Virus genome (UHGV): UHGV-0278151
Reading direction: 5' to 3' (one strand)
DNA from: a virus
Length of the DNA: 20,723 bases
In this document: one piece after another, positions 1-20,723 of the stretch
Layout of the letters: every line of letters starts with the position of its first letter
Position numbering within the stretch: position 1 is the stretch's first letter
Program-made: the position numbers and the translations under genes
Notes under the pieces: generated by a model
What the model was told of the DNA's origin: nothing
What the model saw: only the letters and a program-made list of their open reading frames with translations
The model's database searches: none

Positions 1-2
1 CC

Positions 3-137
3 ACGCCGACGGAAACGGATGGCGCTGTTTTTCCGGGACGTATCATGCTGGCCAACACCTGCACCTGGACCTATCGCGGTGACGAGTGCGGTTATAGCGG
101 TCCGGCTGTCGCGGATGAATATGACCAGCCAACGAGC
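3..137 (+). pseudogene. L: Inverted fragment of tail tip gene L (C-terminal half, about residues 154-198)
   Basis: Plus-strand frame from nt 3 reads TPTETDGAVFPGRIMLANTCTWTYRGDECGYSGPAVADEYDQPTS. I recognise this as the Cys-rich C-terminal part of lambda gpL, but it points the opposite way to the L start at 370. Similarity ends near 137. Confidence 0.8.
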
Positions 138-370
138 GTGGGGCGCGTACTGGTGCCTTTGCCATTCAGTTCAAAACCGCTCCCCTGAATGGGATACGGC
201 TGATACTGTCGCCCCTGCCAGGTGACCGGCTCACCTTTTTCGTTCTGCTCATTACAGAAAAAATAACGTTCTCCACCGACCTCTGTCAGGTCGATTTCCC
301 AGAGCACCACGCTGGCCGACTGCTCCGCACGGGTGCATTCATTCAGTGTTTCCTGCCGGATATCCTGCAT
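92..370 (-). pseudogene. L: Truncated minor tail protein L (about the first 79 of 232 codons, then out-of-context tail)
   Basis: The ORF starts MQDIRQETLNECTRAEQSASVVLWEIDLTEVGGERYFFCNEQNEKGEPVTWQGRQYQPYPIQGSGFELNGKGTSTRPTL, which equals the lambda gpL N-terminus. It then reads VGWSYSSATAGPL*, the antisense of the inverted L fragment. Confidence 0.85.
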
Positions 371-699
371 CAGTTCACCACCTGTTCAAACTCTGCGCTG
401 AACTCAACACGCAGCATACTGACCCGCGACGACCATTTTGCGCAGGTCACCTTTATCTGCCGCCACTCATAAGGCGGCGTCCACAGAAAGGATTTCCAGC
501 CCCCGTGCTCTTCCAGAAACGACTCCAGTACCGTGGCCTCCTCACGGGGGACAGAAAGCGTCACGCTGTACGTTTTCAGGTTGGCATTCAGCCCAGCAGG
601 CGCTCGCTGAGAATAGCCATCACCAAAGCGCACCTTTCTTACAGAAGGGACCGAAGCCACATCCATACCGGGTTTCACTTTCCAGCGGAAGGTCTTCAT
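370..699 (-). CDS. M: Minor tail protein M
   Basis: 109 aa, MKTFRWKVKPGMDVASVPSVRKVRFGDGYSQRAPAGLNANLKTY..., matches lambda gpM end to end. It sits between H and L as in lambda. Confidence 0.95.
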   Translation of the reverse strand: MKTFRWKVKPGMDVASVPSVRKVRFGDGYSQRAPAGLNANLKTYSVTLSVPREEATVLESFLEEHGGWKSFLWTPPYEWRQIKVTCAKWSSRVSMLRVEFSAEFEQVVN

Positions 700-3275
700 C
701 GTCCACCTCCGGAGAACAGGCCACCATCACGCATCTGTGTCTGAATTTCATCACGGGCACCCTTGCGGGCCATGTCATACACCGCCTTCAGAGCAGCCGG
801 ACCTATCTGCCCGTTCGTGCCGTCGTTGTTAATCACCACATGGTTATTCTGCTCAAACGTCCCGGACGCCTGCGACCGGCTGTCTGCCATGCTGCCCGGT
901 GTACCGACATAACCGCCGGTGGCATAGCCGCGCATCAGCCGGTAAAGATTCCCCACGCCAATCCGGCTGGTTGCCTCCTTCGTGAAGACAAATTCACCAC
1001 GGTGAACAATCCCCGCTGGCTCATATTTGCCGCCGGTTCCCGTAAATCCTCCGGTTGCAAAATGGAATTTCGCCGCAGCGGCCTGAATGGCTGTACCGCC
1101 TGACGCGGATGCGCCGCCACCAACAGCCCCGCCAATGGCGCTGCCGATACTCCCGACAATCCCCACCATTGCCTGCTTAAGCAGAATTTCTGTCATCATG
1201 GACAGCACGGAACGGGTGAAGCTGCGCCAGTTCTGCTCACTGCCGGTCAGCATCGCCGCCATATTCTGTGCAATACCATCAAAGGTCTGCGTGGCTGCAC
1301 TTTTTACCTGCGACATACTGTCCGTGGCGCTCTCTTCCCACTCACTCCAGCCGGACTTCAGGCCTGCCATCCAGCTCCCGCGAAGCTGGTCTTCAGCCGC
1401 CCAGGTCTTTTTCTGCTCTGACATGACGTTATTCAGCGCCAGCGGATTATCGCCATACTGTTCCTTCAGGCGCTGTTCCGTGGCTTCCCGTTCTGCCTGC
1501 CGGTCAGTCAGCCCCCGGCTTTTCGCATCAATGGCGGCCCGTTTTGCCCGTTGCTGCTGTGCGAATTTATCCGCCTGCTGCGCCAGCGCGTTCAGGCGCT
1601 CCTGATACGTAACCTTGTCGCCAAGTGCAGCCAGCTGGCGTTTGTACTCCAGCGTCTCATCTTTATGCGCCAGCAGGGATTTCTCCTGTGCAGACAGCTG
1701 GCGACGTTGCGCCGCCTCCTCCAGTACCGCGAACTGGCTCTCCGCCTTCCACAAATCCCGGCGCTGCTGGCTGATTTTCTCATTTGCTCCGGCATGCTTC
1801 TCCAGCGTCCGGAGTTCAGCCTGAAGCGTCAGCAGGGCAGCATGAGCACTGTCTTCCTGACGATCGCCCGCAGACACCTTCACGCCGGACTGTTTCGGCT
1901 TTTTCAGCGTCGCTTCATAATCCTTTTTCGCCGCCGCCATCAGCGTGTTGTAATCCGCCTGCAGGATTTTCCCGTCTTTCAGTGCCTTGTTCAGTTCTTC
2001 CTGACGGGCGGTATATTTCTCCAGCGGCGTCTGCAGCCGTTCGTAAGCCTTCTGCGCCTCTTCGGTATATTTCAGCCGTGATGCCTCAGACTCGGCCCAG
2101 TCCTTTGCTGCCATCTCTCTGGCCTTTTCAAGATCGGCCTGCAACGTGGCGGCTGAAAGCCCAAGTTGCGCATTCGCTCTGTCCTCCCATGCTCCCCGGA
2201 GATTGGCAAGAAATGCTGAGGTTTTACCGCGCCGGTGGCTCCGGCTCTGATACCACTGCCATTTTTTGTCCGCCTCATCAAAAGCCTTTTCTGCTTTCTC
2301 CAGCATTCCCTGGGCAGTGTCCGGGCGACCAATATCCAGCACCGAATCCCACATGGATTTGAATGCCCGTGCTGTCCTGTCTGCCCAGGTCTCCAGCGTG
2401 CCCATGTTCTCTTTCAGGCGGCGGGTCTGGTCATCAAACCCTTTCGTTGCGGCCTCGTTCGCCGCCTGCAATGCCCCGGCTTCATCTCCGGAACGCTGCA
2501 ACTGAGCAACATACGCAATCTGCTCCGCCGTCACGTTATGGAACTGACGTGCCATCGCTGTCAGTCCCGACGTCGGGTCTGTGGTCAGCTTCCCGAAGGC
2601 TTCAGCGACCTTGTCCACCTCCACGCCGGATGCAGAGGAGAAACGCGCCACACTCTGGCTGATCGCCTCAAACTGCTCACCACCACGCACACCGGCATTC
2701 ACCAGCGCCGTCAGTGACTCGCTGGTCTGGTTAAACGTCAGCCCTGCCGCCTGCCCGGCTCTGGACAGGACCAGCATACGATCTGCCGTCAGTCCCGCCT
2801 GATTGCCGGAAAGGACCAGCGTTTTGTTGAAATCGGACAGGGTTGAGTTGCCCTGATACCAGGCATACGCCAGCGCACCGGTCGCCACCGCCAGCGAGGT
2901 GGCCCCCACCATCGGCAGGGTGATCGCACCGGCAAGCCCCCTGAACATGGGGATCATCCCGCCGAAGGAGTCCTTAACCTGACCCCCCTGTTGCAGCAGG
3001 ATCAGCCACGGGCTTTGCCCGCCTGCAAGCTGCGTGGCCACGTCGGTGAACTGTGCAGGCAGCATACGCATGGCGGCTTTATACTGCCCGACGGAAATCC
3101 CCGCTTTCTGTGCAGCCAGCGCCTGTCGGCTCAGCGACTGTTCAACGACTGCCGCTGTTTTTTTCGCATCAGTTTCCGTACCGGAAAAATGACGCCTGAC
3201 TCTGGCCATCTGCTCGTCAAATCTGGCCGCATCCAGACTCAAATCAACGACCAGATCGCCTACCGGTTCAGCCAT
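696..3275 (-). CDS. H: Tail tape measure protein H
   Basis: 859 aa (lambda gpH is 853 aa). The N- and C-terminal thirds are nearly identical to lambda H as I recall it (MAEPVGDLVVDLSLDAARFDEQ... ...QTQMRDGGLFSGGGR). The start overlaps the T stop by 8 nt as in lambda. Confidence 0.95.
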   Translation of the reverse strand: MAEPVGDLVVDLSLDAARFDEQMARVRRHFSGTETDAKKTAAVVEQSLSRQALAAQKAGISVGQYKAAMRMLPAQFTDVATQLAGGQSPWLILLQQGGQVKDSFGGMIPMFRGLAGAITLPMVGATSLAVATGALAYAWYQGNSTLSDFNKTLVLSGNQAGLTADRMLVLSRAGQAAGLTFNQTSESLTALVNAGVRGGEQFEAISQSVARFSSASGVEVDKVAEAFGKLTTDPTSGLTAMARQFHNVTAEQIAYVAQLQRSGDEAGALQAANEAATKGFDDQTRRLKENMGTLETWADRTARAFKSMWDSVLDIGRPDTAQGMLEKAEKAFDEADKKWQWYQSRSHRRGKTSAFLANLRGAWEDRANAQLGLSAATLQADLEKAREMAAKDWAESEASRLKYTEEAQKAYERLQTPLEKYTARQEELNKALKDGKILQADYNTLMAAAKKDYEATLKKPKQSGVKVSAGDRQEDSAHAALLTLQAELRTLEKHAGANEKISQQRRDLWKAESQFAVLEEAAQRRQLSAQEKSLLAHKDETLEYKRQLAALGDKVTYQERLNALAQQADKFAQQQRAKRAAIDAKSRGLTDRQAEREATEQRLKEQYGDNPLALNNVMSEQKKTWAAEDQLRGSWMAGLKSGWSEWEESATDSMSQVKSAATQTFDGIAQNMAAMLTGSEQNWRSFTRSVLSMMTEILLKQAMVGIVGSIGSAIGGAVGGGASASGGTAIQAAAAKFHFATGGFTGTGGKYEPAGIVHRGEFVFTKEATSRIGVGNLYRLMRGYATGGYVGTPGSMADSRSQASGTFEQNNHVVINNDGTNGQIGPAALKAVYDMARKGARDEIQTQMRDGGLFSGGGR

Positions 3276-4106
3276 ACCGGACTCCTCCTGCGATCCCTTC
3301 TGATACTGTCATCAGCATTACGTCATCCTCCGTCATGTCCGCCACATCCGGGGAAGCGGGGATAACTTCATTCCCGTCCGGGCCAAAGCGGACACCTCCG
3401 GCAAGCCCTGCCGCTTTCTGCATCAGCACATCATCTTCAGGCTCTTCGTCAGCCTCGCGCCGGTTCAGCAGACTGAAATCCAGCGGATGCATATCCGGAT
3501 CGCTGAAAAACAGGCTGAGCACGGTGTACGTCAGCCCGGAAAAGTGCATATCCAGCAGAACATCATGAAAATAATGGGTACTGTAAAAGCGGTGCCAGTC
3601 GGCATACTCCGTGGATGACATCCCGGCAAGCATGGCACGCCAGTCGGGTCGCCCCATCTCACGCGCCAGTTTCAGGGCAAAACTCAGCTCACCATCGAAC
3701 ACTTTCCCGCAGAAACAGGCTCTGCAGGCCCGGCGTCCTCTGTCTGTTCAGGAGCATCATTCACCACAAACTCATACATACCGGACAGCCGGTACACCAC
3801 GTTTTCAGCATGAGAAATTGCCTCCGTGGGCCAGGTGGTAAGCACTTCCTGCTCAATCTGTTTAACGGCTTCATTCATGGAAGGCAGCTTTGTCTTCTTC
3901 GGATGGTTATGCCACAGGGACATCGCCACCAGAAACGCGCCGGTTCTGATGGCGTCTTCCACAGTAAACTTCCGGTTGCTGTCTGACTCCGCCTGTTCTG
4001 CCTGCCGTTTCATCAGGGCGAGATGCTCAATTCGCTGCAGGGCTGACAGTTCAGAAAGCGTGACGGTCACACCGTTATGTTCAAATGATTCGGTTTTCAG
4101 GAACAT
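3268..4106 (-). CDS. T: Tail assembly chaperone G-T fusion made by programmed -1 frameshift
   Basis: The T-frame ORF 3268..3702 (…FDGELSFALKLAREMGRPDWRAMLAGMSSTEYADWHRFY...) matches lambda gpT. It is entered from the G frame at G GGA AAG. Confidence 0.9.
3684..4106 (-). CDS. G: Tail assembly chaperone G
   Basis: 140 aa, MFLKTESFEHNGVTVTLSELSALQRIEHLALMKRQAEQAE..., matches lambda gpG and ends just after the slippery heptamer. Confidence 0.95.
   Translation of the reverse strand: MFLKTESFEHNGVTVTLSELSALQRIEHLALMKRQAEQAESDSNRKFTVEDAIRTGAFLVAMSLWHNHPKKTKLPSMNEAVKQIEQEVLTTWPTEAISHAENVVYRLSGMYEFVVNDAPEQTEDAGPAEPVSAGKCSMVS
3702..3708 (-). other. G/T -1 frameshift slippery heptamer GGGAAAG
   Basis: Plus strand ctttccc at 3702-3708 is GGGAAAG on the minus strand. 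The G frame reads GCG GGA AAG TGT; the -1 frame reads GGG AAA GTG TTC GAT GGT GAG, the start of the T sequence. Confidence 0.9.
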
Positions 4107-4121
4107 CGCTGACTCCCCGGA

Positions 4122-4862
4122 TTAACTGGCGGTGACGGTGATTTCTGCAACCGCAGCAAGTTCACCATTACCGGATACGACCGGAATGTTGACCTTGCCT
4201 GCAGCAACACCTTTCACGGTGATGGTCATACCACTGACCGACACGGTGGCTTTTGTTTTATCCGCAGACACCGCACGGAAGCTCTTGTCGGTTGCGCCTT
4301 CCGGCTGGAATGCCACGGTCAGCGTGGTGCTCTGCCCTTTCACCACCGAGGTGCTGGCAGGCGTCACAGTCATGCCGGTTGTCGCCGTCACCGTGCTGCG
4401 ATCTTCTGCCATCGACGGACGGCCCACGTTGGTGACTTTCACCGTGCGGGTGATCACTTCCTTCGCCGTCACCGCCTTACCGATACTGCTGACCCAGCCG
4501 CGGAACACATCGACCGTGCCGTTCGGGAAGCGGATTTTATAGGCTCGGGTATCCCCTTCATTAAACCACGCCAGCAGCGCCTGCTGCCCCTGCTCTCCGG
4601 GCATCCACGCCAGCGTGAAGCTGGTATCTCCGGCAGATTTCTGCCCCTGCCCGGTCGCAGTCCAGTCTGCATCTTCATCATCGAGATAGCTGTCGTCATA
4701 GGACTCAGCGGTCAGTTCGCCGGGCGTCAGGTCTTTAACTTTTGCCAGACGCGACCAGTCAACGTCTGAAAGCGGATTCGCATAAGGGTCACCGCTTCCC
4801 TTATAAACCCACAGGGTGGTCCCGGCACCTTTCACCGGCATTACAGGATTTGGTACAGGCAT
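4122..4862 (-). CDS. V: Major tail protein V (with C-terminal Ig-like domain)
   Basis: From the internal Met, [36 protein letters not shown]... (246 aa) matches lambda gpV. GAGGA lies 6 nt upstream of the ATG at 4862. The 10-codon extension in the track overlaps the U stop and is not lambda-like. Confidence 0.95.
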
Positions 4863-4869
4863 AGCGTCC

Positions 4870-5265
4870 TCACATTTCATAGGTAATGACATAAGTCAGA
4901 TCGGCTGAACTCCACAGGCCCGCATCATCGTCGCGCCGGTAGTCATAGCCGCTGGCCACCATACTGGTGATCAAATCTGACAGTGCCGGGATATCACTCA
5001 TCACCGGATAAATCCGGGACTCCATCCACGCATCCAGCTCTGAATCCGGCACCTGAGCAGGCAGGAAAACTTCAATATGCAGCTCCGCCTGCCATGTATC
5101 GCTGTCCAGCTCTTCGCCCGTGTATTCAGCGCCGGTGAGATAAACGGCAACTGCCGGAAAATCCGCCTCATCAAAAACAGCGGGGCGACCATCAAAAAAC
5201 GTCGCCCCGGTGTCATGCTTCTCCAGTGCATCCAGTACGGCTGCACGGAGTTCAGTATGTTTCAT
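4870..5265 (-). CDS. U: Tail terminator protein U
   Basis: 131 aa, [52 protein letters not shown]..., matches lambda gpU. Confidence 0.95.
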
Positions 5266-5840
5266 CGCTTTATTACCATTCTCAGTTGATGCTGCAGCGC
5301 ATAGCCCAGCTCTTTCGGAAGACGTTCACGCCGTATCCGTTCAATATTCTGTTTAAACGCCGTGGTCAGCGGCACCGCCATCGGGATTTTCACCACATCA
5401 ATGGGGTAACGGTTTTTCCCGGCCACACGCTGCATGACATGCCACCGGCCATTTTTCAGTTGCTGAATAAACGCGCCGGGAATACGACGGTTTCCCACCA
5501 CAAGCACGCTGCCGCCACCTTTCAGGGATGAACGCTGCCCCTTTTTACGACGTCTGCGGCGGGAAAGGACAACCCGCGCGTTACCCAGCTTGATTACGGG
5601 CAAATCCCCCCGGTTAACCCTGATTCTGGCCTGCGGATTTTTGACCGTGGCCCTTTTCAGCCTGGCCCTTTCCTTTACCAGTTTCCGGCGTACCTTTGTC
5701 TCACGGGCAACCTGTGACGCAGACTGCGATATCGCGGATGACGCAACGCGGTTAATGGCCATTGCGGCGGCACCAGGCACCGCCGTTTTGCTGATACGGC
5801 TGAGGTTTTCAACGGCCTGCTCAAGACCTTTTATGGCCAT
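5262..5840 (-). CDS. Z: Tail completion protein Z
   Basis: 192 aa, MAIKGLEQAVENLSRISKTAVPGAAAMAINRVASSAISQSASQVARETK..., matches lambda gpZ. Confidence 0.95.
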   Translation of the reverse strand: MAIKGLEQAVENLSRISKTAVPGAAAMAINRVASSAISQSASQVARETKVRRKLVKERARLKRATVKNPQARIRVNRGDLPVIKLGNARVVLSRRRRRKKGQRSSLKGGGSVLVVGNRRIPGAFIQQLKNGRWHVMQRVAGKNRYPIDVVKIPMAVPLTTAFKQNIERIRRERLPKELGYALQHQLRMVIKR

Positions 5841-5851
5841 ACATCCCCCTT

Positions 5852-6205
5852 TCAGCGGCGACGGTTAACGGCAGGCGGCACGCCACGCCCAAGCCAGAGA
5901 TGACAGCTTCCGCCATCATCCGGCGAAATCCGGTCCACCCAGAAGTTTTCCTCGCCGATGGTCAGTGTGTCTCCACGCCGCAGCTGCCGCACATCATCAG
6001 TCCGGACAAACAGGGACGGGCTGGAGCCTTCAACGCGCACCCCCTGTCCGGCATAGCTGATATTTTCAGGGTCATCAAAAACACCACGTATCACAGCACC
6101 GGACAGCTCACCGGATGTCATGGTGGCTGACGTTCCCATGTACCCGCGTATCGTTTCATCGGCGCGGGCAATGGCAGCATCGAACAGGTTATCGGAATCA
6201 GCCAC
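5852..6205 (-). CDS. FII: Head-tail joining protein FII
   Basis: 117 aa, MADSDNLFDAAIARADETIRGYMGTSAT...HLWLGRGVPPAVNRRR, matches lambda gpFII. Confidence 0.95.
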   Translation of the reverse strand: MADSDNLFDAAIARADETIRGYMGTSATMTSGELSGAVIRGVFDDPENISYAGQGVRVEGSSPSLFVRTDDVRQLRRGDTLTIGEENFWVDRISPDDGGSCHLWLGRGVPPAVNRRR

Positions 6206-6216
6206 AGCGCCTCCCG

Positions 6217-6612
6217 TTATTGCATTCTGGCCAGGCCATGTTCTGTCATTTCGGCTGCCACACCGGCAGAGACACGAAACGCCGTTCCCGGCAGCACAAA
6301 TGCCACAGGCTCATCCCGCGTGGCGTGAAGTGCATCAGTATGCAGCGTCACCAGTGCCACGACCGTGACCAGAGCAGCCGCATCAGTCACGGTATCCGGC
6401 TGCGCTGATACCACCTCATTTTCATGTCCGGTCAGCGCATTTTCCGGGCTGACAGATGTGTCCTGACCGGCAGCGTCATCCGTGTCATCAAGCTCCTCTT
6501 CCAGCTCTGCCACACGGAGCACCAGTTCTTCTTTCGTCCCCATCAGGCTGACATCACGGTTCAGTTGCTCACCCAGCACCTGAAGACGGGCAATCAGTTC
6601 ATCTTTCGTCAT
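6217..6612 (-). CDS. FI: DNA packaging accessory protein FI
   Basis: From the internal Met, MTKDELIARLQVLGEQLNRDVSL... ...AEMTEHGLARMQ (131 aa) matches lambda gpFI. GGAGGAG lies upstream of the ATG at 6612. Confidence 0.9.
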   Translation of the reverse strand: MTKDELIARLQVLGEQLNRDVSLMGTKEELVLRVAELEEELDDTDDAAGQDTSVSPENALTGHENEVVSAQPDTVTDAAALVTVVALVTLHTDALHATRDEPVAFVLPGTAFRVSAGVAAEMTEHGLARMQ

Positions 6613-6653
6613 GGACTCCTCCACAGAGAGAAAATGGCCCCGAAGGGCCATGA

Positions 6654-7679
6654 TTACGCCAGTTGTACGGACACGAACGCATCAGGATCAGCCAGCAGCA
6701 TCAGCGGTGCTGACTGAATCATGGTGAACTCACGCGCCGGATCGCCGGTGGTCACCCAGTTTTTCGGGTAGCGGGCAGAGGCGTTAATACCTTCGCGCTG
6801 TGCGTCCGCATCCTGAATGCAGCCATAGGTGCGCAGACCGCGTGCCTGAGTGTTCCCCAGCACCATCGTGTTGTCCGGCAGGAAGTTCTTTTTGACGTCG
6901 TTTTCCACGTACTGTCCGGAATACACGACGATCGCCGTATCGCCATACATCCCCTTATAGGACACCGCTTCGCCCAGGTCTTTTACCGCTGTCTCCAGCT
7001 CGGAATGAGAGCCGCGACGGGTATCCAGCTTCTCCTTGACGGCTTTGAAGGAACGGAACAGCGCCCAGCCTTTCGGATCAAACACGATGATATTCACCAC
7101 GCCGCTGGCGTTCAGCGCATAGGCTTCGATATCGTCGGTCGGGTCATACGTGGACTTGTCACGCTTGCTCCACTCCGTACCACCGGACTGTGTGATGTTG
7201 TTCGCCGCACTGCGGCCCATATCCACCTCAACCGGATCGAAGGCTTCACCGGTCATGGTGTATTTGCCCTTAAGCACAGCAGAAACTGCCTGCATCTCTT
7301 CGACCTGAGCAATGGCCAGCTCTTCGTCTCGCATGTTCTGCATGATGATGCGACGGCGGCGGTAAGCCGGGTCCGCCAGATTCTGCGGATCTTCATCCGG
7401 CAGGCGACGCAGGGTCATCTGCGGATTCACCTCATGCTTGGGTTTGACATATCCCGGCGTAAATTCAGAGGTGGAGCCGCCACGGGAACGGATAACCTCA
7501 CCGGAAACAATCGGCGAAACGTACAGCGCCATGTTTACCAGTCCCGGAATTTGTGAGAGATAGACTTTCTCCGTGGTGAAGGGATAGCTCTCACGGAAAA
7601 AGAGACGCAGAAACAGCGGATCAAACTTAAATTTCTGCTCATTTGCCGCCAGCAGCTGGGCGGTTGTGTACATCGACAT
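6654..7679 (-). CDS. E: Major capsid protein E
   Basis: From Met10 of the ORF, MSMYTTAQLLAANEQKFKFDPLFLRLFFRESYPFTTEKVYLSQIPGLVNMALYVSPIVSGE... (341 aa) matches lambda gpE. Confidence 0.95.
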   Translation of the reverse strand: MSMYTTAQLLAANEQKFKFDPLFLRLFFRESYPFTTEKVYLSQIPGLVNMALYVSPIVSGEVIRSRGGSTSEFTPGYVKPKHEVNPQMTLRRLPDEDPQNLADPAYRRRRIIMQNMRDEELAIAQVEEMQAVSAVLKGKYTMTGEAFDPVEVDMGRSAANNITQSGGTEWSKRDKSTYDPTDDIEAYALNASGVVNIIVFDPKGWALFRSFKAVKEKLDTRRGSHSELETAVKDLGEAVSYKGMYGDTAIVVYSGQYVENDVKKNFLPDNTMVLGNTQARGLRTYGCIQDADAQREGINASARYPKNWVTTGDPAREFTMIQSAPLMLLADPDAFVSVQLA

Positions 7680-7734
7680 AAAAAAATCCCGTAAAAAAAG
7701 CCGCACAGGCGGCCTTTAGTGATGAAGGGTAAGG

Positions 7735-8067
7735 TTAAACGATGCTGATTGCCGTTCCGGCAAACGCGGTCCGTTTTTTCGTCTCGTCGCTGGCAGCCTC
7801 CGGCCAGAGCACATCCTCATAACGGAACGTGCCGGACTTGTAGAACGTCAGCGTGGTGCTGGTCTGGTCAGCATCAACCGCAAGAATGCCAACGGCAGTA
7901 CCGTCGGTGGTGCCATCCCACGCAACCAGCTTACGGGTGGAGGTGTCCAGCATCAGCGGGGTCATTGCAGGCGCTTTCGCACTCAATCCGCCGGGCGCGG
8001 TTGCCGTATGTGCCGGGTCACTGTTGCCCAGCGGCTGGTAATGGGTAAAGGTTTCTTTGCTCGTCAT
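7735..8067 (-). CDS. D: Head decoration protein D
   Basis: [43 protein letters not shown]... (110 aa) matches lambda gpD. Confidence 0.95.
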
Positions 8068-8076
8068 AAACATCCC

Positions 8077-8682
8077 TTACACTGGTGTGTTCAGCAAATC
8101 GTTAACGGCATCAGATGCCGGGTTACCTGCAGCCAGTGGTGCCGGTGCCCCCTGCATCAGACGATCCAGCGCAGTGTCACTGCGCGCCTGTGCACTCTGT
8201 GGTGCAGCTGCCAGAATGCGGCGGGCCGTTTCCACGGTCATACCGGGGGTTTCGGCCAGCACACGTGCCTGTTCTTCGCGTCCGTGAGCTTCCTCACAGT
8301 TGAGGATCCCCATAATGCGGCTGTTTTCTGCCGCAACCGCAGCGGTGATCTGCGCGTTCACGTCCGGCTGCGCCGCGCTGGCGTTTTCGCCCTCCGTCGC
8401 TTGCACCACGTCAGTAACGTCAGCCTGCGAAGCAGTGGCTGAAACAGTTGTTGATTGAGTCTCTTTGGTCATTCGCCCTCCTGAGAGACGGGATTTACGT
8501 GCATCCAGTGCATCACGCATAACGGTGATCGCATCGGTGCTGTTGACAAGTTCATCAGCCAGTCCGGCATCAATGGCCTCCTGACCGCTGTACACTGCAG
8601 CCTCGGTATCCAGCACAGCCTGCACGGACAGGCCGGTATATGCCGACACCTTCTGCGCAAACATCCGGCGGGTTGCATCCAT
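8077..8682 (-). CDS. Nu3: Scaffolding protein Nu3 (in-frame internal start within C)
   Basis: The internal ATG at 8682 gives MDATRRMFAQKVSAYTGLSVQAVLDTEAAVYSGQEAIDAG... (201 aa). This is the same nested arrangement and length as lambda Nu3. Confidence 0.8.
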   Translation of the reverse strand: MDATRRMFAQKVSAYTGLSVQAVLDTEAAVYSGQEAIDAGLADELVNSTDAITVMRDALDARKSRLSGGRMTKETQSTTVSATASQADVTDVVQATEGENASAAQPDVNAQITAAVAAENSRIMGILNCEEAHGREEQARVLAETPGMTVETARRILAAAPQSAQARSDTALDRLMQGAPAPLAAGNPASDAVNDLLNTPV

Positions 8683-9376
8683 CCGGGACTGCAGTGTCTC
8701 CCGGACATCACCCGGTAGATGGCTGTAGGGGTTGCCATCCACCTTATGGCTGCCGCTGTAAATCAGCGTGATTTCCACGCCCTGTTTCTCCAGCGCAGCG
8801 CCGTAATTACTGTGAGCCATCATGACGCCGATGGAGCCTGTCCGGGCGGTCTGCGTGACCAGACGCCGGGAGGCGGCGCTGGCAAGCAGCTGACCTGCAC
8901 TGCAGTTCATGTCGTTGGCCAGCGCCCATACCGGCTTTATGTCACGCACACGGGCGATGATGTCAGCACAGTCAAATGCTCCCGCCACCATCCCGCCCGG
9001 TGTGTCCATATCGAGCAGAATGCCGTCCACCATCGGATCGCTGGCAGCCTGTTGCAGACGGGCGATAATGCCGTTGTAACCGGTCATTCCCGAATACGGC
9101 TGCAGCGCCCGCGTCCGGCTGACCAGCGTACCGGACACCGGCAGCACGGCGATGCCGTTCATGACCTGATAACTGCGGGCCTGTCGTGGTCCGTCATCAT
9201 CACCGGATAACGCCAGCGCCGCGGGTGCCTCTCCGGCAGTCAGGCTGTCGCCGGATACTGCATCCGTCAGGCGACTGATCCCAAGCTGGCCTGCAAGCGC
9301 ACAAAAGAAAACCCGCGCATAGGCGGGTTCAAGCATCAGCGGCTCATTAAAAGCCATGCTGGCAATATGCGGGAGA

Positions 9377-9396
<20 letters not shown>
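8077..9396 (-). CDS. C: Head maturation protease / scaffold C (ClpP/SppA-like S49 protease)
   Basis: (V)TAELRNLPHIASMAFNEPLMLEPAYARVFFCALAGQLGIS... matches lambda gpC (439 aa). The start codon here is GTG at 9396, overlapping the end of B by 20 nt at the lambda position. Confidence 0.9.
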
Positions 9397-13077
<3,681 letters not shown>

Positions 13078-13103
<26 letters not shown>

Positions 13104-13623
13104 TCAGCAACCCCGGTATCAGTTCATCCAGCGCGGCTGCTTTGTTCATGGCTTTGATGATATCCCGTTTCAGGAAATCAATATGCCGGTTATCCAGCTC
13201 AGGAAAACGTCGCTGCACCGACAGAGGAATACCGTCGAGAATACTGGCAATTTCACCTGCGATCCGCGACAGCACGAAAGTACAGAATGCGGTTTCCACC
13301 ACTTCAGCGGAGTCTCTGGCATTTTTCAGCTCCTGGGCGTCAGCCTGCGCACGTGTAAGTCGATGGCGTTCGTACTCAATAGTCCCAGGCTGGAGATCTG
13401 CCTCGCTGGCCGCCCTGTAATCCTCAACCTCTTTACGGAGTTTTTCATTTTCGATATCAGCTTCCCTCTGCGCATACCACTGAATTGCCATGGCGGTATC
13501 AAATACAGATTCAACGCCCTTACCACCTCCGGAGACGCAAGGGAGTCCCTGAGACTGCCAGCGTTCAATCGTTCGCGGATCCACGTTGAAAATTTCGGCA
13601 AGTTTCTTTTTATTAACCTTCAT
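13078..13623 (-). CDS. Nu1: Terminase small subunit Nu1, chimeric (non-lambda N-terminal DNA-binding domain, lambda C-terminal part)
   Basis: [93 protein letters not shown]... (181 aa). The first 78 or so residues are only loosely lambda-like and recall phage 21 gp1. From ASEADLQPG onward it is essentially lambda Nu1. Confidence 0.9.
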
Positions 13624-13648
13624 GAAACAGTCACACAACAAATACAGA

Positions 13649-13760
13649 GTCCGACATGAAAGTGTCCGAAAATGACTTTTTCAGGCGTTTTCATGTCGGA
13701 CCTTTTACGGATTCGATATTAGAAAAAACAAATAGTTATGTTCGAGAAGTACCGACATGA
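13649..13760 (-). promoter_or_regulatory. cosB-like region: three CATGTCGG(A/T)C repeats, presumed small-terminase binding sites
   Basis: Plus strand has gtCCGACATGAa at 13649-13660, tTCATGTCGGacc at 13690-13702 (inverted) and gtaCCGACATGAt at 13749-13760. They lie between cosN and the Nu1 start, where lambda has R3-I1-R2-R1. The motif differs from the lambda CGTTTCC-type R sites. Confidence 0.7.
13726..13738 (+). promoter_or_regulatory. Possible IHF site (I1 analogue) between cosB repeats
   Basis: AAACAAATAGTTA follows an A-tract. It has one mismatch to WATCAANNNNTTR and sits between the outer and middle repeats, like lambda I1. Confidence 0.35.
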
Positions 13761-13799
13761 TTTTCCCCGGAAAATTTTCATAAATAGCGAAAACCCGCG

Positions 13800-13811
13800 C
13801 GCCTGCCGCCC
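13800..13811 (-). other. cosN cohesive-end 12-mer candidate (GGGCGGCAGGCG on the minus strand)
   Basis: The minus strand reads ACG GGGCGGCAGGCG CGCGGGTTTTCGCTATTTATGAAAATTTTCCGG. Both flanks are identical to the lambda left end as I remember it (ACG GGGCGGCGACCT CGCGGGTTTTCGCTATTTATGAAAATTTTCCGG). The 12-mer differs at 4 of its last 5 positions. Confidence 0.7.
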
Positions 13812-14164
13812 CGTGGAAGGCCTCCCCACCGGAAGGACCCACACAAATGAGAGCGTTTATCATTAACATTTGCAGATAAGATGACGTACATCATTGAAAC
13901 GCCATTCAGCCATATACCGGCAGCATTCGTAGTTGCACTCCGTAACTCTGCGACTAAGGTTAAAAACATGGCCCTCTTTTGCCACCGGCAAATCTTCAAT
14001 GGATTTCCCCTGCCGGTTTTTTATTTTCGTCGATGCATAACATTGCATTTACATCAATAGCGGCTATTGTCATTAGTATGTTGCATCAATGCATGGGTGG
14101 TATTGGCGGTCTTCGCCGGCCGCTTCTGTGTAGCTGCTCCCTGTGACCGGTTTTTTATTTCTCA

Positions 14165-14203
14165 CATTACAGCAACCCCTTAGAGTGAAGGGCTGCTGTA
14201 ATG
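14165..14203. other. Long imperfect hairpin (10 bp + 5 bp stem, 6-nt loop) with no adjacent U-tract
   Basis: cattacagca-ac-ccctt agagtg aaggg-c-tgctgtaatg. Neither strand has a T-run immediately 3' of it, so it is not a canonical intrinsic terminator. Confidence 0.6.
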
Positions 14204-14228
14204 CCTGTTACTCAGTAACTACCGCACC

Positions 14229-14537
14229 TTACGGTAATTTCATGAAGGCAAATACCGGACAGCCCGGATGACGAGCATCTTCTGTTGCTTCCAGCATTGA
14301 CTCACCAAACCACTCCGTCGTGGCGCGACCGTCAGCTGCTTTGTAGTGGATCAAGTACTGGTTTTCGCCATCCGCATACTGCGCACGGGCTTTAACCTCA
14401 CCCCATTCATCACTGATGCGCATCTCCACCAGTTGAGACAACTCAAACTTAAACGGAGCAGCATCAGCACCAATTACAATCGGTTTGTTTTCTGTTTTTC
14501 CATCATCGTCTCCTGATATCGAAGCCCGTCGCCGCAC
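14229..14537 (-). CDS. Hypothetical protein, start unresolved (probable frameshift relative to its own SD and ATG)
   Basis: The open frame ...KTENKPIVIGADAAPFKFELSQLVEMRISDEWGEVKARAQYADGENQYLIHYKAADGRATTEWFGESMLEATEDARHPGCPVFAFMKLP has no family I recognise. The only strong SD (AGGAGA, 14509-14514) serves ATG ATG at 14506-14501, which is in a different frame and stops after 10 codons. Confidence 0.5.
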   Translation of the reverse strand: MRRRASISGDDDGKTENKPIVIGADAAPFKFELSQLVEMRISDEWGEVKARAQYADGENQYLIHYKAADGRATTEWFGESMLEATEDARHPGCPVFAFMKLP

Positions 14538-14677
14538 CGGGCACTGATCAACATTTGAGTATTCGCGGCGACAGAAAGAATTTATTTTATTGAATAGCCA
14601 CTAACACAGAATTTCATGCTTTCCGGACGCTGGCGCGCCCTTCATTTTTCAGCAAAATATTCCGCTATTACAGATGA

Positions 14678-14860
14678 TCAGTTCTGCAGACACTGCCGAA
14701 CGCCATCGATAAGCTGGCAGACCTGAGAAGCCGTATCGAAAAGCTGGCGCGCCTTATCCAGGCTGACGCATCCCACCAATAAAAAAGGCACCAGTATCGC
14801 TACCAGTGCCCATTTCGCCGCCGTTCGCGGCATTCTGTGTGTCCAGTGTTTTCTGCTCAT
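14678..14860 (-). CDS. Small lipoprotein at the end of the lysis cassette (60 aa; spanin-slot protein of unknown type)
   Basis: MSRKHWTHRMPRTAAKWALVAILVPFLLVGCVSLDKARQLFDTASQVCQLIDGVRQCLQN. It has a basic N-region, a hydrophobic core and a lipobox L-V-G-C. AGGTG lies 5 nt upstream of the ATG at 14860. The mature peptide is about 29 aa with 3 Cys. Confidence 0.7.
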   Translation of the reverse strand: MSRKHWTHRMPRTAAKWALVAILVPFLLVGCVSLDKARQLFDTASQVCQLIDGVRQCLQN

Positions 14861-14874
14861 AACACACCTGGTTA

Positions 14875-15255
14875 TCAGCGTTTCAACTGAAAGTGAGGCC
14901 CGTCTTTCAGTGTTTTCCAGTCCCCACCCCATTCGATGGCAGTTCCCAGCTCTGCGGCAGCCTGCTTAAATGCCTGCGCGATTTTCTCGTACAGAGGCCA
15001 GTCCCATGACACCTGGCTGCCAATGTAGGCCACAACATCCACCGCATCACCTGTAAGGTGGCGGCTGTTCATGGTCTGGCTTTTCCCTGCCGCTACCAGC
15101 TGTTTCTGGCGATACTTACTGCGCAGACCTTCCGTGATACCAAAATCAACCTCCGTCAGCTCCAGCGCACGGCGAACGACAGCAACCAGCTGTGGTTTGA
15201 CGCCCTCCAGATTTTTTTCACTGCGACGGCTGAATCTGAATTTACCCGGCATCAT
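14875..15255 (-). CDS. Endolysin, peptidase M15 family (VanY / L-alanyl-D-glutamate peptidase-like)
   Basis: MMPGKFRFSRRSEKNLEGVKPQLVAVVRRALELTEVDFGITEGLRSKYRQKQLV...SRHLTGDAVDV...DGPHFQL carries the H-x6-D and C-terminal H zinc-ligand pattern of M15 peptidases. GAGG lies 5 nt upstream of the ATG at 15255, and the gene follows the holin genes. Confidence 0.8.
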   Translation of the reverse strand: MMPGKFRFSRRSEKNLEGVKPQLVAVVRRALELTEVDFGITEGLRSKYRQKQLVAAGKSQTMNSRHLTGDAVDVVAYIGSQVSWDWPLYEKIAQAFKQAAAELGTAIEWGGDWKTLKDGPHFQLKR

Positions 15256-15257
15256 AT

Positions 15258-15533
15258 TCACCTCAACAATGGAAAGATTTTTGTGACGTTCCCGCGTGCG
15301 CGTATCACCAGCACGCAGAACAGCAGGTTAAAAAACACTTCCAGCCAGCCCGTTGCTAACGGGCGACCACACAGATAGCTGAGGGGCGCAAAGGCATACA
15401 GCAGCATCAGCAGCCAGGCCAGCCATGACATCAGCGGTTTGTGTCTGGAGTCACGACGACGATAAAAAAAGAGCGTCAGCACGATAACCGTGCATAACGC
15501 CACATTCAGTAATCCGGGAAGGTTACTTAACAT
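15258..15533 (-). CDS. Holin-like small membrane protein (about 3 TM, 91 aa)
   Basis: MLSNLPGLLNVALCTVIVLTLFFYRRRDSRHKPLMSWLAWLLMLLYAFAPLSYLCGRPLATGWLEVFFNLLFCVLVIRARGNVTKIFPLLR has three hydrophobic segments and a charged C-terminus. A GGAGGAGG SD is present, and the gene is translationally coupled to its neighbours directly upstream of the endolysin. Confidence 0.7.
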   Translation of the reverse strand: MLSNLPGLLNVALCTVIVLTLFFYRRRDSRHKPLMSWLAWLLMLLYAFAPLSYLCGRPLATGWLEVFFNLLFCVLVIRARGNVTKIFPLLR

Positions 15534-15915
15534 TGCCGCCTCCTCCGCCCCGCAGGCGCGAGAACAGGCCGGACACCAGTGATGCGATATCCTGCTGGTG
15601 GATGAACGACAGAATCTTCACCGACACCACCGCCACCAGCACCGCACACAGTGCATCCGCAGATGTACCGTCATAACCTGTTTTTGATGCAATCCAGGCT
15701 GACAGTACACGCGCCCCCAGTACACCAACAATGAACGACACCAGAAAATGTGCCGCCACACGCCAGGCTGAAATCTTCTGCGGCATCGTTGCCACAAACA
15801 ACGCCCCGGCGAACGCACCAAACACAATCCCGAAATCCGTTCCGGTAAACAGCCCGAATACCGTCGCCCCGCCGAGCGCCGCAGCCGTGCCGGAACCGGA
15901 TAAGGGTTCAGACAT
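15523..15915 (-). CDS. Holin/antiholin-like membrane protein (130 aa, Gly/Ala-rich TM segments)
   Basis: MSEPLSGSGTAAALGGATVFGLFTGTDFGIVFGAFAGALFVATMPQKISAWRVAAHFLVSFIVGVLGARVLSAWIASKTGY... AGGAGA lies 6 nt upstream of the ATG at 15915. It is the first gene of the lysis cassette and resembles LydA-type holins in composition. Confidence 0.65.
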   Translation of the reverse strand: MSEPLSGSGTAAALGGATVFGLFTGTDFGIVFGAFAGALFVATMPQKISAWRVAAHFLVSFIVGVLGARVLSAWIASKTGYDGTSADALCAVLVAVVSVKILSFIHQQDIASLVSGLFSRLRGGGGGNVK

Positions 15916-15930
15916 ACTTTTTCTCCTGTA

Positions 15931-15955
15931 AATAAAAAAGGGCCACCAACGGCCC
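15931..15955 (-). terminator. Rho-independent terminator between the TerB module and the holin
   Basis: The minus strand reads GGGCC gttggt GGCCC TTTTTTATTT, and a second hairpin (AAAGGCA-8nt-TGCCTTT, 15972-15993) lies just upstream. Confidence 0.8.
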
Positions 15956-16002
15956 ATAAAAACACCCCATCAAAGGCACCCGCAGATGCCTTTTGTGTGG
16001 TG

Positions 16003-16155
16003 TTATTCAGATTTACGCAGTAAAGGCCGGAGCACGACCAGCGCCATCGCCACCAGCACACCATCTGCCAGCACCGACATCAGCCGTCCGGTGAAATCCA
16101 CCACCACTACCAGAAACAGCAGGATGGCAGCCAGCACAAGGCGCGCACTTTTCAC
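16003..16155 (-). CDS. Small two-TM membrane protein (50 aa) translationally coupled to the TerB-like gene
   Basis: It is not in the ORF track (under 60 aa). The GTG at 16155 overlaps the TerB-like stop (CTGTGA), with GGAG 8 nt upstream. The product is VKSARLVLAAILLFLVVVVDFTGRLMSVLADGVLVAMALVVLRPLLRKSE*, with two clear hydrophobic helices and a basic tail. Confidence 0.55.
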   Translation of the reverse strand: MKSARLVLAAILLFLVVVVDFTGRLMSVLADGVLVAMALVVLRPLLRKSE

Positions 16156-16577
16156 AGGTACTGCTCCAGCGGCAACTGCAACGCCTGTGCAATTTTCTTG
16201 AGCTGCACTTCTTCATCAGGACCGATGCCGTCCTGGTCAGCAATATCCAGACACAGACACAGCACGTTAACTGCATCATCAGTACCGGCAACATCAGCCA
16301 GCTGACGAAGGGCTTCGGCATTGGCAGAACGCGGTGACGCTTCATAACGGGCGCGGATATTTGCACTCATTTGTGCAATCTCACCCGAGAACGGCGCAAA
16401 GGCAGGAAGTGCTGCAATGGTTTTCTCCAGCACAGCGATTTCTTTCGCATCACAGGTGCCGTCGGCGAATGCTATGGAATACGCACCCCAGACGGTCGCC
16501 TCCACTGCATCGCGGTTCTCCATCTTCTTCACTTCGGTAATGGCCTTGCGGGTTTTCTTTTTGAAAATACCAAACAT
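16152..16577 (-). CDS. TerB-like (tellurite-resistance TerB fold) protein
   Basis: 141 aa, MFGIFKKKTRKAITEV...GAYSIAFADGTCDAKEIAVLEKTI...LCLCLDIADQDGIGPDEEVQLKKIAQALQLPLEQYL. It has the two A-x-ADG-x-x-D/E-x-x-E repeats and the N-terminal MSFF/MFGIF-K motif of TerB. An AAGGA SD precedes the ATG at 16577. Confidence 0.7.
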   Translation of the reverse strand: MFGIFKKKTRKAITEVKKMENRDAVEATVWGAYSIAFADGTCDAKEIAVLEKTIAALPAFAPFSGEIAQMSANIRARYEASPRSANAEALRQLADVAGTDDAVNVLCLCLDIADQDGIGPDEEVQLKKIAQALQLPLEQYL

Positions 16578-16596
16578 CGTGACTTTTCCTTTTAGT

Positions 16597-16681
16597 GGGT
16601 GAGCCTGCGCCCGGGGGTGACCAGCCCACAGAGAAAGTCACACTGACCATCCCGTAAGCTCACCCCTGAAAGGCTCTGTGG
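16597..16681 (-). promoter_or_regulatory. Structured 5' leader of the TerB-like gene (two interleaved 8-bp GC-rich helices)
   Basis: Helix A pairs 16626-16633 (ccacagag) with 16674-16681 (ctctgtgg). Helix B pairs 16597-16604 (gggtgagc) with 16658-16665 (gctcaccc). The arms interleave (B-left, A-left, B-right, A-right), so they form either a pseudoknot or mutually exclusive folds. They end about 10 nt from the SD. Confidence 0.5.
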
Positions 16682-16788
16682 TTTTTGATGTGCGCCGGGC
16701 GTGGCGCAAAGAAATGAAATAAGACTTACCTGAAATTAAGGTTAATCTGAGGATTTAAACCATTTTTAAAGCTTAGTAATATCAACTC

Positions 16789-16867
16789 GTCTCCTGAAGG
16801 AGACAGATACTTATGATTCTTCATGGACTTTGTCCCGCGGCGTTAATCCGACGGCCGCGCTTTTTTT
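16789..16867 (+). ncRNA. Candidate plus-strand small RNA (about 80 nt) antisense to the late-operon direction
   Basis: TTTAAA (16754-16759), a 17-nt spacer and TAATAT (16777-16782) form a promoter-like signal. The predicted transcript has a 5' hairpin GTCTCC-tgaa-GGAGAC (16789-16804) and a terminator CGCGGC-12nt-GCCGCG-C-TTTTTTT (16836-16867). Confidence 0.45.
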
Positions 16868-16902
16868 GCGCCATATTCATCGCTAACTTACATGGCATTG
16901 CC

Positions 16903-16937
16903 ACACGGGCATTATCAGTGTCCGTGTTTCTTTTTTT
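16903..16937 (+). terminator. Second plus-strand intrinsic terminator
   Basis: ACACGG-13nt-CCGTGT followed by TTCTTTTTTT. Confidence 0.6.
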
Positions 16938-16949
16938 AGGATTCAGAAT

Positions 16950-16974
16950 AAAAAAAACCGCCCGGTGGAGGCGG
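16950..16974 (-). terminator. Minus-strand intrinsic terminator downstream of the tRNA-like gene
   Basis: The minus strand reads CCGCC-tccaccg-GGCGG followed by TTTTTTTT. It is convergent with the two plus-strand terminators. Confidence 0.75.
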
Positions 16975-17242
16975 TAAAGGATGTATTTCCAGGTTTTGCT
17001 TAATATATGAATAATCTCAATGTCATGGTGTTATTTACAACACCAGAATGATGCATCACCGACCCTGCCAGGAAATATAAAATCTCCGCCGAAAATGCAC
17101 CATTCTGCTGCCGTAAAAAAATCAGCACTGCGGCTACACCCGACCCCAAATCATAGCCAGAGAACAGAATGTTTTTAACAATCTACCCCCACGTAATAAA
17201 AAAATACGTCAGTGCCGTCACTATAAGGCGTATTTCAAATGT

Positions 17243-17318
<76 letters not shown>

Positions 17319-17446
17319 TTTTATTGCCACATCCGTAACAACAGTCGACAGGAATAATATACATTCAGAATCAGCCGCCTTAGCTAATTGTGCAACCATC
17401 TGCTCTTTGCAAGTGCACTTAACGTCCTGCGCCACTTTTCAGGCAT

Positions 17447-17469
17447 AAAAAAACCCGCTCAGTGGCGGG
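17447..17469 (-). terminator. Intrinsic terminator (copy A of a 25-bp repeated terminator)
   Basis: The minus strand reads CCCGC-cactga-GCGGG-TTTTTTT. A second 8-bp hairpin (AAGGCACC-attaa-GGTGCCTT, 17490-17510) lies just upstream on the same transcript. Confidence 0.75.
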
Positions 17470-17482
17470 ATCTTTTGATAAA

Positions 17483-17594
17483 AACGACAAAGGCACCATT
17501 AAGGTGCCTTTTACACAGGGGCAGCAGGCTTGTCATCACCTCATCGCTACTCCTGGCTTCCTGTTCGGAAGTCTCACAAGTCCCATCAGGGTAC
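17483..17594 (-). ncRNA. Candidate small RNA (about 85-145 nt) from the TTGACA/GATACT promoter to the tandem terminators
   Basis: The predicted start is near 17594. The transcript has an internal hairpin CTTCC-gaaca-GGAAG, then the 17510-17490 hairpin with a U-rich tail, then the 17469-17447 terminator. There is no convincing ORF, only ATG AGG TGA and a 25-codon frame with a poor SD. Confidence 0.4.
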
Positions 17595-17600
17595 AGCGAC

Positions 17601-17629
17601 AGTATCAGCCAACACACTATGTGTGTCAA
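17601..17629 (-). promoter_or_regulatory. Strong sigma70-type promoter TTGACA-17-GATACT
   Basis: The minus strand reads TATA TTGACA cacatagtgtgttggct GATACT gtcgctg. The hexamers are those of lambda pL. The spacer contains the inverted repeat ACACAC-tat-GTGTGT. A perfect palindrome ATCGAATTCGAT (17641-17652) and a 10-bp hairpin lie upstream. Confidence 0.6.
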
Positions 17630-17664
17630 TATAAATTCATATCGAATTCGATAATCGTTTTCGA

Positions 17665-18066
17665 TTATCGATACAGATAAGCCATCCCTATCCCGTGCAA
17701 TACCGCCCGTTTAATATTCTCAAACTCATCTTCCGCAATCATAGGAACAATATAATTTCGTCCCTCCCAGGTTCTGGTTTTTATGCGATCCAGTCGGCTC
17801 AATGAAACCGTCATCAACATGTCACATTTTACCCAGCAAGTAATATGCTCATTACCAGGTATGGGGTTTTCTGATAACTCATGATGGCAATCTCTGCGAG
17901 GGAGCGGTTCAGTAGTGCTTATTGGTACCACTGTTACCAATTGATTGTTGTGCCTGTTTCTGGACACGACCACCACTGGCCTGACCTTGACTATTTCCGG
18001 AACAACCATTCCCCGAAAATCACACATTAAAACAGAACGAACAGACGGCTGATACTTTAATACCAT
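17665..18066 (-). CDS. PemK/MazF-fold toxin-like protein (YifN-like), with no adjacent antitoxin gene
   Basis: 133 aa from the ATG at 18066: MVLKYQPSVRSVLMCDFRGMVVPEIVKVRPVVVVSRNRHNNQLVTVVPISTTEPLPRRDCHHEL...WVKCDMLMTVSLSRLDRIK. This is the MazF/PemK signature (G/S-x-L-x-x-DF ... E-x-x-K-x-RP-x-VV-S ... V-x-VVP-x-ST ... D-x-x-x-TV). The SD is weak (AAGAGA). Confidence 0.7.
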   Translation of the reverse strand: MVLKYQPSVRSVLMCDFRGMVVPEIVKVRPVVVVSRNRHNNQLVTVVPISTTEPLPRRDCHHELSENPIPGNEHITCWVKCDMLMTVSLSRLDRIKTRTWEGRNYIVPMIAEDEFENIKRAVLHGIGMAYLYR

Positions 18067-18170
18067 AAATCTCTTTGCCTGATAATGACGACTTGTGAAC
18101 TCCACTACAAACAAAATGATTCTGCTGAACAGGCAGTTTCGCACTATACATTATAACCTGTTAAGCCAAC

Positions 18171-18193
18171 AAAAAAACCCGCTCGGCGGCGGG
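18171..18193 (-). terminator. Intrinsic terminator (copy B); candidate tR' about 50-70 nt downstream of the candidate late promoter
   Basis: The minus strand reads CCCGC-cgccga-GCGGG-TTTTTTT. It matches copy A at 17447-17469 in 23 of 25 positions, and the two differences lie in the loop. Confidence 0.75.
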
Positions 18194-18247
18194 ATTTGCT
18201 TACTTTGCCATCGAGTACAAAATCGGCAAAATATCAGATTTGCACGA

Positions 18248-18276
18248 AATATATGCCTTTTAATCTACTTTTGCAA
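18248..18276 (-). promoter_or_regulatory. Candidate late promoter pR' overlapping the 3' end of the Q-like gene
   Basis: The minus strand has TTGCAA (18276-18271), a 17-nt spacer and TATATT (18253-18248). The predicted +1 is the A at 18241. The initial transcribed region contains cTGaTATTTT, a -10-like element of the kind that causes sigma70-dependent pausing at lambdoid pR' promoters. Confidence 0.5.
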
Positions 18277-18949
18277 CACTTTGCTTTGAAAATGCCGTCT
18301 TTTGTTCTGAACGTGTTCTCATCACAAACAATAAAGCCTCACTATCCAGCCGGTGGAAAATGTGTTTCATTGCAACCCAGTGACCAGTAAATGTTTTGGA
18401 CCAGTTTTTTGTTGTTACTCCCGCCAGTAATGCCAGTTCCTGATATTCATAAGTTTCACGCCCAGCTAGCTCACTCTTCACATCCTGTGCCGCCAGCCAG
18501 ATTAATTTTTTCAGGCGCTCCCGTGTTTTCTCCGCAATTTTTCTGGTACCAGATTGCGCGTTAAATTCATTCCACGCCCACTGTGTTATCGCAATCTGGT
18601 GTTCCCAGCAAATGCTGCCGCTGTAACACCACAGCAACCAGGCTTTATAGTGTTCTTCAAGAGACAGAACCGCCCGTCGCCATGATGATGTCGAAAACTC
18701 AACCTGACTTACCAGAGGAATTGACGTCCTCTTTGCCAGCGATTGTTTCCCCGGGATTGGTGGATTATCCCGCGTTATCATTTTTCCGGTCACTTCATCG
18801 CGGTACCGGATTTTTTTACGCCTGTAACGCCCTGTATCAAACATGGCATTCTCCTGCCAGGCTTCAAGCTGACCTTTTGTTGCCCCACTCAAATCGGCGG
18901 TGGCAATAATGAGCTGCTCACGAACAAACTGTAAATACTGGTTATTCAT
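18260..18949 (-). CDS. Late-gene antiterminator Q, QuuQ-like long form (229 aa)
   Basis: It sits directly after rusA with an ATGA stop/start overlap at 18946-18949, and GGAG lies 5 nt upstream. A promoter and terminator follow it. The size and the DUF968-Q adjacency match Qin ydfU-quuQ. The sequence is MNNQYLQFVREQLIIATADLSGATKGQLEAWQENAMFD...EEHYKAWLLWCYSGS... The family assignment is from memory and position only. Confidence 0.55.
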   Translation of the reverse strand: MNNQYLQFVREQLIIATADLSGATKGQLEAWQENAMFDTGRYRRKKIRYRDEVTGKMITRDNPPIPGKQSLAKRTSIPLVSQVEFSTSSWRRAVLSLEEHYKAWLLWCYSGSICWEHQIAITQWAWNEFNAQSGTRKIAEKTRERLKKLIWLAAQDVKSELAGRETYEYQELALLAGVTTKNWSKTFTGHWVAMKHIFHRLDSEALLFVMRTRSEQKTAFSKQSVAKVD

Positions 18950-19305
18950 GCGCACTCCAGCCCTGTGATTTTTATCCCCAACCGACCACCAGGAACGACC
19001 TGACCGCGCACAATATTGATTTCATCAAACTGCTCGTCGTCGATAAGCAGTCCCGCATACGTCAGCGCATCCAGCGGTGCTTTCAGAATATTGTCCAGGT
19101 CACGACGGCGCTTATCCGGCGGCTCTGCAATGATCTTTATCGCCAGCCTTCCGGACAGGTTTAATTTCAGCCGCTGCTGGCGAACAATAAGCGCCACATC
19201 ACGGCGATAACGCTCACCGGCTTTTGATACAAAATATGTGCTGCCACGACGACGCCAGTAGGTGTTCACCGTCGGCGGGTAAGGCAAAACAAACTCTATA
19301 CGCAT
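18946..19305 (-). CDS. rusA: Holliday junction resolvase RusA
   Basis: 119 aa, MRIEFVLPYPPTVNTYWRRRGSTYFVSKAGERYRRDVALIV...PPDKRRRDLDNILKAPLDALTYAGLLIDDEQ... It carries the conserved P-P-S/T-x-N-x-Y and DRRRRDLDN motifs of RusA. Confidence 0.9.
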   Translation of the reverse strand: MRIEFVLPYPPTVNTYWRRRGSTYFVSKAGERYRRDVALIVRQQRLKLNLSGRLAIKIIAEPPDKRRRDLDNILKAPLDALTYAGLLIDDEQFDEINIVRGQVVPGGRLGIKITGLECA

Positions 19306-19317
19306 CAGTAACCTCTT

Positions 19318-20364
19318 TTACCCGAGCACGCCGGTTGCAAAGGCGCGATCAAGAAAACGAAAAATTAAATCAATCTGGGAACCATGCTTTTCTTCGAACG
19401 CCAGCGGATCCGCATGAAGCTCGTTGTGATGCTCCCGACACAGCGGTAGCGTGAAAATATCGTGGGATTTTGTCCCTATTCCGCCCTGACCATGACCAAT
19501 CAGGTGATGGGGATCGTCGGCTGGCTTACCACAACACGCACACGGCTGTGTCTTTACCCAGCGCGTATATTTCTCATTTACCCAACGGCGACGTTTAGGT
19601 CGCTTCATGAAAGATTCCGGAGACTCCGGATCAACAGCAATGCTGACCACCGTCTTTTCCTGTGGTGGGTTTTGCTGGTGGGCGTGAGGCAGCGGCGCAA
19701 GATTTTTTGTGCGCTGCTTCAGTATGCTGATGGCGGTCTGCTCTCCCGGTACGATGTCGCTTTCGCGGTACACCGAGCGAATTTTTTCCGCACGTAACCC
19801 CAGAGAACGACGTAATACTACCTCCGGTAGTGCGTCCGCCACCTGATTGCAGACAGCCCACCAGGATAATTCAGCCAGCGATAATTCCCGCTCCTGTGTG
19901 CCATTCATTGCATGGCGCATGACGTCAATCATCCATGCTGACAGGTTTTGGTGAGCAAGTTGCTCAAGTGATTCGGAGGACTGGTCACGCAACTGGTTGT
20001 CACAGTGCCAGCACAACACCATCGCGCCAGCACCGTAACGATGTATGACGGTTTCGCTGTGATGGTAATCACCATGAGGCCACTGGCAGGATTTAATATG
20101 GCGCAACAGCCAGTCAGACAATGCACCAGCACCACCAGCAGCACGAATTACCCGTGCGTTACTGAAAAACGGCAGCAATGTTTTGTCTTCCACCAGCGGC
20201 TGGCGAGCGGCAGGAACGACCCCGGACGGCAGATTACGCATGCTTTTCGGTTCCGGCTCCACCAGTACCCGGGTATTGTGGAATACCGGCATGGATTCAC
20301 GGCCCGGCTTAACGACCACCAGCCCAAGTTCCGGTACCAGAACAGGTCGAAGTAATACCCGCAC
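19318..20364 (-). CDS. DUF968 family protein (YdfU-like) with C-terminal HNH-like zinc motif
   Basis: 348 aa, starting at the GTG at 20364 with GGAGG 4 nt upstream. The C-terminus CACCGKPADDPHHLIGHGQGGIGTKSHDIFTLPLCREHHNELH has a CxxC...HH...CxxHHxxxH pattern. The size and the position before rusA/Q match Qin YdfU. Confidence 0.7.
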   Translation of the reverse strand: MRVLLRPVLVPELGLVVVKPGRESMPVFHNTRVLVEPEPKSMRNLPSGVVPAARQPLVEDKTLLPFFSNARVIRAAGGAGALSDWLLRHIKSCQWPHGDYHHSETVIHRYGAGAMVLCWHCDNQLRDQSSESLEQLAHQNLSAWMIDVMRHAMNGTQERELSLAELSWWAVCNQVADALPEVVLRRSLGLRAEKIRSVYRESDIVPGEQTAISILKQRTKNLAPLPHAHQQNPPQEKTVVSIAVDPESPESFMKRPKRRRWVNEKYTRWVKTQPCACCGKPADDPHHLIGHGQGGIGTKSHDIFTLPLCREHHNELHADPLAFEEKHGSQIDLIFRFLDRAFATGVLG

Positions 20365-20365
20365 G

Positions 20366-20723
20366 TTACCTCCAGATGCGTTGCTGGAATGTACGGGACG
20401 GACGCGGTGGGCGTTCGGAGTAAGGCAATCTGACTGAGATTATCCAGTGACGGTAGTCGAGACTAAGGGCTTTCTTAACCTCGTATCCGGAGCTTAAGTT
20501 GCACGCCATTGGGTGGGTTAAGCATAAATGTAGGTCGTTGTCGATAACTTCTTTTTTTGCCCAGCGATGGATGCTGCCGTCAATGTTTCCGGCATCCACA
20601 TCACCAGGCCAGAGAGCGTAGGCCAGTTCGTCATCCAGTGTTTTCCATGTCTGCTTGTATTCGCGATGAATGGCAGCAATGACCGGGCTGATTTTTCCTG
20701 TTGAATTTTCAGTGTACTGTTGA
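20366..20723 (-). CDS. Hypothetical nin-region protein, C-terminal part (gene continues beyond the window)
   Basis: The minus-strand frame is open from the window edge: QQYTENSTGKISPVIAAIHREYKQTWKTLDDELAYALWPGDVDAGNIDGSIHRWAKKEVIDNDLHL...RTFQQRIWR*. The stop lies 1 nt before the DUF968 start. The ATG in the track at 20599 is internal. I do not recognise the family. Confidence 0.5.
   Translation of the reverse strand, partial: QQYTENSTGKISPVIAAIHREYKQTWKTLDDELAYALWPGDVDAGNIDGSIHRWAKKEVIDNDLHLCLTHPMACNLSSGYEVKKALSLDYRHWIISVRLPYSERPPRPSRTFQQRIWR

Follow-up and report, generated by a model that had tools for sequence, protein, structure and literature searches.

Tail gene L at the left end of the window (the whole stretch of DNA analysed here, 20,723 nucleotides) is joined head-to-head with a segment of its own distal half in inverted orientation. 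We attribute this junction, with a probability of about 0.75, to a technical artefact arising at the tip of an assembled contig and not to a rearrangement in the cell. It is present in the window sequence, but most likely it is not a feature of the organism. An earlier note on this DNA, made from the letters alone, had described the head-to-head arrangement, which was confirmed by alignment to phage lambda and by matches to PF05100. It had offered three origins, of which two were inversions (one small and intragenic, one larger and illegitimate) and the third a misassembly. The third is favoured here, because a matching blunt, inward-pointing flip is present at the other end of the window, and neither flip was found in any other searched sequence.

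The prophage late region and the join in tail gene L

The window is the late region of a lambdoid prophage, encoded on the minus strand, and not lambda itself. The genes follow in the order DUF968, RusA, Q, a TerB-like gene, two holin-family genes, an M15 peptidase gene, cos and Nu1, and then A, W, B, C, D, E, FI, FII, Z, U, V, G, T, H, M and the start of L. The late-region genes other than L are intact and have the sizes seen in relatives. The closest relative found was an ENA contig (L013), which is 99.75% identical over window positions 1178-20489. Lambda spike-in DNA was considered as the source and rejected, since the identity to lambda is only ~97% over most of the structural (head/tail) region and the sequence differs beyond cos; over the end of H, M and L the identity is 99.6-100%.

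Several further observations were made in this region. Beyond cos, the late regulatory and lysis region (13812-18260) is unlike that of lambda and holds a PF06323-type Q, the TerB-like gene, the two holin-family genes (PF16931, PF05449) and the M15 peptidase gene, with the peptidase and holin-family genes standing where lambda has S/R/Rz. In the tape-measure gene H, whose product is 859 aa long, a patch of ~210 nt (2088-2300) gave no BLAST alignment to lambda, while its flanks are 97-99.6% identical to lambda; it looks like a mosaic patch. No tRNA genes were found in the window by ARAGORN.

The features at the left end of the window are as follows.

1..134, plus strand: flipped L fragment, gpL codons 154-197, in frame from position 3
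134..135: junction J1, where lambda 14019 abuts the reverse complement of lambda 13664; blunt
135..370, minus strand: L from its start codon (368-370) through codon 78, with 2 nt of codon 79; the 5' part of the gene
92..370, minus strand: chimeric 92-aa ORF from the ORF list, gpL 1-79 followed by 13 unrelated residues; created by J1
370..699, minus strand: tail gene M, intact, 109 aa; ORF sizes match the called genes in relatives

The anatomy of the join was established by BLAST against lambda (NC_001416), in which L occupies 13429-14127. Window positions 1-134 are identical to lambda 13886-14019 on the plus strand (134/134); the plus-strand segment is thus homologous to distal L. Positions 135-800 correspond to the reverse complement of lambda 13664-12999, with 665 of 666 positions identical. 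The minus strand had been read as gpL residues 1 to about 79, in agreement with the codons aligned here. The plus strand had been read as residues of about 154-198, and this holds for codons 154-197; S198 is coincidental, as the window has AGC at 135-137 and lambda has TCC.

The junction had been placed at about 133-138, and its location is borne out, with the exact point at 134|135. The microhomology suggested around agcg at 135-138 does not exist in the DNA and is a coincidence at the protein level only. Comparison of the flanking bases gave zero shared bases at 134|135, and neither reference can be extended by a single base: lambda has T after 14019, where the window has A, and C is expected before the other piece, where the window has G. 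The joined points lie 355 nt apart, and 221 nt are missing between the two pieces of L. In normal L genes the flipped fragment is found 222-355 nt past the break, on the other strand. Codons 79-153 and 198-232 of L are absent from the window.

Both pieces belong to the family PF05100 (Phage_tail_L) and align to profile positions 1-52 and 126-171 of 206. The score was 81.5 bits for the 92-aa ORF and 65.5 bits for the plus-strand fragment, both above the curated family cut-off of 25. Lambda gpL covers profile positions 1-206 in one gene, and relatives carry one gene of 232 codons, whereas the window has two partial pieces on opposite strands instead of a single frame of ~232 aa. At the DNA level both pieces are 100% identical to the lambda allele, which is consistent with their origin from one intact copy of L, and M, H and the tail/head operon stand upstream in lambda order. 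An exact-protein look-up of the 92-aa chimeric ORF returned no recorded gene product, and the same was true of the partial ORFs at the two window ends and of the DUF968 protein.

Two candidate mechanisms for the join were rejected. A microhomology-mediated inversion at the 4-nt inverted repeat GACG/CGTC predicts CACGCT-GACG-TTGG, and hand comparison showed CACGCT-CG-TTGG in the window. An in vitro flip at restriction sites was set aside because, read by eye, no site is common to both breakpoints. The join also shares with the Gin/Cin/Pin invertase switches an inverted segment in the tail gene region of a phage. In contrast to those systems, the window has neither inverted crossover sites nor an internal repeat (self-BLAST), there is no invertase gene nearby, and the breakpoints fall inside a conserved essential gene and give a product out of register. 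The inverted repeats expected at the ends of a segment turned by a site-specific invertase are likewise lacking, as the breakpoints share no sequence.

The exonuclease gene at the right end

A second blunt inverted join, J2b, was found inside the large prophage exonuclease gene at the right end of the window and is the counterpart of J1. The features of this end are as follows.

20483..20489: junction J2a, with a 7-nt microhomology GTATCCG, from the region upstream of DUF968 to exonuclease codon ~163
20483..20532, plus strand: exonuclease stretch in natural orientation, 50 nt, a 100% match to locus L023 6365-6316
20532..20533: junction J2b, where the exonuclease gene is joined to an inverted piece of itself; blunt
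20533..20723, plus strand: flipped exonuclease piece, 191 nt, also matching L023 6001-6191

Window positions 19325-20532 are co-linear with the corresponding locus (L024) of the complete genome TST3 up to L024 position 20113. The last 191 nt of the window (20533-20723) are identical to the reverse complement of L024 20238-20428 (191/191), that is, to a piece which in TST3 sits 125-315 nt beyond window position 20532, on the other strand. The stretch 20483-20532 derives from the same gene as these 191 nt, on the opposite strand and 125-174 nt away. The points joined at J2b (L024 20113 and 20428) are 315 nt apart, 124 nt are missing between them, and the flanking-base comparison gave 0 shared bases, as at J1.

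Only a short distance inside J2b lies J2a, which is a real deletion junction. It is of the deletion type, with the immunity and replication region removed, and the three complete genomes C1, TST3 and TBE6 carry it with 100% identity over 113 nt. In complete E. coli genomes it belongs to a Qin-like prophage remnant. J2a can therefore serve as a control within the window: it has microhomology and is present in other genomes, and both flips have neither. The exonuclease locus itself is uninterrupted, without the J2b flip, in three complete genomes.

A change of allele was observed nearby, in the DUF968 gene. At 20078-20148 the sequence switches from 100% identity with the L013-type allele to 100% identity with the Qin-like TST3 allele, and the switch falls within a 71-nt stretch common to both alleles. 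Among complete genomes the best match to the switch region was 99.1%. Recombination in nature could have produced this switch, or a contig may have passed from one prophage copy to another.

Occurrence of the junctions in other sequences

The occurrence of J1 was assessed with a 121-nt probe by BLAST against 5426 complete E. coli genomes. Matches were obtained in 3743 L-bearing genomes, and the junction was crossed in none of them (0/3743), with no place covering at least 80% of the probe. None of 92 phage records spanned the junction, nor was J1 found when contig collections (genome, viral and metagenome) were scanned for the exact pattern. For J2b, the result was 0 of the 3907 complete genomes matching its probe.

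In contrast to the window, L was in normal order in all related loci examined (77/77, or 57 + 20). The 57 K-bearing loci were drawn from species-representative genomes, and order was judged where both L pieces aligned; the pieces were co-oriented within the gene and 221 nt apart in those checked. No relevant masked stretch was seen beside K in these loci. All ten contigs encoding an identical H protein have an L of 232 aa (10/10), and all relatives returned by protein look-ups with H, terminase and RusA have normal architecture. The L region matched a median of 4 places per genome and the exonuclease end a median of 2.

The searches also returned loci of another kind. Low-coverage contigs with a lambda-type K are present in reference assemblies of Neobacillus, Shewanella, Pseudomonas, Pseudoxanthomonas, Bradyrhizobium, Kitasatospora and others (L035-L046, L053, L055, L060, L061, L065, L070-L072, L086, L088-L090). 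K in these contigs is 98-100% identical to the lambda-type query, the L piece, where reached, is 100% lambda, and some of the contigs measure ~48.4-48.5 kb, close to the length of the lambda genome. Their presence in unrelated bacteria is very likely due to contamination with lambda control DNA. One further locus, from a Bacteroidaceae MAG (L091), opens with a run of N of 1225 nt (1-1225), which is unrelated to the window and may be masked sequence in the collection.

Origin and meaning of the flipped ends

The two flips lie in unrelated genes, 134 and 191 nt from the window ends, and have the same form: each is blunt, drawn from ahead and pointing back toward the body of the sequence. For an arbitrary slice of DNA, it would be an extreme coincidence that both ends fell just outside two real junctions, and we infer that the window ends are contig ends set by the two joins. 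Breaks of a contig at both of these places are expected, because both genes are multi-copy and short-read contigs break in repeats.

Based on the above, we suggest the following course of events. The true contig body would be 135-20532, an ordinary late region running from DUF968-RusA-Q via lysis, cos, head and tail to L. At each tip, a short piece from a few hundred nt ahead would have been attached in flipped orientation, with loss of the intervening 221 nt at the left tip and 124 nt at the right. This geometry would be that of an Illumina read pair, in which read 1 points outward and read 2, from the far end of the fragment, points back. Subtracting the read length from the insert size gives the spacing between the 3' end of read 1 and the 5' start of read 2, which for common libraries is a few hundred nt. 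The joined distances of 355 and 315 nt are similar to each other and lie in this range, which favours an artefact. Three technical routes may be considered. Mates may have been concatenated; chimeric fold-back reads may have extended the contig tip where a repeat blocked the true path; or a tiny terminal contig may have been placed flipped and the gap closed. All three would give blunt joins located at contig ends and private to one assembly, and the joins in the window have these properties together with the inward direction, the offset in the insert range and the occurrence at both ends. No description of an assembler artefact of precisely this kind came up in a literature search.

Some considerations point the other way. 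De Bruijn graph assemblers need k-mers that span a junction, so some reads must carry the joins. In other public assemblies, ~20 lambda-contaminant contigs were without flipped ends, which shows that such an artefact does not arise in every assembly. A real rearrangement leading into repeated sequence would likewise end a contig soon after the junction. Taken together, real rearrangements of any kind nevertheless appear unlikely, and it is improbable that the window holds either a 20.4-kb fold-back block or two blunt intragenic inversions inactivating L and the exonuclease gene.

The second of these forms, in which a real 355-bp inversion within L (lambda 13665-14019, codons 79-197) was accompanied by an independent 315-bp inversion in the exonuclease gene, is an improbable explanation in its own right. 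The 134 visible nucleotides match the expected first part of the inverted segment, the same lambda allele is present in both L pieces, and any other copies of L in the genome would break the contig soon after the junction. Such an inversion would place a second L junction 221 nt to the left of the window and would leave the gene inactivated and the prophage tail-less. However, two independent and very rare blunt inversions of similar size would be required, each just inside a window end, and the breakpoints have neither inverted repeats nor microhomology. J1 was found in none of the collections searched, and exact-match scans for the second junction in metagenome and viral contigs, which are only weakly informative, gave no hit.

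There is only a slim chance that the block 135-20532 (20.4 kb) is bounded by asymmetric fold-back junctions, in the manner of a tandem inverted duplication or palindromic amplification produced by template switching in replication and collapsed by the assembler into one contig. Under this reading, the number of inverted junctions (exactly two), their position at either end of the block and their common inward turn would all be accounted for. Descriptions of fold-back junctions usually place them at short inverted repeats or at microhomology, whereas both junctions here are blunt, and no collection contained a second example.

A chimera formed during amplification in library preparation, by polymerase template switching as in multiple displacement amplification (MDA), is very improbable. 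Inverted joins of neighbouring segments make up 85% of the chimeras in MDA (PMC1855051), and the orientation and proximity of the joins in the window, 355 and 315 nt against the <10 kb of that class, agree with this. However, among MDA inverted joins with partners less than 10 kb apart, 93.5% show a junction complementarity of 2 nt or more (PMC1855051), and here it is 0 nt at both junctions. In addition, MDA joins are about equally upstream and downstream, while both flips in the window point inward at similar distances. Fold-back or inverted-repeat chimeric reads from sonication or enzymatic preparation also usually show complementarity or inverted repeats (PMC10908179). The joins in the window thus resemble chimeras of library preparation or read handling in that nearby segments are joined inverted, at contig tips and in one data set only, but they differ from the published MDA, sonication and enzymatic types in being blunt. 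Concatenated mates, or end pieces placed in the wrong orientation, would account better for this bluntness.

An illegitimate join between two oppositely oriented lambdoid prophages, with the 134-nt piece being the L of the other prophage, is scarcely credible, even though E. coli genomes commonly have several copies of L (median 4 places) and the window changes prophage allele elsewhere (20078-20148): the piece and the 5' part of L share one lambda-type allele, and no explanation is given for the flip at the right end, where the piece and its neighbour are 100% identical to one continuous TST3 locus. For homologous recombination between two prophages, the earlier note had argued that it would not yield the present arrangement, and we consider this argument right.

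The earlier note had also concluded that the prophage is without a working L and unable to make tails, and this would follow only if J1 is real. In that case, an otherwise intact lambdoid prophage would have lost tail assembly through an unusual blunt inversion in E. coli. If the reading of J1 as an artefact of the contig end is right, the actual L gene of the prophage is probably intact. Short flipped scraps at contig ends can mimic gene-disrupting inversions, with the result that prophages are wrongly called defective or genes wrongly called pseudogenes, and a search for the same pattern at both ends of a contig offers a cheap check for such artefacts.

Follow-up and report, generated by a model that had tools for sequence, protein, structure and literature searches.

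The DNA analyzed here, referred to as the window, is a stretch of 20,723 nucleotides that is 100% identical to a prophage in E. coli EC21Z-048 (NZ_CP101269). The RefSeq annotation of this prophage spans int to J/lom, without a pseudogene among the packaging and head genes, and its sole pseudogene is the side tail-fibre gene at the prophage end. Judged by its sequence, the window is a near-complete, largely intact lambdoid prophage. A cos region organized like that of lambda, adjoined by terS and terL, was identified on the minus strand, with the following features:

13834..13840, minus strand: cosQ heptamer GGGTCCT, the packaging-termination signal, from alignment to lambda and 21 (cosQ annotated in OL657228)
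13798..13813, minus strand: cosN, 16 bp, CG + GGGCGGCAGGCG + CG, from sequence and alignment, with nick positions predicted
between 13812 and 13811: predicted top-strand nick, from the conserved elements
13800..13811, minus strand: predicted 12-nt 5' cohesive end GGGCGGCAGGCG, from sequence, the uniqueness of a 25-mer and the allele census
13805-13800, minus strand: variable right half, bp 7-12, CAGGCG, part of the predicted cohesive end
between 13800 and 13799: predicted bottom-strand nick, from the conserved elements
13763..13797, minus strand: cosN-R3 spacer (the I2 bend region in lambda), from alignment
13747..13762, minus strand: cosB R3 AATCATGTCGGTACTT, bp 50-65, a 21-type predicted small-terminase site transferred from OL657228
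13726..13738, minus strand: cosB I1 TAACTATTTGTTT, bp 74-86, a putative IHF-site homologue, by homology to 21 alone
13689..13704, minus strand: cosB R2 AAGGTCCGACATGAAA, in the opposite orientation to R3 and R1 and identical to the 21 R2 motif
13645..13661, minus strand: cosB R1 TTTCATGTCGGACTCTG, from alignment to the annotated 21 cos
13078..13623, minus strand (start 13623): terS, 181 aa, intact, RefSeq "terminase small subunit"
11178..13103, minus strand: terL, 641 aa, intact, with 98.9% full-length identity to lambda gpA

The cos region and the terminase genes

The minus strand reads ...GGGTCCTTCCGGTGGGGAGGCCTTCC-ACG-GGGCGGCAGGCG-CGCGGGTTTTCGCTATTTATGAAAATTTTCCGG..., with ACG at 13814-13812, the 12-mer at 13811-13800, and CGCGGG from 13799. 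The 25-mer GGGCGGCAGGCGCGCGGGTTTTCGC occurs as a single copy in the window (13787-13811, minus strand), where 0 copies are expected (100 shuffles, up to 3 mismatches). By BLAST, bp 1 of lambda (NC_001416/J02459) aligns to position 13811, and the ends of lambda and phage 21 (OL657228) are both GGGCGGCGACCT, which is also the lambda 12-mer that the preliminary description had given. Its statement that 4 changes fall in the last 5 bases of the 12-mer is borne out by the alignment of 13811-13800 to lambda cos, which shows substitutions at bp 8 (G>A), bp 9 (A>G), bp 10 (C>G), and bp 12 (T>G), with bp 7 and bp 11 the same. The accompanying statement that both flanks are conserved holds for the right side, where 34 bp (bp 13-46) are identical to lambda, and fails on the left, where only ACG and GGGTCCT match.

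The sequence elements that characterize a lambda-like cos were all identified around the variant 12-mer, namely the left half of cosN, the CG pair, the symmetry, cosQ, the cosB complex, and adjoining intact terS and terL genes. Bp 1-6 are GGGCGG, the invariant left half of lambda-like cosN, and the CG dinucleotide is kept at each predicted nick position (aCG|GGGCGGCAGGCG|CGcgg). Two-fold symmetry extends over 10 of the 16 bp of cosN, a count equal to that of lambda, with the symmetric pairs -2/14, -1/13, 2/11, 4/9, and 6/7, 3 of them inside the overhang; compared with lambda, the window lacks the 3/10 pair and has the 4/9 pair in addition. The cosN-R3 spacer matches lambda exactly up to bp 46 and shows neither insertions nor deletions against lambda or 21. 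R3 differs from phage 21 R3 at 1 base, and R3-I1-R2-R1 runs collinearly with the cos annotated in phage 21, the distance from R3 to cosN being unchanged.

The left flank has a different history. The 22-bp spacer between cosQ and ACG is of another lineage, similar to that of phage cdtI. Lambda and 21 have 1 bp more here, so that in the window cosQ, at -29..-23 counted from overhang bp 1, lies 1 bp nearer to the overhang. The shortened spacing was found in 118 of 124 left-flank-anchored sites of the cdtI-type flank family among the matches listed. As far as these sequences can tell, the cosQ-cosN distance tolerates a 1-bp difference, because the shorter spacing is common to the cdtI-type left-flank family. 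An inverted repeat, CCGGCA...(20 nt)...TGCCGG, follows an A-run upstream of cosQ (about 13985-14016, minus strand); it is also kept in phage cdtI (about 1322-1350 of locus L003) and is atypical as an intrinsic terminator.

An open reading frame of 73 aa (13778-13999, minus strand) runs across cos, and an equivalent frame in phage IdasGreatGrand (1332-1610 of locus L001) is annotated "hypothetical protein". We considered a coding explanation for the 12-mer and rejected it, given that RefSeq has no gene at this frame and that the pattern of conservation is that of a DNA site; the frame is probably a spurious call over that site.

Residues 1-45 of TerS, the DNA-binding domain, share 89% identity with phage 21 gp1 and 56% with lambda Nu1, and a stretch of 18 residues in the N-terminal recognition region is identical to phage 21. 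In the TerL-binding part (residues 91-181), TerS is 93-98% identical to lambda Nu1. The 21-type N-terminus is thus paired in the window with 21-type R3, R2, and R1 sites (CATGTCGG core), and this TerS-cosB pairing is predicted to be of the phage 21 packaging specificity type. TerS can be described as a natural 21/lambda chimera whose C-terminal half fits a lambda-type TerL, a design also used in laboratory lambda-21 hybrids. From the collinearity of cos, the match of the TerS chimera to the R sites, and a TerL 98.9% identical to that of lambda, the packaging apparatus therefore appears coherent and intact.

Natural variation at bp 7-12 and distribution of the CAGGCG allele

We scanned IMG/VR with the pattern ACGGGGCGG-N6-CGCGG and found many hexamers at true cos sites. 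The scan was repeated with the right flank alone and with the left flank alone, so that the 12-mer was not fixed by the search pattern; the resulting allele sample is pattern-selected, and its figures hold among the matches listed. Of 155 sites found through the right flank, 154 have GGGCGG at bp 1-6, as do 118 of 124 found through the left flank, and ACG and CGCGG were near-invariant across the flank-anchored sites, all among the matches listed. At bp 7-12, discrete alleles were found, including CGACCT, AAGGCG, GAGCGT, CAGCGG, GAGCGG, CAGGCG, and others, with at least 24 alleles in 203 distinct cos contexts, differing at 2-5 of the 6 positions. Among the 24 alleles listed, bp 7 and bp 11 are mostly C, and bp 12 is T (17) or G (7), never A and never C, the base that symmetry would predict. 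This limitation at bp 12 may reflect a weak constraint beside the bottom-strand nick.

The nearest relatives of the window are prophages of ETEC H10407, E24377A, and others (97% identity), which carry GGGCGGAAGGCG. The same 21-type cosB is found elsewhere with CGACCT (strain AR_0372, phage IdasGreatGrand) or GAGCGT (TW10690). The E24377A and TW10690 sites have near-identical flanks on both sides and the hexamers AAGGCG and GAGCGT, which differ at 4 of 6 positions, and the hexamer has therefore been exchanged independently of its immediate flanks. Of 5,426 complete E. coli genomes, 4,089 have the lambda allele with its right flank, at 7,394 sites in total and at most 8 in any one genome; lambda-type cos is therefore almost universal in E. 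coli.

Variation of this kind has been described before. Differences at bp 7-12 are common among lambda-like phages, including N15 and phiD326 (both at bp 9 and 12) and Gifsy-1 (bp 8, 9, and 11) (PMC4669245), and the N15 record confirms an end of GGGCGGCGTCCG. The ends of LLS and mEp213 were inferred to be GGGCGGCGCGCT (PMC12315714, 2025). Mutations at bp 7-12 have a minimal phenotype, whereas symmetric changes in the left half are severe (Xu & Feiss 1991, in PMC4669245); the asymmetry between the 2 halves depends on cosB (Hang et al. 2001, in PMC4669245), and lambda TerL uses the N15 cosN as well as its own (PMC4669245). Selection was placed on the left half, on cosQ, and on the CG dinucleotides at the nick positions, and not on bp 7-12 (PMC4669245), and the cosN survey of Vahanian et al. 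2017 (Virology 509:140) is cited by others for the same conservation pattern. The published tolerance data come from single substitutions and from the double change of N15, not from a four-base combination such as that of the window, in which bp 8, 9, and 10 are changed together. Given the papers of the Feiss laboratory, LLS/mEp213, and N15, the window allele is therefore a further, rare allele of an already described bp 7-12 polymorphism and is not new in kind. The CAGGCG allele itself was not found in the searchable literature, although the survey of Vahanian et al. 2017 may list it.

The preliminary description had proposed a search for the allele at other lambdoid cos sites. This search succeeded in E. 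coli genomes, IMG/VR, and metagenomes, and gave nothing among deposited phage records. Among 5,426 complete E. coli genomes, 8 carry the CAGGCG allele, searched as ACGGGGCGGCAGGCGCGCGGGTTTTCGCTA, at 9 sites in total, whereas the AAGGCG allele, about 18 times commoner, was present at 166 sites in 155 complete E. coli genomes. CAGGCG was also found on IMG/VR and gut-metagenome contigs. The carriers come from unrelated sources, having been isolated from humans in China, Korea, and Japan and from poultry in Korea and Denmark. Sequencing or assembly error, for which nothing speaks, is practically excluded as an explanation by independent assemblies with the identical 20-mer: 7 further complete genomes have it with the same left flank, and so do assemblies from IMG/VR and metagenomes.

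The exact CAGGCG allele was absent from 50,697 deposited phage records, the nearest of which, PhiR46_1 and YDC107_1, carry the one-base neighbour AAGGCG. A paper describing the PhiR phages was not found, and plaque formation by PhiR46_1 is deduced solely from its GenBank record. Searching 1 genome per species with the exact 20-mer returned 18 matches, all of them chance occurrences in GC-rich genomes without cos context. In metagenomes, the exact 20-mer gave 30 matches, mostly by chance, with only 3 contigs (L162, L181, and L185) representing cos sites. A search of lambda cos against plasmids matched nothing relevant.

Most CAGGCG carriers join the window-type left flank to a lambda-type cosB. 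The combination of CAGGCG with a 21-type cosB was found in the window and 1 gut-metagenome contig, and that with a third cosB type in 1 prophage, assigned to SE11. The left flanks of CAGGCG sites comprise 3 variants from 2 families, 1 of these variants being lambda-type. E. coli SE11 (NC_011415.1) has 2 CAGGCG sites. In IMG/VR, IMGVR_UViG_643348551_000006 and IMGVR_UViG_643348551_000008 both carry CAGGCG with the same left flank and differ in cosB type; IMG genome 643348551 is presumably E. coli SE11. The sharing of CAGGCG by co-resident prophages suggests exchange or homogenization of the cosQ-cosN segment between them. CAGGCG is an allele in circulation and presumably functional, neither the product of decay nor a one-off lesion, because it turns up repeatedly in mosaic contexts of several kinds whose terminase genes are intact.

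Predicted cutting of the site and compatibility of its ends

Taken together, the window probably holds the functional lambda-type cos of a largely intact lambdoid prophage, with 12-nt ends GGGCGGCAGGCG that represent 1 of many natural cosN alleles. TerS, with its 21-type DNA-binding domain, would bind the 21-type R3, R2, and R1 sites together with IHF, and, following the model in the literature, TerS at R3 and R2, spanning the IHF bend, would anchor the lambda-type TerL on cosN. The distance from R3 to cosN is reported to set the position of the nick (Higgins & Becker 1994), and in the window this distance would fix the nick in the bottom strand at the junction of bp 12 and 13 (13800/13799). 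The top strand would be nicked before bp 1 (13812/13811) by a second TerL that reads the left, conserved half, and virion DNA would carry 12-nt 5' ends GGGCGGCAGGCG in place of GGGCGGCGACCT. The usual nick positions are likely here, since neither the spacing between R3 and cosN nor the two CG dinucleotides nor bp 1-6 have changed. Bp 7-12 would not be closely read by TerL and would be free to vary because anchoring at cosB sets the bottom-strand nick. CAGGCG would then move between phages by recombination, mostly along with the left flank on the cosQ side.

In one alternative, the bp 7-12 alleles are not neutral and form selected compatibility classes, for instance through a lower viability of recombinant or heterologously terminated chromosomes whose ends do not match, and cosN would partly isolate lambdoid phages from one another. 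We consider this unlikely. The hexamers form discrete alleles with differences at 2-5 of 6 positions next to invariant bases, near-identical flanks carry different alleles (AAGGCG in E24377A and GAGCGT in TW10690), and 2 prophages in 1 genome share the rare CAGGCG despite different cosB types, all of which would fit such classes. Further, a 2-base mismatch costs about 4-fold in yield, and the predicted duplex between window and lambda ends keeps only 7 bp. Old neutral variants shuffled by recombination would give the same discrete, reassorted alleles; the published reading is one of relaxed constraint, not of selection (PMC4669245), and a mismatch lasts for a single generation. That bp 7-12 form a multi-allelic compatibility locus homogenized among co-resident prophages, with CAGGCG marking a partly isolated packaging lineage and the alleles maintained because chromosomes with ends from different alleles cyclize poorly, is correspondingly improbable.

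The preliminary description had inferred, provided that the nicking positions are kept, cohesive ends incompatible with those of lambda and 21, and hence a packaging or annealing barrier between otherwise recombining relatives. A real cos with a predicted end different from that of lambda and 21 was indeed identified, whereas "incompatible" overstates the difference, given that a 2-base mismatch is tolerated: with lambda and N15 ends, chromosomes cyclize with about 25% yield, and both alleles segregate after replication (PMC4669245). The cost to recombinants was deemed transient because the mismatch is gone after 1 replication (PMC4669245). Ends that do not match result only if packaging begins at one allele and finishes at a different one, as in first-generation recombinants and tandem prophages. 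Normal growth is unaffected by a variant allele, because both chromosome ends come from copies of the same cos. Between window and lambda ends there are 4 mismatches, and only the 7-bp GGGCGGC core pairs; a rough nearest-neighbour estimate gives -12 kcal/mol for this duplex, compared with -15 for lambda/N15 and -19 to -20 when the ends match. A stronger penalty for the four-base than for the 2-base mismatch would be plausible, so the proposed barrier is partly supported; any such barrier would be transient and is not expected in normal growth.

Several observations count against a functional site, namely the rarity of the allele, its absence from deposited phage records, the tail-fibre pseudogene, and the position of cosQ 1 bp closer. 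The preliminary description had offered, as its own alternative, a degenerate cosN in a defective prophage that is no longer cut or packaged at this site. The presence of CAGGCG in only 8 of 5,426 genomes, the lack of a sequenced virion genome that carries it, and the truncated tail-fibre gene at the prophage end are what such decay might leave. All the changes lie in the tolerant half (bp 7-12), while the constrained elements (cosQ, CG/CG, GGGCGG, R3 spacing, terS, and terL) are intact, and decay would not yield 1 hexamer in 3 cosB backgrounds and unrelated strains. With the allele at 9 sites in 8 genomes, 3 cosB types, and intact terminase genes, an unpackageable site is very unlikely.

The other way in which the predicted ends might be wrong is a functional site with shifted nicks, giving an overhang of another length or register than the 12-mer. 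Lambda TerL can mis-nick once its anchoring is disturbed (PMC4669245), which is not direct evidence for this site, and cosQ lies 1 bp closer than in lambda. The distance from R3 to cosN, identical to that of 21 and lambda, and the CG dinucleotides kept at both nick positions make such a shift highly improbable.

For the reading that we prefer, a functional site with a natural allele, the predicted sticky end GGGCGGCAGGCG matters to annotators and phage engineers; lambda cos oligonucleotides and end-specific tools would therefore not fit, although the practical value is small. The site adds a data point to the published picture in which terminase reads only the cosB-distal half of cosN. Whether such alleles are neutral or act as weak recombination barriers is a wider question that has already been raised in the literature and goes beyond a single site.

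Comparison with known cos sites

The window resembles lambda and 21 in the architecture of cos and in the cosN-cosB spacing, with bp 1-6, the flanking CGs, and bp 13-46 those of lambda and the R sites of the 21 type. It differs from both at bp 8, 9, 10, and 12, in a foreign cosQ-cosN spacer that is 1 bp shorter, and in its chimeric TerS. Like N15, phiD326, Gifsy-1, and mEp213/LLS, it has changes confined to bp 7-12 and keeps bp 1-6, the CGs, and cosQ; unlike N15, phiD326, and Gifsy-1, which have 2 or 3 changes from lambda, its hexamer CAGGCG has 4. Phage cdtI, whose record starts GGGCGGGAGCGT, has a left flank of the window's family (GGGTCCTTCCGGTGGGG...CCACG) and the same cosQ spacing; its hexamer is another, and its right flank, cosB, and terminase are unrelated. 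The ETEC allele GGGCGGAAGGCG (H10407 and E24377A; PhiR46_1 and YDC107_1) is 1 base away from the window allele, with A in place of C at bp 7. The ETEC prophages carrying it share the 21-type cosB and the left-flank family of the window, and their left flank differs at 2 bases.

Follow-up and report, generated by a model that had tools for sequence, protein, structure and literature searches.

The copy of a small late-operon gene in a prophage of Escherichia coli SE11 is, with a probability of roughly 85 %, an ordinary frameshift pseudogene: a 1-nt deletion at a homopolymer hotspot would have cut the body of a dispensable prophage gene off from its own start. The window, i.e., the whole stretch of DNA analysed (20,723 nt, virus genome UHGV-0278151), is 100 % identical to NC_011415.1 of this strain (window position x corresponds to record position x + 1751477). 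It represents a largely intact, lambdoid, phiP27-like prophage, sharing ~96 % DNA identity with the Stx2e phage phiP27 at the gene locus. The late operon encodes, in this order, the Q antiterminator, a MazF-like toxin, TerB, DUF3927, two holins, an M15 endolysin and a 60-aa lipoprotein-like ORF, followed by the gene in question, a member of the phrog_1935 family. Located 3' of the latter are cos, the genes for the small and large terminase subunits and the portal gene.

Direct reading of the minus strand, on which all elements of the gene are located, agrees with the layout given in a preliminary description of this DNA. A Shine-Dalgarno sequence (AGGAGA, 14509..14514), unchanged in all aligned relatives, is followed by two consecutive ATG codons (14506-14504 and 14503-14501) and by a run of five A (A5, 14495..14499). 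The zero frame yields only the mini-ORF MMEKQKTNRL* (14474..14506), which stops after 10 codons at TAA 14476-14474 and represents a frameshift product restricted to A5 alleles. The disrupted gene body (GKTENKPIVIG...FAFMKLP*, 14229..14501, ~90 codons) lies in the -1 frame. This long frame is open from GTG 14537 to TAA 14231-14229 (102 aa), contains ...GKTENKPIVIGADAAPFKFELSQLVEMRISDEWGEV... and also spells ...GKTENKPIVIGADAAPFKFELSQLVEMRISDEWGEVKARAQYADGENQYLIHYKAADGRATTEWFGESMLEATEDARHPGCPVFAFMKLP. As proposed earlier, addition of a single A to the A5 run fuses the ATG to the long frame, giving MMEKTENKPIVIG... (92 aa). The peptide MEKTENKPIVIGADAAPFK may serve as a proteomic marker of the gene product.

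When aligned with the SE11 gene, phiP27 and five prophages of E. coli all have one base more in the run, which reads AAACAA in phiP27, AAAAGA in STEC711 and A6 in the other four. An extended alignment comprising nine relatives matches base for base, the difference being exactly one base in the run. The SE11 copy thus differs from intact, conserved orthologs by an indel of a length not divisible by 3. Among them is gene L33 of phiP27 (CAC83551.1), which belongs to phrog_1935, has the same position (lysis cassette, gene, cos, terminase) and ~96 % DNA identity, but is in frame (AAACAA) and equipped with the long C-terminus; its annotated length of 115 aa results from a start placed too far upstream. 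Among roughly 100 related copies, about 90 % are in frame from the same ATG, their run being either A6 or equally long but interrupted. This outcome of the suggested comparison of A6 versus A5 in related prophages favours the recent frameshift pseudogene, one of four possibilities considered in the preliminary description. Orthologs combining A5 with another start, named there as evidence to the contrary, were not found, and the frame is conserved. With the -1 frame representing a conserved family and its relatives being one base apart in the run, sequence comparison places the frameshift far beyond chance. Among the A6 copies found, none matches the SE11 haplotype exactly and the closest one shows 12 differences; we therefore infer the ancestral run length of this haplotype.

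Choice of the start codon affects the length of the ancestral product. The second ATG (14503) is probably the true start, since (i) its spacing from the GGAG core of the Shine-Dalgarno sequence is 6 nt, compared to 3 nt for the first ATG, (ii) the PGAP start of intact relatives (proteins of 97–130 aa) is at the position equivalent to 14503, and (iii) the second Met matches position 1 of the phrog_1935 profile. The fused protein would accordingly comprise 91 aa rather than 92, and the in-frame gene of the relatives encodes proteins of 91–130 aa from the second ATG. The first ATG (14506) was rejected as start, being too close to the Shine-Dalgarno sequence and disfavoured by the annotations and the PHROG profile. 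Likewise rejected was GTG 14537 as start of the 102-aa protein; it is located inside a hairpin arm, has no Shine-Dalgarno sequence, and the relatives start at ATG.

In the proposed course of events, the ancestral gene would have been translated from the AGGAGA ribosome-binding site and the start at 14503 (ATG GAA AAA ACA GAA..., MEKTENK...), until replication slippage took one A out of the A6 run. Ribosomes loading at this site would now produce a peptide of 9–10 residues ending at TAA 14476-14474, leaving the ~90-codon body without a start. Within this dispensable gene, no site would mutate more readily than the A run, at which related prophages have repeatedly and independently lost or gained 1 base. 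Trace amounts of full-length protein could still arise from an unprogrammed -1 slip of tRNA-Lys on A-AAA (restoring MEKTENK...) or from internal reinitiation.

The C-terminus of the SE11 copy is shortened as well. Where the majority allele has GAA and stops 7 codons later (14210-14208), the SE11 gene has an early TAA stop (14229..14231). The same short C-terminus is found in STEC711 (PGAP: C-terminus missing), in the intact 91-aa protein P0039 and also at locus L103. Given its occurrence together with an intact N-terminus, the shortened form is a standing allele.

Homopolymer length errors are frequent with some sequencing technologies, and the A5 and A7 calls in draft-derived IMG/VR contigs (L062, L077, L078, L035 and L044) could be of this kind. 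That the A5 of SE11 itself is a sequencing or assembly error, hiding a true A6 and an intact gene, has a next to negligible probability. Four complete genomes, i.e., SE11 and the independently sequenced strains EC21Z-048, EC71 and NCCP 15734, share exactly the same 88-mer including the A5 run, which provides independent sequence support for the indel. Moreover, A6 and A7 runs in essential genes at the same loci are almost invariant, so that errors are not pervasive. Because the four genomes have the whole ~400-nt haplotype in common, yet carry different terminase small-subunit genes downstream, i.e., different packaging modules, the A5 allele is to be regarded as real, heritable and old enough for recombination into different phage backbones. 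The sequencing error considered in the preliminary description is thereby refuted.

Run lengths were counted in three collections. Exact k-mer searches retrieved 4 records with A5, about 66 with A6 and 6 with A7 from complete E. coli genomes; the respective counts are 4, 69 and 3 for IMG/VR contigs, and all metagenome contigs have A6 (18/18; none with A5 or A7). At the fetched loci (7 with A5, 91 with A6, 4 with A7), the run deviates in 11/102. Haplotypes were defined on 408 nt after exclusion of the tract. A5 is associated with hap1 and hap6, which are unrelated to each other, while A7 occurs on hap8 and also on a 408-nt background identical to that of 16 A6 copies. At least four independent run-length changes are implied by these distributions (at least two backgrounds for A5 and at least two for A7). 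Haplotypes are otherwise fixed for a single length; for example, hap1 has A5 in 4/4 strains, originating from Japan, China and Korea.

A second prophage of SE11 (locus L011:3001-3360; NC_011415.1 2146660-2147020) contains the same gene, which differs from the window copy by 1 SNP and has A7. For this copy (A7 region, record 2146931-2147020), PGAP calls a 64-aa remnant (WP_001222765.1). Hence, neither SE11 copy is in frame, and the two are shifted oppositely (A5, -1; A7, +1). Such a pair would be slightly surprising if the run evolved purely neutrally, and might point to selection for an OFF state or to switching.

As a control, length variation was determined at the same loci for every homopolymer of at least 5 bases between 13640 and 16000. 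Most variable were the run at 15918-22 in the spacer between Shine-Dalgarno sequence and ATG of the first holin gene (5 bases at 22 loci, 6 at 17, 7 at one) and the non-coding run at 15958-62 (5 bases at 8 loci, 6 at 9, 7 at 2); a further non-coding run (13677-81) has 5 bases at 2 loci and 6 at 12. Coding runs of the lysis genes vary at 2/41 (15212-18), 1/62 (15464-70) and 0/55 loci (15330-35). Two nearby T6 runs are less variable (14017-22, 0/44; 14151-56, 1/43) than that of the phrog_1935 gene (14495-99, 11/102). Overall, the proportion of deviating loci lies between 0/44 or 1/43 and 18/40 or 11/19 for non-coding runs, and between 0/55 and 6/89 for coding runs. The variability of the run at 14495-99 is thus intermediate, as expected for the most mutable site of a weakly selected accessory gene. 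Many other database copies of the gene are independently broken elsewhere (e.g., P0050, P0064, P0072, P0075 and P0076), which is consistent with the way in which dispensable prophage genes commonly decay.

More generally, A/T runs of 5–7 nt, including that in the holin spacer, are polymorphic across these lambdoid prophages, frequently so where they are non-coding and seldom within essential genes. The length polymorphism of the latter A run (15918-15922, minus strand, ACAGGAGAAAAAGTATG) alters the spacing of the ribosome-binding site and could tune holin translation and the timing of lysis.

The same data bear on whether the run acts as a phase-variable contingency switch, slipped-strand mispairing turning the gene on (A6) or off (A5, A7) within the prophage population. 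A5, A6 and A7 do occur on identical or near-identical backgrounds, and the recurrent changes, the excess over the two nearby T6 runs and the joint presence of A5 and A7 in one genome would suit such a switch. As in contingency loci of Neisseria, Haemophilus and Campylobacter, a mononucleotide run in the 5' coding region sets the frame and varies in length between close strains. However, known homopolymeric contingency tracts typically comprise 8 or more bases, whereas the present one has 5–7; furthermore, it is not kept across the family, being interrupted in phiP27 (AAACAA) and STEC711 (AAAAGA) amid variable N-terminal codons (METTENK, MEKKEDK and MGKTENK are among the N-termini found). In addition, the ON length prevails (~90 % of copies), each haplotype is essentially single-length (A5 in all four hap1 strains), and similar polymorphism is found at ordinary non-coding runs of the same prophages. 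Slippage-based switching, another of the possibilities raised in the preliminary description, therefore appears quite unlikely and gains no support here. If it did apply, the two copies of SE11 would represent alternative OFF states (A5 and A7), explained by a cost of expression in this host.

One may also consider that the A5 allele is expressed by recoding, at a low set level, via a -1 frameshift of tRNA-Lys on A-AAA-C at codon 4 or via transcriptional slippage. If the P-site tRNA slipped by -1 on GAA-AAA, the exact ancestral protein would be restored, the zero frame stops soon (at codon 11), and AGGAGA is located 10–11 nt 5' of the slip codon as a possible helper like that of dnaX. The A-rich run of lysine codons, the -1 direction and the Shine-Dalgarno-like element ~10 nt upstream resemble the programmed sites of dnaX (A AAA AAG), IS911/IS3 (A AAA AAG) and lambda (G-GT G GGA AAG). 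In contrast to these, SE11 has no X XXY YYZ tandem-slippery heptamer in the zero frame (codons GAA AAA CAG), so that only a single P-site slip would be possible, and the 10-residue product of the zero frame is meaningless. A stimulatory structure is not apparent in the 75 nt 3' of the slip site (-17.6 kcal/mol, z = -1.12, with 27/200 shuffles folding equally well). The two-frame layout is limited to a few near-identical haplotypes and absent from the diverged orthologs phiP27 and STEC711, which have no uninterrupted run; unlike in programmed systems, orthologs of the present family are plainly in frame (~90 % of copies). Moreover, the sister A7 allele would require a +1 shift, so that no single mechanism fits both SE11 copies, and a run of five A is too short for appreciable slippage of RNA polymerase. 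Recoding, also proposed in the preliminary description, is therefore extremely unlikely.

A different question is whether an N-truncated product functions in the SE11 lineage. PGAP annotates only a 64-aa CDS at this locus (WP_001222766.1, 14229..14423, minus strand, from an internal ATG at 14423); a 70-aa product could start from TTG 14441. Such CDSs are called by PGAP, many distant relatives are stand-alone proteins of 57–65 aa, and a GGTGGAG motif is located 5' of the internal ATG. However, the GGAG abuts this ATG with essentially no spacer, and the stand-alone relatives start with an F-x-F-x-L motif (F17/F19/L21, with F17 and L21 nearly invariant) that is absent from both the 64- and the 70-aa form; the 64-aa form additionally lacks the first β-strand (residues 23–27 of the model described below). 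A functional truncated product is accordingly very unlikely. Because the start is lost and products of internal starts would not contain the conserved N-terminal core motif, function of the SE11 copy is presumably lost.

Decay by a homopolymer indel thus remains the preferred reading. With frameshift pseudogenes of this type, the SE11 gene shares the loss of a single base in a short coding A run, the ORF cut from its start, an inherited allele, a recurrent hotspot and a dispensable gene of which other copies are broken otherwise. There is no essential difference, the only oddity being the second SE11 copy shifted the other way (A7). Such decay of a prophage gene is a routine event, and its value lies mainly in annotation, where the SE11 locus and the A7 copy in the second prophage deserve the label of frameshifted pseudogenes, derived from a 91–98-aa gene, instead of that of 64-aa hypothetical proteins.

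The -1 frame represents a real, conserved gene, because it shows a pN/pS of about 0.26 (48 intact haplotypes), a match of the reconstructed protein to phrog_1935 (E = 3e-55 to 2.5e-69), homologs in Salmonella and Yersinia and a confidently predicted fold. The preliminary description had not recognised the protein. In total, 79 homologous clusters were found in E. coli, Shigella, Salmonella and Yersinia. A profile search against 1.84 billion representatives retrieved 638 clusters with a common core of ~57 aa (F-x-F-x-L...S-E-G-V-RAEY..ENQYLI-Y-AADGR...WW-ES-L), which is frequently stand-alone (proteins of 57–65 aa). Scans of the reconstructed and intact proteins against Pfam and NCBIfam assigned no family (Pfam: nothing at E ≤ 1), Pfam scans of distant relatives returned nothing relevant, and a search of PDB sequences with the family profile produced only noise. 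Likewise, nothing on the phrog_1935 gene was found in the literature on SE11 prophages and phiP27.

Following a suggestion in the preliminary description, the structure of the reconstructed protein was predicted. AlphaFold with an alignment of 116 sequences, replacing a shallower one (33 sequences) with unusable results (pLDDT 47), yielded a model with a pLDDT of 90.3 and a pTM of 0.75. The model shows a five-stranded SH3-like barrel (strands 23–27, 33–40, 48–54, 60–66 and 70–72) preceded by 15 flexible N-terminal residues. In Foldseek searches against PDB and BFVD, no match reached E ≤ 0.001, and generic small barrels and uncharacterised phage proteins were returned; the top rank is taken by 5ycq (E = 3.6e-3), the E. 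coli heat-shock protein HspQ, a Lon specificity-enhancing factor with a YccV-like domain. Alignment of the family profile with HspQ (sequence identical to 5ycq_A) by hhalign gave a probability of 50 % and an E-value of 1.6e-4 over 70 aligned columns, with the conserved motifs aligned. At the sequence level, no match to PF08755 was obtained in Pfam (E ≤ 1), and the family profile misses 5ycq among PDB sequences. The phrog_1935 protein is therefore predicted to form an SH3-like β-barrel closest to HspQ/YccV. By analogy with HspQ, a role as small adaptor or binder, e.g., of Lon, may be considered as a lead rather than a finding. The predicted structure thus provides the family with a testable functional lead. 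One may further speculate that a low-frequency switch combined with leaky ribosomal slippage acts on an HspQ-like β-barrel gene modulating a host factor such as Lon; this combination seems improbable to the same degree as the switch itself.

The architecture of the family is variable. Many relatives have a 130-aa form (L003:1648-2040 and other hap0 loci) with an extra C-terminal module of ~33 aa matching phrog_8025, which is inserted before the last codons, pointing to a modular C-terminus. The distant relatives P0080 and P0087 contain the ~57-aa core twice in tandem.

The 8-bp GC stem reported just upstream of the Shine-Dalgarno sequence exists as described (14528..14572, minus strand), with the arms GTCGCCGC/GCGGCGAC at 14572-14565 and 14535-14528 and a 29-nt loop; RNAfold extends the stem to ~11 pairs (G-U allowed). 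It is, however, unexceptional: with a minimum seed of 8 nt within 45 nt, the window contains 83 inverted repeats, and this hairpin does not rank in the top 25 by length. The hairpin-bearing segment of 111 nt is no more stable than its shuffles (z = +0.42), and no U-tract follows the hairpin. A scan for promoters and terminators between 13600 and 15300 found no promoter-like site and did not call the hairpin a terminator, and Rfam, applied to the whole window, reported nothing at the gene locus. Across loci, stem substitutions comprise transitions preserving G-U pairs as well as uncompensated changes (G to T at 3 loci, T to A at 2, G to A at 1), and no compensatory pairs were found. At 16 loci (including L018, L062 and L082), Shine-Dalgarno sequence, ATG and gene are located behind unrelated upstream sequence, and the hairpin is absent. 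On account of its frequency, its folding energy, the missing covariation and these 16 gene-bearing loci, the hairpin was rejected as a regulatory element; it is probably incidental, with no demonstrable link to the gene. At the same 16 loci the sequence switches ~18 nt before the ATG, marking a recombination junction at the ribosome-binding site.

Two further inverted repeats are located on the other side of the gene. That at 14165-14203 (14-nt arms, 93 % complementary, 11-nt loop) lies ~26 nt 3' of the gene stop and is conserved in relatives; having no U-tract on either strand, it does not represent a canonical terminator. The longest inverted repeat of the window (13649-13701; 24-nt arms, 83 % complementary, 5-nt spacer) adjoins the upstream side of the start of the terminase small-subunit gene (13641), where cos is annotated in phiP27, and is probably part of the cos/terminase-binding region.

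The 60-aa ORF (14678-14860, minus strand) directly after the M15 endolysin gene encodes a lipobox-like LLVGC and may represent an o-spanin or a unimolecular spanin-like lysis accessory. Its coding sequence contains a T6 run (14781-14786), which is T7 in 6/89 related loci, and a terminator-like hairpin with T-run (14811-14786). A tRNA model of Rfam matches 17254-17311 on the minus strand (48.5 bits, model positions 8–63 of 71) in the absence of calls by ARAGORN and RefSeq; a tRNA-Gly is annotated at the corresponding site of the second SE11 prophage, and the match probably represents a degraded phage tRNA. Finally, a gene for a PemK/MazF-family toxin (17665-18066, minus strand), with no adjacent annotated antitoxin, is located between Q and the lysis cassette, at the 'moron' position held by stx in phiP27.

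What the first reader, a model, noticed from the sequence alone, without database searches (positions are those of the whole stretch)
14678..15915. Non-lambda lysis cassette with no recognisable Rz/Rz1 pair, only a 60-aa lipoprotein resembling a bacteriocin-release protein
The cassette has a 130-aa Gly/Ala-rich membrane protein, a 91-aa 3-TM holin-like protein, an M15 metallopeptidase endolysin, and then a 60-aa lipoprotein (lipobox LLVGC, mature part about 29 aa with 3 Cys and no Pro-rich region). No ORF of 60 aa or more for an i-spanin exists on the minus strand downstream or embedded, and the lipoprotein lacks the C-terminal TM segment of a unimolecular spanin. Its layout (long signal peptide, LLVGC lipobox, mature peptide under 30 aa) resembles colicin lysis/BRP lipoproteins more than o-spanins. 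It could be an alternative route to outer-membrane disruption.
Basis: partly seen in the sequence, partly recalled or inferred. Interest (0 to 1): 0.5.

Follow-up and report, generated by a model that had tools for sequence, protein, structure and literature searches.

The report
Lysis lipoprotein without an inner-membrane partner
A prophage lysis gene cluster in E. coli ends with a tiny, conserved outer-membrane lipoprotein sitting where the two-part "spanin" normally sits, with no inner-membrane partner gene anywhere, so it may break the outer membrane in a way not yet described.

Summary
On the minus strand lie a 130-aa Phage_holin_8 protein, a 91-aa 3-TM holin, an M15 endolysin and, 14 nt later, a 60-aa lipoprotein. 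Its lipobox is LVGC31 and its mature part is a 30-aa Pro-free amphipathic helix with two further invariant Cys. The window is E. coli SE11. No i-spanin-like gene exists in the window, in the 49-kb prophage region, or in about 85 related loci carrying an intact copy.

The gene is real: 54% of its variants are synonymous against 24% expected, and it occurs in 314 of 5,426 complete E. coli genomes. In every lineage examined it follows the endolysin, directly or after short inserted genes. This holds across two holin sets, two endolysin families, and lambdoid, phiP27-like and Mu-like phages. It occupies the slot Rz/Rz1 holds elsewhere.

Its phiP27 orthologue is already catalogued as an o-spanin (Kongari 2018). 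The paired "i-spanin" is a TTG-start ORF antisense to a real gene, inside an insertion found in 4 of 87 loci, so it is probably an artefact.

The resemblance to colicin release proteins is generic: only the signal peptide aligns, equally well to Rz1 and Lpp.

Best reading: a late lysis protein acting on the outer membrane without a phage-encoded partner. The mechanism is inferred, not shown.

The parts
15523..15915 (-). 130-aa Gly/Ala-rich membrane protein with four hydrophobic segments (Phage_holin_8). It is the first gene of the cassette and is a holin or holin regulator. It has no sizeable periplasmic domain, so it is not an i-spanin.
   Evidence: Pfam PF16931 at E 6e-24. PHROG 198 holin at E 3e-42. 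Hydropathy was run on the L092 homologue, which has the same layout.
15258..15533 (-). 91-aa 3-TM holin (Phage_holin_3_7). It overlaps the upstream gene by 11 nt.
   Evidence: Pfam PF05449 at E 6e-22. PHROG 217 holin at E 1.5e-38.
14875..15255 (-). Soluble M15 metallopeptidase endolysin (L-Ala-D-Glu endopeptidase type) with no signal or SAR segment. PGAP starts it at 15252; the longest ORF starts with GTG at 15261.
   Evidence: Pfam Peptidase_M15_4 at E 1.6e-12. PHROG 465 endolysin at E 3e-75. PGAP calls it 'M15 family metallopeptidase'.
14678..14860 (-). 60-aa prolipoprotein, the terminal gene of the cassette. It starts 14 nt after the endolysin stop and is preceded by AGGTG. The signal peptide is 14860..14771: the n-region MSRKHWTHRMPRTAAK has net charge +5, and the h-region is WALVAILVPFLLVG. 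The lipobox Cys31 codon is 14770..14768. The mature 30 aa (14770..14681) form an amphipathic helix with invariant C48 and C57. The +2 residue is Val, which predicts sorting to the outer membrane.
   Evidence: PHROG 7528 at E 3e-37; conservation; AF2 helix 12-59, pLDDT 70-77; muH 0.55; coding frame; lipobox rule, no second TMD.
14776..14811 (-). Intrinsic-terminator-like hairpin inside the signal-peptide coding region, on the mRNA sense strand: GGGCACUGGUA-GCGA-UACUGGUGCCU followed by UUUUUAUUGG. It is almost invariant at the nucleotide level across genera.
   Evidence: scan; invariant block even in Lelliottia; dG -19.2 kcal/mol, z -3.1; identical codons 34/40 inside the block against 18/50 outside; 90% of cells paired, covariation not significant.
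15940..15955 (-). Terminator-like hairpin (GGGCCGTTGGTGGCCC plus a T-run) between the upstream DUF3927 gene and the first holin gene. It marks the upstream edge of the cassette.

Best explanation
The 60-aa gene is the third, outer-membrane step of this prophage's lysis programme, and it works without a phage-encoded inner-membrane subunit.

Proposed sequence of events:
1. It is transcribed late, from the Q-antiterminated late operon, together with the holins and the endolysin.
2. The prolipoprotein is exported, acylated at Cys31, cleaved by signal peptidase II and carried by the Lol system to the inner leaflet of the outer membrane.
3. Its 30-residue mature part is an amphipathic helix with a broad hydrophobic face, held only 2-3 residues from the lipid anchor. 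It carries two invariant Cys that can form intermolecular disulfides. It accumulates as oligomers lying on or in the inner leaflet.
4. This pre-weakens the outer membrane. Once the holin fires and the endolysin removes the murein, the outer membrane can no longer hold the turgor and ruptures.

Shown here:
- The gene is real and under purifying selection.
- It has lipoprotein and outer-membrane sorting signals.
- It is invariably linked to the endolysin.
- It occupies the spanin slot.
- No i-spanin is present.

Inferred only:
- Late co-expression.
- Outer-membrane localisation.
- Oligomerisation.
- The membrane-weakening action itself.
For: Position:
- In the window the gene starts 14 nt after the endolysin stop, behind an AGGTG.
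- In distant relatives it overlaps or abuts the endolysin, from -20 to +10 nt.
- Linkage persists while everything else is exchanged: holins (hol8 plus hol3_7, or Phage_holin_3_1), endolysins (M15_4 or GH108 plus PG_binding_3), and phage type (lambdoid with Q, phiP27-like, Mu-like).

Slot equivalence:
- The small TM ORFs that precede it in about 40% of loci lie between R and Rz in lambdoid phages.
- Phage P88 has a homologous M15 endolysin followed by a DUF2570 (Rz-like) protein.

No spanin:
- None in the window, in 49 kb of the SE11 prophage, or in about 85 loci with an intact copy.
- Pinto 2021 found Rz in 277 of 279 Stx phages; the two Stx2e (phiP27-type) cluster C phages carry the metallopeptidase endolysin instead of the usual one.
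- The one phage that has both Rz/Rz1 and this gene (GER2) carries it as a pseudogene with a stop codon.

Expression:
- No promoter-like site lies between Q and the gene.
- Several terminator-like hairpins lie along the operon, as expected for Q-dependent transcription.

Protein features:
- Lipobox, with +2 never Asp.
- Helix by AF2.
- muH of 0.55-0.62, above Rz1, BRP and Lpp.
- Two invariant Cys.

Selection and spread:
- 54% synonymous against 24% expected.
- Present in 5.8% of complete E. coli genomes, up to 7 copies per genome.
Against: - No experiment exists for any member of the family.
[quoted passage not shown] Rz1 alone is inactive without Rz (established knowledge).
- The peptide is not cationic (net charge 0), unlike the one known spanin-free disruptor.
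- Spanin-less phages can still lyse in shaken culture, so the absence of a spanin does not prove this gene replaces one.
- The strong conservation of the signal-peptide n-region is not explained by this model.
- The mutual-exclusion argument rests on one pseudogene (GER2).
- AF2 confidence is only moderate, and a monomer model says nothing about oligomers.
Confidence: 0.5

Rival explanations
1. It is an ordinary o-spanin of a two-component spanin, as catalogued for phiP27. Its i-spanin has simply not been recognised: it could be unlinked, very short, non-canonical, or supplied by another membrane protein of the cassette or of the host (for example a periplasm-spanning protein such as TolA or TonB).
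For: - Kongari 2018 lists phiP27 as a 'separated' two-component spanin. The i-spanin is at 20348..20542 (64 aa). The o-spanin is at 20706..20861 (51 aa), which is the orthologue of this gene from Met10.
- The C-terminal Cys pair recalls the T4 o-spanin PseT.2 (PMC6139136).
- Small TM ORFs precede the gene in about 40% of loci.
- In two distant lineages a 144-aa protein with an N-terminal TMD lies 0.25-1.5 kb downstream.
Against: The phiP27 'i-spanin':
- It has a TTG start and marginal hydrophobicity (1.63).
- It has no PHROG or Pfam hit.
- It is antisense to a 90-aa ORF that matches PHROG 36812 at E 5e-20.
- It lies in a 490-nt insertion present in 4 of 87 loci and absent here.

Other candidate partners:
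- The small TM ORFs are tail-anchored, with at most 14 periplasmic residues. They also occur upstream of genuine Rz in lambdoid phages, so they are not Rz substitutes.
- No candidate partner is conserved across contexts.
- None is in the window or the 49-kb prophage.

Geometry: 30 mature residues cannot reach far across the periplasm.

A host partner cannot be excluded with these tools.
Confidence: 0.12
2. It works like a colicin lysis or bacteriocin-release protein. A small lipoprotein, together with its stable signal peptide, perturbs the envelope and activates the outer-membrane phospholipase OMPLA. The resulting lysophospholipids permeabilise the outer membrane.
For: - Similar size class: 60-aa precursor and 30-aa mature part.
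- The signal peptide, including its n-region (M-x-R-K-H-W-T-H-R-x-P-R), is more conserved than the mature part, with synonymous variation in the n-region. This suggests the signal peptide itself has a function, as reported for the CloDF13 BRP (my own knowledge, not tested here).
Against: - No match to Pfam Lysis_col even at E 10.
- hhalign with a BRP aligns only the signal peptide and lipobox, no better than Rz1 or Lpp.
- BRP mature parts have low amphipathicity (muH 0.24) and no extra Cys. This family has muH 0.55-0.62 and two invariant Cys.
- The genetic context is a phage late operon, not an SOS-driven colicin operon.
Confidence: 0.12
3. It is not an outer-membrane disruptor. It is an accessory late or moron lipoprotein, such as a lysis-timing modulator, a superinfection-exclusion or receptor-masking protein like Cor or Llp, or a Bor-like envelope protein. 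These phages simply lack a dedicated third lysis step.
For: - The interval between lysis genes and terminase is a known moron site (lambda bor; my own knowledge).
- The interval between endolysin and lipoprotein is an insertion hot spot in relatives: LT-II toxin, KilA-N, orf93 and the reverse 90-aa gene.
- About 13% of Gram-negative phages had no spanin in Kongari 2018, and 31 genomes had a lipoprotein without a linked i-spanin.
Against: - It is on the same strand as the late genes and abuts or overlaps the endolysin stop in many lineages.
- There is no promoter-like site before it.
- It travels with lysis genes, not with tail or receptor-binding modules, across lambdoid, phiP27-like and Mu-like phages.
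- No PADLOC hit and no Pfam Bor or other hit.
- An internal terminator-like hairpin would block expression from non-antiterminated transcripts.
Confidence: 0.18
4. One gene supplies both ends of a minimal spanin. The uncleaved prolipoprotein stays in the inner membrane as a type II (N-in, C-out) protein anchored by its unusually conserved signal peptide. It pairs through the C-terminal helix and Cys48/Cys57 with mature copies anchored in the outer membrane.
For: - The n-region and the lipobox are both nearly invariant across subfamilies. A dual role for the signal peptide would explain this.
- In a continuous helix C48 and C57 face opposite sides, which favours intermolecular links.
Against: - Purely inferential.
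- Two 30-residue segments (about 9 nm as helices) fall short of the usual periplasmic width.
- A consensus LVGC lipobox predicts efficient processing.
- There is no precedent.
Confidence: 0.08

Closest known systems
o-spanins of two-component spanins (lambda Rz1; T4 PseT.2; the 'PhiP27' singleton o-spanin of Kongari et al. 2018, PMC6139136)
   Same: - A small outer-membrane lipoprotein encoded as the last gene of a lysis cassette after the endolysin.
- Conserved periplasmic Cys near the C-terminus (T4 PseT.2 has a C-x10-C pair).
- The phiP27 orthologue is itself the catalogued o-spanin.
   Different: - No i-spanin gene upstream, overlapping or anywhere nearby. The one catalogued for phiP27 is probably an antisense artefact.
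- The mature part is only 30 aa, helical and Pro-free, whereas Rz1 has 40 aa with 10 Pro and is unstructured.
- No sequence similarity to any established o-spanin family.
Unimolecular spanin (phage T1 gp11)
   Same: A single gene with an N-terminal outer-membrane lipoprotein signal at the end of a lysis cassette, needing no second spanin gene.
   Different: - No C-terminal transmembrane domain.
- No roughly 100-aa beta-rich periplasmic domain.
- It cannot bridge the two membranes by itself.
Colicin lysis proteins / bacteriocin release proteins (Pfam Lysis_col; CloDF13 BRP, ColE1 Kil). Entericidin B, a small bacteriolytic lipoprotein of E. coli, is a related case known to me but not tested here.
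   Same: - A very small lipoprotein (mature part about 30 aa) whose production is linked to envelope permeabilisation or lysis.
- The signal peptide is possibly functional in its own right.
   Different: - No sequence relationship beyond the generic lipobox.
- Strongly amphipathic helix and two invariant Cys, both absent from BRPs.
- Encoded in a phage late operon next to a holin and an endolysin, not in a colicin operon.
Disruptin (phage phiKT gp28), the only characterised spanin-independent outer-membrane disruptor (bioRxiv 10.1101/515445)
   Same: A short amphipathic helical peptide encoded by a spanin-less phage that would act directly on the outer membrane after murein degradation.
   Different: Disruptin is cationic and is not a lipoprotein. 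This protein has net charge 0 and would be delivered and anchored by lipidation through the Lol pathway.

Membership tests
Two-component spanin, o-spanin subunit | N-terminal lipoprotein signal with lipobox, and a +2 residue compatible with outer-membrane sorting | tested here: met
   AILVPFLLVGC31 passes the lipobox rule, with R3 and K4 in the n-region. The +2 residue is V, A, T, G, S or E across the family and never D.
Two-component spanin, o-spanin subunit | A cognate i-spanin gene (type II inner-membrane protein with a periplasmic coiled-coil domain) immediately upstream, overlapping or embedding the o-spanin gene | tested here: not met
   There is no such ORF in six frames of the window, in the 49-kb prophage, or in about 85 related loci with an intact copy. 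The catalogued phiP27 i-spanin lies in an insertion absent here and is antisense to a PHROG-matching gene.
Two-component spanin, o-spanin subunit | Sequence membership of an established o-spanin family | tested here: not met
   No Pfam or NCBIfam hit. The only PHROG hit is 7528, 'unknown function'. hhalign with lambda Rz1 aligns only the signal peptide. It is listed only as a singleton in Kongari 2018.
Two-component spanin, o-spanin subunit | Periplasmic Cys able to form intermolecular disulfides | tested here: inconclusive
   C48 and the second Cys (C57/C58) are invariant. Whether they form inter- or intramolecular bonds cannot be told from sequence.
Two-component spanin, o-spanin subunit | Complements a lambda Rz/Rz1 lysis defect together with its partner | not testable with these tools
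   This needs the pRE transactivation assay in a lambda Rz-am Rz1-am lysogen, as described in PMC12894885.
Unimolecular spanin (T1 gp11 type) | C-terminal transmembrane domain in addition to the N-terminal lipoprotein signal | tested here: not met
   The best 17-aa hydropathy window in the mature part scores 0.22, against 2.73 for the signal peptide.
Colicin lysis protein / BRP (Pfam Lysis_col) | Sequence match to the family | tested here: not met
   hmmscan against Pfam at E up to 10 gave no hit for the full protein, the mature peptide or the Lelliottia homologue. hhalign with the CloDF13 BRP covers signal-peptide residues only.
Colicin lysis protein / BRP (Pfam Lysis_col) | Small lipoprotein with a mature part of about 27-35 aa | tested here: met
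   60-aa precursor and 30-aa mature part.
Colicin lysis protein / BRP (Pfam Lysis_col) | Last gene of an SOS-regulated colicin operon; action depends on OMPLA | tested here: not met
   The context is a chromosomal lambdoid prophage late operon downstream of Q, holins and endolysin. OMPLA dependence is not testable here.
Disruptin (phiKT gp28 type) | Cationic amphipathic peptide without a lipoprotein signal | tested here: not met
   The mature part is amphipathic (muH 0.55) but has net charge 0, and it carries a lipoprotein signal.
Moron or exclusion lipoproteins (Bor, Cor, Llp) | Own promoter or expression in the lysogen, linkage to tail or receptor genes, and sequence membership | tested here: not met
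   There is no promoter-like site upstream. The gene abuts the endolysin and travels with lysis genes across three phage types. There is no Pfam or PADLOC hit. Expression itself was not measured.

The most novel reading that the evidence does not exclude
A 30-residue, lipid-anchored amphipathic helix delivered by the Lol pathway is sufficient for the outer-membrane step of phage lysis. That would make it a third class of outer-membrane disruptor, after spanins and the cationic disruptin. It might use its unusually conserved signal peptide as a second functional part, either as a stable peptide or as an inner-membrane-anchored pro-form.
Probability: 0.35. Interest if true: 0.8.

Novelty: new variant of a known kind. 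Interest (0 to 1): 0.58.

Why it matters
[quoted passage not shown] The only characterised exception is a cationic peptide.

Kongari 2018 left 31 genomes with "a lipoprotein but no linked i-spanin" unresolved. This family gives that class a clean and abundant exemplar in E. coli:
- It sits in a lambdoid prophage with lambda-type late regulation.
- It is present in about 6% of complete E. coli genomes.
- It is directly testable with the standard lambda Rz-am Rz1-am complementation assay.

The work also corrects a catalogue entry, the phiP27 i-spanin. That entry gave the shortest combined periplasmic length, 62 residues, in the spanin survey.

If the lipoprotein acts alone, it is a 30-residue outer-membrane-breaching module. 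That would be of interest for understanding outer-membrane mechanics, toxin release from Stx2e and LT-II phages that carry this cassette, and engineered lysis systems.

Tried and rejected
- Six-frame scan for i-spanin-like ORFs in the window and in 87 loci. Only out-of-frame shadows, terminase, the Stx2e B subunit and the LT-II A subunit turned up.
- The catalogued phiP27 i-spanin was rejected as antisense to a PHROG-matching gene and as lying in a rare insertion.
- The small TM ORFs next to the gene in relatives were considered as partners and rejected. They are tail-anchored, they also occur upstream of true Rz, and they are absent here.
- A 144-aa protein with an N-terminal TMD lies near the gene in two distant lineages. 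It is not conserved and not in the window.
- Homology to Lpp, Rz1 and BRP is confined to the signal peptide.
- A profile search of 1.84 billion representatives gave only 21 clusters, all the same small family, with no bridge to a known family.
- AF2, run twice, gave a single helix at moderate confidence. No fold search was attempted because a lone helix is uninformative.
- Covariation test of the internal hairpin: pairing is conserved but covariation is not significant.
- PADLOC gave no hits.
- Literature searches found no experimental work on this lipoprotein or on the phiP27 lysis cassette. Summer 2007 and Recktenwald & Schmidt 2002 are not held.
Full report
**What is there**

The window is part of the E. 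coli SE11 chromosome (100% match). It lies in a lambdoid prophage integrated next to rspB/ynfA, which has an integrase, a Q antiterminator, lambda-type Nu1/A terminase, head and tail genes.

On the minus strand, downstream of Q, the order is:
- a MazF-family toxin gene;
- a TerB-like gene and a DUF3927 gene;
- the cassette of the finding.

The cassette consists of four genes:
- a 130-aa Phage_holin_8 protein (15915..15523);
- a 91-aa Phage_holin_3_7 3-TM holin (15533..15258);
- a soluble Peptidase_M15_4 endolysin (15255..14875);
- 14 nt later, behind an AGGTG, a 60-aa ORF (14860..14678).

Next come a 102-aa ORF without a TMD (PHROG 1935, function unknown) and the terminase. The closest isolated phage is the Stx2e phage phiP27, at about 92% nucleotide identity.

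**The lipoprotein**

The sequence is MSRKHWTHRMPRTAAKWALVAILVPFLLVGC31VSLDKARQLFDTASQVC48QLIDGVRQC57LQN.
- It passes a lipobox rule and has a single hydrophobic segment, the signal peptide. There is no C-terminal TMD.
- The +2 residue is never Asp in any homologue, so sorting to the outer membrane is expected.
- AlphaFold predicts one helix through residues 12-59, with pLDDT 70 using 20 sequences and 77 using 26.
- The mature 30 residues are Pro-free with net charge 0. They contain an 18-residue stretch with a hydrophobic moment of 0.55. That is higher than lambda Rz1 (0.37), a colicin release protein (0.24) or the start of Lpp (0.41).

The ORF is a real gene:
- It matches PHROG 7528 over its full length at E 3e-37, function unknown.
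- It has 159 homologous clusters in the 5.8-billion-protein collection.
- Among 52 distinct nucleotide versions, 54% of variant alleles are synonymous in this frame, against 24% expected at random and 18-21% in the other two frames.
- It is present in 314 of 5,426 complete E. coli genomes, with up to 7 copies per genome. PGAP calls it 'hypothetical protein'.

An exhaustive profile search found only 21 clusters at 50% identity. The members that carry an organism name come from Enterobacteriaceae and Yersinia: Escherichia, Salmonella, Citrobacter, Cronobacter, Yersinia, Enterobacter and Lelliottia.

Two subfamilies share these features:
- the lipobox;
- Cys48;
- a second Cys 9 or 10 residues later;
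- an unusual basic n-region, M-x-R-K/R-H-W-T-H-R-x-P-R.

**No i-spanin**

- A six-frame scan using every start codon found no plausible type II membrane protein in the 20.7-kb window.
- tblastn with Rz, and with every candidate partner seen in relatives, found nothing in the window or in 49 kb of the prophage.
- Across 87 related loci, Rz homologues occur in only two lambdoid phages fetched for comparison.
- PhiR12_2 has Rz/Rz1 but no copy of the lipoprotein gene.
- GER2 has Rz/Rz1 plus a copy of the lipoprotein gene that carries a stop codon.
- Pinto et al. 2021 found Rz in 277 of 279 Stx phages. The two Stx2e phages of cluster C are set apart by a metallopeptidase endolysin and a classical holin.

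**The catalogue entry**

Kongari et al. 2018 list phiP27 as a 'separated' two-component spanin. It has the shortest combined periplasmic length in their survey, 62 residues. Their supplement gives the i-spanin at 20348..20542 (64 aa) and the o-spanin at 20706..20861 (51 aa).

The o-spanin is the orthologue of the present gene, started at Met10. Met10 is not conserved, whereas Met1 and the following residues are.

The 'i-spanin' is doubtful for several reasons:
- It is a TTG-start ORF of marginal hydrophobicity.
- It has no family match.
- It lies antisense to a 90-aa ORF that matches PHROG 36812 end to end at E 5e-20.
- It sits in a 490-nt insertion between endolysin and lipoprotein. That insertion is present in only 4 of 87 loci and absent from the window.

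I conclude it is an antisense artefact and that the phiP27 family has a lipoprotein but no i-spanin. The same paper notes 31 genomes with a lipoprotein and no linked i-spanin as an unresolved class.

**Why it is a lysis gene**

Linkage to the endolysin survives exchange of everything else.
- In about 40 of 85 loci with an intact copy the gene directly follows an M15 endolysin, as it does here.
- In others the endolysin is a GH108 plus PG_binding_3 enzyme.
- In the distant subfamily the gene overlaps or abuts the endolysin, from -20 to +10 nt. This holds in cassettes with a Phage_holin_3_1 holin and in a Mu-like phage (GemA, Mor, Portal_Mu).

In about 40% of loci one or two small tail-anchored TM ORFs (PHROGs 1115/4493 and 4906) precede it. 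In lambdoid phages the same ORFs lie between R and Rz. In the Peduoviridae phage P88, a related M15 endolysin is followed by a DUF2570 protein, a family I know as Rz-like. The lipoprotein therefore sits in the spanin slot.

There is no promoter-like site between the presumed late promoter region and the gene, and the operon is studded with terminator-like hairpins: 16 found against 4.8 ± 2.6 expected. This fits Q-dependent late transcription. These points argue against a Bor-, Cor- or Llp-type moron. PADLOC has no hit.

**The colicin-release-protein idea**

- Pfam Lysis_col does not match even at E 10.
- Profile comparison with a CloDF13 BRP, lambda Rz1 and Lpp gives the same weak result for all three (probability 49-54%). 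In each case only the signal peptide and lipobox align. 'LLVGC' is therefore generic.
- The amphipathic helix and the invariant Cys pair are not BRP features.
- One BRP-like trait remains. The signal peptide, including its n-region, is more conserved than the mature part. The n-region codons vary synonymously, so the constraint is on the peptide. I could not explain this.

**Mechanism**

My best reading (confidence 0.5) has four steps:
1. The gene is expressed late together with the holins and the endolysin.
2. The protein is lipidated and Lol-sorted to the inner leaflet of the outer membrane.
3. The short-tethered amphipathic helix accumulates there, probably as disulfide-linked oligomers, and weakens the membrane.
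4. The outer membrane fails once the murein is gone.

What is shown is the anatomy, conservation, linkage, slot equivalence and absence of a partner. Localisation, oligomerisation and the membrane effect are inferred.

The rivals are:
- an unrecognised or host-supplied inner-membrane partner (0.12);
- a BRP-like, OMPLA-dependent action (0.12);
- an accessory or moron role (0.18);
- a dual-form 'self-spanin' in which the uncleaved pro-form is the inner-membrane subunit (0.08).

**An embedded RNA element**

Codons 17-27 of the signal peptide encode a hairpin: an 11-bp stem and a GNRA loop, followed by a U-run. Its predicted free energy is -19.2 kcal/mol, with z = -3.1.

This 31-nt block is almost invariant even in the Lelliottia homologue, whose flanks are much more divergent. 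The only change there keeps a GNRA loop. In five distant homologues, codons for identical residues are themselves identical in 34 of 40 cases inside the block and 18 of 50 outside. The pooled sequences are not independent.

Pairing is kept in 90% of cells, but compensatory changes are too few for significance. The hairpin is absent from the Mu-like member, a phage type that I recall does not use Q-type antitermination.

It looks like an intrinsic terminator or attenuator inside the gene. It partly explains why the h-region of the signal peptide is so conserved.

**Verdict**

- The gene is best filed as an orphan, o-spanin-like lysis lipoprotein, a new variant of a known kind.
- There is a realistic chance (about 0.35) that it represents a new, partner-free way of breaching the outer membrane.
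- It is directly testable in E. coli with existing lambda tools.

Noticed in passing
window 14776..14811 (minus strand), inside the lipoprotein gene: An intrinsic-terminator-like hairpin (11-bp stem, GCGA loop, U-run) is encoded in the signal-peptide h-region. It is almost invariant at the nucleotide level across genera, with suppressed synonymous change. It is absent in a Mu-like relative. Covariation is not significant.
   Followed up: partly
L001 (phiP27 NC_003356) 3877..4071 plus strand against 3861..4133 minus strand: The i-spanin catalogued for phiP27 in Kongari 2018 is a TTG-start ORF antisense to a 90-aa gene matching PHROG 36812. It lies in a 490-nt insertion found in 4 of 87 loci. 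It is probably a mis-call. The RefSeq record also annotates the wrong frame (L32) over the lipoprotein gene.
   Followed up: yes
window 14813..14860 (codons 1-16 of the lipoprotein): The signal-peptide n-region M-x-R-K-H-W-T-H-R-x-P-R (net charge +5) is conserved across both subfamilies as strongly as the lipobox. Its codons vary synonymously, so selection acts on the peptide. This is unusual for a signal peptide and remains unexplained.
   Followed up: partly
L043 3826..3999; L057 3662..3844 and 3862..3996; L086 2501..2829; L087 1630..1782: Small tail-anchored membrane ORFs (PHROGs 1115/4493 and 4906, function unknown) sit immediately upstream of the lipoprotein in about 40% of relatives. In lambdoid phages they sit between lysozyme R and Rz. 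They are a recurrent, uncharacterised component of enterobacterial lysis cassettes and are absent from this window.
   Followed up: partly
L087 (Escherichia phage GER2, MG710528) about 2990..3170: In a phage that has Rz/Rz1, the lipoprotein homologue downstream of Rz is a pseudogene (stop codon in 'KAR*LFG'). This fits redundancy with a spanin, but it is a single case.
   Followed up: partly
window 13600..17700: Terminator-like hairpins are enriched: 16 found against 4.8 ± 2.6 in shuffles. They include sites at 17511, 17469, 16975 and 15955 on the minus strand that bracket the TerB/DUF3927 pair. A promoter-like site lies at 17629..17601 downstream of Q. The layout looks like a pR'/tR'-type late region with insulated morons.
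   Followed up: no
window 16003..16577 (minus strand): A TerB-family gene (141 aa) and a DUF3927/TciB-like 50-aa two-TM gene lie directly upstream of the holins. They are present in only a subset of related loci and are likely a moron pair.
   Followed up: no
window 17254..17311 (minus strand) and 17665..18066 (minus strand): Rfam finds a truncated tRNA (model positions 8-63 of 71) that ARAGORN does not call. Next to it PGAP annotates a lone PemK/MazF-family toxin gene between Q and the lysis region.
   Followed up: no
L047 and L051 1675..2820; L079 (-2318..-2055 relative to the lipoprotein start): In relatives the same cassette carries toxin cargo. Genes resembling the A and B subunits of an LT-II-type enterotoxin (recognised by eye, not searched) lie between the holins and the endolysin. 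A gene resembling the Stx2e B subunit lies upstream of the holins.
   Followed up: no
L089 4450..5310: In a distant relative the lipoprotein gene is followed by a 286-aa alpha/beta-hydrolase (Abhydrolase, Peptidase_S15 and DLH hits) before the tail genes. This is an esterase-like gene at the end of a Gram-negative lysis cassette.
   Followed up: no

Follow-up and report, generated by a model that had tools for sequence, protein, structure and literature searches.

The phage tciA-tciB cassette in the late operon of a lambdoid prophage: identity, expression and candidate roles

What are the two genes that stand immediately before the holin genes in the viral genome UHGV-0278151, and what might they do for the phage? 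On the minus strand of this stretch (20,723 nt at its full length, called the window below), a 141-aa ORF ends in CTGTGA, and a 50-codon frame opens at the GTG within these letters. The original prediction took the pair for a TerB-like protein and a small two-helix membrane partner, translationally coupled, forming an autonomous unit with a part in superinfection exclusion, abortive infection or lysis timing, and not a described system. Both frames were confirmed, with a GTGA overlap. The features of the locus are collected in Table 1.

Table 1. Features of the tciAB locus and of the surrounding late operon
Feature	Position	Strand	Basis
M15 endolysin	14875-15261	minus	Pfam + PHROG
Second holin	15258-15533	minus	Pfam + PHROG
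Phage_holin_8 holin, first lysis-cassette gene, downstream neighbour	15523-15915	minus	Pfam + PHROG
Intrinsic terminator, GGGCC-GUUGGU-GGCCC then UUUUUUAUUU	15930-15955	minus	fold + terminator scan
First 3' hairpin, right after the tciB stop codon	15961-16004	minus	strand folding
tciB, 50 aa, hydrophobic DUF3927 protein, GTG start	16003-16155	minus	Pfam, PHROG, conservation, RefSeq
tciA/tciB start/stop overlap, GTGA	16152-16155	minus	read from sequence
tciA, 141 aa, cytoplasmic TerB-fold protein (predicted)	16152-16577	minus	
tciA 5' leader, ~135 nt, conserved	16578-16712	minus	conservation + consensus fold
Nearest upstream intrinsic terminator (stem, then U-run)	16957-16975	minus	terminator scan
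tR'-like terminator downstream of Q	18193-18178	minus	terminator scan
pR'-like promoter downstream of Q	18276-18248	minus	promoter scan
Antiterminator Q	18260-18955	minus	Pfam Phage_antiter_Q, E 1.2e-93

Identity of the gene pair

Judged by its sequence, the pair is almost certainly the phage tciA-tciB cassette. TciA matched PHROG 632 over its whole length (E 4.1e-64) and is 85% identical to TciA of phage P1 in amino acids (78% in nucleotides), while TciB matched both Pfam DUF3927 (PF13064, E 1.6e-14) and PHROG 1470 'TciB-like' (E 6.7e-24). The window is 100% identical to a prophage of E. coli SE11, in which RefSeq annotates both genes, the smaller as a DUF3927 family protein; its frame is also present in the ORF listing of the window. 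The pair received its name with the annotation of P1, has entries of its own in Pfam and PHROGs and carries annotation in the very prophage studied here; it is already known, and the claim of a discovery does not stand. Tellurite or colicin resistance, or phage inhibition, had been the subject of speculation for it in the earlier literature.

The P1 tciA-tciB(-tciC) operon (P1_gp074-076) resembles the present locus in its orthologous TciA, in gene order, in having tRNA genes nearby and in being non-essential accessory cargo. P1 TciB is 46-52% identical to the present TciB and shares its DUF3927 core, and tciB starts at the tciA stop in both, with a 4-nt overlap here and directly abutting genes in P1. 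The two loci differ in setting: P1 carries the genes in the C1-controlled ban operon, whereas here they precede the holins in a lambdoid late operon, with an SD-pairing leader and a 3' tandem terminator, both of which P1 lacks. P1 also has tciC, which is missing here: between the tciB stop and the holin ribosome-binding site we found two hairpins and no ORF, and tciC is absent from most other non-P1 contexts as well. In P1, tciA, tciB and tciC were non-essential by CRISPRi (PMC10695390). In one subgroup of P1-like phage-plasmids, about half have lost the operon (PMC9603915), and TciA peptides were contained in P1 virion preparations (PMC9024508).

TciA, TciB and their coupling

TciA is a soluble six-helix TerB-fold protein. 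The Pfam TerB profile (PF05099) matched it with 28.7 bits (E 1.7e-6), above the curated cutoff of 24.4, which upholds the TerB assignment (superfamily PF05099/COG3793) originally made; the match is confined to residues 11-57, corresponding to profile positions 60-106 of 118. Because a search of PDB chains with the TciA sequence gave nothing meaningful (the top match, at E 0.66, was a DUF1524 protein without relation to TciA), fold comparison was needed for the TerB relationship, and it gave a compact all-alpha fold in common with solved TerB-like structures (the alignment used for structure prediction was without the P1 sequence row). TciA belongs to a divergent TerB subfamily, with 169 clusters at E<=1e-3 among 1.84 billion representatives. 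It contains two acidic DG...E motifs, A38-D-G-T-C-D-A-K-E46 and D111-I-A-D-Q-D-G-I-G-P-D-E-E123. D39, G40 and E46 of the first and D116, G117 and E122 of the second are invariant or nearly so in two of the alignments, and in the family alignment (25-45% identity) no residue is invariant except the Glu after each DG. We take these motifs to be the predicted metal-binding signature of TerB domains, whose DG...E definition is said to go back to Anantharaman and colleagues in 2012. Ahead of them lies a conserved N-terminal tail (residues 1-20), polybasic and disordered, with a hydrophobic patch.

Two known groups of proteins bear comparison with TciA. TerB of terZABCDE (IncHI2 R478 and O157 islands; 2jxu, 2h5n, 2ou3) shares the all-helical fold, the duplicated acidic DG...E motif, a length of about 140-150 aa and an expected position at the cytoplasmic face of the inner membrane; TerB has been reported to be membrane-associated. 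TciA differs in being phage-borne, in lacking TerC, TerD and TerZ partners and in being paired with a 50-aa membrane protein. DjlA, a DnaJ-like co-chaperone, likewise has a central TerB-like domain kept at the inner membrane by a TM segment, but TciA has no J domain and its putative membrane anchor is a separate polypeptide. The NCBIfam DjlA model (PRK09430) matched TciA residues 21-106 weakly (E 0.05, 13 bits against a cutoff of 162).

Kinship with TerB is also what speaks for the role under which the gene is annotated by homology, resistance to tellurite or metal stress. We regard this role as extremely unlikely because no other ter genes are present: none of terC, terD, terZ, terA and terE was found over the 37 kb of the annotated SE11 prophage that surround tciAB or in the other contexts examined. 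The significance of a lone TerB for tellurite resistance had already been doubted by the authors of other phage genomes (PMC8421299), TciA is too divergent to match the solved TerB proteins by sequence, and an obvious benefit to a phage is missing.

By sequence criteria, the small frame after tciA is far beyond chance, because it matches Pfam and PHROG families, keeps its position and register, and has a dN/dS of 0.38 (0.055 for tciA). In 79 of 80 IMG/VR loci, as in 13 species-level genome loci, a small ORF stood at the same place and in the same register, confirming the expected co-occurrence of the two genes across prophages and phages, and tciB is kept directly 3' of tciA in about 105 loci. 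Its product, predicted to be an inner-membrane protein, has hydrophobic stretches at about residues 6-19 and 25-42 and a basic C-terminus, RPLLRKSE, much as originally described; the family shares the core VDFT(G/S)xxxSxLxDGxLV and a conserved polar stripe (D20, R24, S27, D31). On this sequence pattern TciB is likely a two-TM hairpin. The two TM helices that had been proposed held up as two hydrophobic stretches but not in the AlphaFold2 monomer, which is a single continuous helix over residues 2-48 (pLDDT 91.8), so that sequence and model point to different topologies.

The proposed translational coupling is supported by the gene junction. The 3' end of tciA reads ...TAC CTG TGA, the tciB frame opens at GTG 16155-16153, and a GGAG Shine-Dalgarno lies within tciA, 8 nt 5' of that GTG. 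Nearly all related loci have the same 4-nt overlap or directly abutting genes, and among 12 diverse GenBank phages a small ORF overlapped or abutted the tciA stop in 10-11. Distant TciA homologues were sought with single distant proteins as queries, the profile alignment being too divergent for viral contigs; a DUF3927 partner was confirmed even at about 36-39% TciA identity. The TciA-like gene of PMBT3 has no such partner; in BUCT194 its place is taken by a soluble 83-aa ORF, and in AF and Zuri by a different one-TM protein.

The two genes do not appear to have travelled strictly together. TciB hardly differs between P1 and P7, yet TciA of P1 shares 85% identity with the present one and TciA of P7 35%, and O157 alleles show 43% identity in TciA but 56% in TciB. 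These comparisons reveal partly independent histories, with TciA and TciB alleles exchanged independently, and therefore argue against a tight, allele-specific complex. A natural TciA-TciB fusion (P0175) was considered as evidence for a complex and rejected because it is a single sequence from a single contig and probably results from a frameshift or misassembly.

Genomic setting and expression

tciAB occupies a cargo slot of a Q-dependent late operon, between Q with the tRNA remnants and the lysis genes. The operon is defined by the pR'-like promoter and the tR'-like terminator, and the genes around the pair code for a PemK toxin, holins and an endolysin, with tRNA remnants besides. Stx phages have stx in this late-operon slot. 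In phiP27, stx2eAB stands in place of tciA and the 5' part of tciB, and a 95-nt tciB remnant with both 3' hairpins is retained before the same holins. Across Rfam at E<=1, the only matches were to a tRNA remnant and weak isrK/isrJ-like ones at the pR'-tR' region; no family covered the leader or the 3' hairpins.

The structured leader that had been predicted was borne out. Its anti-SD, CCUUU (16673-16669), pairs with the SD AAAGG (about 16592-16588), and the consensus fold, with 96% of cells paired and compensatory changes at 5 pairs, was matched by 0-2 of 500 shuffles; the single-sequence fold was modestly better than shuffles (z -1.9). In lambdoid prophages the leader is found 5' of both divergent classes of tciA allele. 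The two hairpins after tciB (16004-15961, and 15955-15940 with its U-run) were likewise present as described, including a canonical terminator, with a folding energy of -34.2 kcal/mol (z -3.7) equalled by none of 200 shuffles. The first hairpin is kept in Citrobacter and Pseudescherichia loci and in phiP27; the second directly precedes the holin ribosome-binding site. In 82 of 108 loci the tciB stop is followed by a terminator within 110 nt. Upstream, the nearest terminator stands some way before the leader (Table 1), and in most other prophages its equivalent directly abuts the leader.

The idea of an autonomous unit fared less well. Between the upstream terminator and tciA (minus strand, 16975-16578), no sigma-70-like site reached 9/12 matches in a simple consensus scan, one whose reach does not extend to weak or alternative-sigma promoters, and the conserved leader has no TAnnnT -10 element anywhere. 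Because the scan gave the pair no promoter, and because its ribosome-binding site is paired in the leader fold, expression here is probably by Q-dependent late transcription. Flanking terminators are typically part of a Q-antiterminated late operon, and should tciAB be transcribed in part without Q, the one before the holin would be of most consequence.

These features also bear on a different account, in which TciAB is a lysogenic-conversion defence, made in the lysogen from an unrecognised promoter and mediating superinfection exclusion or abortive infection against phages and pore-forming colicins, by analogy with the Phi and PacB phenotypes of the ter operon. Terminators on both sides could be read as the insulation of a moron-like gene, and one other locus (L089) has a good promoter, TTGACA-17-TAAATT, about 140 nt upstream. 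TerB domains occur in validated defence systems, and protection has already been proposed in the literature. The scan for promoters, however, gave none here and none in the conserved leader; the other ter genes required for the ter phenotypes are absent, and neither protein matched any PADLOC model (PADLOC-DB v2, including Shango and Bunzi) at E<=1, so that the check for membership of a defence system came out negative. The pair also lies inside lytic operons in P1 and in the early-left operon of an Enterobacter prophage, and its strictly virulent carriers have no lysogens that would need protection. We consider a lysogen-borne defence unlikely.

Candidate roles

The module is very common, and temperate and virulent phages alike carry it. 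Homologues are present in 99 phage records of GenBank. Temperate phages have the pair in operons under repressor or antiterminator control (the P1 ban operon, an early-left, pL-like operon of an Enterobacter prophage, and the late operon downstream of Q); it is also found in phage-plasmids, N4-like and jumbo virulent phages carry it in early regions, and TciA homologues are found in virulent Pseudomonas phages.

A role in lysis timing, in which TciB under the control of TciA would act as an antiholin or modulator of the adjacent holins, is suggested by position and by protein type: a holin lies about 90 nt 3' of the cassette in 64 of 80 close relatives, one late transcript would be expected to cover both, and TciB, small and hydrophobic with a charged C-terminus, is superficially holin-like. 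TciB matched only DUF3927 in Pfam, however, and no holin family; a terminator separates tciB from the holin, and phiP27 has the same holins with the cassette destroyed. What comes next to the pair also varies. Classified by tblastn to the holin and by database annotation (ORF clustering gave spurious GC-rich ORFs), the downstream neighbours included Phage_holin_8, an S21-type pinholin, a SASA esterase, tciC-tRNA-ban and a RecE-like gene, besides early genes of N4-like phages. With at least three unrelated neighbours, and with many phages carrying the pair far from lysis genes, the supposed functional link to the holin is not supported, and because of this variation we rate a lysis-timing role as very unlikely.

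We conclude that tciAB is probably neither a lysogen-only exclusion gene, virulent carriers speaking against a lysogen-specific role, nor a holin regulator. It may still act in superinfection exclusion or protect the membrane in the course of an infection. Action during phage growth is favoured by the homologues in virulent phages, by the controlled operons and by the TciA peptides in P1 virion preparations. The comparative picture narrows the hypotheses to a module that is not holin-linked and not lysogen-specific, whose TciA and TciB alleles are exchanged independently and which in lambdoid prophages carries a regulatory leader.

The explanation we prefer overall joins the tciAB identity, Q-dependent expression and an accessory membrane module, and we hold its probability to be somewhat better than even. 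After induction, tciAB would most likely be transcribed by the Q-antiterminated polymerase, because a promoter of its own is not detectable; the SD-pairing leader would probably gate translation, and the terminators on both sides would be ordinary late-operon ones that silence the region in the lysogen. TciA and TciB would be made together and may form a single membrane-associated unit, in which TciB would be the part within the membrane and TciA would be kept at its cytoplasmic face. The function of this unit is the more tentative part of the proposal: it may be a dispensable accessory module acting on the host inner membrane in phage development, where it could sense or buffer ion or membrane stress and so keep superinfecting phage, pore-forming colicins or abortive-infection effectors of the host from permeabilising the infected cell too early.

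The membrane theme of this explanation is favoured by the TerB domain, which is found in several recently validated defence systems as well. For three systems that contain it, Shango (SngABC), Bunzi (BnzAB) and Dionysus (DinABC), surveillance of the membrane has been proposed. They have in common with tciAB a TerB-like domain, a membrane component and this theme. They differ in their helicase/ATPase, lipid-binding domain and pore-forming toxin, all missing from tciAB, and they sit in host defence islands, whereas tciAB is encoded by phages, virulent ones included. None of their partner genes (ATPase and helicase, or pore-forming toxin with MAEBL/TM protein) was found among the neighbours of the pair.

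By analogy with these host systems, the pair could be a counter-defence, a membrane-tethered TerB decoy against TerB-based or membrane-depolarising immunity. Its place in early gene regions of virulent phages would suit this role, as would its accessory, patchy occurrence and rapid allele exchange, which are typical anti-defence traits. The argument is purely one of analogy, TciA showing no similarity to SngA, BnzA or DinB in the PADLOC models, and we think such a decoy decidedly improbable. A broader version, still quite improbable in our estimate, would make TciAB a widespread 'membrane guard' or anti-defence device, in which TciB would tether to the inner membrane a TerB domain that works as sensor or decoy. 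Abortive-infection effectors of the host, or TerB-based membrane surveillance of the Shango, Bunzi or Dionysus kind, might then be blocked, or membrane potential might be kept from being lost prematurely in an infected cell, and in lambdoid prophages the SD-pairing leader might turn translation on only under particular conditions. The leader accompanies tciAB in 1469 of 5426 complete E. coli genomes (~27%).

Identity and anatomy of the gene pair

The two genes directly upstream of the holin are almost certainly the already known phage tciAB cassette. An 801-bp query (window 15900–16700) has a perfect match (100% identity) in a lambdoid prophage carried by E. coli SE11 (NC_011415.1), where RefSeq names the two genes 'tellurite resistance TerB family protein' and 'DUF3927 family protein'. 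TciA matched PHROG 632 ('tellurite resistance') over its full length (E = 4e-64) and Pfam TerB with partial coverage (28.7 bits, gathering score 24.4), and TciB matched Pfam DUF3927 (E = 1.6e-14) and PHROG 1470 ('TciB-like inhibition of cell division or resistance to colicin', E = 6.7e-24). Compared with phage P1, the window tciA showed 78% nucleotide and 85% protein identity and TciB 46–52% identity; in P1, the C1-controlled ban promoter precedes tciA-tciB-tciC-trnI-ban, which share one strand. The original prediction that this was not a described system was therefore wrong, because the pair is named in P1, falls into Pfam and PHROG families and is annotated in SE11. The interest of the pair lies in what this module, very common among phages, does, and in the conserved leader.

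The predicted anatomy was confirmed by the sequence and by folding energies relative to shuffles, since the overlap, the small frame, the hairpins and the adjacent holin start are all present. All genes discussed here are on the minus strand. The GTG within the CTGTGA of tciA starts tciB, so the co-oriented genes overlap by GTGA, and a GGAG is read 8 nt 5' of this GTG. TciB (MKSARLVLAAILLFLVVVVDFTGRLMSVLADGVLVAMALVVLRPLLRKSE) contains two hydrophobic segments and ends in a basic tail. The two 3' hairpins jointly fold at –34.2 kcal/mol (z = –3.7; 0 of 200 shuffles fold as well), and the holin ribosome-binding site and ATG (15915) directly follow the second.

Features around tciAB, in window coordinates
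Feature	Coordinates	Strand	Remarks
Q antiterminator	18260–18955	minus	Pfam Phage_antiter_Q, E = 1.2e-93
pR'-like promoter	18276–18248	minus	near Q gene
tR'-like terminator	18193–18178	minus	after pR'-like promoter
PemK/MazF-family toxin gene	17665–18066	minus	Pfam E = 5.6e-14; just 3' of tR'-like terminator
further terminators and tRNA remnant		minus	between toxin gene and tciA
tciA leader	16578–16712	minus	~135 nt, conserved in all lambdoid contexts
tciA	16152–16577	minus	141 aa; 3' end ...TAC CTG TGA
tciB	16003–16155	minus	50-codon frame, GTG start at 16155–16153 inside CTGTGA
first 3' hairpin	16004–15961	minus	right behind tciB stop codon
second 3' hairpin	15955–15940	minus	GGGCC-GUUGGU-GGCCC then UUUUUUAUUU
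two holins, Phage_holin_8 and Phage_holin_3_7		minus	after tciB terminator
M15 endolysin, then terminase genes		minus	3' of holins

The PemK/MazF-family gene has no evident antitoxin ORF beside it and is thus an orphan toxin of the late operon. A short leader transcript, weakly similar to the Salmonella Gifsy RNAs isrK/isrJ (Rfam E = 0.29–0.66, below gathering score), would be made from the pR'-like promoter and end at the tR'-like terminator, both just past Q (18172–18276, minus strand). The strongest promoter-like site of the region (TTGACA-17-GATACT, 10/12 matches, 17629–17601, minus strand) is followed ~90–150 nt 3' by tandem intrinsic terminators (17511–17489 and 17469–17454). The interval 17446–17629 (minus strand) resembles a gene for a small non-coding RNA; its only Rfam match, weak and isrK-like, falls on the second terminator (E = 0.76). 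A truncated tRNA at 17254–17311 (minus strand) scored 48.5 bits against the Rfam tRNA model (positions 8–63 of 71) and received no ARAGORN call.

Leader, terminators and transcription of tciAB

The leader is present in 1469 of 5426 complete E. coli genomes and also precedes the O157:H7 and phage JLK-2012 alleles (loci L111 and L130), where it is 87% identical in nucleotide sequence though TciA is only 42–43% identical. At its 5' side it is directly abutted in most loci by an intrinsic terminator that varies and often belongs to an upstream tRNA. In its consensus fold CCUUU pairs with the Shine-Dalgarno AAAGG; 96% of cells are paired, with compensatory changes in five pairs, 0–2 of 500 column shuffles are as good, and slid controls pair at 38–48%. 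The structured leader that had been proposed is thus upheld, although a fold of the single sequence beats its shuffles by no more than a modest margin (z = –1.9). Judging from this fold, the leader probably gates tciA translation.

The further proposal of an autonomous, insulated unit held in part: the 3' terminator is there, but no promoter site was found on the minus strand from 16975 to 16578, and the leader lacks a TAnnnT –10 element. A weak or non-sigma-70 promoter may lie 5' of tciA. A terminator follows the tciB stop within 110 nt in 82 of 108 loci; it goes with the lambdoid junction and is absent in P1, O157 and N4-like phages. We suggest that tciAB would be transcribed from pR' by Q antitermination, the flanking terminators being ordinary late-operon terminators.

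About 245 nt of AT-rich inserted sequence (16713–16956) lie between the leader and the nearest upstream terminator. Most related loci lack this insert, and parts of it are found again at other places in E. coli genomes and in phage vB_EcoS-683R6. Its plus strand carries a 54-codon ORF (16813–16977) with a strong AAGGAGA Shine-Dalgarno and, inside the ORF, a plus-strand terminator (16903–16927). The insert had no Pfam match.

TciA, TciB and their pairing

TciB is a real gene that travels with TciA. A hydrophobic ORF of 45–55 aa was found at the tciA 3' end in 79 of 80 IMG/VR loci, in P1 and in the 13 species-level genome loci with full TciA, the two frames either overlapping by 4 nt or directly abutting. 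Its conserved core is VDFT(G/S)xxxSxLxDGxLV, and dN/dS over 77 distinct loci was 0.055 for tciA and 0.38 for tciB. Pairing is conserved down to about 36–39% TciA identity: in two distant viral contigs a DUF3927 ORF overlaps the stop codon of the TciA gene (E = 1.3e-8 in one, 4e-13 in the other), and in a third contig, less distant at 57% TciA identity, a two-segment hydrophobic ORF of unrecognised family takes that position. Among 12 diverse GenBank phages inspected, 10–11 had a small coupled ORF. Exceptions were PMBT3, with no small partner ORF, Vibrio phage BUCT194, whose partner is a soluble 83-aa ORF, and Pseudomonas phages AF and Zuri, with a different one-TM partner (GTGA overlap in AF, 4-nt gap in Zuri). 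The AF (locus L121, 1932–2153) and Zuri (L127, 1143–1346) partners have a single TM helix at the N-terminus, plus the conserved domain C(E/K)xYGxQTERETxYAxFVGCMV; that of AF is without annotation.

TciB is hydrophobic and helical. Its two hydrophobic stretches and basic tail agree with the two-TM protein originally described, but the AlphaFold2 monomer model is one continuous helix (residues 2–48, pLDDT 91.8). If the helix were continuous, D20, R24, S27 and D31 would line up as one polar stripe; a candidate N-in/C-in hairpin fits the positive-inside rule.

TciA is a TerB superfamily member outside any ter operon, as the TerB assignment had it; no other ter genes were found in the annotated SE11 prophage surroundings. 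A sequence search against all PDB chains gave no match. The AlphaFold2 model, built from 26 homologues (pLDDT 87.9, pTM 0.83), predicts a TerB fold of six helices across residues 22–132 behind a polybasic, disordered N-terminal tail, and its top Foldseek match was the TerB-like structure 2h5n (probability 1.0). TciA alignments contain two acidic DG...E motifs, the Glu following each DG being the sole invariant residue at 25–45% identity. The family is small: when all 1.84 billion representatives were scanned with HMMER, only 169 clusters reached E ≤ 1e-3.

Sequence comparison indicates that the histories of TciA and TciB are decoupled and that their alleles recombine independently. P1 (L001) and P7 (L124) TciB are nearly identical from residue 15 on, with TciA 85% and 35% identical, respectively, to that of the window, and the divergent O157:H7 and JLK-2012 TciA alleles stand behind a shared leader. 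Breakpoints seem to lie at the tciA start and the tciB 5' end. Such independent exchange argues against a tight complex.

Genomic settings and a proposed role

tciAB is distributed widely among phages, virulent ones included (99 GenBank phage records have a homologue), and lies within lytic operons. In 64 of 80 close relatives it occupies the lambdoid late region 5' of Phage_holin_8 holins, and in locus L017 it precedes an S21-type pinholin. Other settings are O157:H7 and JLK-2012, between tRNA genes and a nanS-p/SASA esterase; the ban operon of P1 and P7; phage-plasmid-like contigs of about 60–110 kb; an Enterobacter prophage early-left operon, flanked by DUF1482 and a RecE-like gene; early/middle regions of the virulent N4-like phages Pollock, FSL SP-058, SP-076 and Zuri; and virulent Erwinia jumbo phages, adjoining tRNA genes. 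This range speaks against a role specific to holins or to lysogens. In phiP27 (L113, NC_003356.1, 3250–3400, compared with window 15940–16097), tciB is reduced to its final ~95 nt, which remain, with both 3' hairpins, ahead of the same two holins as in the window; the stx2eAB operon and tRNA-Ile/Arg take the place of tciA and the 5' part of tciB. Thus stx2e came in by insertion into a tciAB cassette or by recombination across it; the two share one late-operon cargo slot, and the holins work without tciAB. The adjacency to the holin is positional.

In O157 prophages, JLK-2012, P1/P7 and Erwinia jumbo phages, tciA is closely preceded by intact tRNA genes (Ile/Arg, Asn/Thr/Gly or Trp/Cys). The association of tRNA genes with tciAB is thus a recurrent one in unrelated phages.

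CRISPRi in P1 found tciA, tciB and tciC non-essential (PMC10695390). The tci operon is one of eight variable regions in P1-like phage-plasmids, about half of one subgroup is without it, and its relation to phage inhibition was called 'unclear' (PMC9603915); a review repeated the protective hypothesis without data (PMC11652158). TciA peptides were detected in purified P1 virion preparations, so TciA is made in lytic growth (PMC9024508). Klebsiella prophages and virulent phage PMBT3 have also been described as carrying a lone TerB gene; the PMBT3 authors were sceptical of tellurite-resistance activity. TerB domains occur in the defence systems Bunzi, Shango and Dionysus, for which membrane surveillance was proposed, and a 2026 preprint lists a TerB gene among conserved neighbours of the prophage sRNAs PasA and PasC. 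A defence-system profile check with PADLOC gave zero hits, neither protein being recognised.

We propose that TciA and TciB would be co-translated and form or share a membrane-associated unit, with TciB in the inner membrane and TciA at its cytoplasmic face via TciB or the conserved MFGxFKKKxRK tail. They would act there during phage development as a dispensable accessory sensing or buffering ion or membrane stress, possibly excluding superinfecting phage or colicins, or preventing premature permeabilisation. This functional class, an accessory acting on the host inner membrane, is assigned tentatively and with considerable doubt.

In phage-plasmid-like contigs with tciAB of the type of protein P0206 (L100–L105, about 4930–5000 and 5650–5720), the motif AAACAACTTGTTT, which contains a palindrome, is repeated 5' of successive genes and may be an element-specific promoter or operator. 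'Actinobacillus phage vB_Apl-pPE4' (PP818812.1, hits H1/H76) has 92% nucleotide identity to the window prophage region and 99% TciA identity, and among genome-collection hits enterobacterial-type tciAB appears under the labels Bacillota MAG, Pseudomonas lundensis, Acinetobacter and Kocuria (L083, L089, L098, L099); these records probably reflect contamination or mislabelled hosts.

Follow-up and report, generated by a model that had tools for sequence, protein, structure and literature searches.

A putative small RNA gene opposing the late operon next to the lysis cassette of lambdoid Escherichia coli prophages, with a paralogue in the E. coli core genome

Within the late operon of a lambdoid prophage, on the strand opposite to that of its neighbors, lies a short unit that is very probably a genuine sRNA gene. 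With somewhat better than even confidence we interpret it as an independently transcribed sRNA gene: a protein-free "moron" whose product most likely acts in trans as a base-pairing regulator or sponge. The unit is part of a 20,723-nucleotide stretch of viral DNA (UHGV-0278151; hereafter the window) and had been proposed earlier from inspection of the letters of the DNA, without database searches (hereafter the sequence-only reading). The evidence that raises it above chance consists of comparative data and of the mapped 3' end of a paralogue in E. coli K-12. We infer transcription of the window's own prophage copy from its sequence, and chaperone binding, dependence on Hfq or ProQ and a trans mode of action by analogy. 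Antisense, convergent sRNAs at moron sites are a known kind, and the family to which this unit belongs is absent from Rfam, from the K-12 annotation and from the literature searched.

Positions 16600-17100 of the window are 100% identical to positions 1768077-1768577 of E. coli SE11 (NC_011415.1), and the source of the window is a lambdoid prophage of that strain. Every annotated gene around the unit (Q, PemK/MazF, TerB, DUF3927, two holins and an M15 peptidase) is carried by the minus strand, and the unit is situated within the late operon, with the cargo region downstream of Q on one side and the lysis cassette on the other (Table 1). A terminator scan of positions 15500-18500 returned 13 terminator-like sites, against an expectation of 3.2 +/- 1.9.

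Table 1. Predicted elements of the sRNA unit and annotated features of the surrounding late operon, in window coordinates
Feature	Position	Strand	Description
Shared 184-nt module (upstream region, promoter, RNA)	16684-16867	+	BLAST, 52 distinct loci; query positions 56-239
Sigma-70-type promoter	16754-16782	+	-35 TTTAAA 16754-16759, 17-nt spacer, -10 TAATAT 16777-16782; read from sequence
Predicted primary small RNA, 79 nt	16789-16867	+	5' hairpin, open variable region, mini-hairpin, terminator
5' tetraloop hairpin GUCUCC-UGAA-GGAGAC	16789-16804	+	6 bp; G16789 is 7 nt after the -10
Open variable region AGAUACUUAUGAUUCUUCAU	16805-16824	+	Mostly unpaired in folds; candidate seed
Conserved 3' module with terminator T1	16825-16867	+	Mini-hairpin GGAC-UUU-GUCC 16825-16835, terminator stem-loop 16836-16859, seven U 16861-16867
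Back-up terminator T2	16893-16937	+	Mini-hairpin GGCAUUGCC, stem 16903-16927, T-run to 16937; found by scan
Facing intrinsic terminator	16949-16975	-	Stem 16975-16957, 7 pairs, T-run to 16949; found by scan
TerB	16152-16577	-	Downstream of the unit in the late sense; followed by DUF3927, two holins and M15 peptidase
tRNA remnant	17254-17311	-	Between the PemK/MazF-like ORF and the sRNA unit in late order
PemK/MazF-like ORF	17665-18144	-	Annotation; second in late order
Antiterminator Q	18260-18955	-	Annotation; first in late-transcription order

The promoter of the sequence-only reading, TTTAAA-17-TAATAT directed against the neighboring genes, is present where it had been placed. It matches 8 of the 12 consensus positions and is missing from the scan list because this falls below the threshold of 9 of 12; taken by itself, a match of this quality appears to be within chance expectation. 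Across the prophage and core-genome copies (alignment A1), the -35 TTAAAC and the T, A, A and T of the -10 TAnnAT are invariant, and the spacer is always 17 nt long, with a sequence that differs among the four variant classes described below. Hexamers conserved over a variable spacer give the locus the appearance of a working promoter, and hexamers at 17 +/- 1 nt that are conserved in homologues are what would be expected of an independent sigma-70 unit.

An RNA of about 80 nt had been predicted to start from this promoter, and three lines of evidence agree with it: the covariance of the family, the end of the homology block at the T-run and the 3' end of the K-12 paralogue. The predicted fold of the 79-nt RNA comprises exactly the elements listed in Table 1 and has a free energy of -26.6 kcal/mol (z = -3.16; one of 200 shuffled sequences was as stable), and the family covariance model, R1, scores 103 bits on it. 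The 5' tetraloop hairpin lies where it had been drawn, its shape being kept in relatives by compensatory changes at a constant distance from the -10. An open sequence was expected downstream of it, and some 20-30 nt are indeed largely unpaired in the folds, which contain there only a weak 4-bp AUGA/UCAU hairpin (16813-16824); this open sequence is wholly different between the prophage types and the core copy, and its flanks are conserved. The terminator described as a GC stem followed by seven T (T1) was recovered as well, and the terminator of the paralogue has a Term-seq 3' end in K-12. T1 itself has the GC stem and the seven U of an intrinsic terminator, the in vivo 3' end being that of the K-12 paralogue, and it was missed by the terminator scan because its loop and bulge are larger than the limit of the scan. 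The features generally described for terminators of Hfq-binding sRNAs, a U-tail of at least six, a hairpin and a U- or AU-rich open stretch, correspond here to the run of seven U, to the mini-hairpin GGAC/GUCC and to UUCUUCAU lying upstream.

Two further terminators follow the predicted 3' end, both of them anticipated from the sequence and both returned by the scan. The back-up plus-strand terminator, T2, is kept in relatives, where it shows one compensatory and two wobble changes and retains the GGACUUUGUCC prefix; it is a second, diverged copy of the 3' module in tandem with the first, and the match of model R1 to it is weak (19.2 bits with E 0.08, and at most 25 bits in relatives). In type B, T2 has a mini-hairpin of its own with the same GGACUUUGUCC, and it ends in seven U, while type-B T1 has a poor U-tract (CUACUUUUC) with four U. 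Because of this weak T1 U-tract, type-B variants probably make mainly a longer RNA of ~150 nt; the window copy, with its seven U at T1, should yield mainly the 79-nt form. The minus-strand terminator facing the unit has a stem that is conserved in relatives and a loop that is variable, and it ends a late-sense module consisting of tRNA and a small ORF (STnc100-like). Since no plus-strand gene lies upstream in the prophage, the pair of plus-strand terminators makes sense only if the conserved promoter fires.

Relatives of the unit were collected with a pattern inside the terminator, which gave 78 viral contigs and six genome loci, all from Escherichia or Shigella except for one contig labelled as a Bacillota MAG. 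They form four variant classes, namely type A (the window), type B (the commonest, also in phage vB_EcoS-683R6), a single type D and the core-genome type, and all family members are recovered by model R1 with 77-107 bits. Conservation among related prophages had been named as a test of the proposal, and a conserved unit was found in ~70 loci. By BLAST (52 distinct loci), homology with the window extends in most loci over the 184-nt module and stops, in the commonest variants, at the T-run of T1, which indicates that the transcription unit acts as a module of its own. Across the family the 3' module hardly varies, partly as a consequence of the collection, the relatives having been found by a terminator pattern; the core-genome copy, found independently by BLAST, is ~90% identical over it. 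The 5' and 3' variants are combined differently from locus to locus (L025 and L029 are examples), and the family exchanges these two modules by recombination. Confined to Escherichia and Shigella, the family is also young, and shared ancestry may account for part of its conservation. The most conserved part is the 3' module and not the putative seed, a distribution atypical of core sRNAs and typical of AgvB/AsxR and PasA.

The 5' hairpin varies in sequence among these relatives and keeps its pairing. It occurs as GUCUCC/GGAGAC, GUCCCC/GGGGGC (GGGGAC in one variant), GGCUUU/AAAGCU and CUCC/GGAG, and in all variants it starts at a constant distance from the -10. In a model-guided alignment of 19 distinct sequences, compensatory changes affect four of its six pairs, 98.7% of cells overall are paired as compared with 39-53% when the partners are slid, and the observed covariation score was reached by none of 500 shuffles; these figures lean towards the structure, as the sequences are related to one another and were aligned by fitting them to the model. 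The terminator of the 3' module contributes one compensatory pair (C-G to U-A). On the minus strand, the G.U pairs of the 5' hairpin and of T2, in the window and in relatives, would become A.C mismatches, which points to a constraint on the plus-strand RNA. An apparent A-U to G-C double change found in three variants (GAUAC/CAUGG to GAUGC/CACGG) was excluded from the covariation, as it lies outside plausible helices and is a single linked event.

The core-genome member of the family provides the link to experimental data. A 47-nt stretch covering the terminator is ~90% identical in 5350 of 5426 complete E. coli genomes, and in K-12 the paralogue sits between yodB and serU. There the promoter reads TTTAAA-17-TATGAT and the 5' hairpin GGCUUU-CAAA-AAAGCU; the open region is unrelated to that of the window, and the 3' module is conserved. 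Its RNA is predicted to measure ~88-90 nt (MG1655 2043092-2043181, +), a position at which NC_000913.3 has no annotated feature. In two data sheets of a Term-seq study, an "orphan" plus-strand 3' end, that is, one without an assignable annotated gene, is listed at MG1655 2043181, exactly at the terminator of the paralogue (Adams et al. 2021, PMC7815308). This is direct evidence, from the paralogue, that the family terminator generates a 3' end in living cells, and on the strand predicted. It does not prove that transcription initiates independently: yodB is located 283 nt upstream in the same orientation, and the 3' end could stem partly from yodB read-through. The literature searched contains no named K-12 sRNA and no RIL-seq chimeras between yodB and serU, and no start site for the paralogue was found in the Cappable-seq data searched. 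We regard an unannotated small RNA gene at this place of the K-12 core genome as probable.

Comparison with known small RNAs gave likeness of kind and no relative by sequence. A search of Rfam 15 returned no plus-strand match at the gathering score, nor any at E up to 10 on positions 16600-17100; the same search recovered AsxR in Sp5 at 88 bits. Weak matches to CyaR and sroB fell on the minus strand at the facing terminator, below threshold, and were discarded as a resemblance of architecture only. Identity with PasA, PasC, PasD2, STnc100 or AsxR was likewise rejected, sensitive blastn having yielded chance matches only, and model R1 has no match in the PasA and PasC (L008, L009), AsxR (Sp5) or EcOnc33 loci. 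The sequence-only reading had compared the RNA with the prophage-encoded sRNAs of EHEC and K-12. This comparison stands as far as kind and layout are concerned (Tree et al. 2014) and fails for descent, no sequence or structural homology to AgvB or DicF having been found.

The closest parallels in layout come from Sakai, in many of whose prophages convergent sRNA genes occupy the moron site downstream of PR'; two of the products, AsxR and AgvB, are reported to be trans-acting anti-sRNAs, and AgvB, AsxR and EcOnc03 all join a variable 5' part to a conserved 3' part (Tree et al. 2014). Like AsxR (RF02703), AgvB (RF02702) and EcOnc03, our unit belongs to the moron region that follows Q and PR', is oriented against the late operon, and combines a promoter of its own (predicted here) and an intrinsic terminator with a variable 5' and a conserved 3' part; its antisense, convergent position between Q/PR' and the lysis genes is the one that AsxR and AgvB occupy. 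These RNAs are carried by prophages, as is the unit, and are expressed in lysogens, as is predicted for it. AsxR and AgvB measure 51-60 nt, lack a 5' hairpin and have a known sponge activity against FnrS or GcvB, in contrast to a predicted 79-nt RNA with a 5' hairpin, and the ~42-nt conserved 3' region shared by the AsxR and AgvB Rfam models has no match in the unit. STnc100/PasD (RF02076), of ~170-206 nt, represents the opposite, late-sense partner of such convergent pairs, and Rfam places STnc100 converging on AsxR in the Stx2 prophage Sp5. The RF02076 model has no match in the window, where the STnc100-like segment is mostly deleted, and a weak match in relatives on the strand opposite to the unit: in type B, a sub-threshold late-sense hit (22.9 bits, E 0.008) ends at the minus-strand terminator. 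An STnc100-like match that meets the antisense unit in this way suggests a late-sense RNA converging on an antisense sRNA, as in Sp5.

PasA and PasC (EcOnc51/52) of EPEC E2348/69 resemble the unit in other respects, as they too are antisense to late genes immediately upstream of a holin-lysozyme cassette, measure ~80 nt and have a longer read-through form that extends to a tandem second 3' module, as predicted for the unit. PasA exists in a major 85-nt and a minor 236-nt form, and its variants have a common 3' end and divergent first ~40 nt (Pearl Mizrahi et al. 2021; Zhu, Shabalina and Storz 2026 preprint). PasA/PasC often have TerB and RusA as neighbors, and TerB adjoins the unit too. The window unites three traits of the PasA/PasC type: an antisense gene placed just ahead of the lysis genes, an intrinsic terminator and, as a prediction, a longer read-through form. 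There are also differences: the PasA promoter is of a near-consensus TTGACA type and PasA is possibly processed from a longer transcript, whereas the unit has a promoter matching 8 of 12 positions; the Pas RNAs are backed by northern blots and RIL-seq, whereas the unit is predicted; and the Pas RNAs are enriched in pathovars, whereas the family of the unit is represented in the core genome of nearly all E. coli.

A third parallel, EcOnc33 of Sakai Sp6, is an Hfq-crosslinked RNA of ~71 nt (Tree et al. 2014). Like the unit, it is antisense, has a Rho-independent terminator and lies between cargo (an esterase) and the lysis genes; identity was dismissed on comparison with the Sp6 locus, the sequence of which is different. 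Opposition of a short RNA to a major phage operon is also the arrangement of lambda OOP, a 77-nt RNA with its own promoter and terminator. OOP is located in the early right operon, is antisense to cII and acts strictly in cis via RNase III; we know of no homology between it and the unit.

On this basis we propose that in the lysogen the host sigma-70 RNA polymerase would start at about 16789 and stop at T1 (16867), releasing the 79-nt RNA, and that a fraction of the polymerase would read through to T2 (16937) to give ~149 nt. The 5' hairpin would shield the 5' end, the conserved 3' module with its mini-hairpin, GC stem and U-tail would be the scaffold for stability and chaperone binding, and the variable open stretch (~16805-16824) may be the base-pairing seed with which the RNA would act in trans in the lysogen, either by base pairing or by sponging host or prophage RNAs. 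A trans or sponge role is favored because a variable 5' part sits on a conserved 3' part, as in AgvB/AsxR/EcOnc03 and in the PasA variants; it is also the established or presumed mode of AsxR/AgvB and of the Pas sRNAs, which occupy the same prophage position. Within the window, the best duplex with a possible trans target (-26.9 kcal/mol) did not differ significantly from those of shuffled seeds (-26.4 +/- 2.0).

The RNA is unavoidably antisense to any Q-antiterminated late transcript, and its position is strikingly constant. Each of ~70 prophage loci has the unit in antisense orientation and, read in the late sense, immediately upstream of its lysis cassette, ~185-260 nt from the start of the holin or TerB gene, and this is the same with three types of cassette (lambda-type S/R, holin-holin-M15 and TerB-DUF3927-holins). 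On the far side from the cassette follow a conserved small ORF, the minus-strand terminator, tRNA genes and Q. The main rival to our interpretation, which we hold to be unlikely, starts from this constancy and makes the unit a guard of lysis acting purely in cis: the promoter would fire head-on into the late unit, and the RNA, a perfect complement of the late leader, or its transcription as such would suppress leaky read-through coming from the tRNA and moron promoters, by transcriptional interference or duplex cleavage, until Q-modified polymerase overrides it. It gains from the independence of the antisense position from cassette type, from the three terminators standing back to back at the locus and from the presence of the unrelated AsxR, PasA/PasC and EcOnc33 in the same antisense position of other prophages, since the sharing of one position by unrelated sRNA families suggests that the position itself matters. 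A purely local function is harder to reconcile with the core paralogue, which has neither a late operon nor lysis genes in its vicinity and yet keeps promoter, hairpin and terminator, and it creates no obvious need for a hypervariable 5' region on a conserved scaffold; moreover, AsxR and AgvB, at the equivalent site, are reported to act in trans (Tree et al. 2014). A trans-acting RNA and a guarding role in cis are not mutually exclusive.

More doubtful still is the view that the locus makes no functional RNA at all and is a mosaic junction at which the terminators of several modules have gathered, with chance hexamers in AT-rich DNA and a conservation due to recent ancestry and to hitch-hiking with the lysis cassette. 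The promoter score below the scan threshold, the confinement of the family to Escherichia and Shigella and the visible recombination of modules among loci are all compatible with such a junction. It would leave a pair of plus-strand terminators without purpose in a region where all genes are on the minus strand, unless the plus strand is transcribed, and neutral drift is not expected to produce compensatory changes in a hairpin or to keep hexamers and spacing across a divergent spacer. The end of the homology block at the T-run and the 3' end that the core copy gives in vivo also speak against it and for a transcribed sRNA gene.

We consider it very improbable that the RNA is the antitoxin of a type I system whose partner would be the small hydrophobic ORF of the minus strand at 17000-17149, in a convergent arrangement such as that of txpA/RatA or bsrG/SR4. 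This 49-codon ORF, which contains a hydrophobic stretch, does adjoin the unit convergently in ~65 loci, and read-through past T1 and T2 would make the 3' ends of the two RNAs overlap; the predicted ends, however, are 12 nt apart (T2 ends at 16937, the minus-strand T-run at 16949) and do not overlap, the ORF matches nothing in Pfam or PHROG and is not conserved at its start and C-terminus, the core copy of K-12 lacks an ORF partner of this kind, and duplexes with the ORF region have energies that shuffled seeds also reach. A gene for a small protein, either the 54-codon ORF 16813-16977 (+) or a 7-codon frame (ATG GAC TTT GTC CCG CGG NNT TAA), is the least credible reading, for although AAGGAG precedes the ATG at 16813 by 10 nt and the 7-codon frame exists in most variants, the AAGGAG is sequestered in the hairpin stem, the 54-codon ORF crosses three terminators, lacks a Pfam or PHROG match and has ATT in place of its ATG in type B, and the mini-ORF, which starts with ACG in three of the variants, is not preceded by a Shine-Dalgarno sequence in the window.

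Returning to the preferred reading of a trans-acting sRNA gene, we can extend it by a speculation that we put forward as doubtful. The family might be a modular "seed-cassette" sRNA, in which a conserved promoter and 3' scaffold flank a hypervariable seed exchanged by recombination, and the core copy next to the serU attachment tRNA might be a domesticated remnant that is expressed in K-12; in addition, lambdoid prophages might generally need an antisense "guard" unit at the lysis site, the RNA of which would have been co-opted repeatedly for regulation of the host in trans. The finding of several unrelated RNAs in one antisense slot makes part of this testable, as a cis function, such as the silencing of lysis genes in lysogens, might exist besides the trans regulators. 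If transcribed, the unit would represent a new sequence family among the moron-site sRNAs that link lysogeny to host gene regulation, and would point to an unannotated core sRNA gene in nearly all E. coli, marked by a Term-seq 3' end so far unexplained. Unlike the EHEC and EPEC examples, the family occurs in the commensal strain SE11 and in many non-Stx prophages.

The plus-strand small RNA unit also occurs in the Q-to-lysis region of phage SerU-LTIIb (KU052038.1), a prophage that integrates at serU. The copy in the E. coli K-12 core genome lies about 285 nt downstream of serU, and together these two positions fit the idea that it is a last remnant of an ancient prophage integrated at this tRNA gene. 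A 5' segment of the K-12 copy, AAAGCUGCG, is able to base-pair with the terminator's left arm (CGCGGCUUU), and in the minimum-energy fold this pairing replaces both the 5' hairpin and the terminator. This alternative fold may be peculiar to K-12, since the corresponding site reads GCUGGG in most other E. coli.

Two further elements were located upstream of, or over, the plus-strand promoter. The imperfect inverted repeat overlaps the promoter -35 and, because it is retained in both the prophage and the K-12 core copies, may represent an operator for some regulator. The GC-rich hairpin, about 45 nt upstream of the -35 within the 184-nt module shared by most related prophages, is conserved, its loop differing among variants. 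It is followed by no T-run on either strand, and could be a late-mRNA leader structure or a protein-binding site.

Features of the window and of related loci (L004, K-12 core-genome copy of the unit; L006, SerU-LTIIb)
Feature	Location	Strand	Description
GC-rich hairpin	16693-16711		GCGCC-loop-GGCGC
Imperfect inverted repeat	16741-16761; L004 1412-1432		GGTTAAT-N6-ATTTAAACC
Small-RNA-like late-sense segment	17045-16949	-	directly before minus-strand terminator
49-codon ORF	17000-17149	-	TTG start, partly hydrophobic; tblastn conservation
tRNA remnant	17254-17311	-	Rfam tRNA model, 48.5 bits
PemK/MazF-like toxin ORF	17665-18144	-	Pfam PF02452, E 7.6e-14
Two near-identical terminator-like hairpins flanking the toxin ORF	18193-18178 and 17469-17454		CCCGC-N6-GCGGG, then seven T
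K-12 core copy of the small RNA unit	L004 1459-1548 (MG1655 about 2043093-2043182)		
Small RNA unit in SerU-LTIIb	L006 3087-3166		Q-to-lysis region

The late-sense strand facing the unit also looks like a small RNA: a 5' hairpin (UGGUGUUG-UAAA-UAACACCA) is followed by an open stretch rich in A and U, and then by a terminator whose U run is long. Its Rfam matches were all sub-threshold (CyaR and sroB, 20-21 bits), and in type-B relatives, the commonest prophage variant class, an STnc100-like sequence takes its place (22.9 bits at L005 4251-4447). About 65 related loci keep the 49-codon ORF, which lies there between the tRNAs and the minus-strand terminator. Neither Pfam nor PHROG gave a match for it, and some genomes annotate it as a longer ORF reading through the terminators. 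This candidate can be read either as coding or as part of the late-sense RNA.

At the site of the tRNA remnant, related prophages carry intact tRNA-Gly and tRNA-Thr genes, sometimes accompanied by Arg and Ile. The match in the window spans model positions 8-63 only, and ARAGORN called no tRNA there. Because its 5' part is unlike that of the relatives, sequence comparison suggests that the gene is chimeric or truncated.

Between Q and the tRNA remnant lies the PemK/MazF-like ORF as cargo, with no adjoining antitoxin gene in the SE11 annotation. The flanking hairpin upstream of the ORF may be the tR' terminator, duplicated.

Follow-up and report, generated by a model that had tools for sequence, protein, structure and literature searches.

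Organisation of the locus

The window, which is the whole stretch of DNA analysed (20,723 nucleotides; viral genome UHGV-0278151), is a lambdoid prophage of E. coli, and positions 17200–18300, which span the module described here, share 100% identity with EC21Z-048 and GPEC79-13-647 and 99.9% with SE11. Genes on the minus strand run in the order DUF968, RusA, antitermination protein Q, a promoter-like site, terminator t1, a gene for a PemK/MazF-fold protein, and a small structured RNA (Table 1). Beyond the RNA on the same strand lie a tRNA-Gly fragment and then TerB, the holins, and the endolysin.

Table 1. Features of the module and its surroundings, in window coordinates.
Feature	Position	Strand	Details
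Antitermination protein Q	18260..18955	-	Pfam PF06323, E = 1.2e-93; RefSeq annotation
Candidate late promoter pR' TTGCAA-17-TATATT	18248..18276	-	9/12 consensus matches; overlaps Q stop
Terminator t1	18171..18195	-	just 3' of Q and the candidate late promoter
Block that PemK-less sister prophages lack	17622..18115	-	494 bp: 5' UTR, PemK-like gene, palindromes, -35
5' UTR stretch GUCAUUAUC	18081..18089	-	-23 to -15 from ATG; can pair with RNA GGUGAUGAC (17540-17532)
133-aa PemK/MazF-fold protein, 'YifN-like' clade	17665..18066	-	Pfam PF02452 (PemK_toxin), E = 5.6e-14
Palindromes between stop codon and -35	17641..17671	.	ATCGAATTCGAT (17641-17652) and a hairpin with a 10-bp stem
Sigma-70 promoter of the RNA	17601..17629	-	-35 TTGACA 17629-17624, 17-nt spacer, -10 GATACT 17606-17601
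Structured RNA, ~113 nt	17480..17594	-	covariance model R1, covariation, MFE fold
RNA helix P1	17591-17582	-	fold
RNA single-stranded stretch ACUUGUGAGAC	17581-17571	-	fold
RNA helix P2	17571-17557	-	fold
RNA helix P3	17555-17516	-	3-4-bp apical stem closes loop GAUGACAA (17537-17530)
RNA terminator hairpin	17511-17489	-	then tail GUCGUUUUU (17488-17480)
Second intrinsic terminator t3, CCCGCCACTGAGCGGG plus T7	17447..17471	-	17469-17454, T-run to 17447

The promoter-like site probably serves as the late promoter pR' for Q; it is kept in prophages L002 and L003, and the early transcribed region behind it contains a -10-like GATATT. In PPompW and Stx prophages this type of Q is accompanied by the block from 18300 to 18169. 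The stretch from the 3' end of Q through t1 would form a Q-pR'-tR' unit, and everything past t1 would constitute a moron site, a position that tolerates insertions and can hold small RNA genes (PMC4104026). On this reading the gene and the RNA together make up a moron, situated 3' of Q in the late leader. In the sister prophage L002, window positions 18276–18116 are joined straight to 17621–17419; since 18116 abuts 17621 there, the whole 494-bp block is absent, and L002 keeps the -10 and the RNA but neither the gene nor the -35 hexamer. The RNA segment occurs in 36 of 5,426 complete E. coli genomes and the 494-bp block in 24, where it always abuts the RNA segment.

A predicted endoribonuclease of the MazF fold

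RefSeq annotates the 133-aa protein as a PemK/MazF family toxin. Its AlphaFold2 model has a pLDDT of 90.8, and its best structural matches in the PDB (Foldseek) are the MazF toxins of S. aureus, B. subtilis, and M. tuberculosis, with TM scores of 0.67–0.80 at 14%–21% identity. Across 31 family members, there is complete or almost complete conservation at the positions aligned by eye with the catalytic residues E24, R29, and T52 of E. coli MazF. The protein is a predicted endoribonuclease of the MazF/Kid fold. Searches of NCBIfam, PADLOC, and PDB sequences with it gave no match, and a search of genome contigs with the single protein returned only one marginal match of 25 residues.

No open reading frame for a protein antitoxin lies beside the gene, either in the window or in the RefSeq annotation, and the upstream flank in the window is a non-coding leader of 110 nt. 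Nor was a MazE-like neighbour of the gene seen in Enterobacter, Klebsiella, Xenorhabdus, Pseudomonas, Geobacter, and the remaining contexts examined; in these lineages the gene stands next to Q genes, unrelated genes, or none; the one exception among the neighbourhoods is an Arc-like gene 228 nt upstream at locus L054. The first-pass annotation, made from the bare sequence, had described a MazF-fold gene without an antitoxin, and Pfam, Foldseek, and the contexts examined bear this out.

Promoter of the RNA and the two nearby terminators

The strong promoter that the same annotation placed downstream of the gene is indeed present. TTGACA-17-GATACT agrees with the consensus at 10 of 12 positions and ranks first among nine promoter-like sites in 16500–19000 (shuffle mean 4.1); the RNA would start near 17594. 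The same -35, 17-nt gap, and -10 stand at an equal distance 5' of the RNA in Enterobacter, Klebsiella, Xenorhabdus, Arsenophonus, and Geobacter, as well as in diverse metagenome loci, with unrelated spacers throughout; an automated promoter count over the loci carries offset errors and is read qualitatively only.

Between the stop codon and the -35 lie the palindromes that had been proposed as operators. These elements exist: besides the 12-bp palindrome, a 10-bp inverted repeat (17648–17657/17662–17671) spans the stop codon of the gene (17667–17665), and the promoter spacer holds ACACAC-ata-GTGTGT. All three are confined to the E. coli version, with the intergenic and spacer sequences of Enterobacter, Klebsiella, Xenorhabdus, and others being unrelated around the same -35 and -10 hexamers, and the operator reading is unsupported.

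The first hairpin, AAAGGCACC/GGTGCCTTT at 17511–17489, is followed by GTCGTTTTT, and this hairpin with its tail is the part conserved across the RNA family. The functional 3' end is most likely located here, giving an RNA of about 113 nt. Of the two ends originally suggested for an RNA of some 85–145 nt, the first is therefore retained; the second, terminator t3, is an element of the prophage backbone and lies outside the RNA family. It forms a direct repeat with t1 (92% identical), is kept in the PemK-less prophages L002 and L004, and is missing from the Enterobacter and Xenorhabdus modules.

A conserved family of structured RNAs

Covariance model R1 matches 17593–17482 at 110 bits, the sole copy in the window. 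For the segment between about 17594 and 17480 the predicted fold, at -43.9 kcal/mol (z = -4.2, 200 shuffles), comprises P1, P2, P3, and the terminator hairpin, in agreement with the covariation, which extends over three helices of the family. In a MAFFT alignment of 22 diverse copies that was not fitted to any structure, 96% of the cells of P2, P3, and the apical stem can pair, compared with 81% in shuffles (0 of 500 reach 96%); cells with double changes number 48 against 12.5 expected, and slid controls pair at 37%–49%. Among 36 copies aligned to the covariance model, a set that includes copies found by way of the protein and an alignment that leans towards the model, 98.4% of cells pair, with compensatory changes in 15 of 16 pairs. 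Three parts are nearly invariant: the single-stranded 5' GGGCUUG..A.AC, the apical loop GAU-N-ACAAG, and the tail UUUGU(C). As the metagenome loci were picked by two RNA motifs, the invariance of those two motifs within that set is partly circular.

The Rfam 15 gathering scan of the window found only the tRNA fragment and no family for the RNA; a permissive scan of 17380–17700 gave terminator-like noise only (E of about 0.1 or more), and nothing matched in scans of the Pseudomonas and metagenome copies. Literature searches, including searches with RNA sequence strings, found no earlier description of the RNA or of the module, and R1 has no match in the yifN pseudogene region of K-12. Tandem Repeats Finder detected no tandem repeats in 17300–18300, confirming what had been read from the sequence at first, and the RNA is a single unit at every locus.

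Reading frames in the RNA differ between genera through indels in the P2 loop and in P3—the Xenorhabdus frame stops after seven codons, and the Geobacter copy has no ATG—so a conserved small open reading frame was rejected; because the frames shift and the ATG is not conserved, the RNA is regarded as non-coding. The approximately 113-nt RNA is real: a conserved structured family, absent from Rfam, with its own promoter and terminator, and the proposal that the promoter drives a discrete, structured, non-coding RNA is thereby upheld.

Two further structural candidates were set aside. A pseudoknot between the 5' GCUUGU and the loop ACAAGC is complementary in most copies, with CUAGU, CCAGU, and CCUGU variants left uncompensated. 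An integron attC-like element was discarded on account of its lack of end-to-end dyad symmetry and of arrays.

Association of the RNA with the protein

Viewed from the protein side, adjacency of the RNA is near-obligate for this protein clade. A protein profile yielded 80 loci on viral contigs at 37%–100% identity, and R1 found the RNA in 66 of them, including 45 of the 46 loci at or above 50% identity. In nearly all, the RNA lies on the strand of the gene and starts 10–80 nt past its stop codon, whereas at two loci gene and RNA converge. Lineages were also fetched by exact protein, and 11 of the 13 have the RNA: E. coli, Enterobacter, Klebsiella, Xenorhabdus, Arsenophonus, Pseudomonas, Geobacter, Alcanivorax, two alphaproteobacteria, and one metagenome contig. 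This sample covers gamma-, delta-, and alpha-proteobacteria and both prophage and chromosomal sites. The segment 17483–17594 is accordingly conserved, covarying, and linked to homologues of the gene, as the first-pass annotation had anticipated.

The homologues in Enterobacter, Klebsiella, and Xenorhabdus (65%–79% identity) lie just 3' of Q genes from three different Pfam families, with Mu Mor as the preceding gene in one case. In all three genera TTGAC(A/T)-17-(A/G)ATA(C/A)T occurs within 1–45 nt of the gene and is followed by the same RNA, with hairpin loops that differ among the copies, and Arsenophonus has the same arrangement of gene, promoter, and RNA. Outside prophages, a Pseudomonas chromosome carries a homologue (53% identity) with the RNA and no phage genes nearby. 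The gene is likewise followed by the RNA on a metagenome contig (55%) and in Geobacter (49%), and two alphaproteobacteria (40%–42%) have the RNA too, one of these modules being flanked by dnaN and recF. Alcanivorax (42%) has the gene and the RNA on opposite strands, in convergent orientation. At two distant members of the clade (39%–42% identity) the RNA was not found; in both, a near-invariant Arg-Pro is aligned as Arg-Arg.

A putative neutralising partner

The favoured reading of this association, a tentative one that may quite possibly be right, makes the RNA the cognate partner by which the RNase is neutralised, a non-repetitive antitoxin resembling those of type III systems. The module would consist of two parts, a solitary gene for a MazF/PemK-fold endoribonuclease and a separately transcribed structured RNA of about 113 nt. 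With a sigma-70 promoter close to consensus and an intrinsic terminator of its own, the RNA is expected to be constitutive and in excess. It would bind the RNase directly as a pseudo-substrate or decoy, and in the enterobacterial versions it might additionally pair with the 5' UTR of the toxin. Toxicity of the protein, binding of the RNA to it, and neutralisation are all suppositions of this scheme. An RNA that neutralises the RNase, or is used by it, through direct binding would fit the near-obligate adjacency, the absence of a protein antitoxin, the strong promoter, and the invariant ACA loop on a covarying stem. The context of the pair changes without loss of adjacency, from the three Q families and Mu Mor to the Pseudomonas chromosome, dnaN/recF, and the flipped arrangement of Alcanivorax. 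Counting against an antitoxin are the loci that have the RNA only, the two distant members that lack it, the absence of repeats, and the position of the RNA 3' of the gene.

RNA copies without the gene

The link, near-obligate from the protein side, is one-sided in that the RNA also occurs without the gene. It does so in 12 of the 36 E. coli genomes that carry it. Among 31 informative viral contigs with the 5' motif of the RNA, the gene is directly upstream in 20 and absent from 11. Of 77 metagenome loci confirmed by R1, 44 have the gene upstream, 26 lack it, and 7 have too little upstream sequence, these last being left out of the resulting figure of 26 gene-less loci in 70. The existence of such copies means either that an antitoxin function is not the sole role of the RNA or that orphan copies persist.

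At 14 of the 26 gene-less metagenome loci, another RNase-toxin module or its remnant occupies the same position and orientation: a Gp49/HigB-like killer with a PF21716 antidote, truncated antidotes abutting the RNA, or BrnT. The adjacency of gene and RNA could therefore partly reflect an insertion hot spot. An alternative that is rather unlikely, and yet the most serious of those considered, takes this further: the RNA would be an independent trans-acting sRNA or have some other function of its own, and would serve as a homology anchor or hot spot for RNase-toxin cassettes, having no direct tie to the protein. Such a role would fit the fact that sRNA genes at the moron site 3' of PR' form a known class (PMC4104026). 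It would also fit the frequency of RNA-only loci and the breakpoints of PemK-less sequences, which fall at the promoter or the 5' end of the RNA. BrnT cassettes stand 5' of the RNA on a Rep3 plasmid-like contig, and at one Pseudomonas chromosomal site (LysR ... RNA ... lipoprotein/ketoacyl synthase) the RNA is constant and its upstream neighbour variable, being a PemK-like gene, a Gp49-like killer with an HI1420-type antidote, a truncated antidote, DUF6124, or nothing. RNA-only copies at Pseudomonas-type loci look intact and their R1 scores equal those of gene-linked copies, which suggests a gene-independent function.

Set against this reading is the protein side, where 45 of 46 loci at 50% identity or more keep the RNA; mere hitch-hiking should not hold adjacency down to 40% identity across classes of Proteobacteria, changes of context, and a flip of orientation. 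HigBA and BrnTA, moreover, are very large families, and only their RNA-adjacent members were seen here. Enterobacterial copies of the RNA also decay after loss of the gene. In enterobacterial prophages without the gene, all five variants are devoid of the -35 or of the whole promoter, and the RNA shows lesions in the form of P3 indels and loop changes of ACA to GCA or ACAAG to ACAGG; R1 scores are 90.8–106.4 bits in these gene-less copies compared with 106–114 bits in gene-linked ones.

Complementarity to the leader of the toxin gene

The apical loop might instead act on the message, as in type I systems, by pairing with the 5' UTR of the PemK-like mRNA and thereby blocking translation or triggering decay. 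In Enterobacter, Klebsiella, and relatives, 11–13 contiguous nucleotides at -25 are complementary, UUGUCAUCACC(A) against (U)GGUGAUGACAA, a length that is reached by 0–7 of 200 shuffles. Pairing in the two named genera is Watson-Crick throughout, with one G-U in locus L083, and the E. coli version can form 9 bp, two of them G-U, at the homologous place. Comparable complementarity is found in none of Xenorhabdus, Pseudomonas, Geobacter, or most metagenome modules, and because it is missing from most other lineages, antisense control is unlikely to be the mechanism common to the family. The longest match averages 8.1 nt over 52 distinct modules, compared with 7.1 nt in shuffles; whole-molecule duplex energies of RNA and 5' UTR are no better than those of shuffles (z from +1.7 to -1.8), and the loop is invariant whereas the 5' UTRs vary. 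Control of this kind as the explanation of the module is improbable.

That the segment is a mere late-operon leader or terminator, a by-product of Q of the 6S/StxS type whose promoter is an accident of an insertion junction, is scarcely credible. In its favour, short PR' transcripts can be functional sRNAs (PMC7547250), the 494-bp block by which the window differs from L002 contains the -35 hexamer, and the RNA of PemK-less L004 and L033 lies inside a pR'-tR' leader without a promoter of its own. Against it, the RNA has the same -35/17/-10 in front of it in distant genera and at sites outside prophages, so that the promoter is no junction accident, and the family is present in non-phage chromosomes with covariation that indicates selection on structure beyond the terminator hairpin. 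L004 itself has a lambda-type Q and a lambda-like pR', TTGATT-17-TAAATT, followed by the pause sequence AACGATGGG; L033 is similar.

Relation to known systems

If the RNA does neutralise the RNase by direct binding, the nearest relatives of the module would be the type III systems ToxIN, CptIN, and TenpIN. The two share an endoribonuclease-type protein, an adjoining small non-coding RNA in place of a protein antitoxin, frequent carriage on phages and other mobile elements, an RNA expected in excess, and an RNA that presents a motif like the recognition site of a toxin (ACA). They also differ. The type III antitoxin is a tandem-repeat array, whereas the RNA here is a single structured copy; the type III RNA gene precedes the toxin in one operon with a terminator between them, whereas this RNA lies downstream with its own promoter; and type III toxins belong to the ToxN, CptN, and TenpN families, whereas this protein falls into Pfam PemK/MazF and has MazF as its nearest structures. 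The toxin fold and the aligned catalytic Glu, Arg, and Ser/Thr positions are shared with the type II systems MazEF, PemIK, and Kid-Kis, in which the adjacent, co-transcribed gene encodes a protein antitoxin; no MazE/PemI-like gene occurs here.

Some type I systems combine an enzyme as toxin with a trans-acting sRNA antitoxin, namely RalR/RalA of the rac prophage and SymE/SymR. These likewise pair an enzyme toxin with a small RNA on a prophage, and the enteric versions of the present module resemble them in their short complementarity to the mRNA; the complementarity here is, however, restricted to certain lineages, the RNA is not antisense-encoded, and its most conserved parts do not track the mRNA. 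The pemK RNA motif of Rfam, which stands 5' of pemK genes in Firmicutes, is a candidate for a cis-regulatory element. It too is a conserved RNA tied to PemK-family genes, but one that is located in the 5' UTR, whereas the RNA described here lies 3' of the gene, is independently transcribed, occurs in Proteobacteria, and has no Rfam match.

Among prophage sRNAs, AgvB and AsxR share the position of this RNA, 3' of a moron coding sequence and downstream of Q and PR' (PMC4104026); they are 51–60 nt long with a shared, conserved 3' region, whereas the present RNA is about 113 nt long and different in sequence. StxS (PMC7547250) is comparable in that the RNA of PemK-less relatives forms part of a PR'-terminated leader. 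Lambda 6S and StxS run from the Q-dependent late promoter to tR', whereas the RNA here has its own promoter some 650 nt past the candidate pR', and its start lies beyond both t1 and the PemK-like gene. Kinship with the lambda 6S/pR' leader was rejected, as no sequence similarity was apparent by eye and only the L004 promoter resembles lambda pR'. The family described here reaches far beyond lambdoid phages.

MazF toxins are the textbook type II family and are not known to have been described without a protein antitoxin. The present RNA is a strong candidate for a new RNA antitoxin, in a module common to many bacteria and prophages. A bolder claim, possible but more doubtful than neutralisation as such, is that the module stands for an undescribed class of toxin–antitoxin system spread over alpha-, gamma-, and delta-proteobacteria and the prophages they carry. 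In this class a structured RNA of about 113 nt, present as a single copy and displaying an invariant GAU-N-ACAAG loop, would take the place of MazE in neutralising a genuine MazF-family endoribonuclease, and orphan RNAs would persist as anti-toxin immunity genes or as landing pads for further RNase-toxin cassettes. If this were true, a widespread MazF clade travelling with a structured RNA would bridge types II and III and would explain many orphan genes annotated as 'type II PemK/MazF toxins'. The RNA family itself would be new to Rfam. Finally, the site of the module in a Q-controlled late leader, including in prophages of Shiga-toxigenic E. coli, suggests a role in superinfection exclusion or in host shut-off at the time of lysis.

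Toxin cassettes upstream of the RNA

The structured RNA is preceded in other genomes by genes other than the PemK-like gene. Within Pseudomonas-type metagenome loci, a pair comprising a Gp49/HigB-like killer and a PF21716 antidote precedes it, and in further loci the antidote gene is broken off after about 50–64 codons, exactly at the 5′ edge of the RNA. These arrangements point to the boundary as a site of recurrent recombination. On the plasmid-like contig L101, which carries a Rep3 replicon, the RNA occurs twice; the copy at 11232-11340, if not both, lies directly downstream of a gene for the BrnT ribonuclease toxin (PF04365) that has a 78-aa ORF after it. The same BrnT arrangement is present in L067.

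In E. coli K-12, the yifN pseudogene is a more distant PemK-like gene, directly behind which lies TTGACA-17-GATAAT, followed by a hairpin-rich stretch of around 75 nt with a terminator at its end. R1, the covariance model of the RNA, has no match in this stretch, nor is any ncRNA annotated there; the stretch may be an analogous, divergent partner RNA.

In L054, where an Arc-like gene lies upstream of the PemK-like gene, an int-alpA RNA (Rfam RF02996, 57.6 bits) shares one integrase-bearing element with the PemK-like gene and the RNA.

Features discussed, with their positions
Feature	Locus	Position	Strand	Remark
Terminator t1	window	18171-18195		after Q
Terminator t3	window	17447-17471		past the RNA
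Inverted repeat, arm 1	window	17601-17610		-10 region of RNA promoter
Inverted repeat, arm 2	window	18047-18056		PemK-like codons 4-7
tRNA fragment	window	17254-17311	-	Rfam model positions 8-63
TerB-family gene and DUF3927 gene	window	16152-16577 and neighbours	-	between late leader and holins
RNA copies	L101	177-285; 11232-11340
RNA	L067	1146-1254
Stretch behind yifN	L056, K-12 NC_000913	3959814-3960011	minus	between yifN and ppiC
int-alpA RNA	L054	1210-1277	-
Antidote genes before the RNA	L069, L082, L106, L107, L121, L135; also L062, L063, L079, L105, L120, L128

Repeats and complementarity within the module

Terminators t1 and t3 form 25-nt direct repeats that are 92% identical and spaced 724 bp apart, with a weaker likeness running on for about 12 nt, and they enclose both the PemK-like gene and the RNA. 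These repeats may be traces of the module's entry, or may serve as substrates when it is lost. A perfect 10-nt inverted repeat, for which chance would supply about 0.4 per 900 nt, joins the RNA promoter to the PemK-like gene and is specific to the E. coli version.

At L008/L013/L030/L083-type loci, the 5′ UTR motif UUGUCAUCACC(A), some 25 nt before the PemK-like ATG, is complementary to the apical region of the RNA, (U)GGUGAUGACAA, over 11–13 Watson–Crick nucleotides (including one G-U in L083); the motif is confined to this lineage.

Downstream of the late leader

Behind the late leader lies a tRNA fragment (Rfam tRNA, 48.5 bits) that matches tRNA-Gly from other lambdoid phages; ARAGORN calls no tRNA gene at this position. 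Relatives carry a whole tRNA cluster behind the late leader, comprising tRNA-Arg, -Thr, and -Gly in the PemK-less prophage L004, and the fragment is what remains of such a cluster. In SE11, the prophage of the window has hokD upstream of the DUF968-RusA-Q block (L001, 3335-3490).

Follow-up and report, generated by a model that had tools for sequence, protein, structure and literature searches.

The window, by which we mean the whole 20,723-nucleotide stretch of viral genome UHGV-0278151 that was analysed, is a lambdoid prophage with a near-identical counterpart in E. coli SE11 (NC_011415.1). The gene order on its minus strand is DUF968, RusA, Q, a PemK-like gene, TerB, DUF3927, two holins, an M15 endolysin, and terminase. 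The late antiterminator gene Q (18260–18955, minus strand; PF06323, E = 1.2e-93, and RefSeq annotation) is located directly upstream of the cassette described here. A pR'-like sigma-70 promoter (TTGCAA-17-TATATT, 18248–18276, minus strand; 9/12 in the promoter scan) overlaps the Q stop codon and precedes the strong tR'-like intrinsic terminator T1 (CCCGCCGCCGAGCGGG plus a T run, 18171–18193, minus strand). Judged by sequence and position, the promoter and T1 fit a pR'/tR' pair. The 3' end of Q, the pR'-like promoter, and T1 are shared by 947 E. coli genomes. The predicted short transcript from the promoter to T1 (18172–18244, minus strand) has sub-threshold Rfam matches to isrJ/isrK of Salmonella prophages (E 0.13–0.3).

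The second terminator, T2 (17447–17469, minus strand), closes the cassette on its other side. The two near-identical terminators noticed by an earlier, sequence-only reading are real: 18171–18195 and 17447–17471 are 92% identical (23/25), and both score as minus-strand intrinsic terminators. A third copy of the terminator motif, 72% similar, is found further downstream at 16950–16974, before the TerB gene. On balance, we consider the cassette between T1 and T2 (18170–17470) to be a two-gene module, probably composed of a gene for a MazF-fold endoribonuclease of the YifN family and of a structured small RNA of ~114 nt that is dedicated to it and has a strong promoter and a terminator of its own.

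The protein gene (17665–18066, minus strand) encodes 133 residues and is assigned to the YifN family of PemK/MazF-fold proteins as a putative endoribonuclease toxin. The protein matches Pfam PF02452 (PemK_toxin) with E = 5.6e-14 and 52.7 bits, at a cut-off of 23.1, and the RefSeq label in E. coli SE11 is PemK/MazF toxin. The AlphaFold2 model has a pLDDT of 90.7, and the top 50 Foldseek matches in the PDB are all MazF/PemK-type toxins (target-normalised TM ≤0.81). The MazF/PemK character first read from the open reading frame, and the fold that structure prediction was to check, are thus both borne out. Residues K27, R29, V47, P48, S50, P54, W78, K80, and R91 are invariant in 23 diverse homologues. 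In a profile alignment to E. coli MazF, R29 and S50 of the protein correspond to R29 and T52, so the catalytic positions are conserved and an active RNase is plausible.

Homologues occur in Enterobacteriaceae, Xenorhabdus, Pseudomonas, Geobacter, Alphaproteobacteria, and metagenomes, and are labelled "YifN (PemK superfamily)" or "PemK/MazF family toxin". The YifN-family clade comprises ~500 loci among 185,579 species genomes, plus many phages. No PADLOC model matches the protein, its NCBIfam match to MazF is sub-threshold, and PHROGs places it in a phrog of unknown function.

A protein antitoxin would be expected next to a MazF-type gene, and the sequence-only reading had seen no open reading frame of suitable size on either side. 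In accordance, a Pfam search of the small flanking open reading frames of the window gives no antitoxin-like match, and these frames are not conserved. Prophages of Enterobacter and Klebsiella carry a 75–79% identical gene in the same slot between Q and holin, preceded by a different Q family (PF03589) or, in a Mu-like phage, by Mor. No called gene lies directly upstream of the PemK-like gene in these prophages, and the leader beyond about −35 is not conserved in them; the only close downstream call is a 39-aa minus-strand open reading frame that overlaps the RNA in one contig. Clustering of the neighbouring open reading frames across loci reveals no common adjacent partner. Homologues on the chromosomes of Alcanivorax, Paragemmobacter, and Geobacter likewise stand alone, with no adjacent antitoxin. 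An adjacent co-transcribed protein antitoxin, which defines type II systems, is therefore absent from the prophage and chromosomal homologues examined.

The perfect TATAAT hexamer upstream of the gene is indeed present at 18155–18150 (minus strand), as first noted. It has no recognisable −35 element and is not reported by the promoter scan, and it is missing in the Enterobacter and Klebsiella versions. For these two reasons, the hexamer is a weak candidate for a promoter of the toxin gene, a role first raised as a possibility. Toxin-deleted derivatives keep the TATAAT, upstream of the RNA.

The region between the open reading frame and T2 contains a promoter and a structured RNA gene, both overlooked in the sequence-only reading. 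The promoter (TTGACA-17-GATACT, 17601–17629, minus strand; 10/12 in the promoter scan) is located 36 nt past the stop codon of the open reading frame, and the pattern TTGAC(A/T)-17-(G/A)ATACT is kept in the enteric versions, namely the window, L002, L084, and L089. The conserved structured small RNA of ~114 nt (17481–17594, minus strand) is supported by blastn, nhmmer, a covariance model, and folding. Its predicted fold has four helices: P1 (17594–17589/17584–17580), P2 (17571–17567/17561–17557), P3 (17554–17546/17525–17517), and P4 (17510–17503/17497–17490), all on the minus strand. P3 is extended by a 3-bp inner stem, P3b, with the 8-nt loop GAUGACAA (17537–17530, minus strand). P4 is the terminator, found by the terminator scan as a hairpin at 17511–17489, and T2 follows 3' of the RNA as a back-up. 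The unpaired motifs CUUGUGAGACU, GUG(A/U)A, and a 3' tail UUUGUC(R)UUU are near-invariant.

The fold is supported by covariation. In an alignment fitted to the covariance model, 88% of cells are paired and both sides have changed in 19/28 pairs; double-change cells number 243 in this alignment, as compared with 83±10 in shuffled controls and 38–78 with slid partners. RNAalifold applied to a structure-blind MAFFT alignment finds 10 compensatory pairs, and the minimum-free-energy fold of the single sequence is the same structure (z = −4.4). The RNA therefore has a four-helix fold with invariant unpaired motifs. A possible pseudoknot between the loop AUGACAA and the tail UUGUCAU is 90% complementary, and its covariation is no better than that of shuffles. 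There are no tandem repeats of the type III kind in the RNA region.

In searches of Rfam 15 with the window, at the gathering threshold and at E ≤10, nothing covers the RNA body; the 3' end gives terminator-type matches only (STnc370, OrzO-P, isrK, and leader peptides; E 0.3–1.7), far below gathering. The same database gives no match to the RNA in 12 distant loci at the gathering threshold and nothing credible for a Pseudomonas copy of the RNA at E ≤10. We found no description of the RNA in the literature searched, which included two Breaker-lab ncRNA surveys. In some E. coli genomes, proteins have been called over the region of the RNA and T2, namely a RefSeq 65-aa "hypothetical protein" in L002 (4762–4959) and an "HTH domain-containing protein" in strain C5. 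These are probably spurious gene calls, and the hypothetical and HTH annotations over the RNA call for correction.

A perfect 10-bp palindrome, TCGATAATCG-AAAA-CGATTATCGA (17648–17671, minus strand), spans the toxin stop codon and lies just upstream of the −35 element of the RNA promoter. Only the E. coli versions have this palindrome, which is conserved in neither L084 nor L089 and might serve as an operator or as a hairpin at the 3' end of the mRNA. A 10-nt inverted repeat between the start of the open reading frame and the RNA promoter was considered and discarded, since by our own estimate it is at chance level for 1.8 kb.

The RNA accompanies the protein gene far beyond the enteric phages. 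Iterated nhmmer searches place the RNA on the strand of the gene, 7–200 nt past the stop codon, in 88/91 protein-seeded loci, which span Alpha-, Beta-, Gamma-, and Deltaproteobacteria, metagenome-assembled CPR genomes, and phages. With blastn, the RNA stretch is 72–79% identical in Brevundimonas, Vogesella, Massilia, Noviherbaspirillum, and others, always directly 3' of a homologous gene, and most of these loci have no detectable similarity in the coding DNA. Covariance model R1 matches 53/56 sources at E ≤1e-13. Between E. coli and Enterobacter/Klebsiella, the RNA is 89–90% identical and the coding sequence 72–75%. The RNA is also present 3' of distant homologues with 40–49% identity, in Geobacter (L097), Paragemmobacter (L096), and a metagenome contig (L167). 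The most divergent subfamilies, P0108 and P0101 (39–42% identity), are without the RNA, and one of them differs in the gene directly upstream.

The Alcanivorax RNA is encoded on the opposite strand, so that gene and RNA converge. Alysiella and Kingella apparently have a reduced form of the RNA, with its own terminator, upstream of the gene, a placement that comes from weak model matches (E about 0.009) and partly from inspection of the sequence. Since the linkage survives inversion and apparent placement upstream, the RNA is better explained as a partner acting in trans than as a feature of the 3'UTR. The toxin–RNA pair also adjoins unrelated Q families and occurs in a Mu-like phage and at non-phage chromosomal sites. 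The protein and RNA genes are thus evolutionarily coupled across phyla despite changes of order and orientation, and the terms "orphan" and "partnerless", applied to the gene when its sequence was first read, have to be given up. In an Oxalobacteraceae locus (L012, 8218–8364), a second, solo copy of the RNA is found 3.8 kb past a gene–RNA pair, with no second YifN-family gene between.

Loss of the pair is one-sided. Among 5,426 complete E. coli genomes, 37 have the RNA and 24 the coding sequence. A motif scan of IMG/VR identified 58 phage contigs with the RNA; the gene is just upstream in 37 and missing in 20. The 20 gene-less contigs present several independent junctions; a clean deletion is among them, and one contig retains a remnant of a toxin pseudogene. 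Three loci are illustrative: a clean deletion has joined the toxin leader to the RNA promoter (L092), the RNA is located behind a different Q (L093), and a diverged RNA with compensatory changes persists without a PemK gene in E. coli A34 (L094). Conversely, the RNA is almost never missing from protein-seeded loci with adequate flanks. Several of the solo RNAs are truncated or mutated. Reading of the open reading frames that flank solo RNAs discloses no recurring alternative protein partner, and the contexts are heterogeneous. One-sided loss is the pattern expected if the gene encodes a toxin and the RNA its antidote. Intact solo RNAs, such as that of L094, suggest that the RNA may function without the protein. 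The structurally intact solo RNA of L094 (2983–3113) has a Panacea-domain gene on one side and a ParD/ParE pair on the other, in a prophage region past the lysis genes, a site that looks like a hotspot for toxin–antitoxin cargo.

The borders of the cassette can be placed by comparison with prophages that lack it. In E. coli A36 (L098), a prophage of the same type has tRNA-Thr and tRNA-Gly immediately after Q, the promoter, and T1, in agreement with the earlier placement of the cassette at the tR' position. The homology between the window and L098 ends at 18171, in T1, and resumes at 17291, inside a tRNA-Gly remnant; homology with L083 likewise resumes at 17291. The remnant (17254–17311, minus strand) matches positions 8–63 of the Rfam tRNA model with 48.5 bits, lacks its acceptor 5' strand or has had it replaced, and receives no ARAGORN call. 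In comparison with cassette-free prophages, it marks the cassette's right-hand junction, and sister prophages have intact tRNA-Thr/Gly or Arg/Thr/Gly arrays at its position. L099 has a single terminator, followed by sequence homologous to that which follows T2 in the window. From the border homologies with L098 and L099, the cassette is a mosaic replacement at the tR' position. The simple insertion with a duplication scar that was first envisaged does not account for these borders, since relative to L098 the tRNA-Thr gene and the 5' part of the tRNA-Gly gene have been replaced.

Taken together, we favour the interpretation that the cassette is an RNA-antidote toxin–antitoxin or abortive-infection module carried as a prophage moron, an interpretation somewhat more probable than even, in which toxicity and neutralisation are both predicted from sequence. 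The ~114-nt RNA would most likely be the missing antidote. By analogy with type III systems, the RNA would most likely bind the RNase directly as a pseudo-substrate or inhibitor, and in the enteric phage versions its loop GAUGACAA possibly also pairs with a matching box in the leader of the toxin gene. Lysogens would make the RNA constitutively, and its transcripts would be confined by its own terminator and T2. T1 would keep pR' transcripts out of the cassette. Because the gene sits behind the tR'-like T1, the toxin is predicted to be expressed only by read-through or after Q antitermination. The RNA's own terminator and T2 would stop the RNA promoter from reading into the lysis genes, so the T1/T2 pair probably insulates the late genes from this constitutive promoter. 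If synthesis of the RNA stopped or the ratio shifted, for example upon host shut-off by an infecting phage, free RNase would arrest the cell, and the outcome would be abortive infection or addiction. The solo copies of the RNA in other phages could serve as anti-toxin decoys. It is possible, albeit tentative, that the module represents an unrecognised and widespread class of toxin–antitoxin or abortive-infection systems, in which a MazF-family toxin is neutralised by a single-copy structured RNA and RNA-only phages use the RNA as an anti-defence decoy.

The complementarity between the RNA and the toxin leader raises the alternative of type I-like antisense control, in which the loop GAUGACAA would pair with a leader box of the toxin mRNA and reduce its translation or stability, with no binding of the protein. 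The leader box of the window (GUCGUCAUUAUC, 18081–18092, minus strand, ~15–26 nt before the ATG) is complementary to the RNA loop region GGUGAUGACAA, with 10/11 pairs as read by eye. The leader of the Enterobacter and Klebsiella phage versions (UUGUCAUCACC, 24 nt before the ATG) is a perfect 11-nt complement of GGUGAUGACAA, and a second phage subgroup has an 8-nt leader match at −21. Among the leaders listed, those of Pseudomonas and Caulobacteraceae and most of the others have no such box; it is therefore lineage-specific. In addition, loop and leader box do not covary, and an elaborate fold with several invariant unpaired motifs is not explained by simple antisense. General antisense pairing to the toxin start region was also considered and rejected, the duplex energies between the RNA and translation starts being at the level of shuffles (mean z −0.28; 2/51 below −2). 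Antisense pairing as the sole mode of action is accordingly quite unlikely. Alternatively, the RNA could be the main unit, as a small RNA with a regulatory or structural role in the phage or host, and the MazF-fold protein an accessory processing or binding factor and not a toxin. In line with this, solo RNAs are frequent and some are apparently intact, the conservation of the RNA exceeds that of the protein, and the RNA begins only 7 nt past the stop codon in many loci, which would need processing from the mRNA. However, the protein retains the catalytic residues of toxic MazF RNases, and the loss is one-sided, as a toxin and its antidote predict, with several of the solo copies truncated or mutated. 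We regard this alternative as unlikely.

Two further explanations dispense with a partner RNA. The gene was first thought to suit a partnerless toxin for host shut-off or exclusion of other phages, in which case the downstream element would be a 3' stabiliser, a terminator, or an unrelated neighbour. The absence of a protein antitoxin agrees with this, as does the slot behind pR'/tR', which would give Q-dependent expression. But the RNA has a conserved promoter of its own, its linkage to the gene persists when it is inverted or probably moved upstream, it persists as solo copies, and its conserved structure goes far beyond the needs of a terminator, making a partnerless toxin very improbable. 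The conserved 115 nt might also function at the DNA level, for instance as a site of recombination, attachment, or protein binding, given that TGACAA and TTGTCA form an inverted repeat and that the element lies at mosaic junctions, with mobile-element RNAs nearby in other loci. Against this, compensatory changes occur in three helices, helix lengths vary, the promoter position would let transcription begin at the first paired base, and an intrinsic terminator falls within the conserved unit. A function as DNA is the least probable of the readings considered, and we return to the RNA-antidote module.

In several respects, the module resembles the type III systems ToxIN, CptIN, and TenpIN. As in these systems, the gene for a (here putative) endoribonuclease toxin is linked to a non-coding RNA, in our case in 88/91 loci. 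The intrinsic terminator that sets the RNA-to-toxin ratio, carriage by phages or plasmids, and an abortive-infection logic are further likenesses. ToxN, the toxin of ToxIN, has a Kid/MazF-like fold. Pseudo-ToxI escape phages carry RNA-only copies, to which the RNA-only phage copies described here are comparable. However, the toxin belongs to Pfam PemK_toxin and not to ToxN/AbiQ, CptN, or TenpN, with no matching PADLOC model, and the RNA is a single structured unit of ~114 nt in place of an array of 34–40-nt tandem repeats. Moreover, the RNA is usually downstream of the gene and has its own promoter, whereas type III repeats are upstream, with a terminator between repeats and toxin; the type III order of RNA, terminator, and toxin is found apparently only in Alysiella and Kingella, with weak model matches. 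To our knowledge, a single-copy, usually downstream RNA is unlike every described type III system. Our preferred reading, drawn from this comparison, is that the module would work like a type III system yet falls outside type III by toxin family, repeats, and gene order.

The toxin fold, Pfam family, and catalytic Arg plus Thr/Ser are shared with the type II systems MazEF, PemIK, and Kis–Kid. Unlike these, the module has no MazE, PemI, or other protein antitoxin adjacent to the gene in any lineage examined, and the YifN-labelled clade is distinct, with the extra conserved residues W78, K80, R91, H61, D82, and D93. The module is also distinct from type I systems, in which the toxin is a small hydrophobic peptide and not a 133-aa protein with an RNase fold. 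The slot, from the late promoter–terminator to the lysis genes, is that of lambdoid moron cargo such as the stx genes and tRNAs of Stx phages; tRNA genes occupy it in sister prophages, and expression from it would be Q-dependent. The cargo differs in being a toxin–RNA pair with a constitutive promoter for the RNA.

MazF and PemK are textbook toxins of the protein–protein (type II) kind, and annotation routinely treats "solitary" MazF-like genes as type II toxins whose antitoxin is missing. In the YifN-family clade as a whole, a conserved structured RNA occupies the place of a protein antitoxin. Should this RNA be the antidote, RNA-based neutralisation would reach the MazF family proper, the catalogue of RNA families would gain a new class, and the MazF-like "orphans" of the clade would be explained. 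It would also provide a testable phage case, with a defence or addiction module in the slot between Q and lysis genes and RNA-only decoys in competing phages.

The yifN pseudogene of E. coli K-12 carries the same COG label and shares the motifs PE(M/I)(V/I)K.R and VVP(I/L)STT. We rejected it as an orthologue: the identity is 29% over 68 aa, and the K-12 sequence is a pseudogene with an insertion and R-L instead of R-P. It lies on the chromosome, flanked by ppiC and rep. The RNA model matches ~50 nt downstream of yifN (L163, 3892–3963, minus strand) with 9.4 bits, over P1, the junction, and a hairpin, and this stretch may be a decayed remnant of the partner RNA.

In other taxa, mobile-element RNAs are found beside the module (L040 4957–5043, L048 3304–3389, L011 4631–4719, and L037 4611–4907). 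C4 antisense RNA adjoins it in Pseudomonas, and sRNA-Xcc1 does so in Pasteurellaceae. In a metagenome-assembled Saccharibacteria genome, a group II intron lies directly 3' of the RNA terminator.
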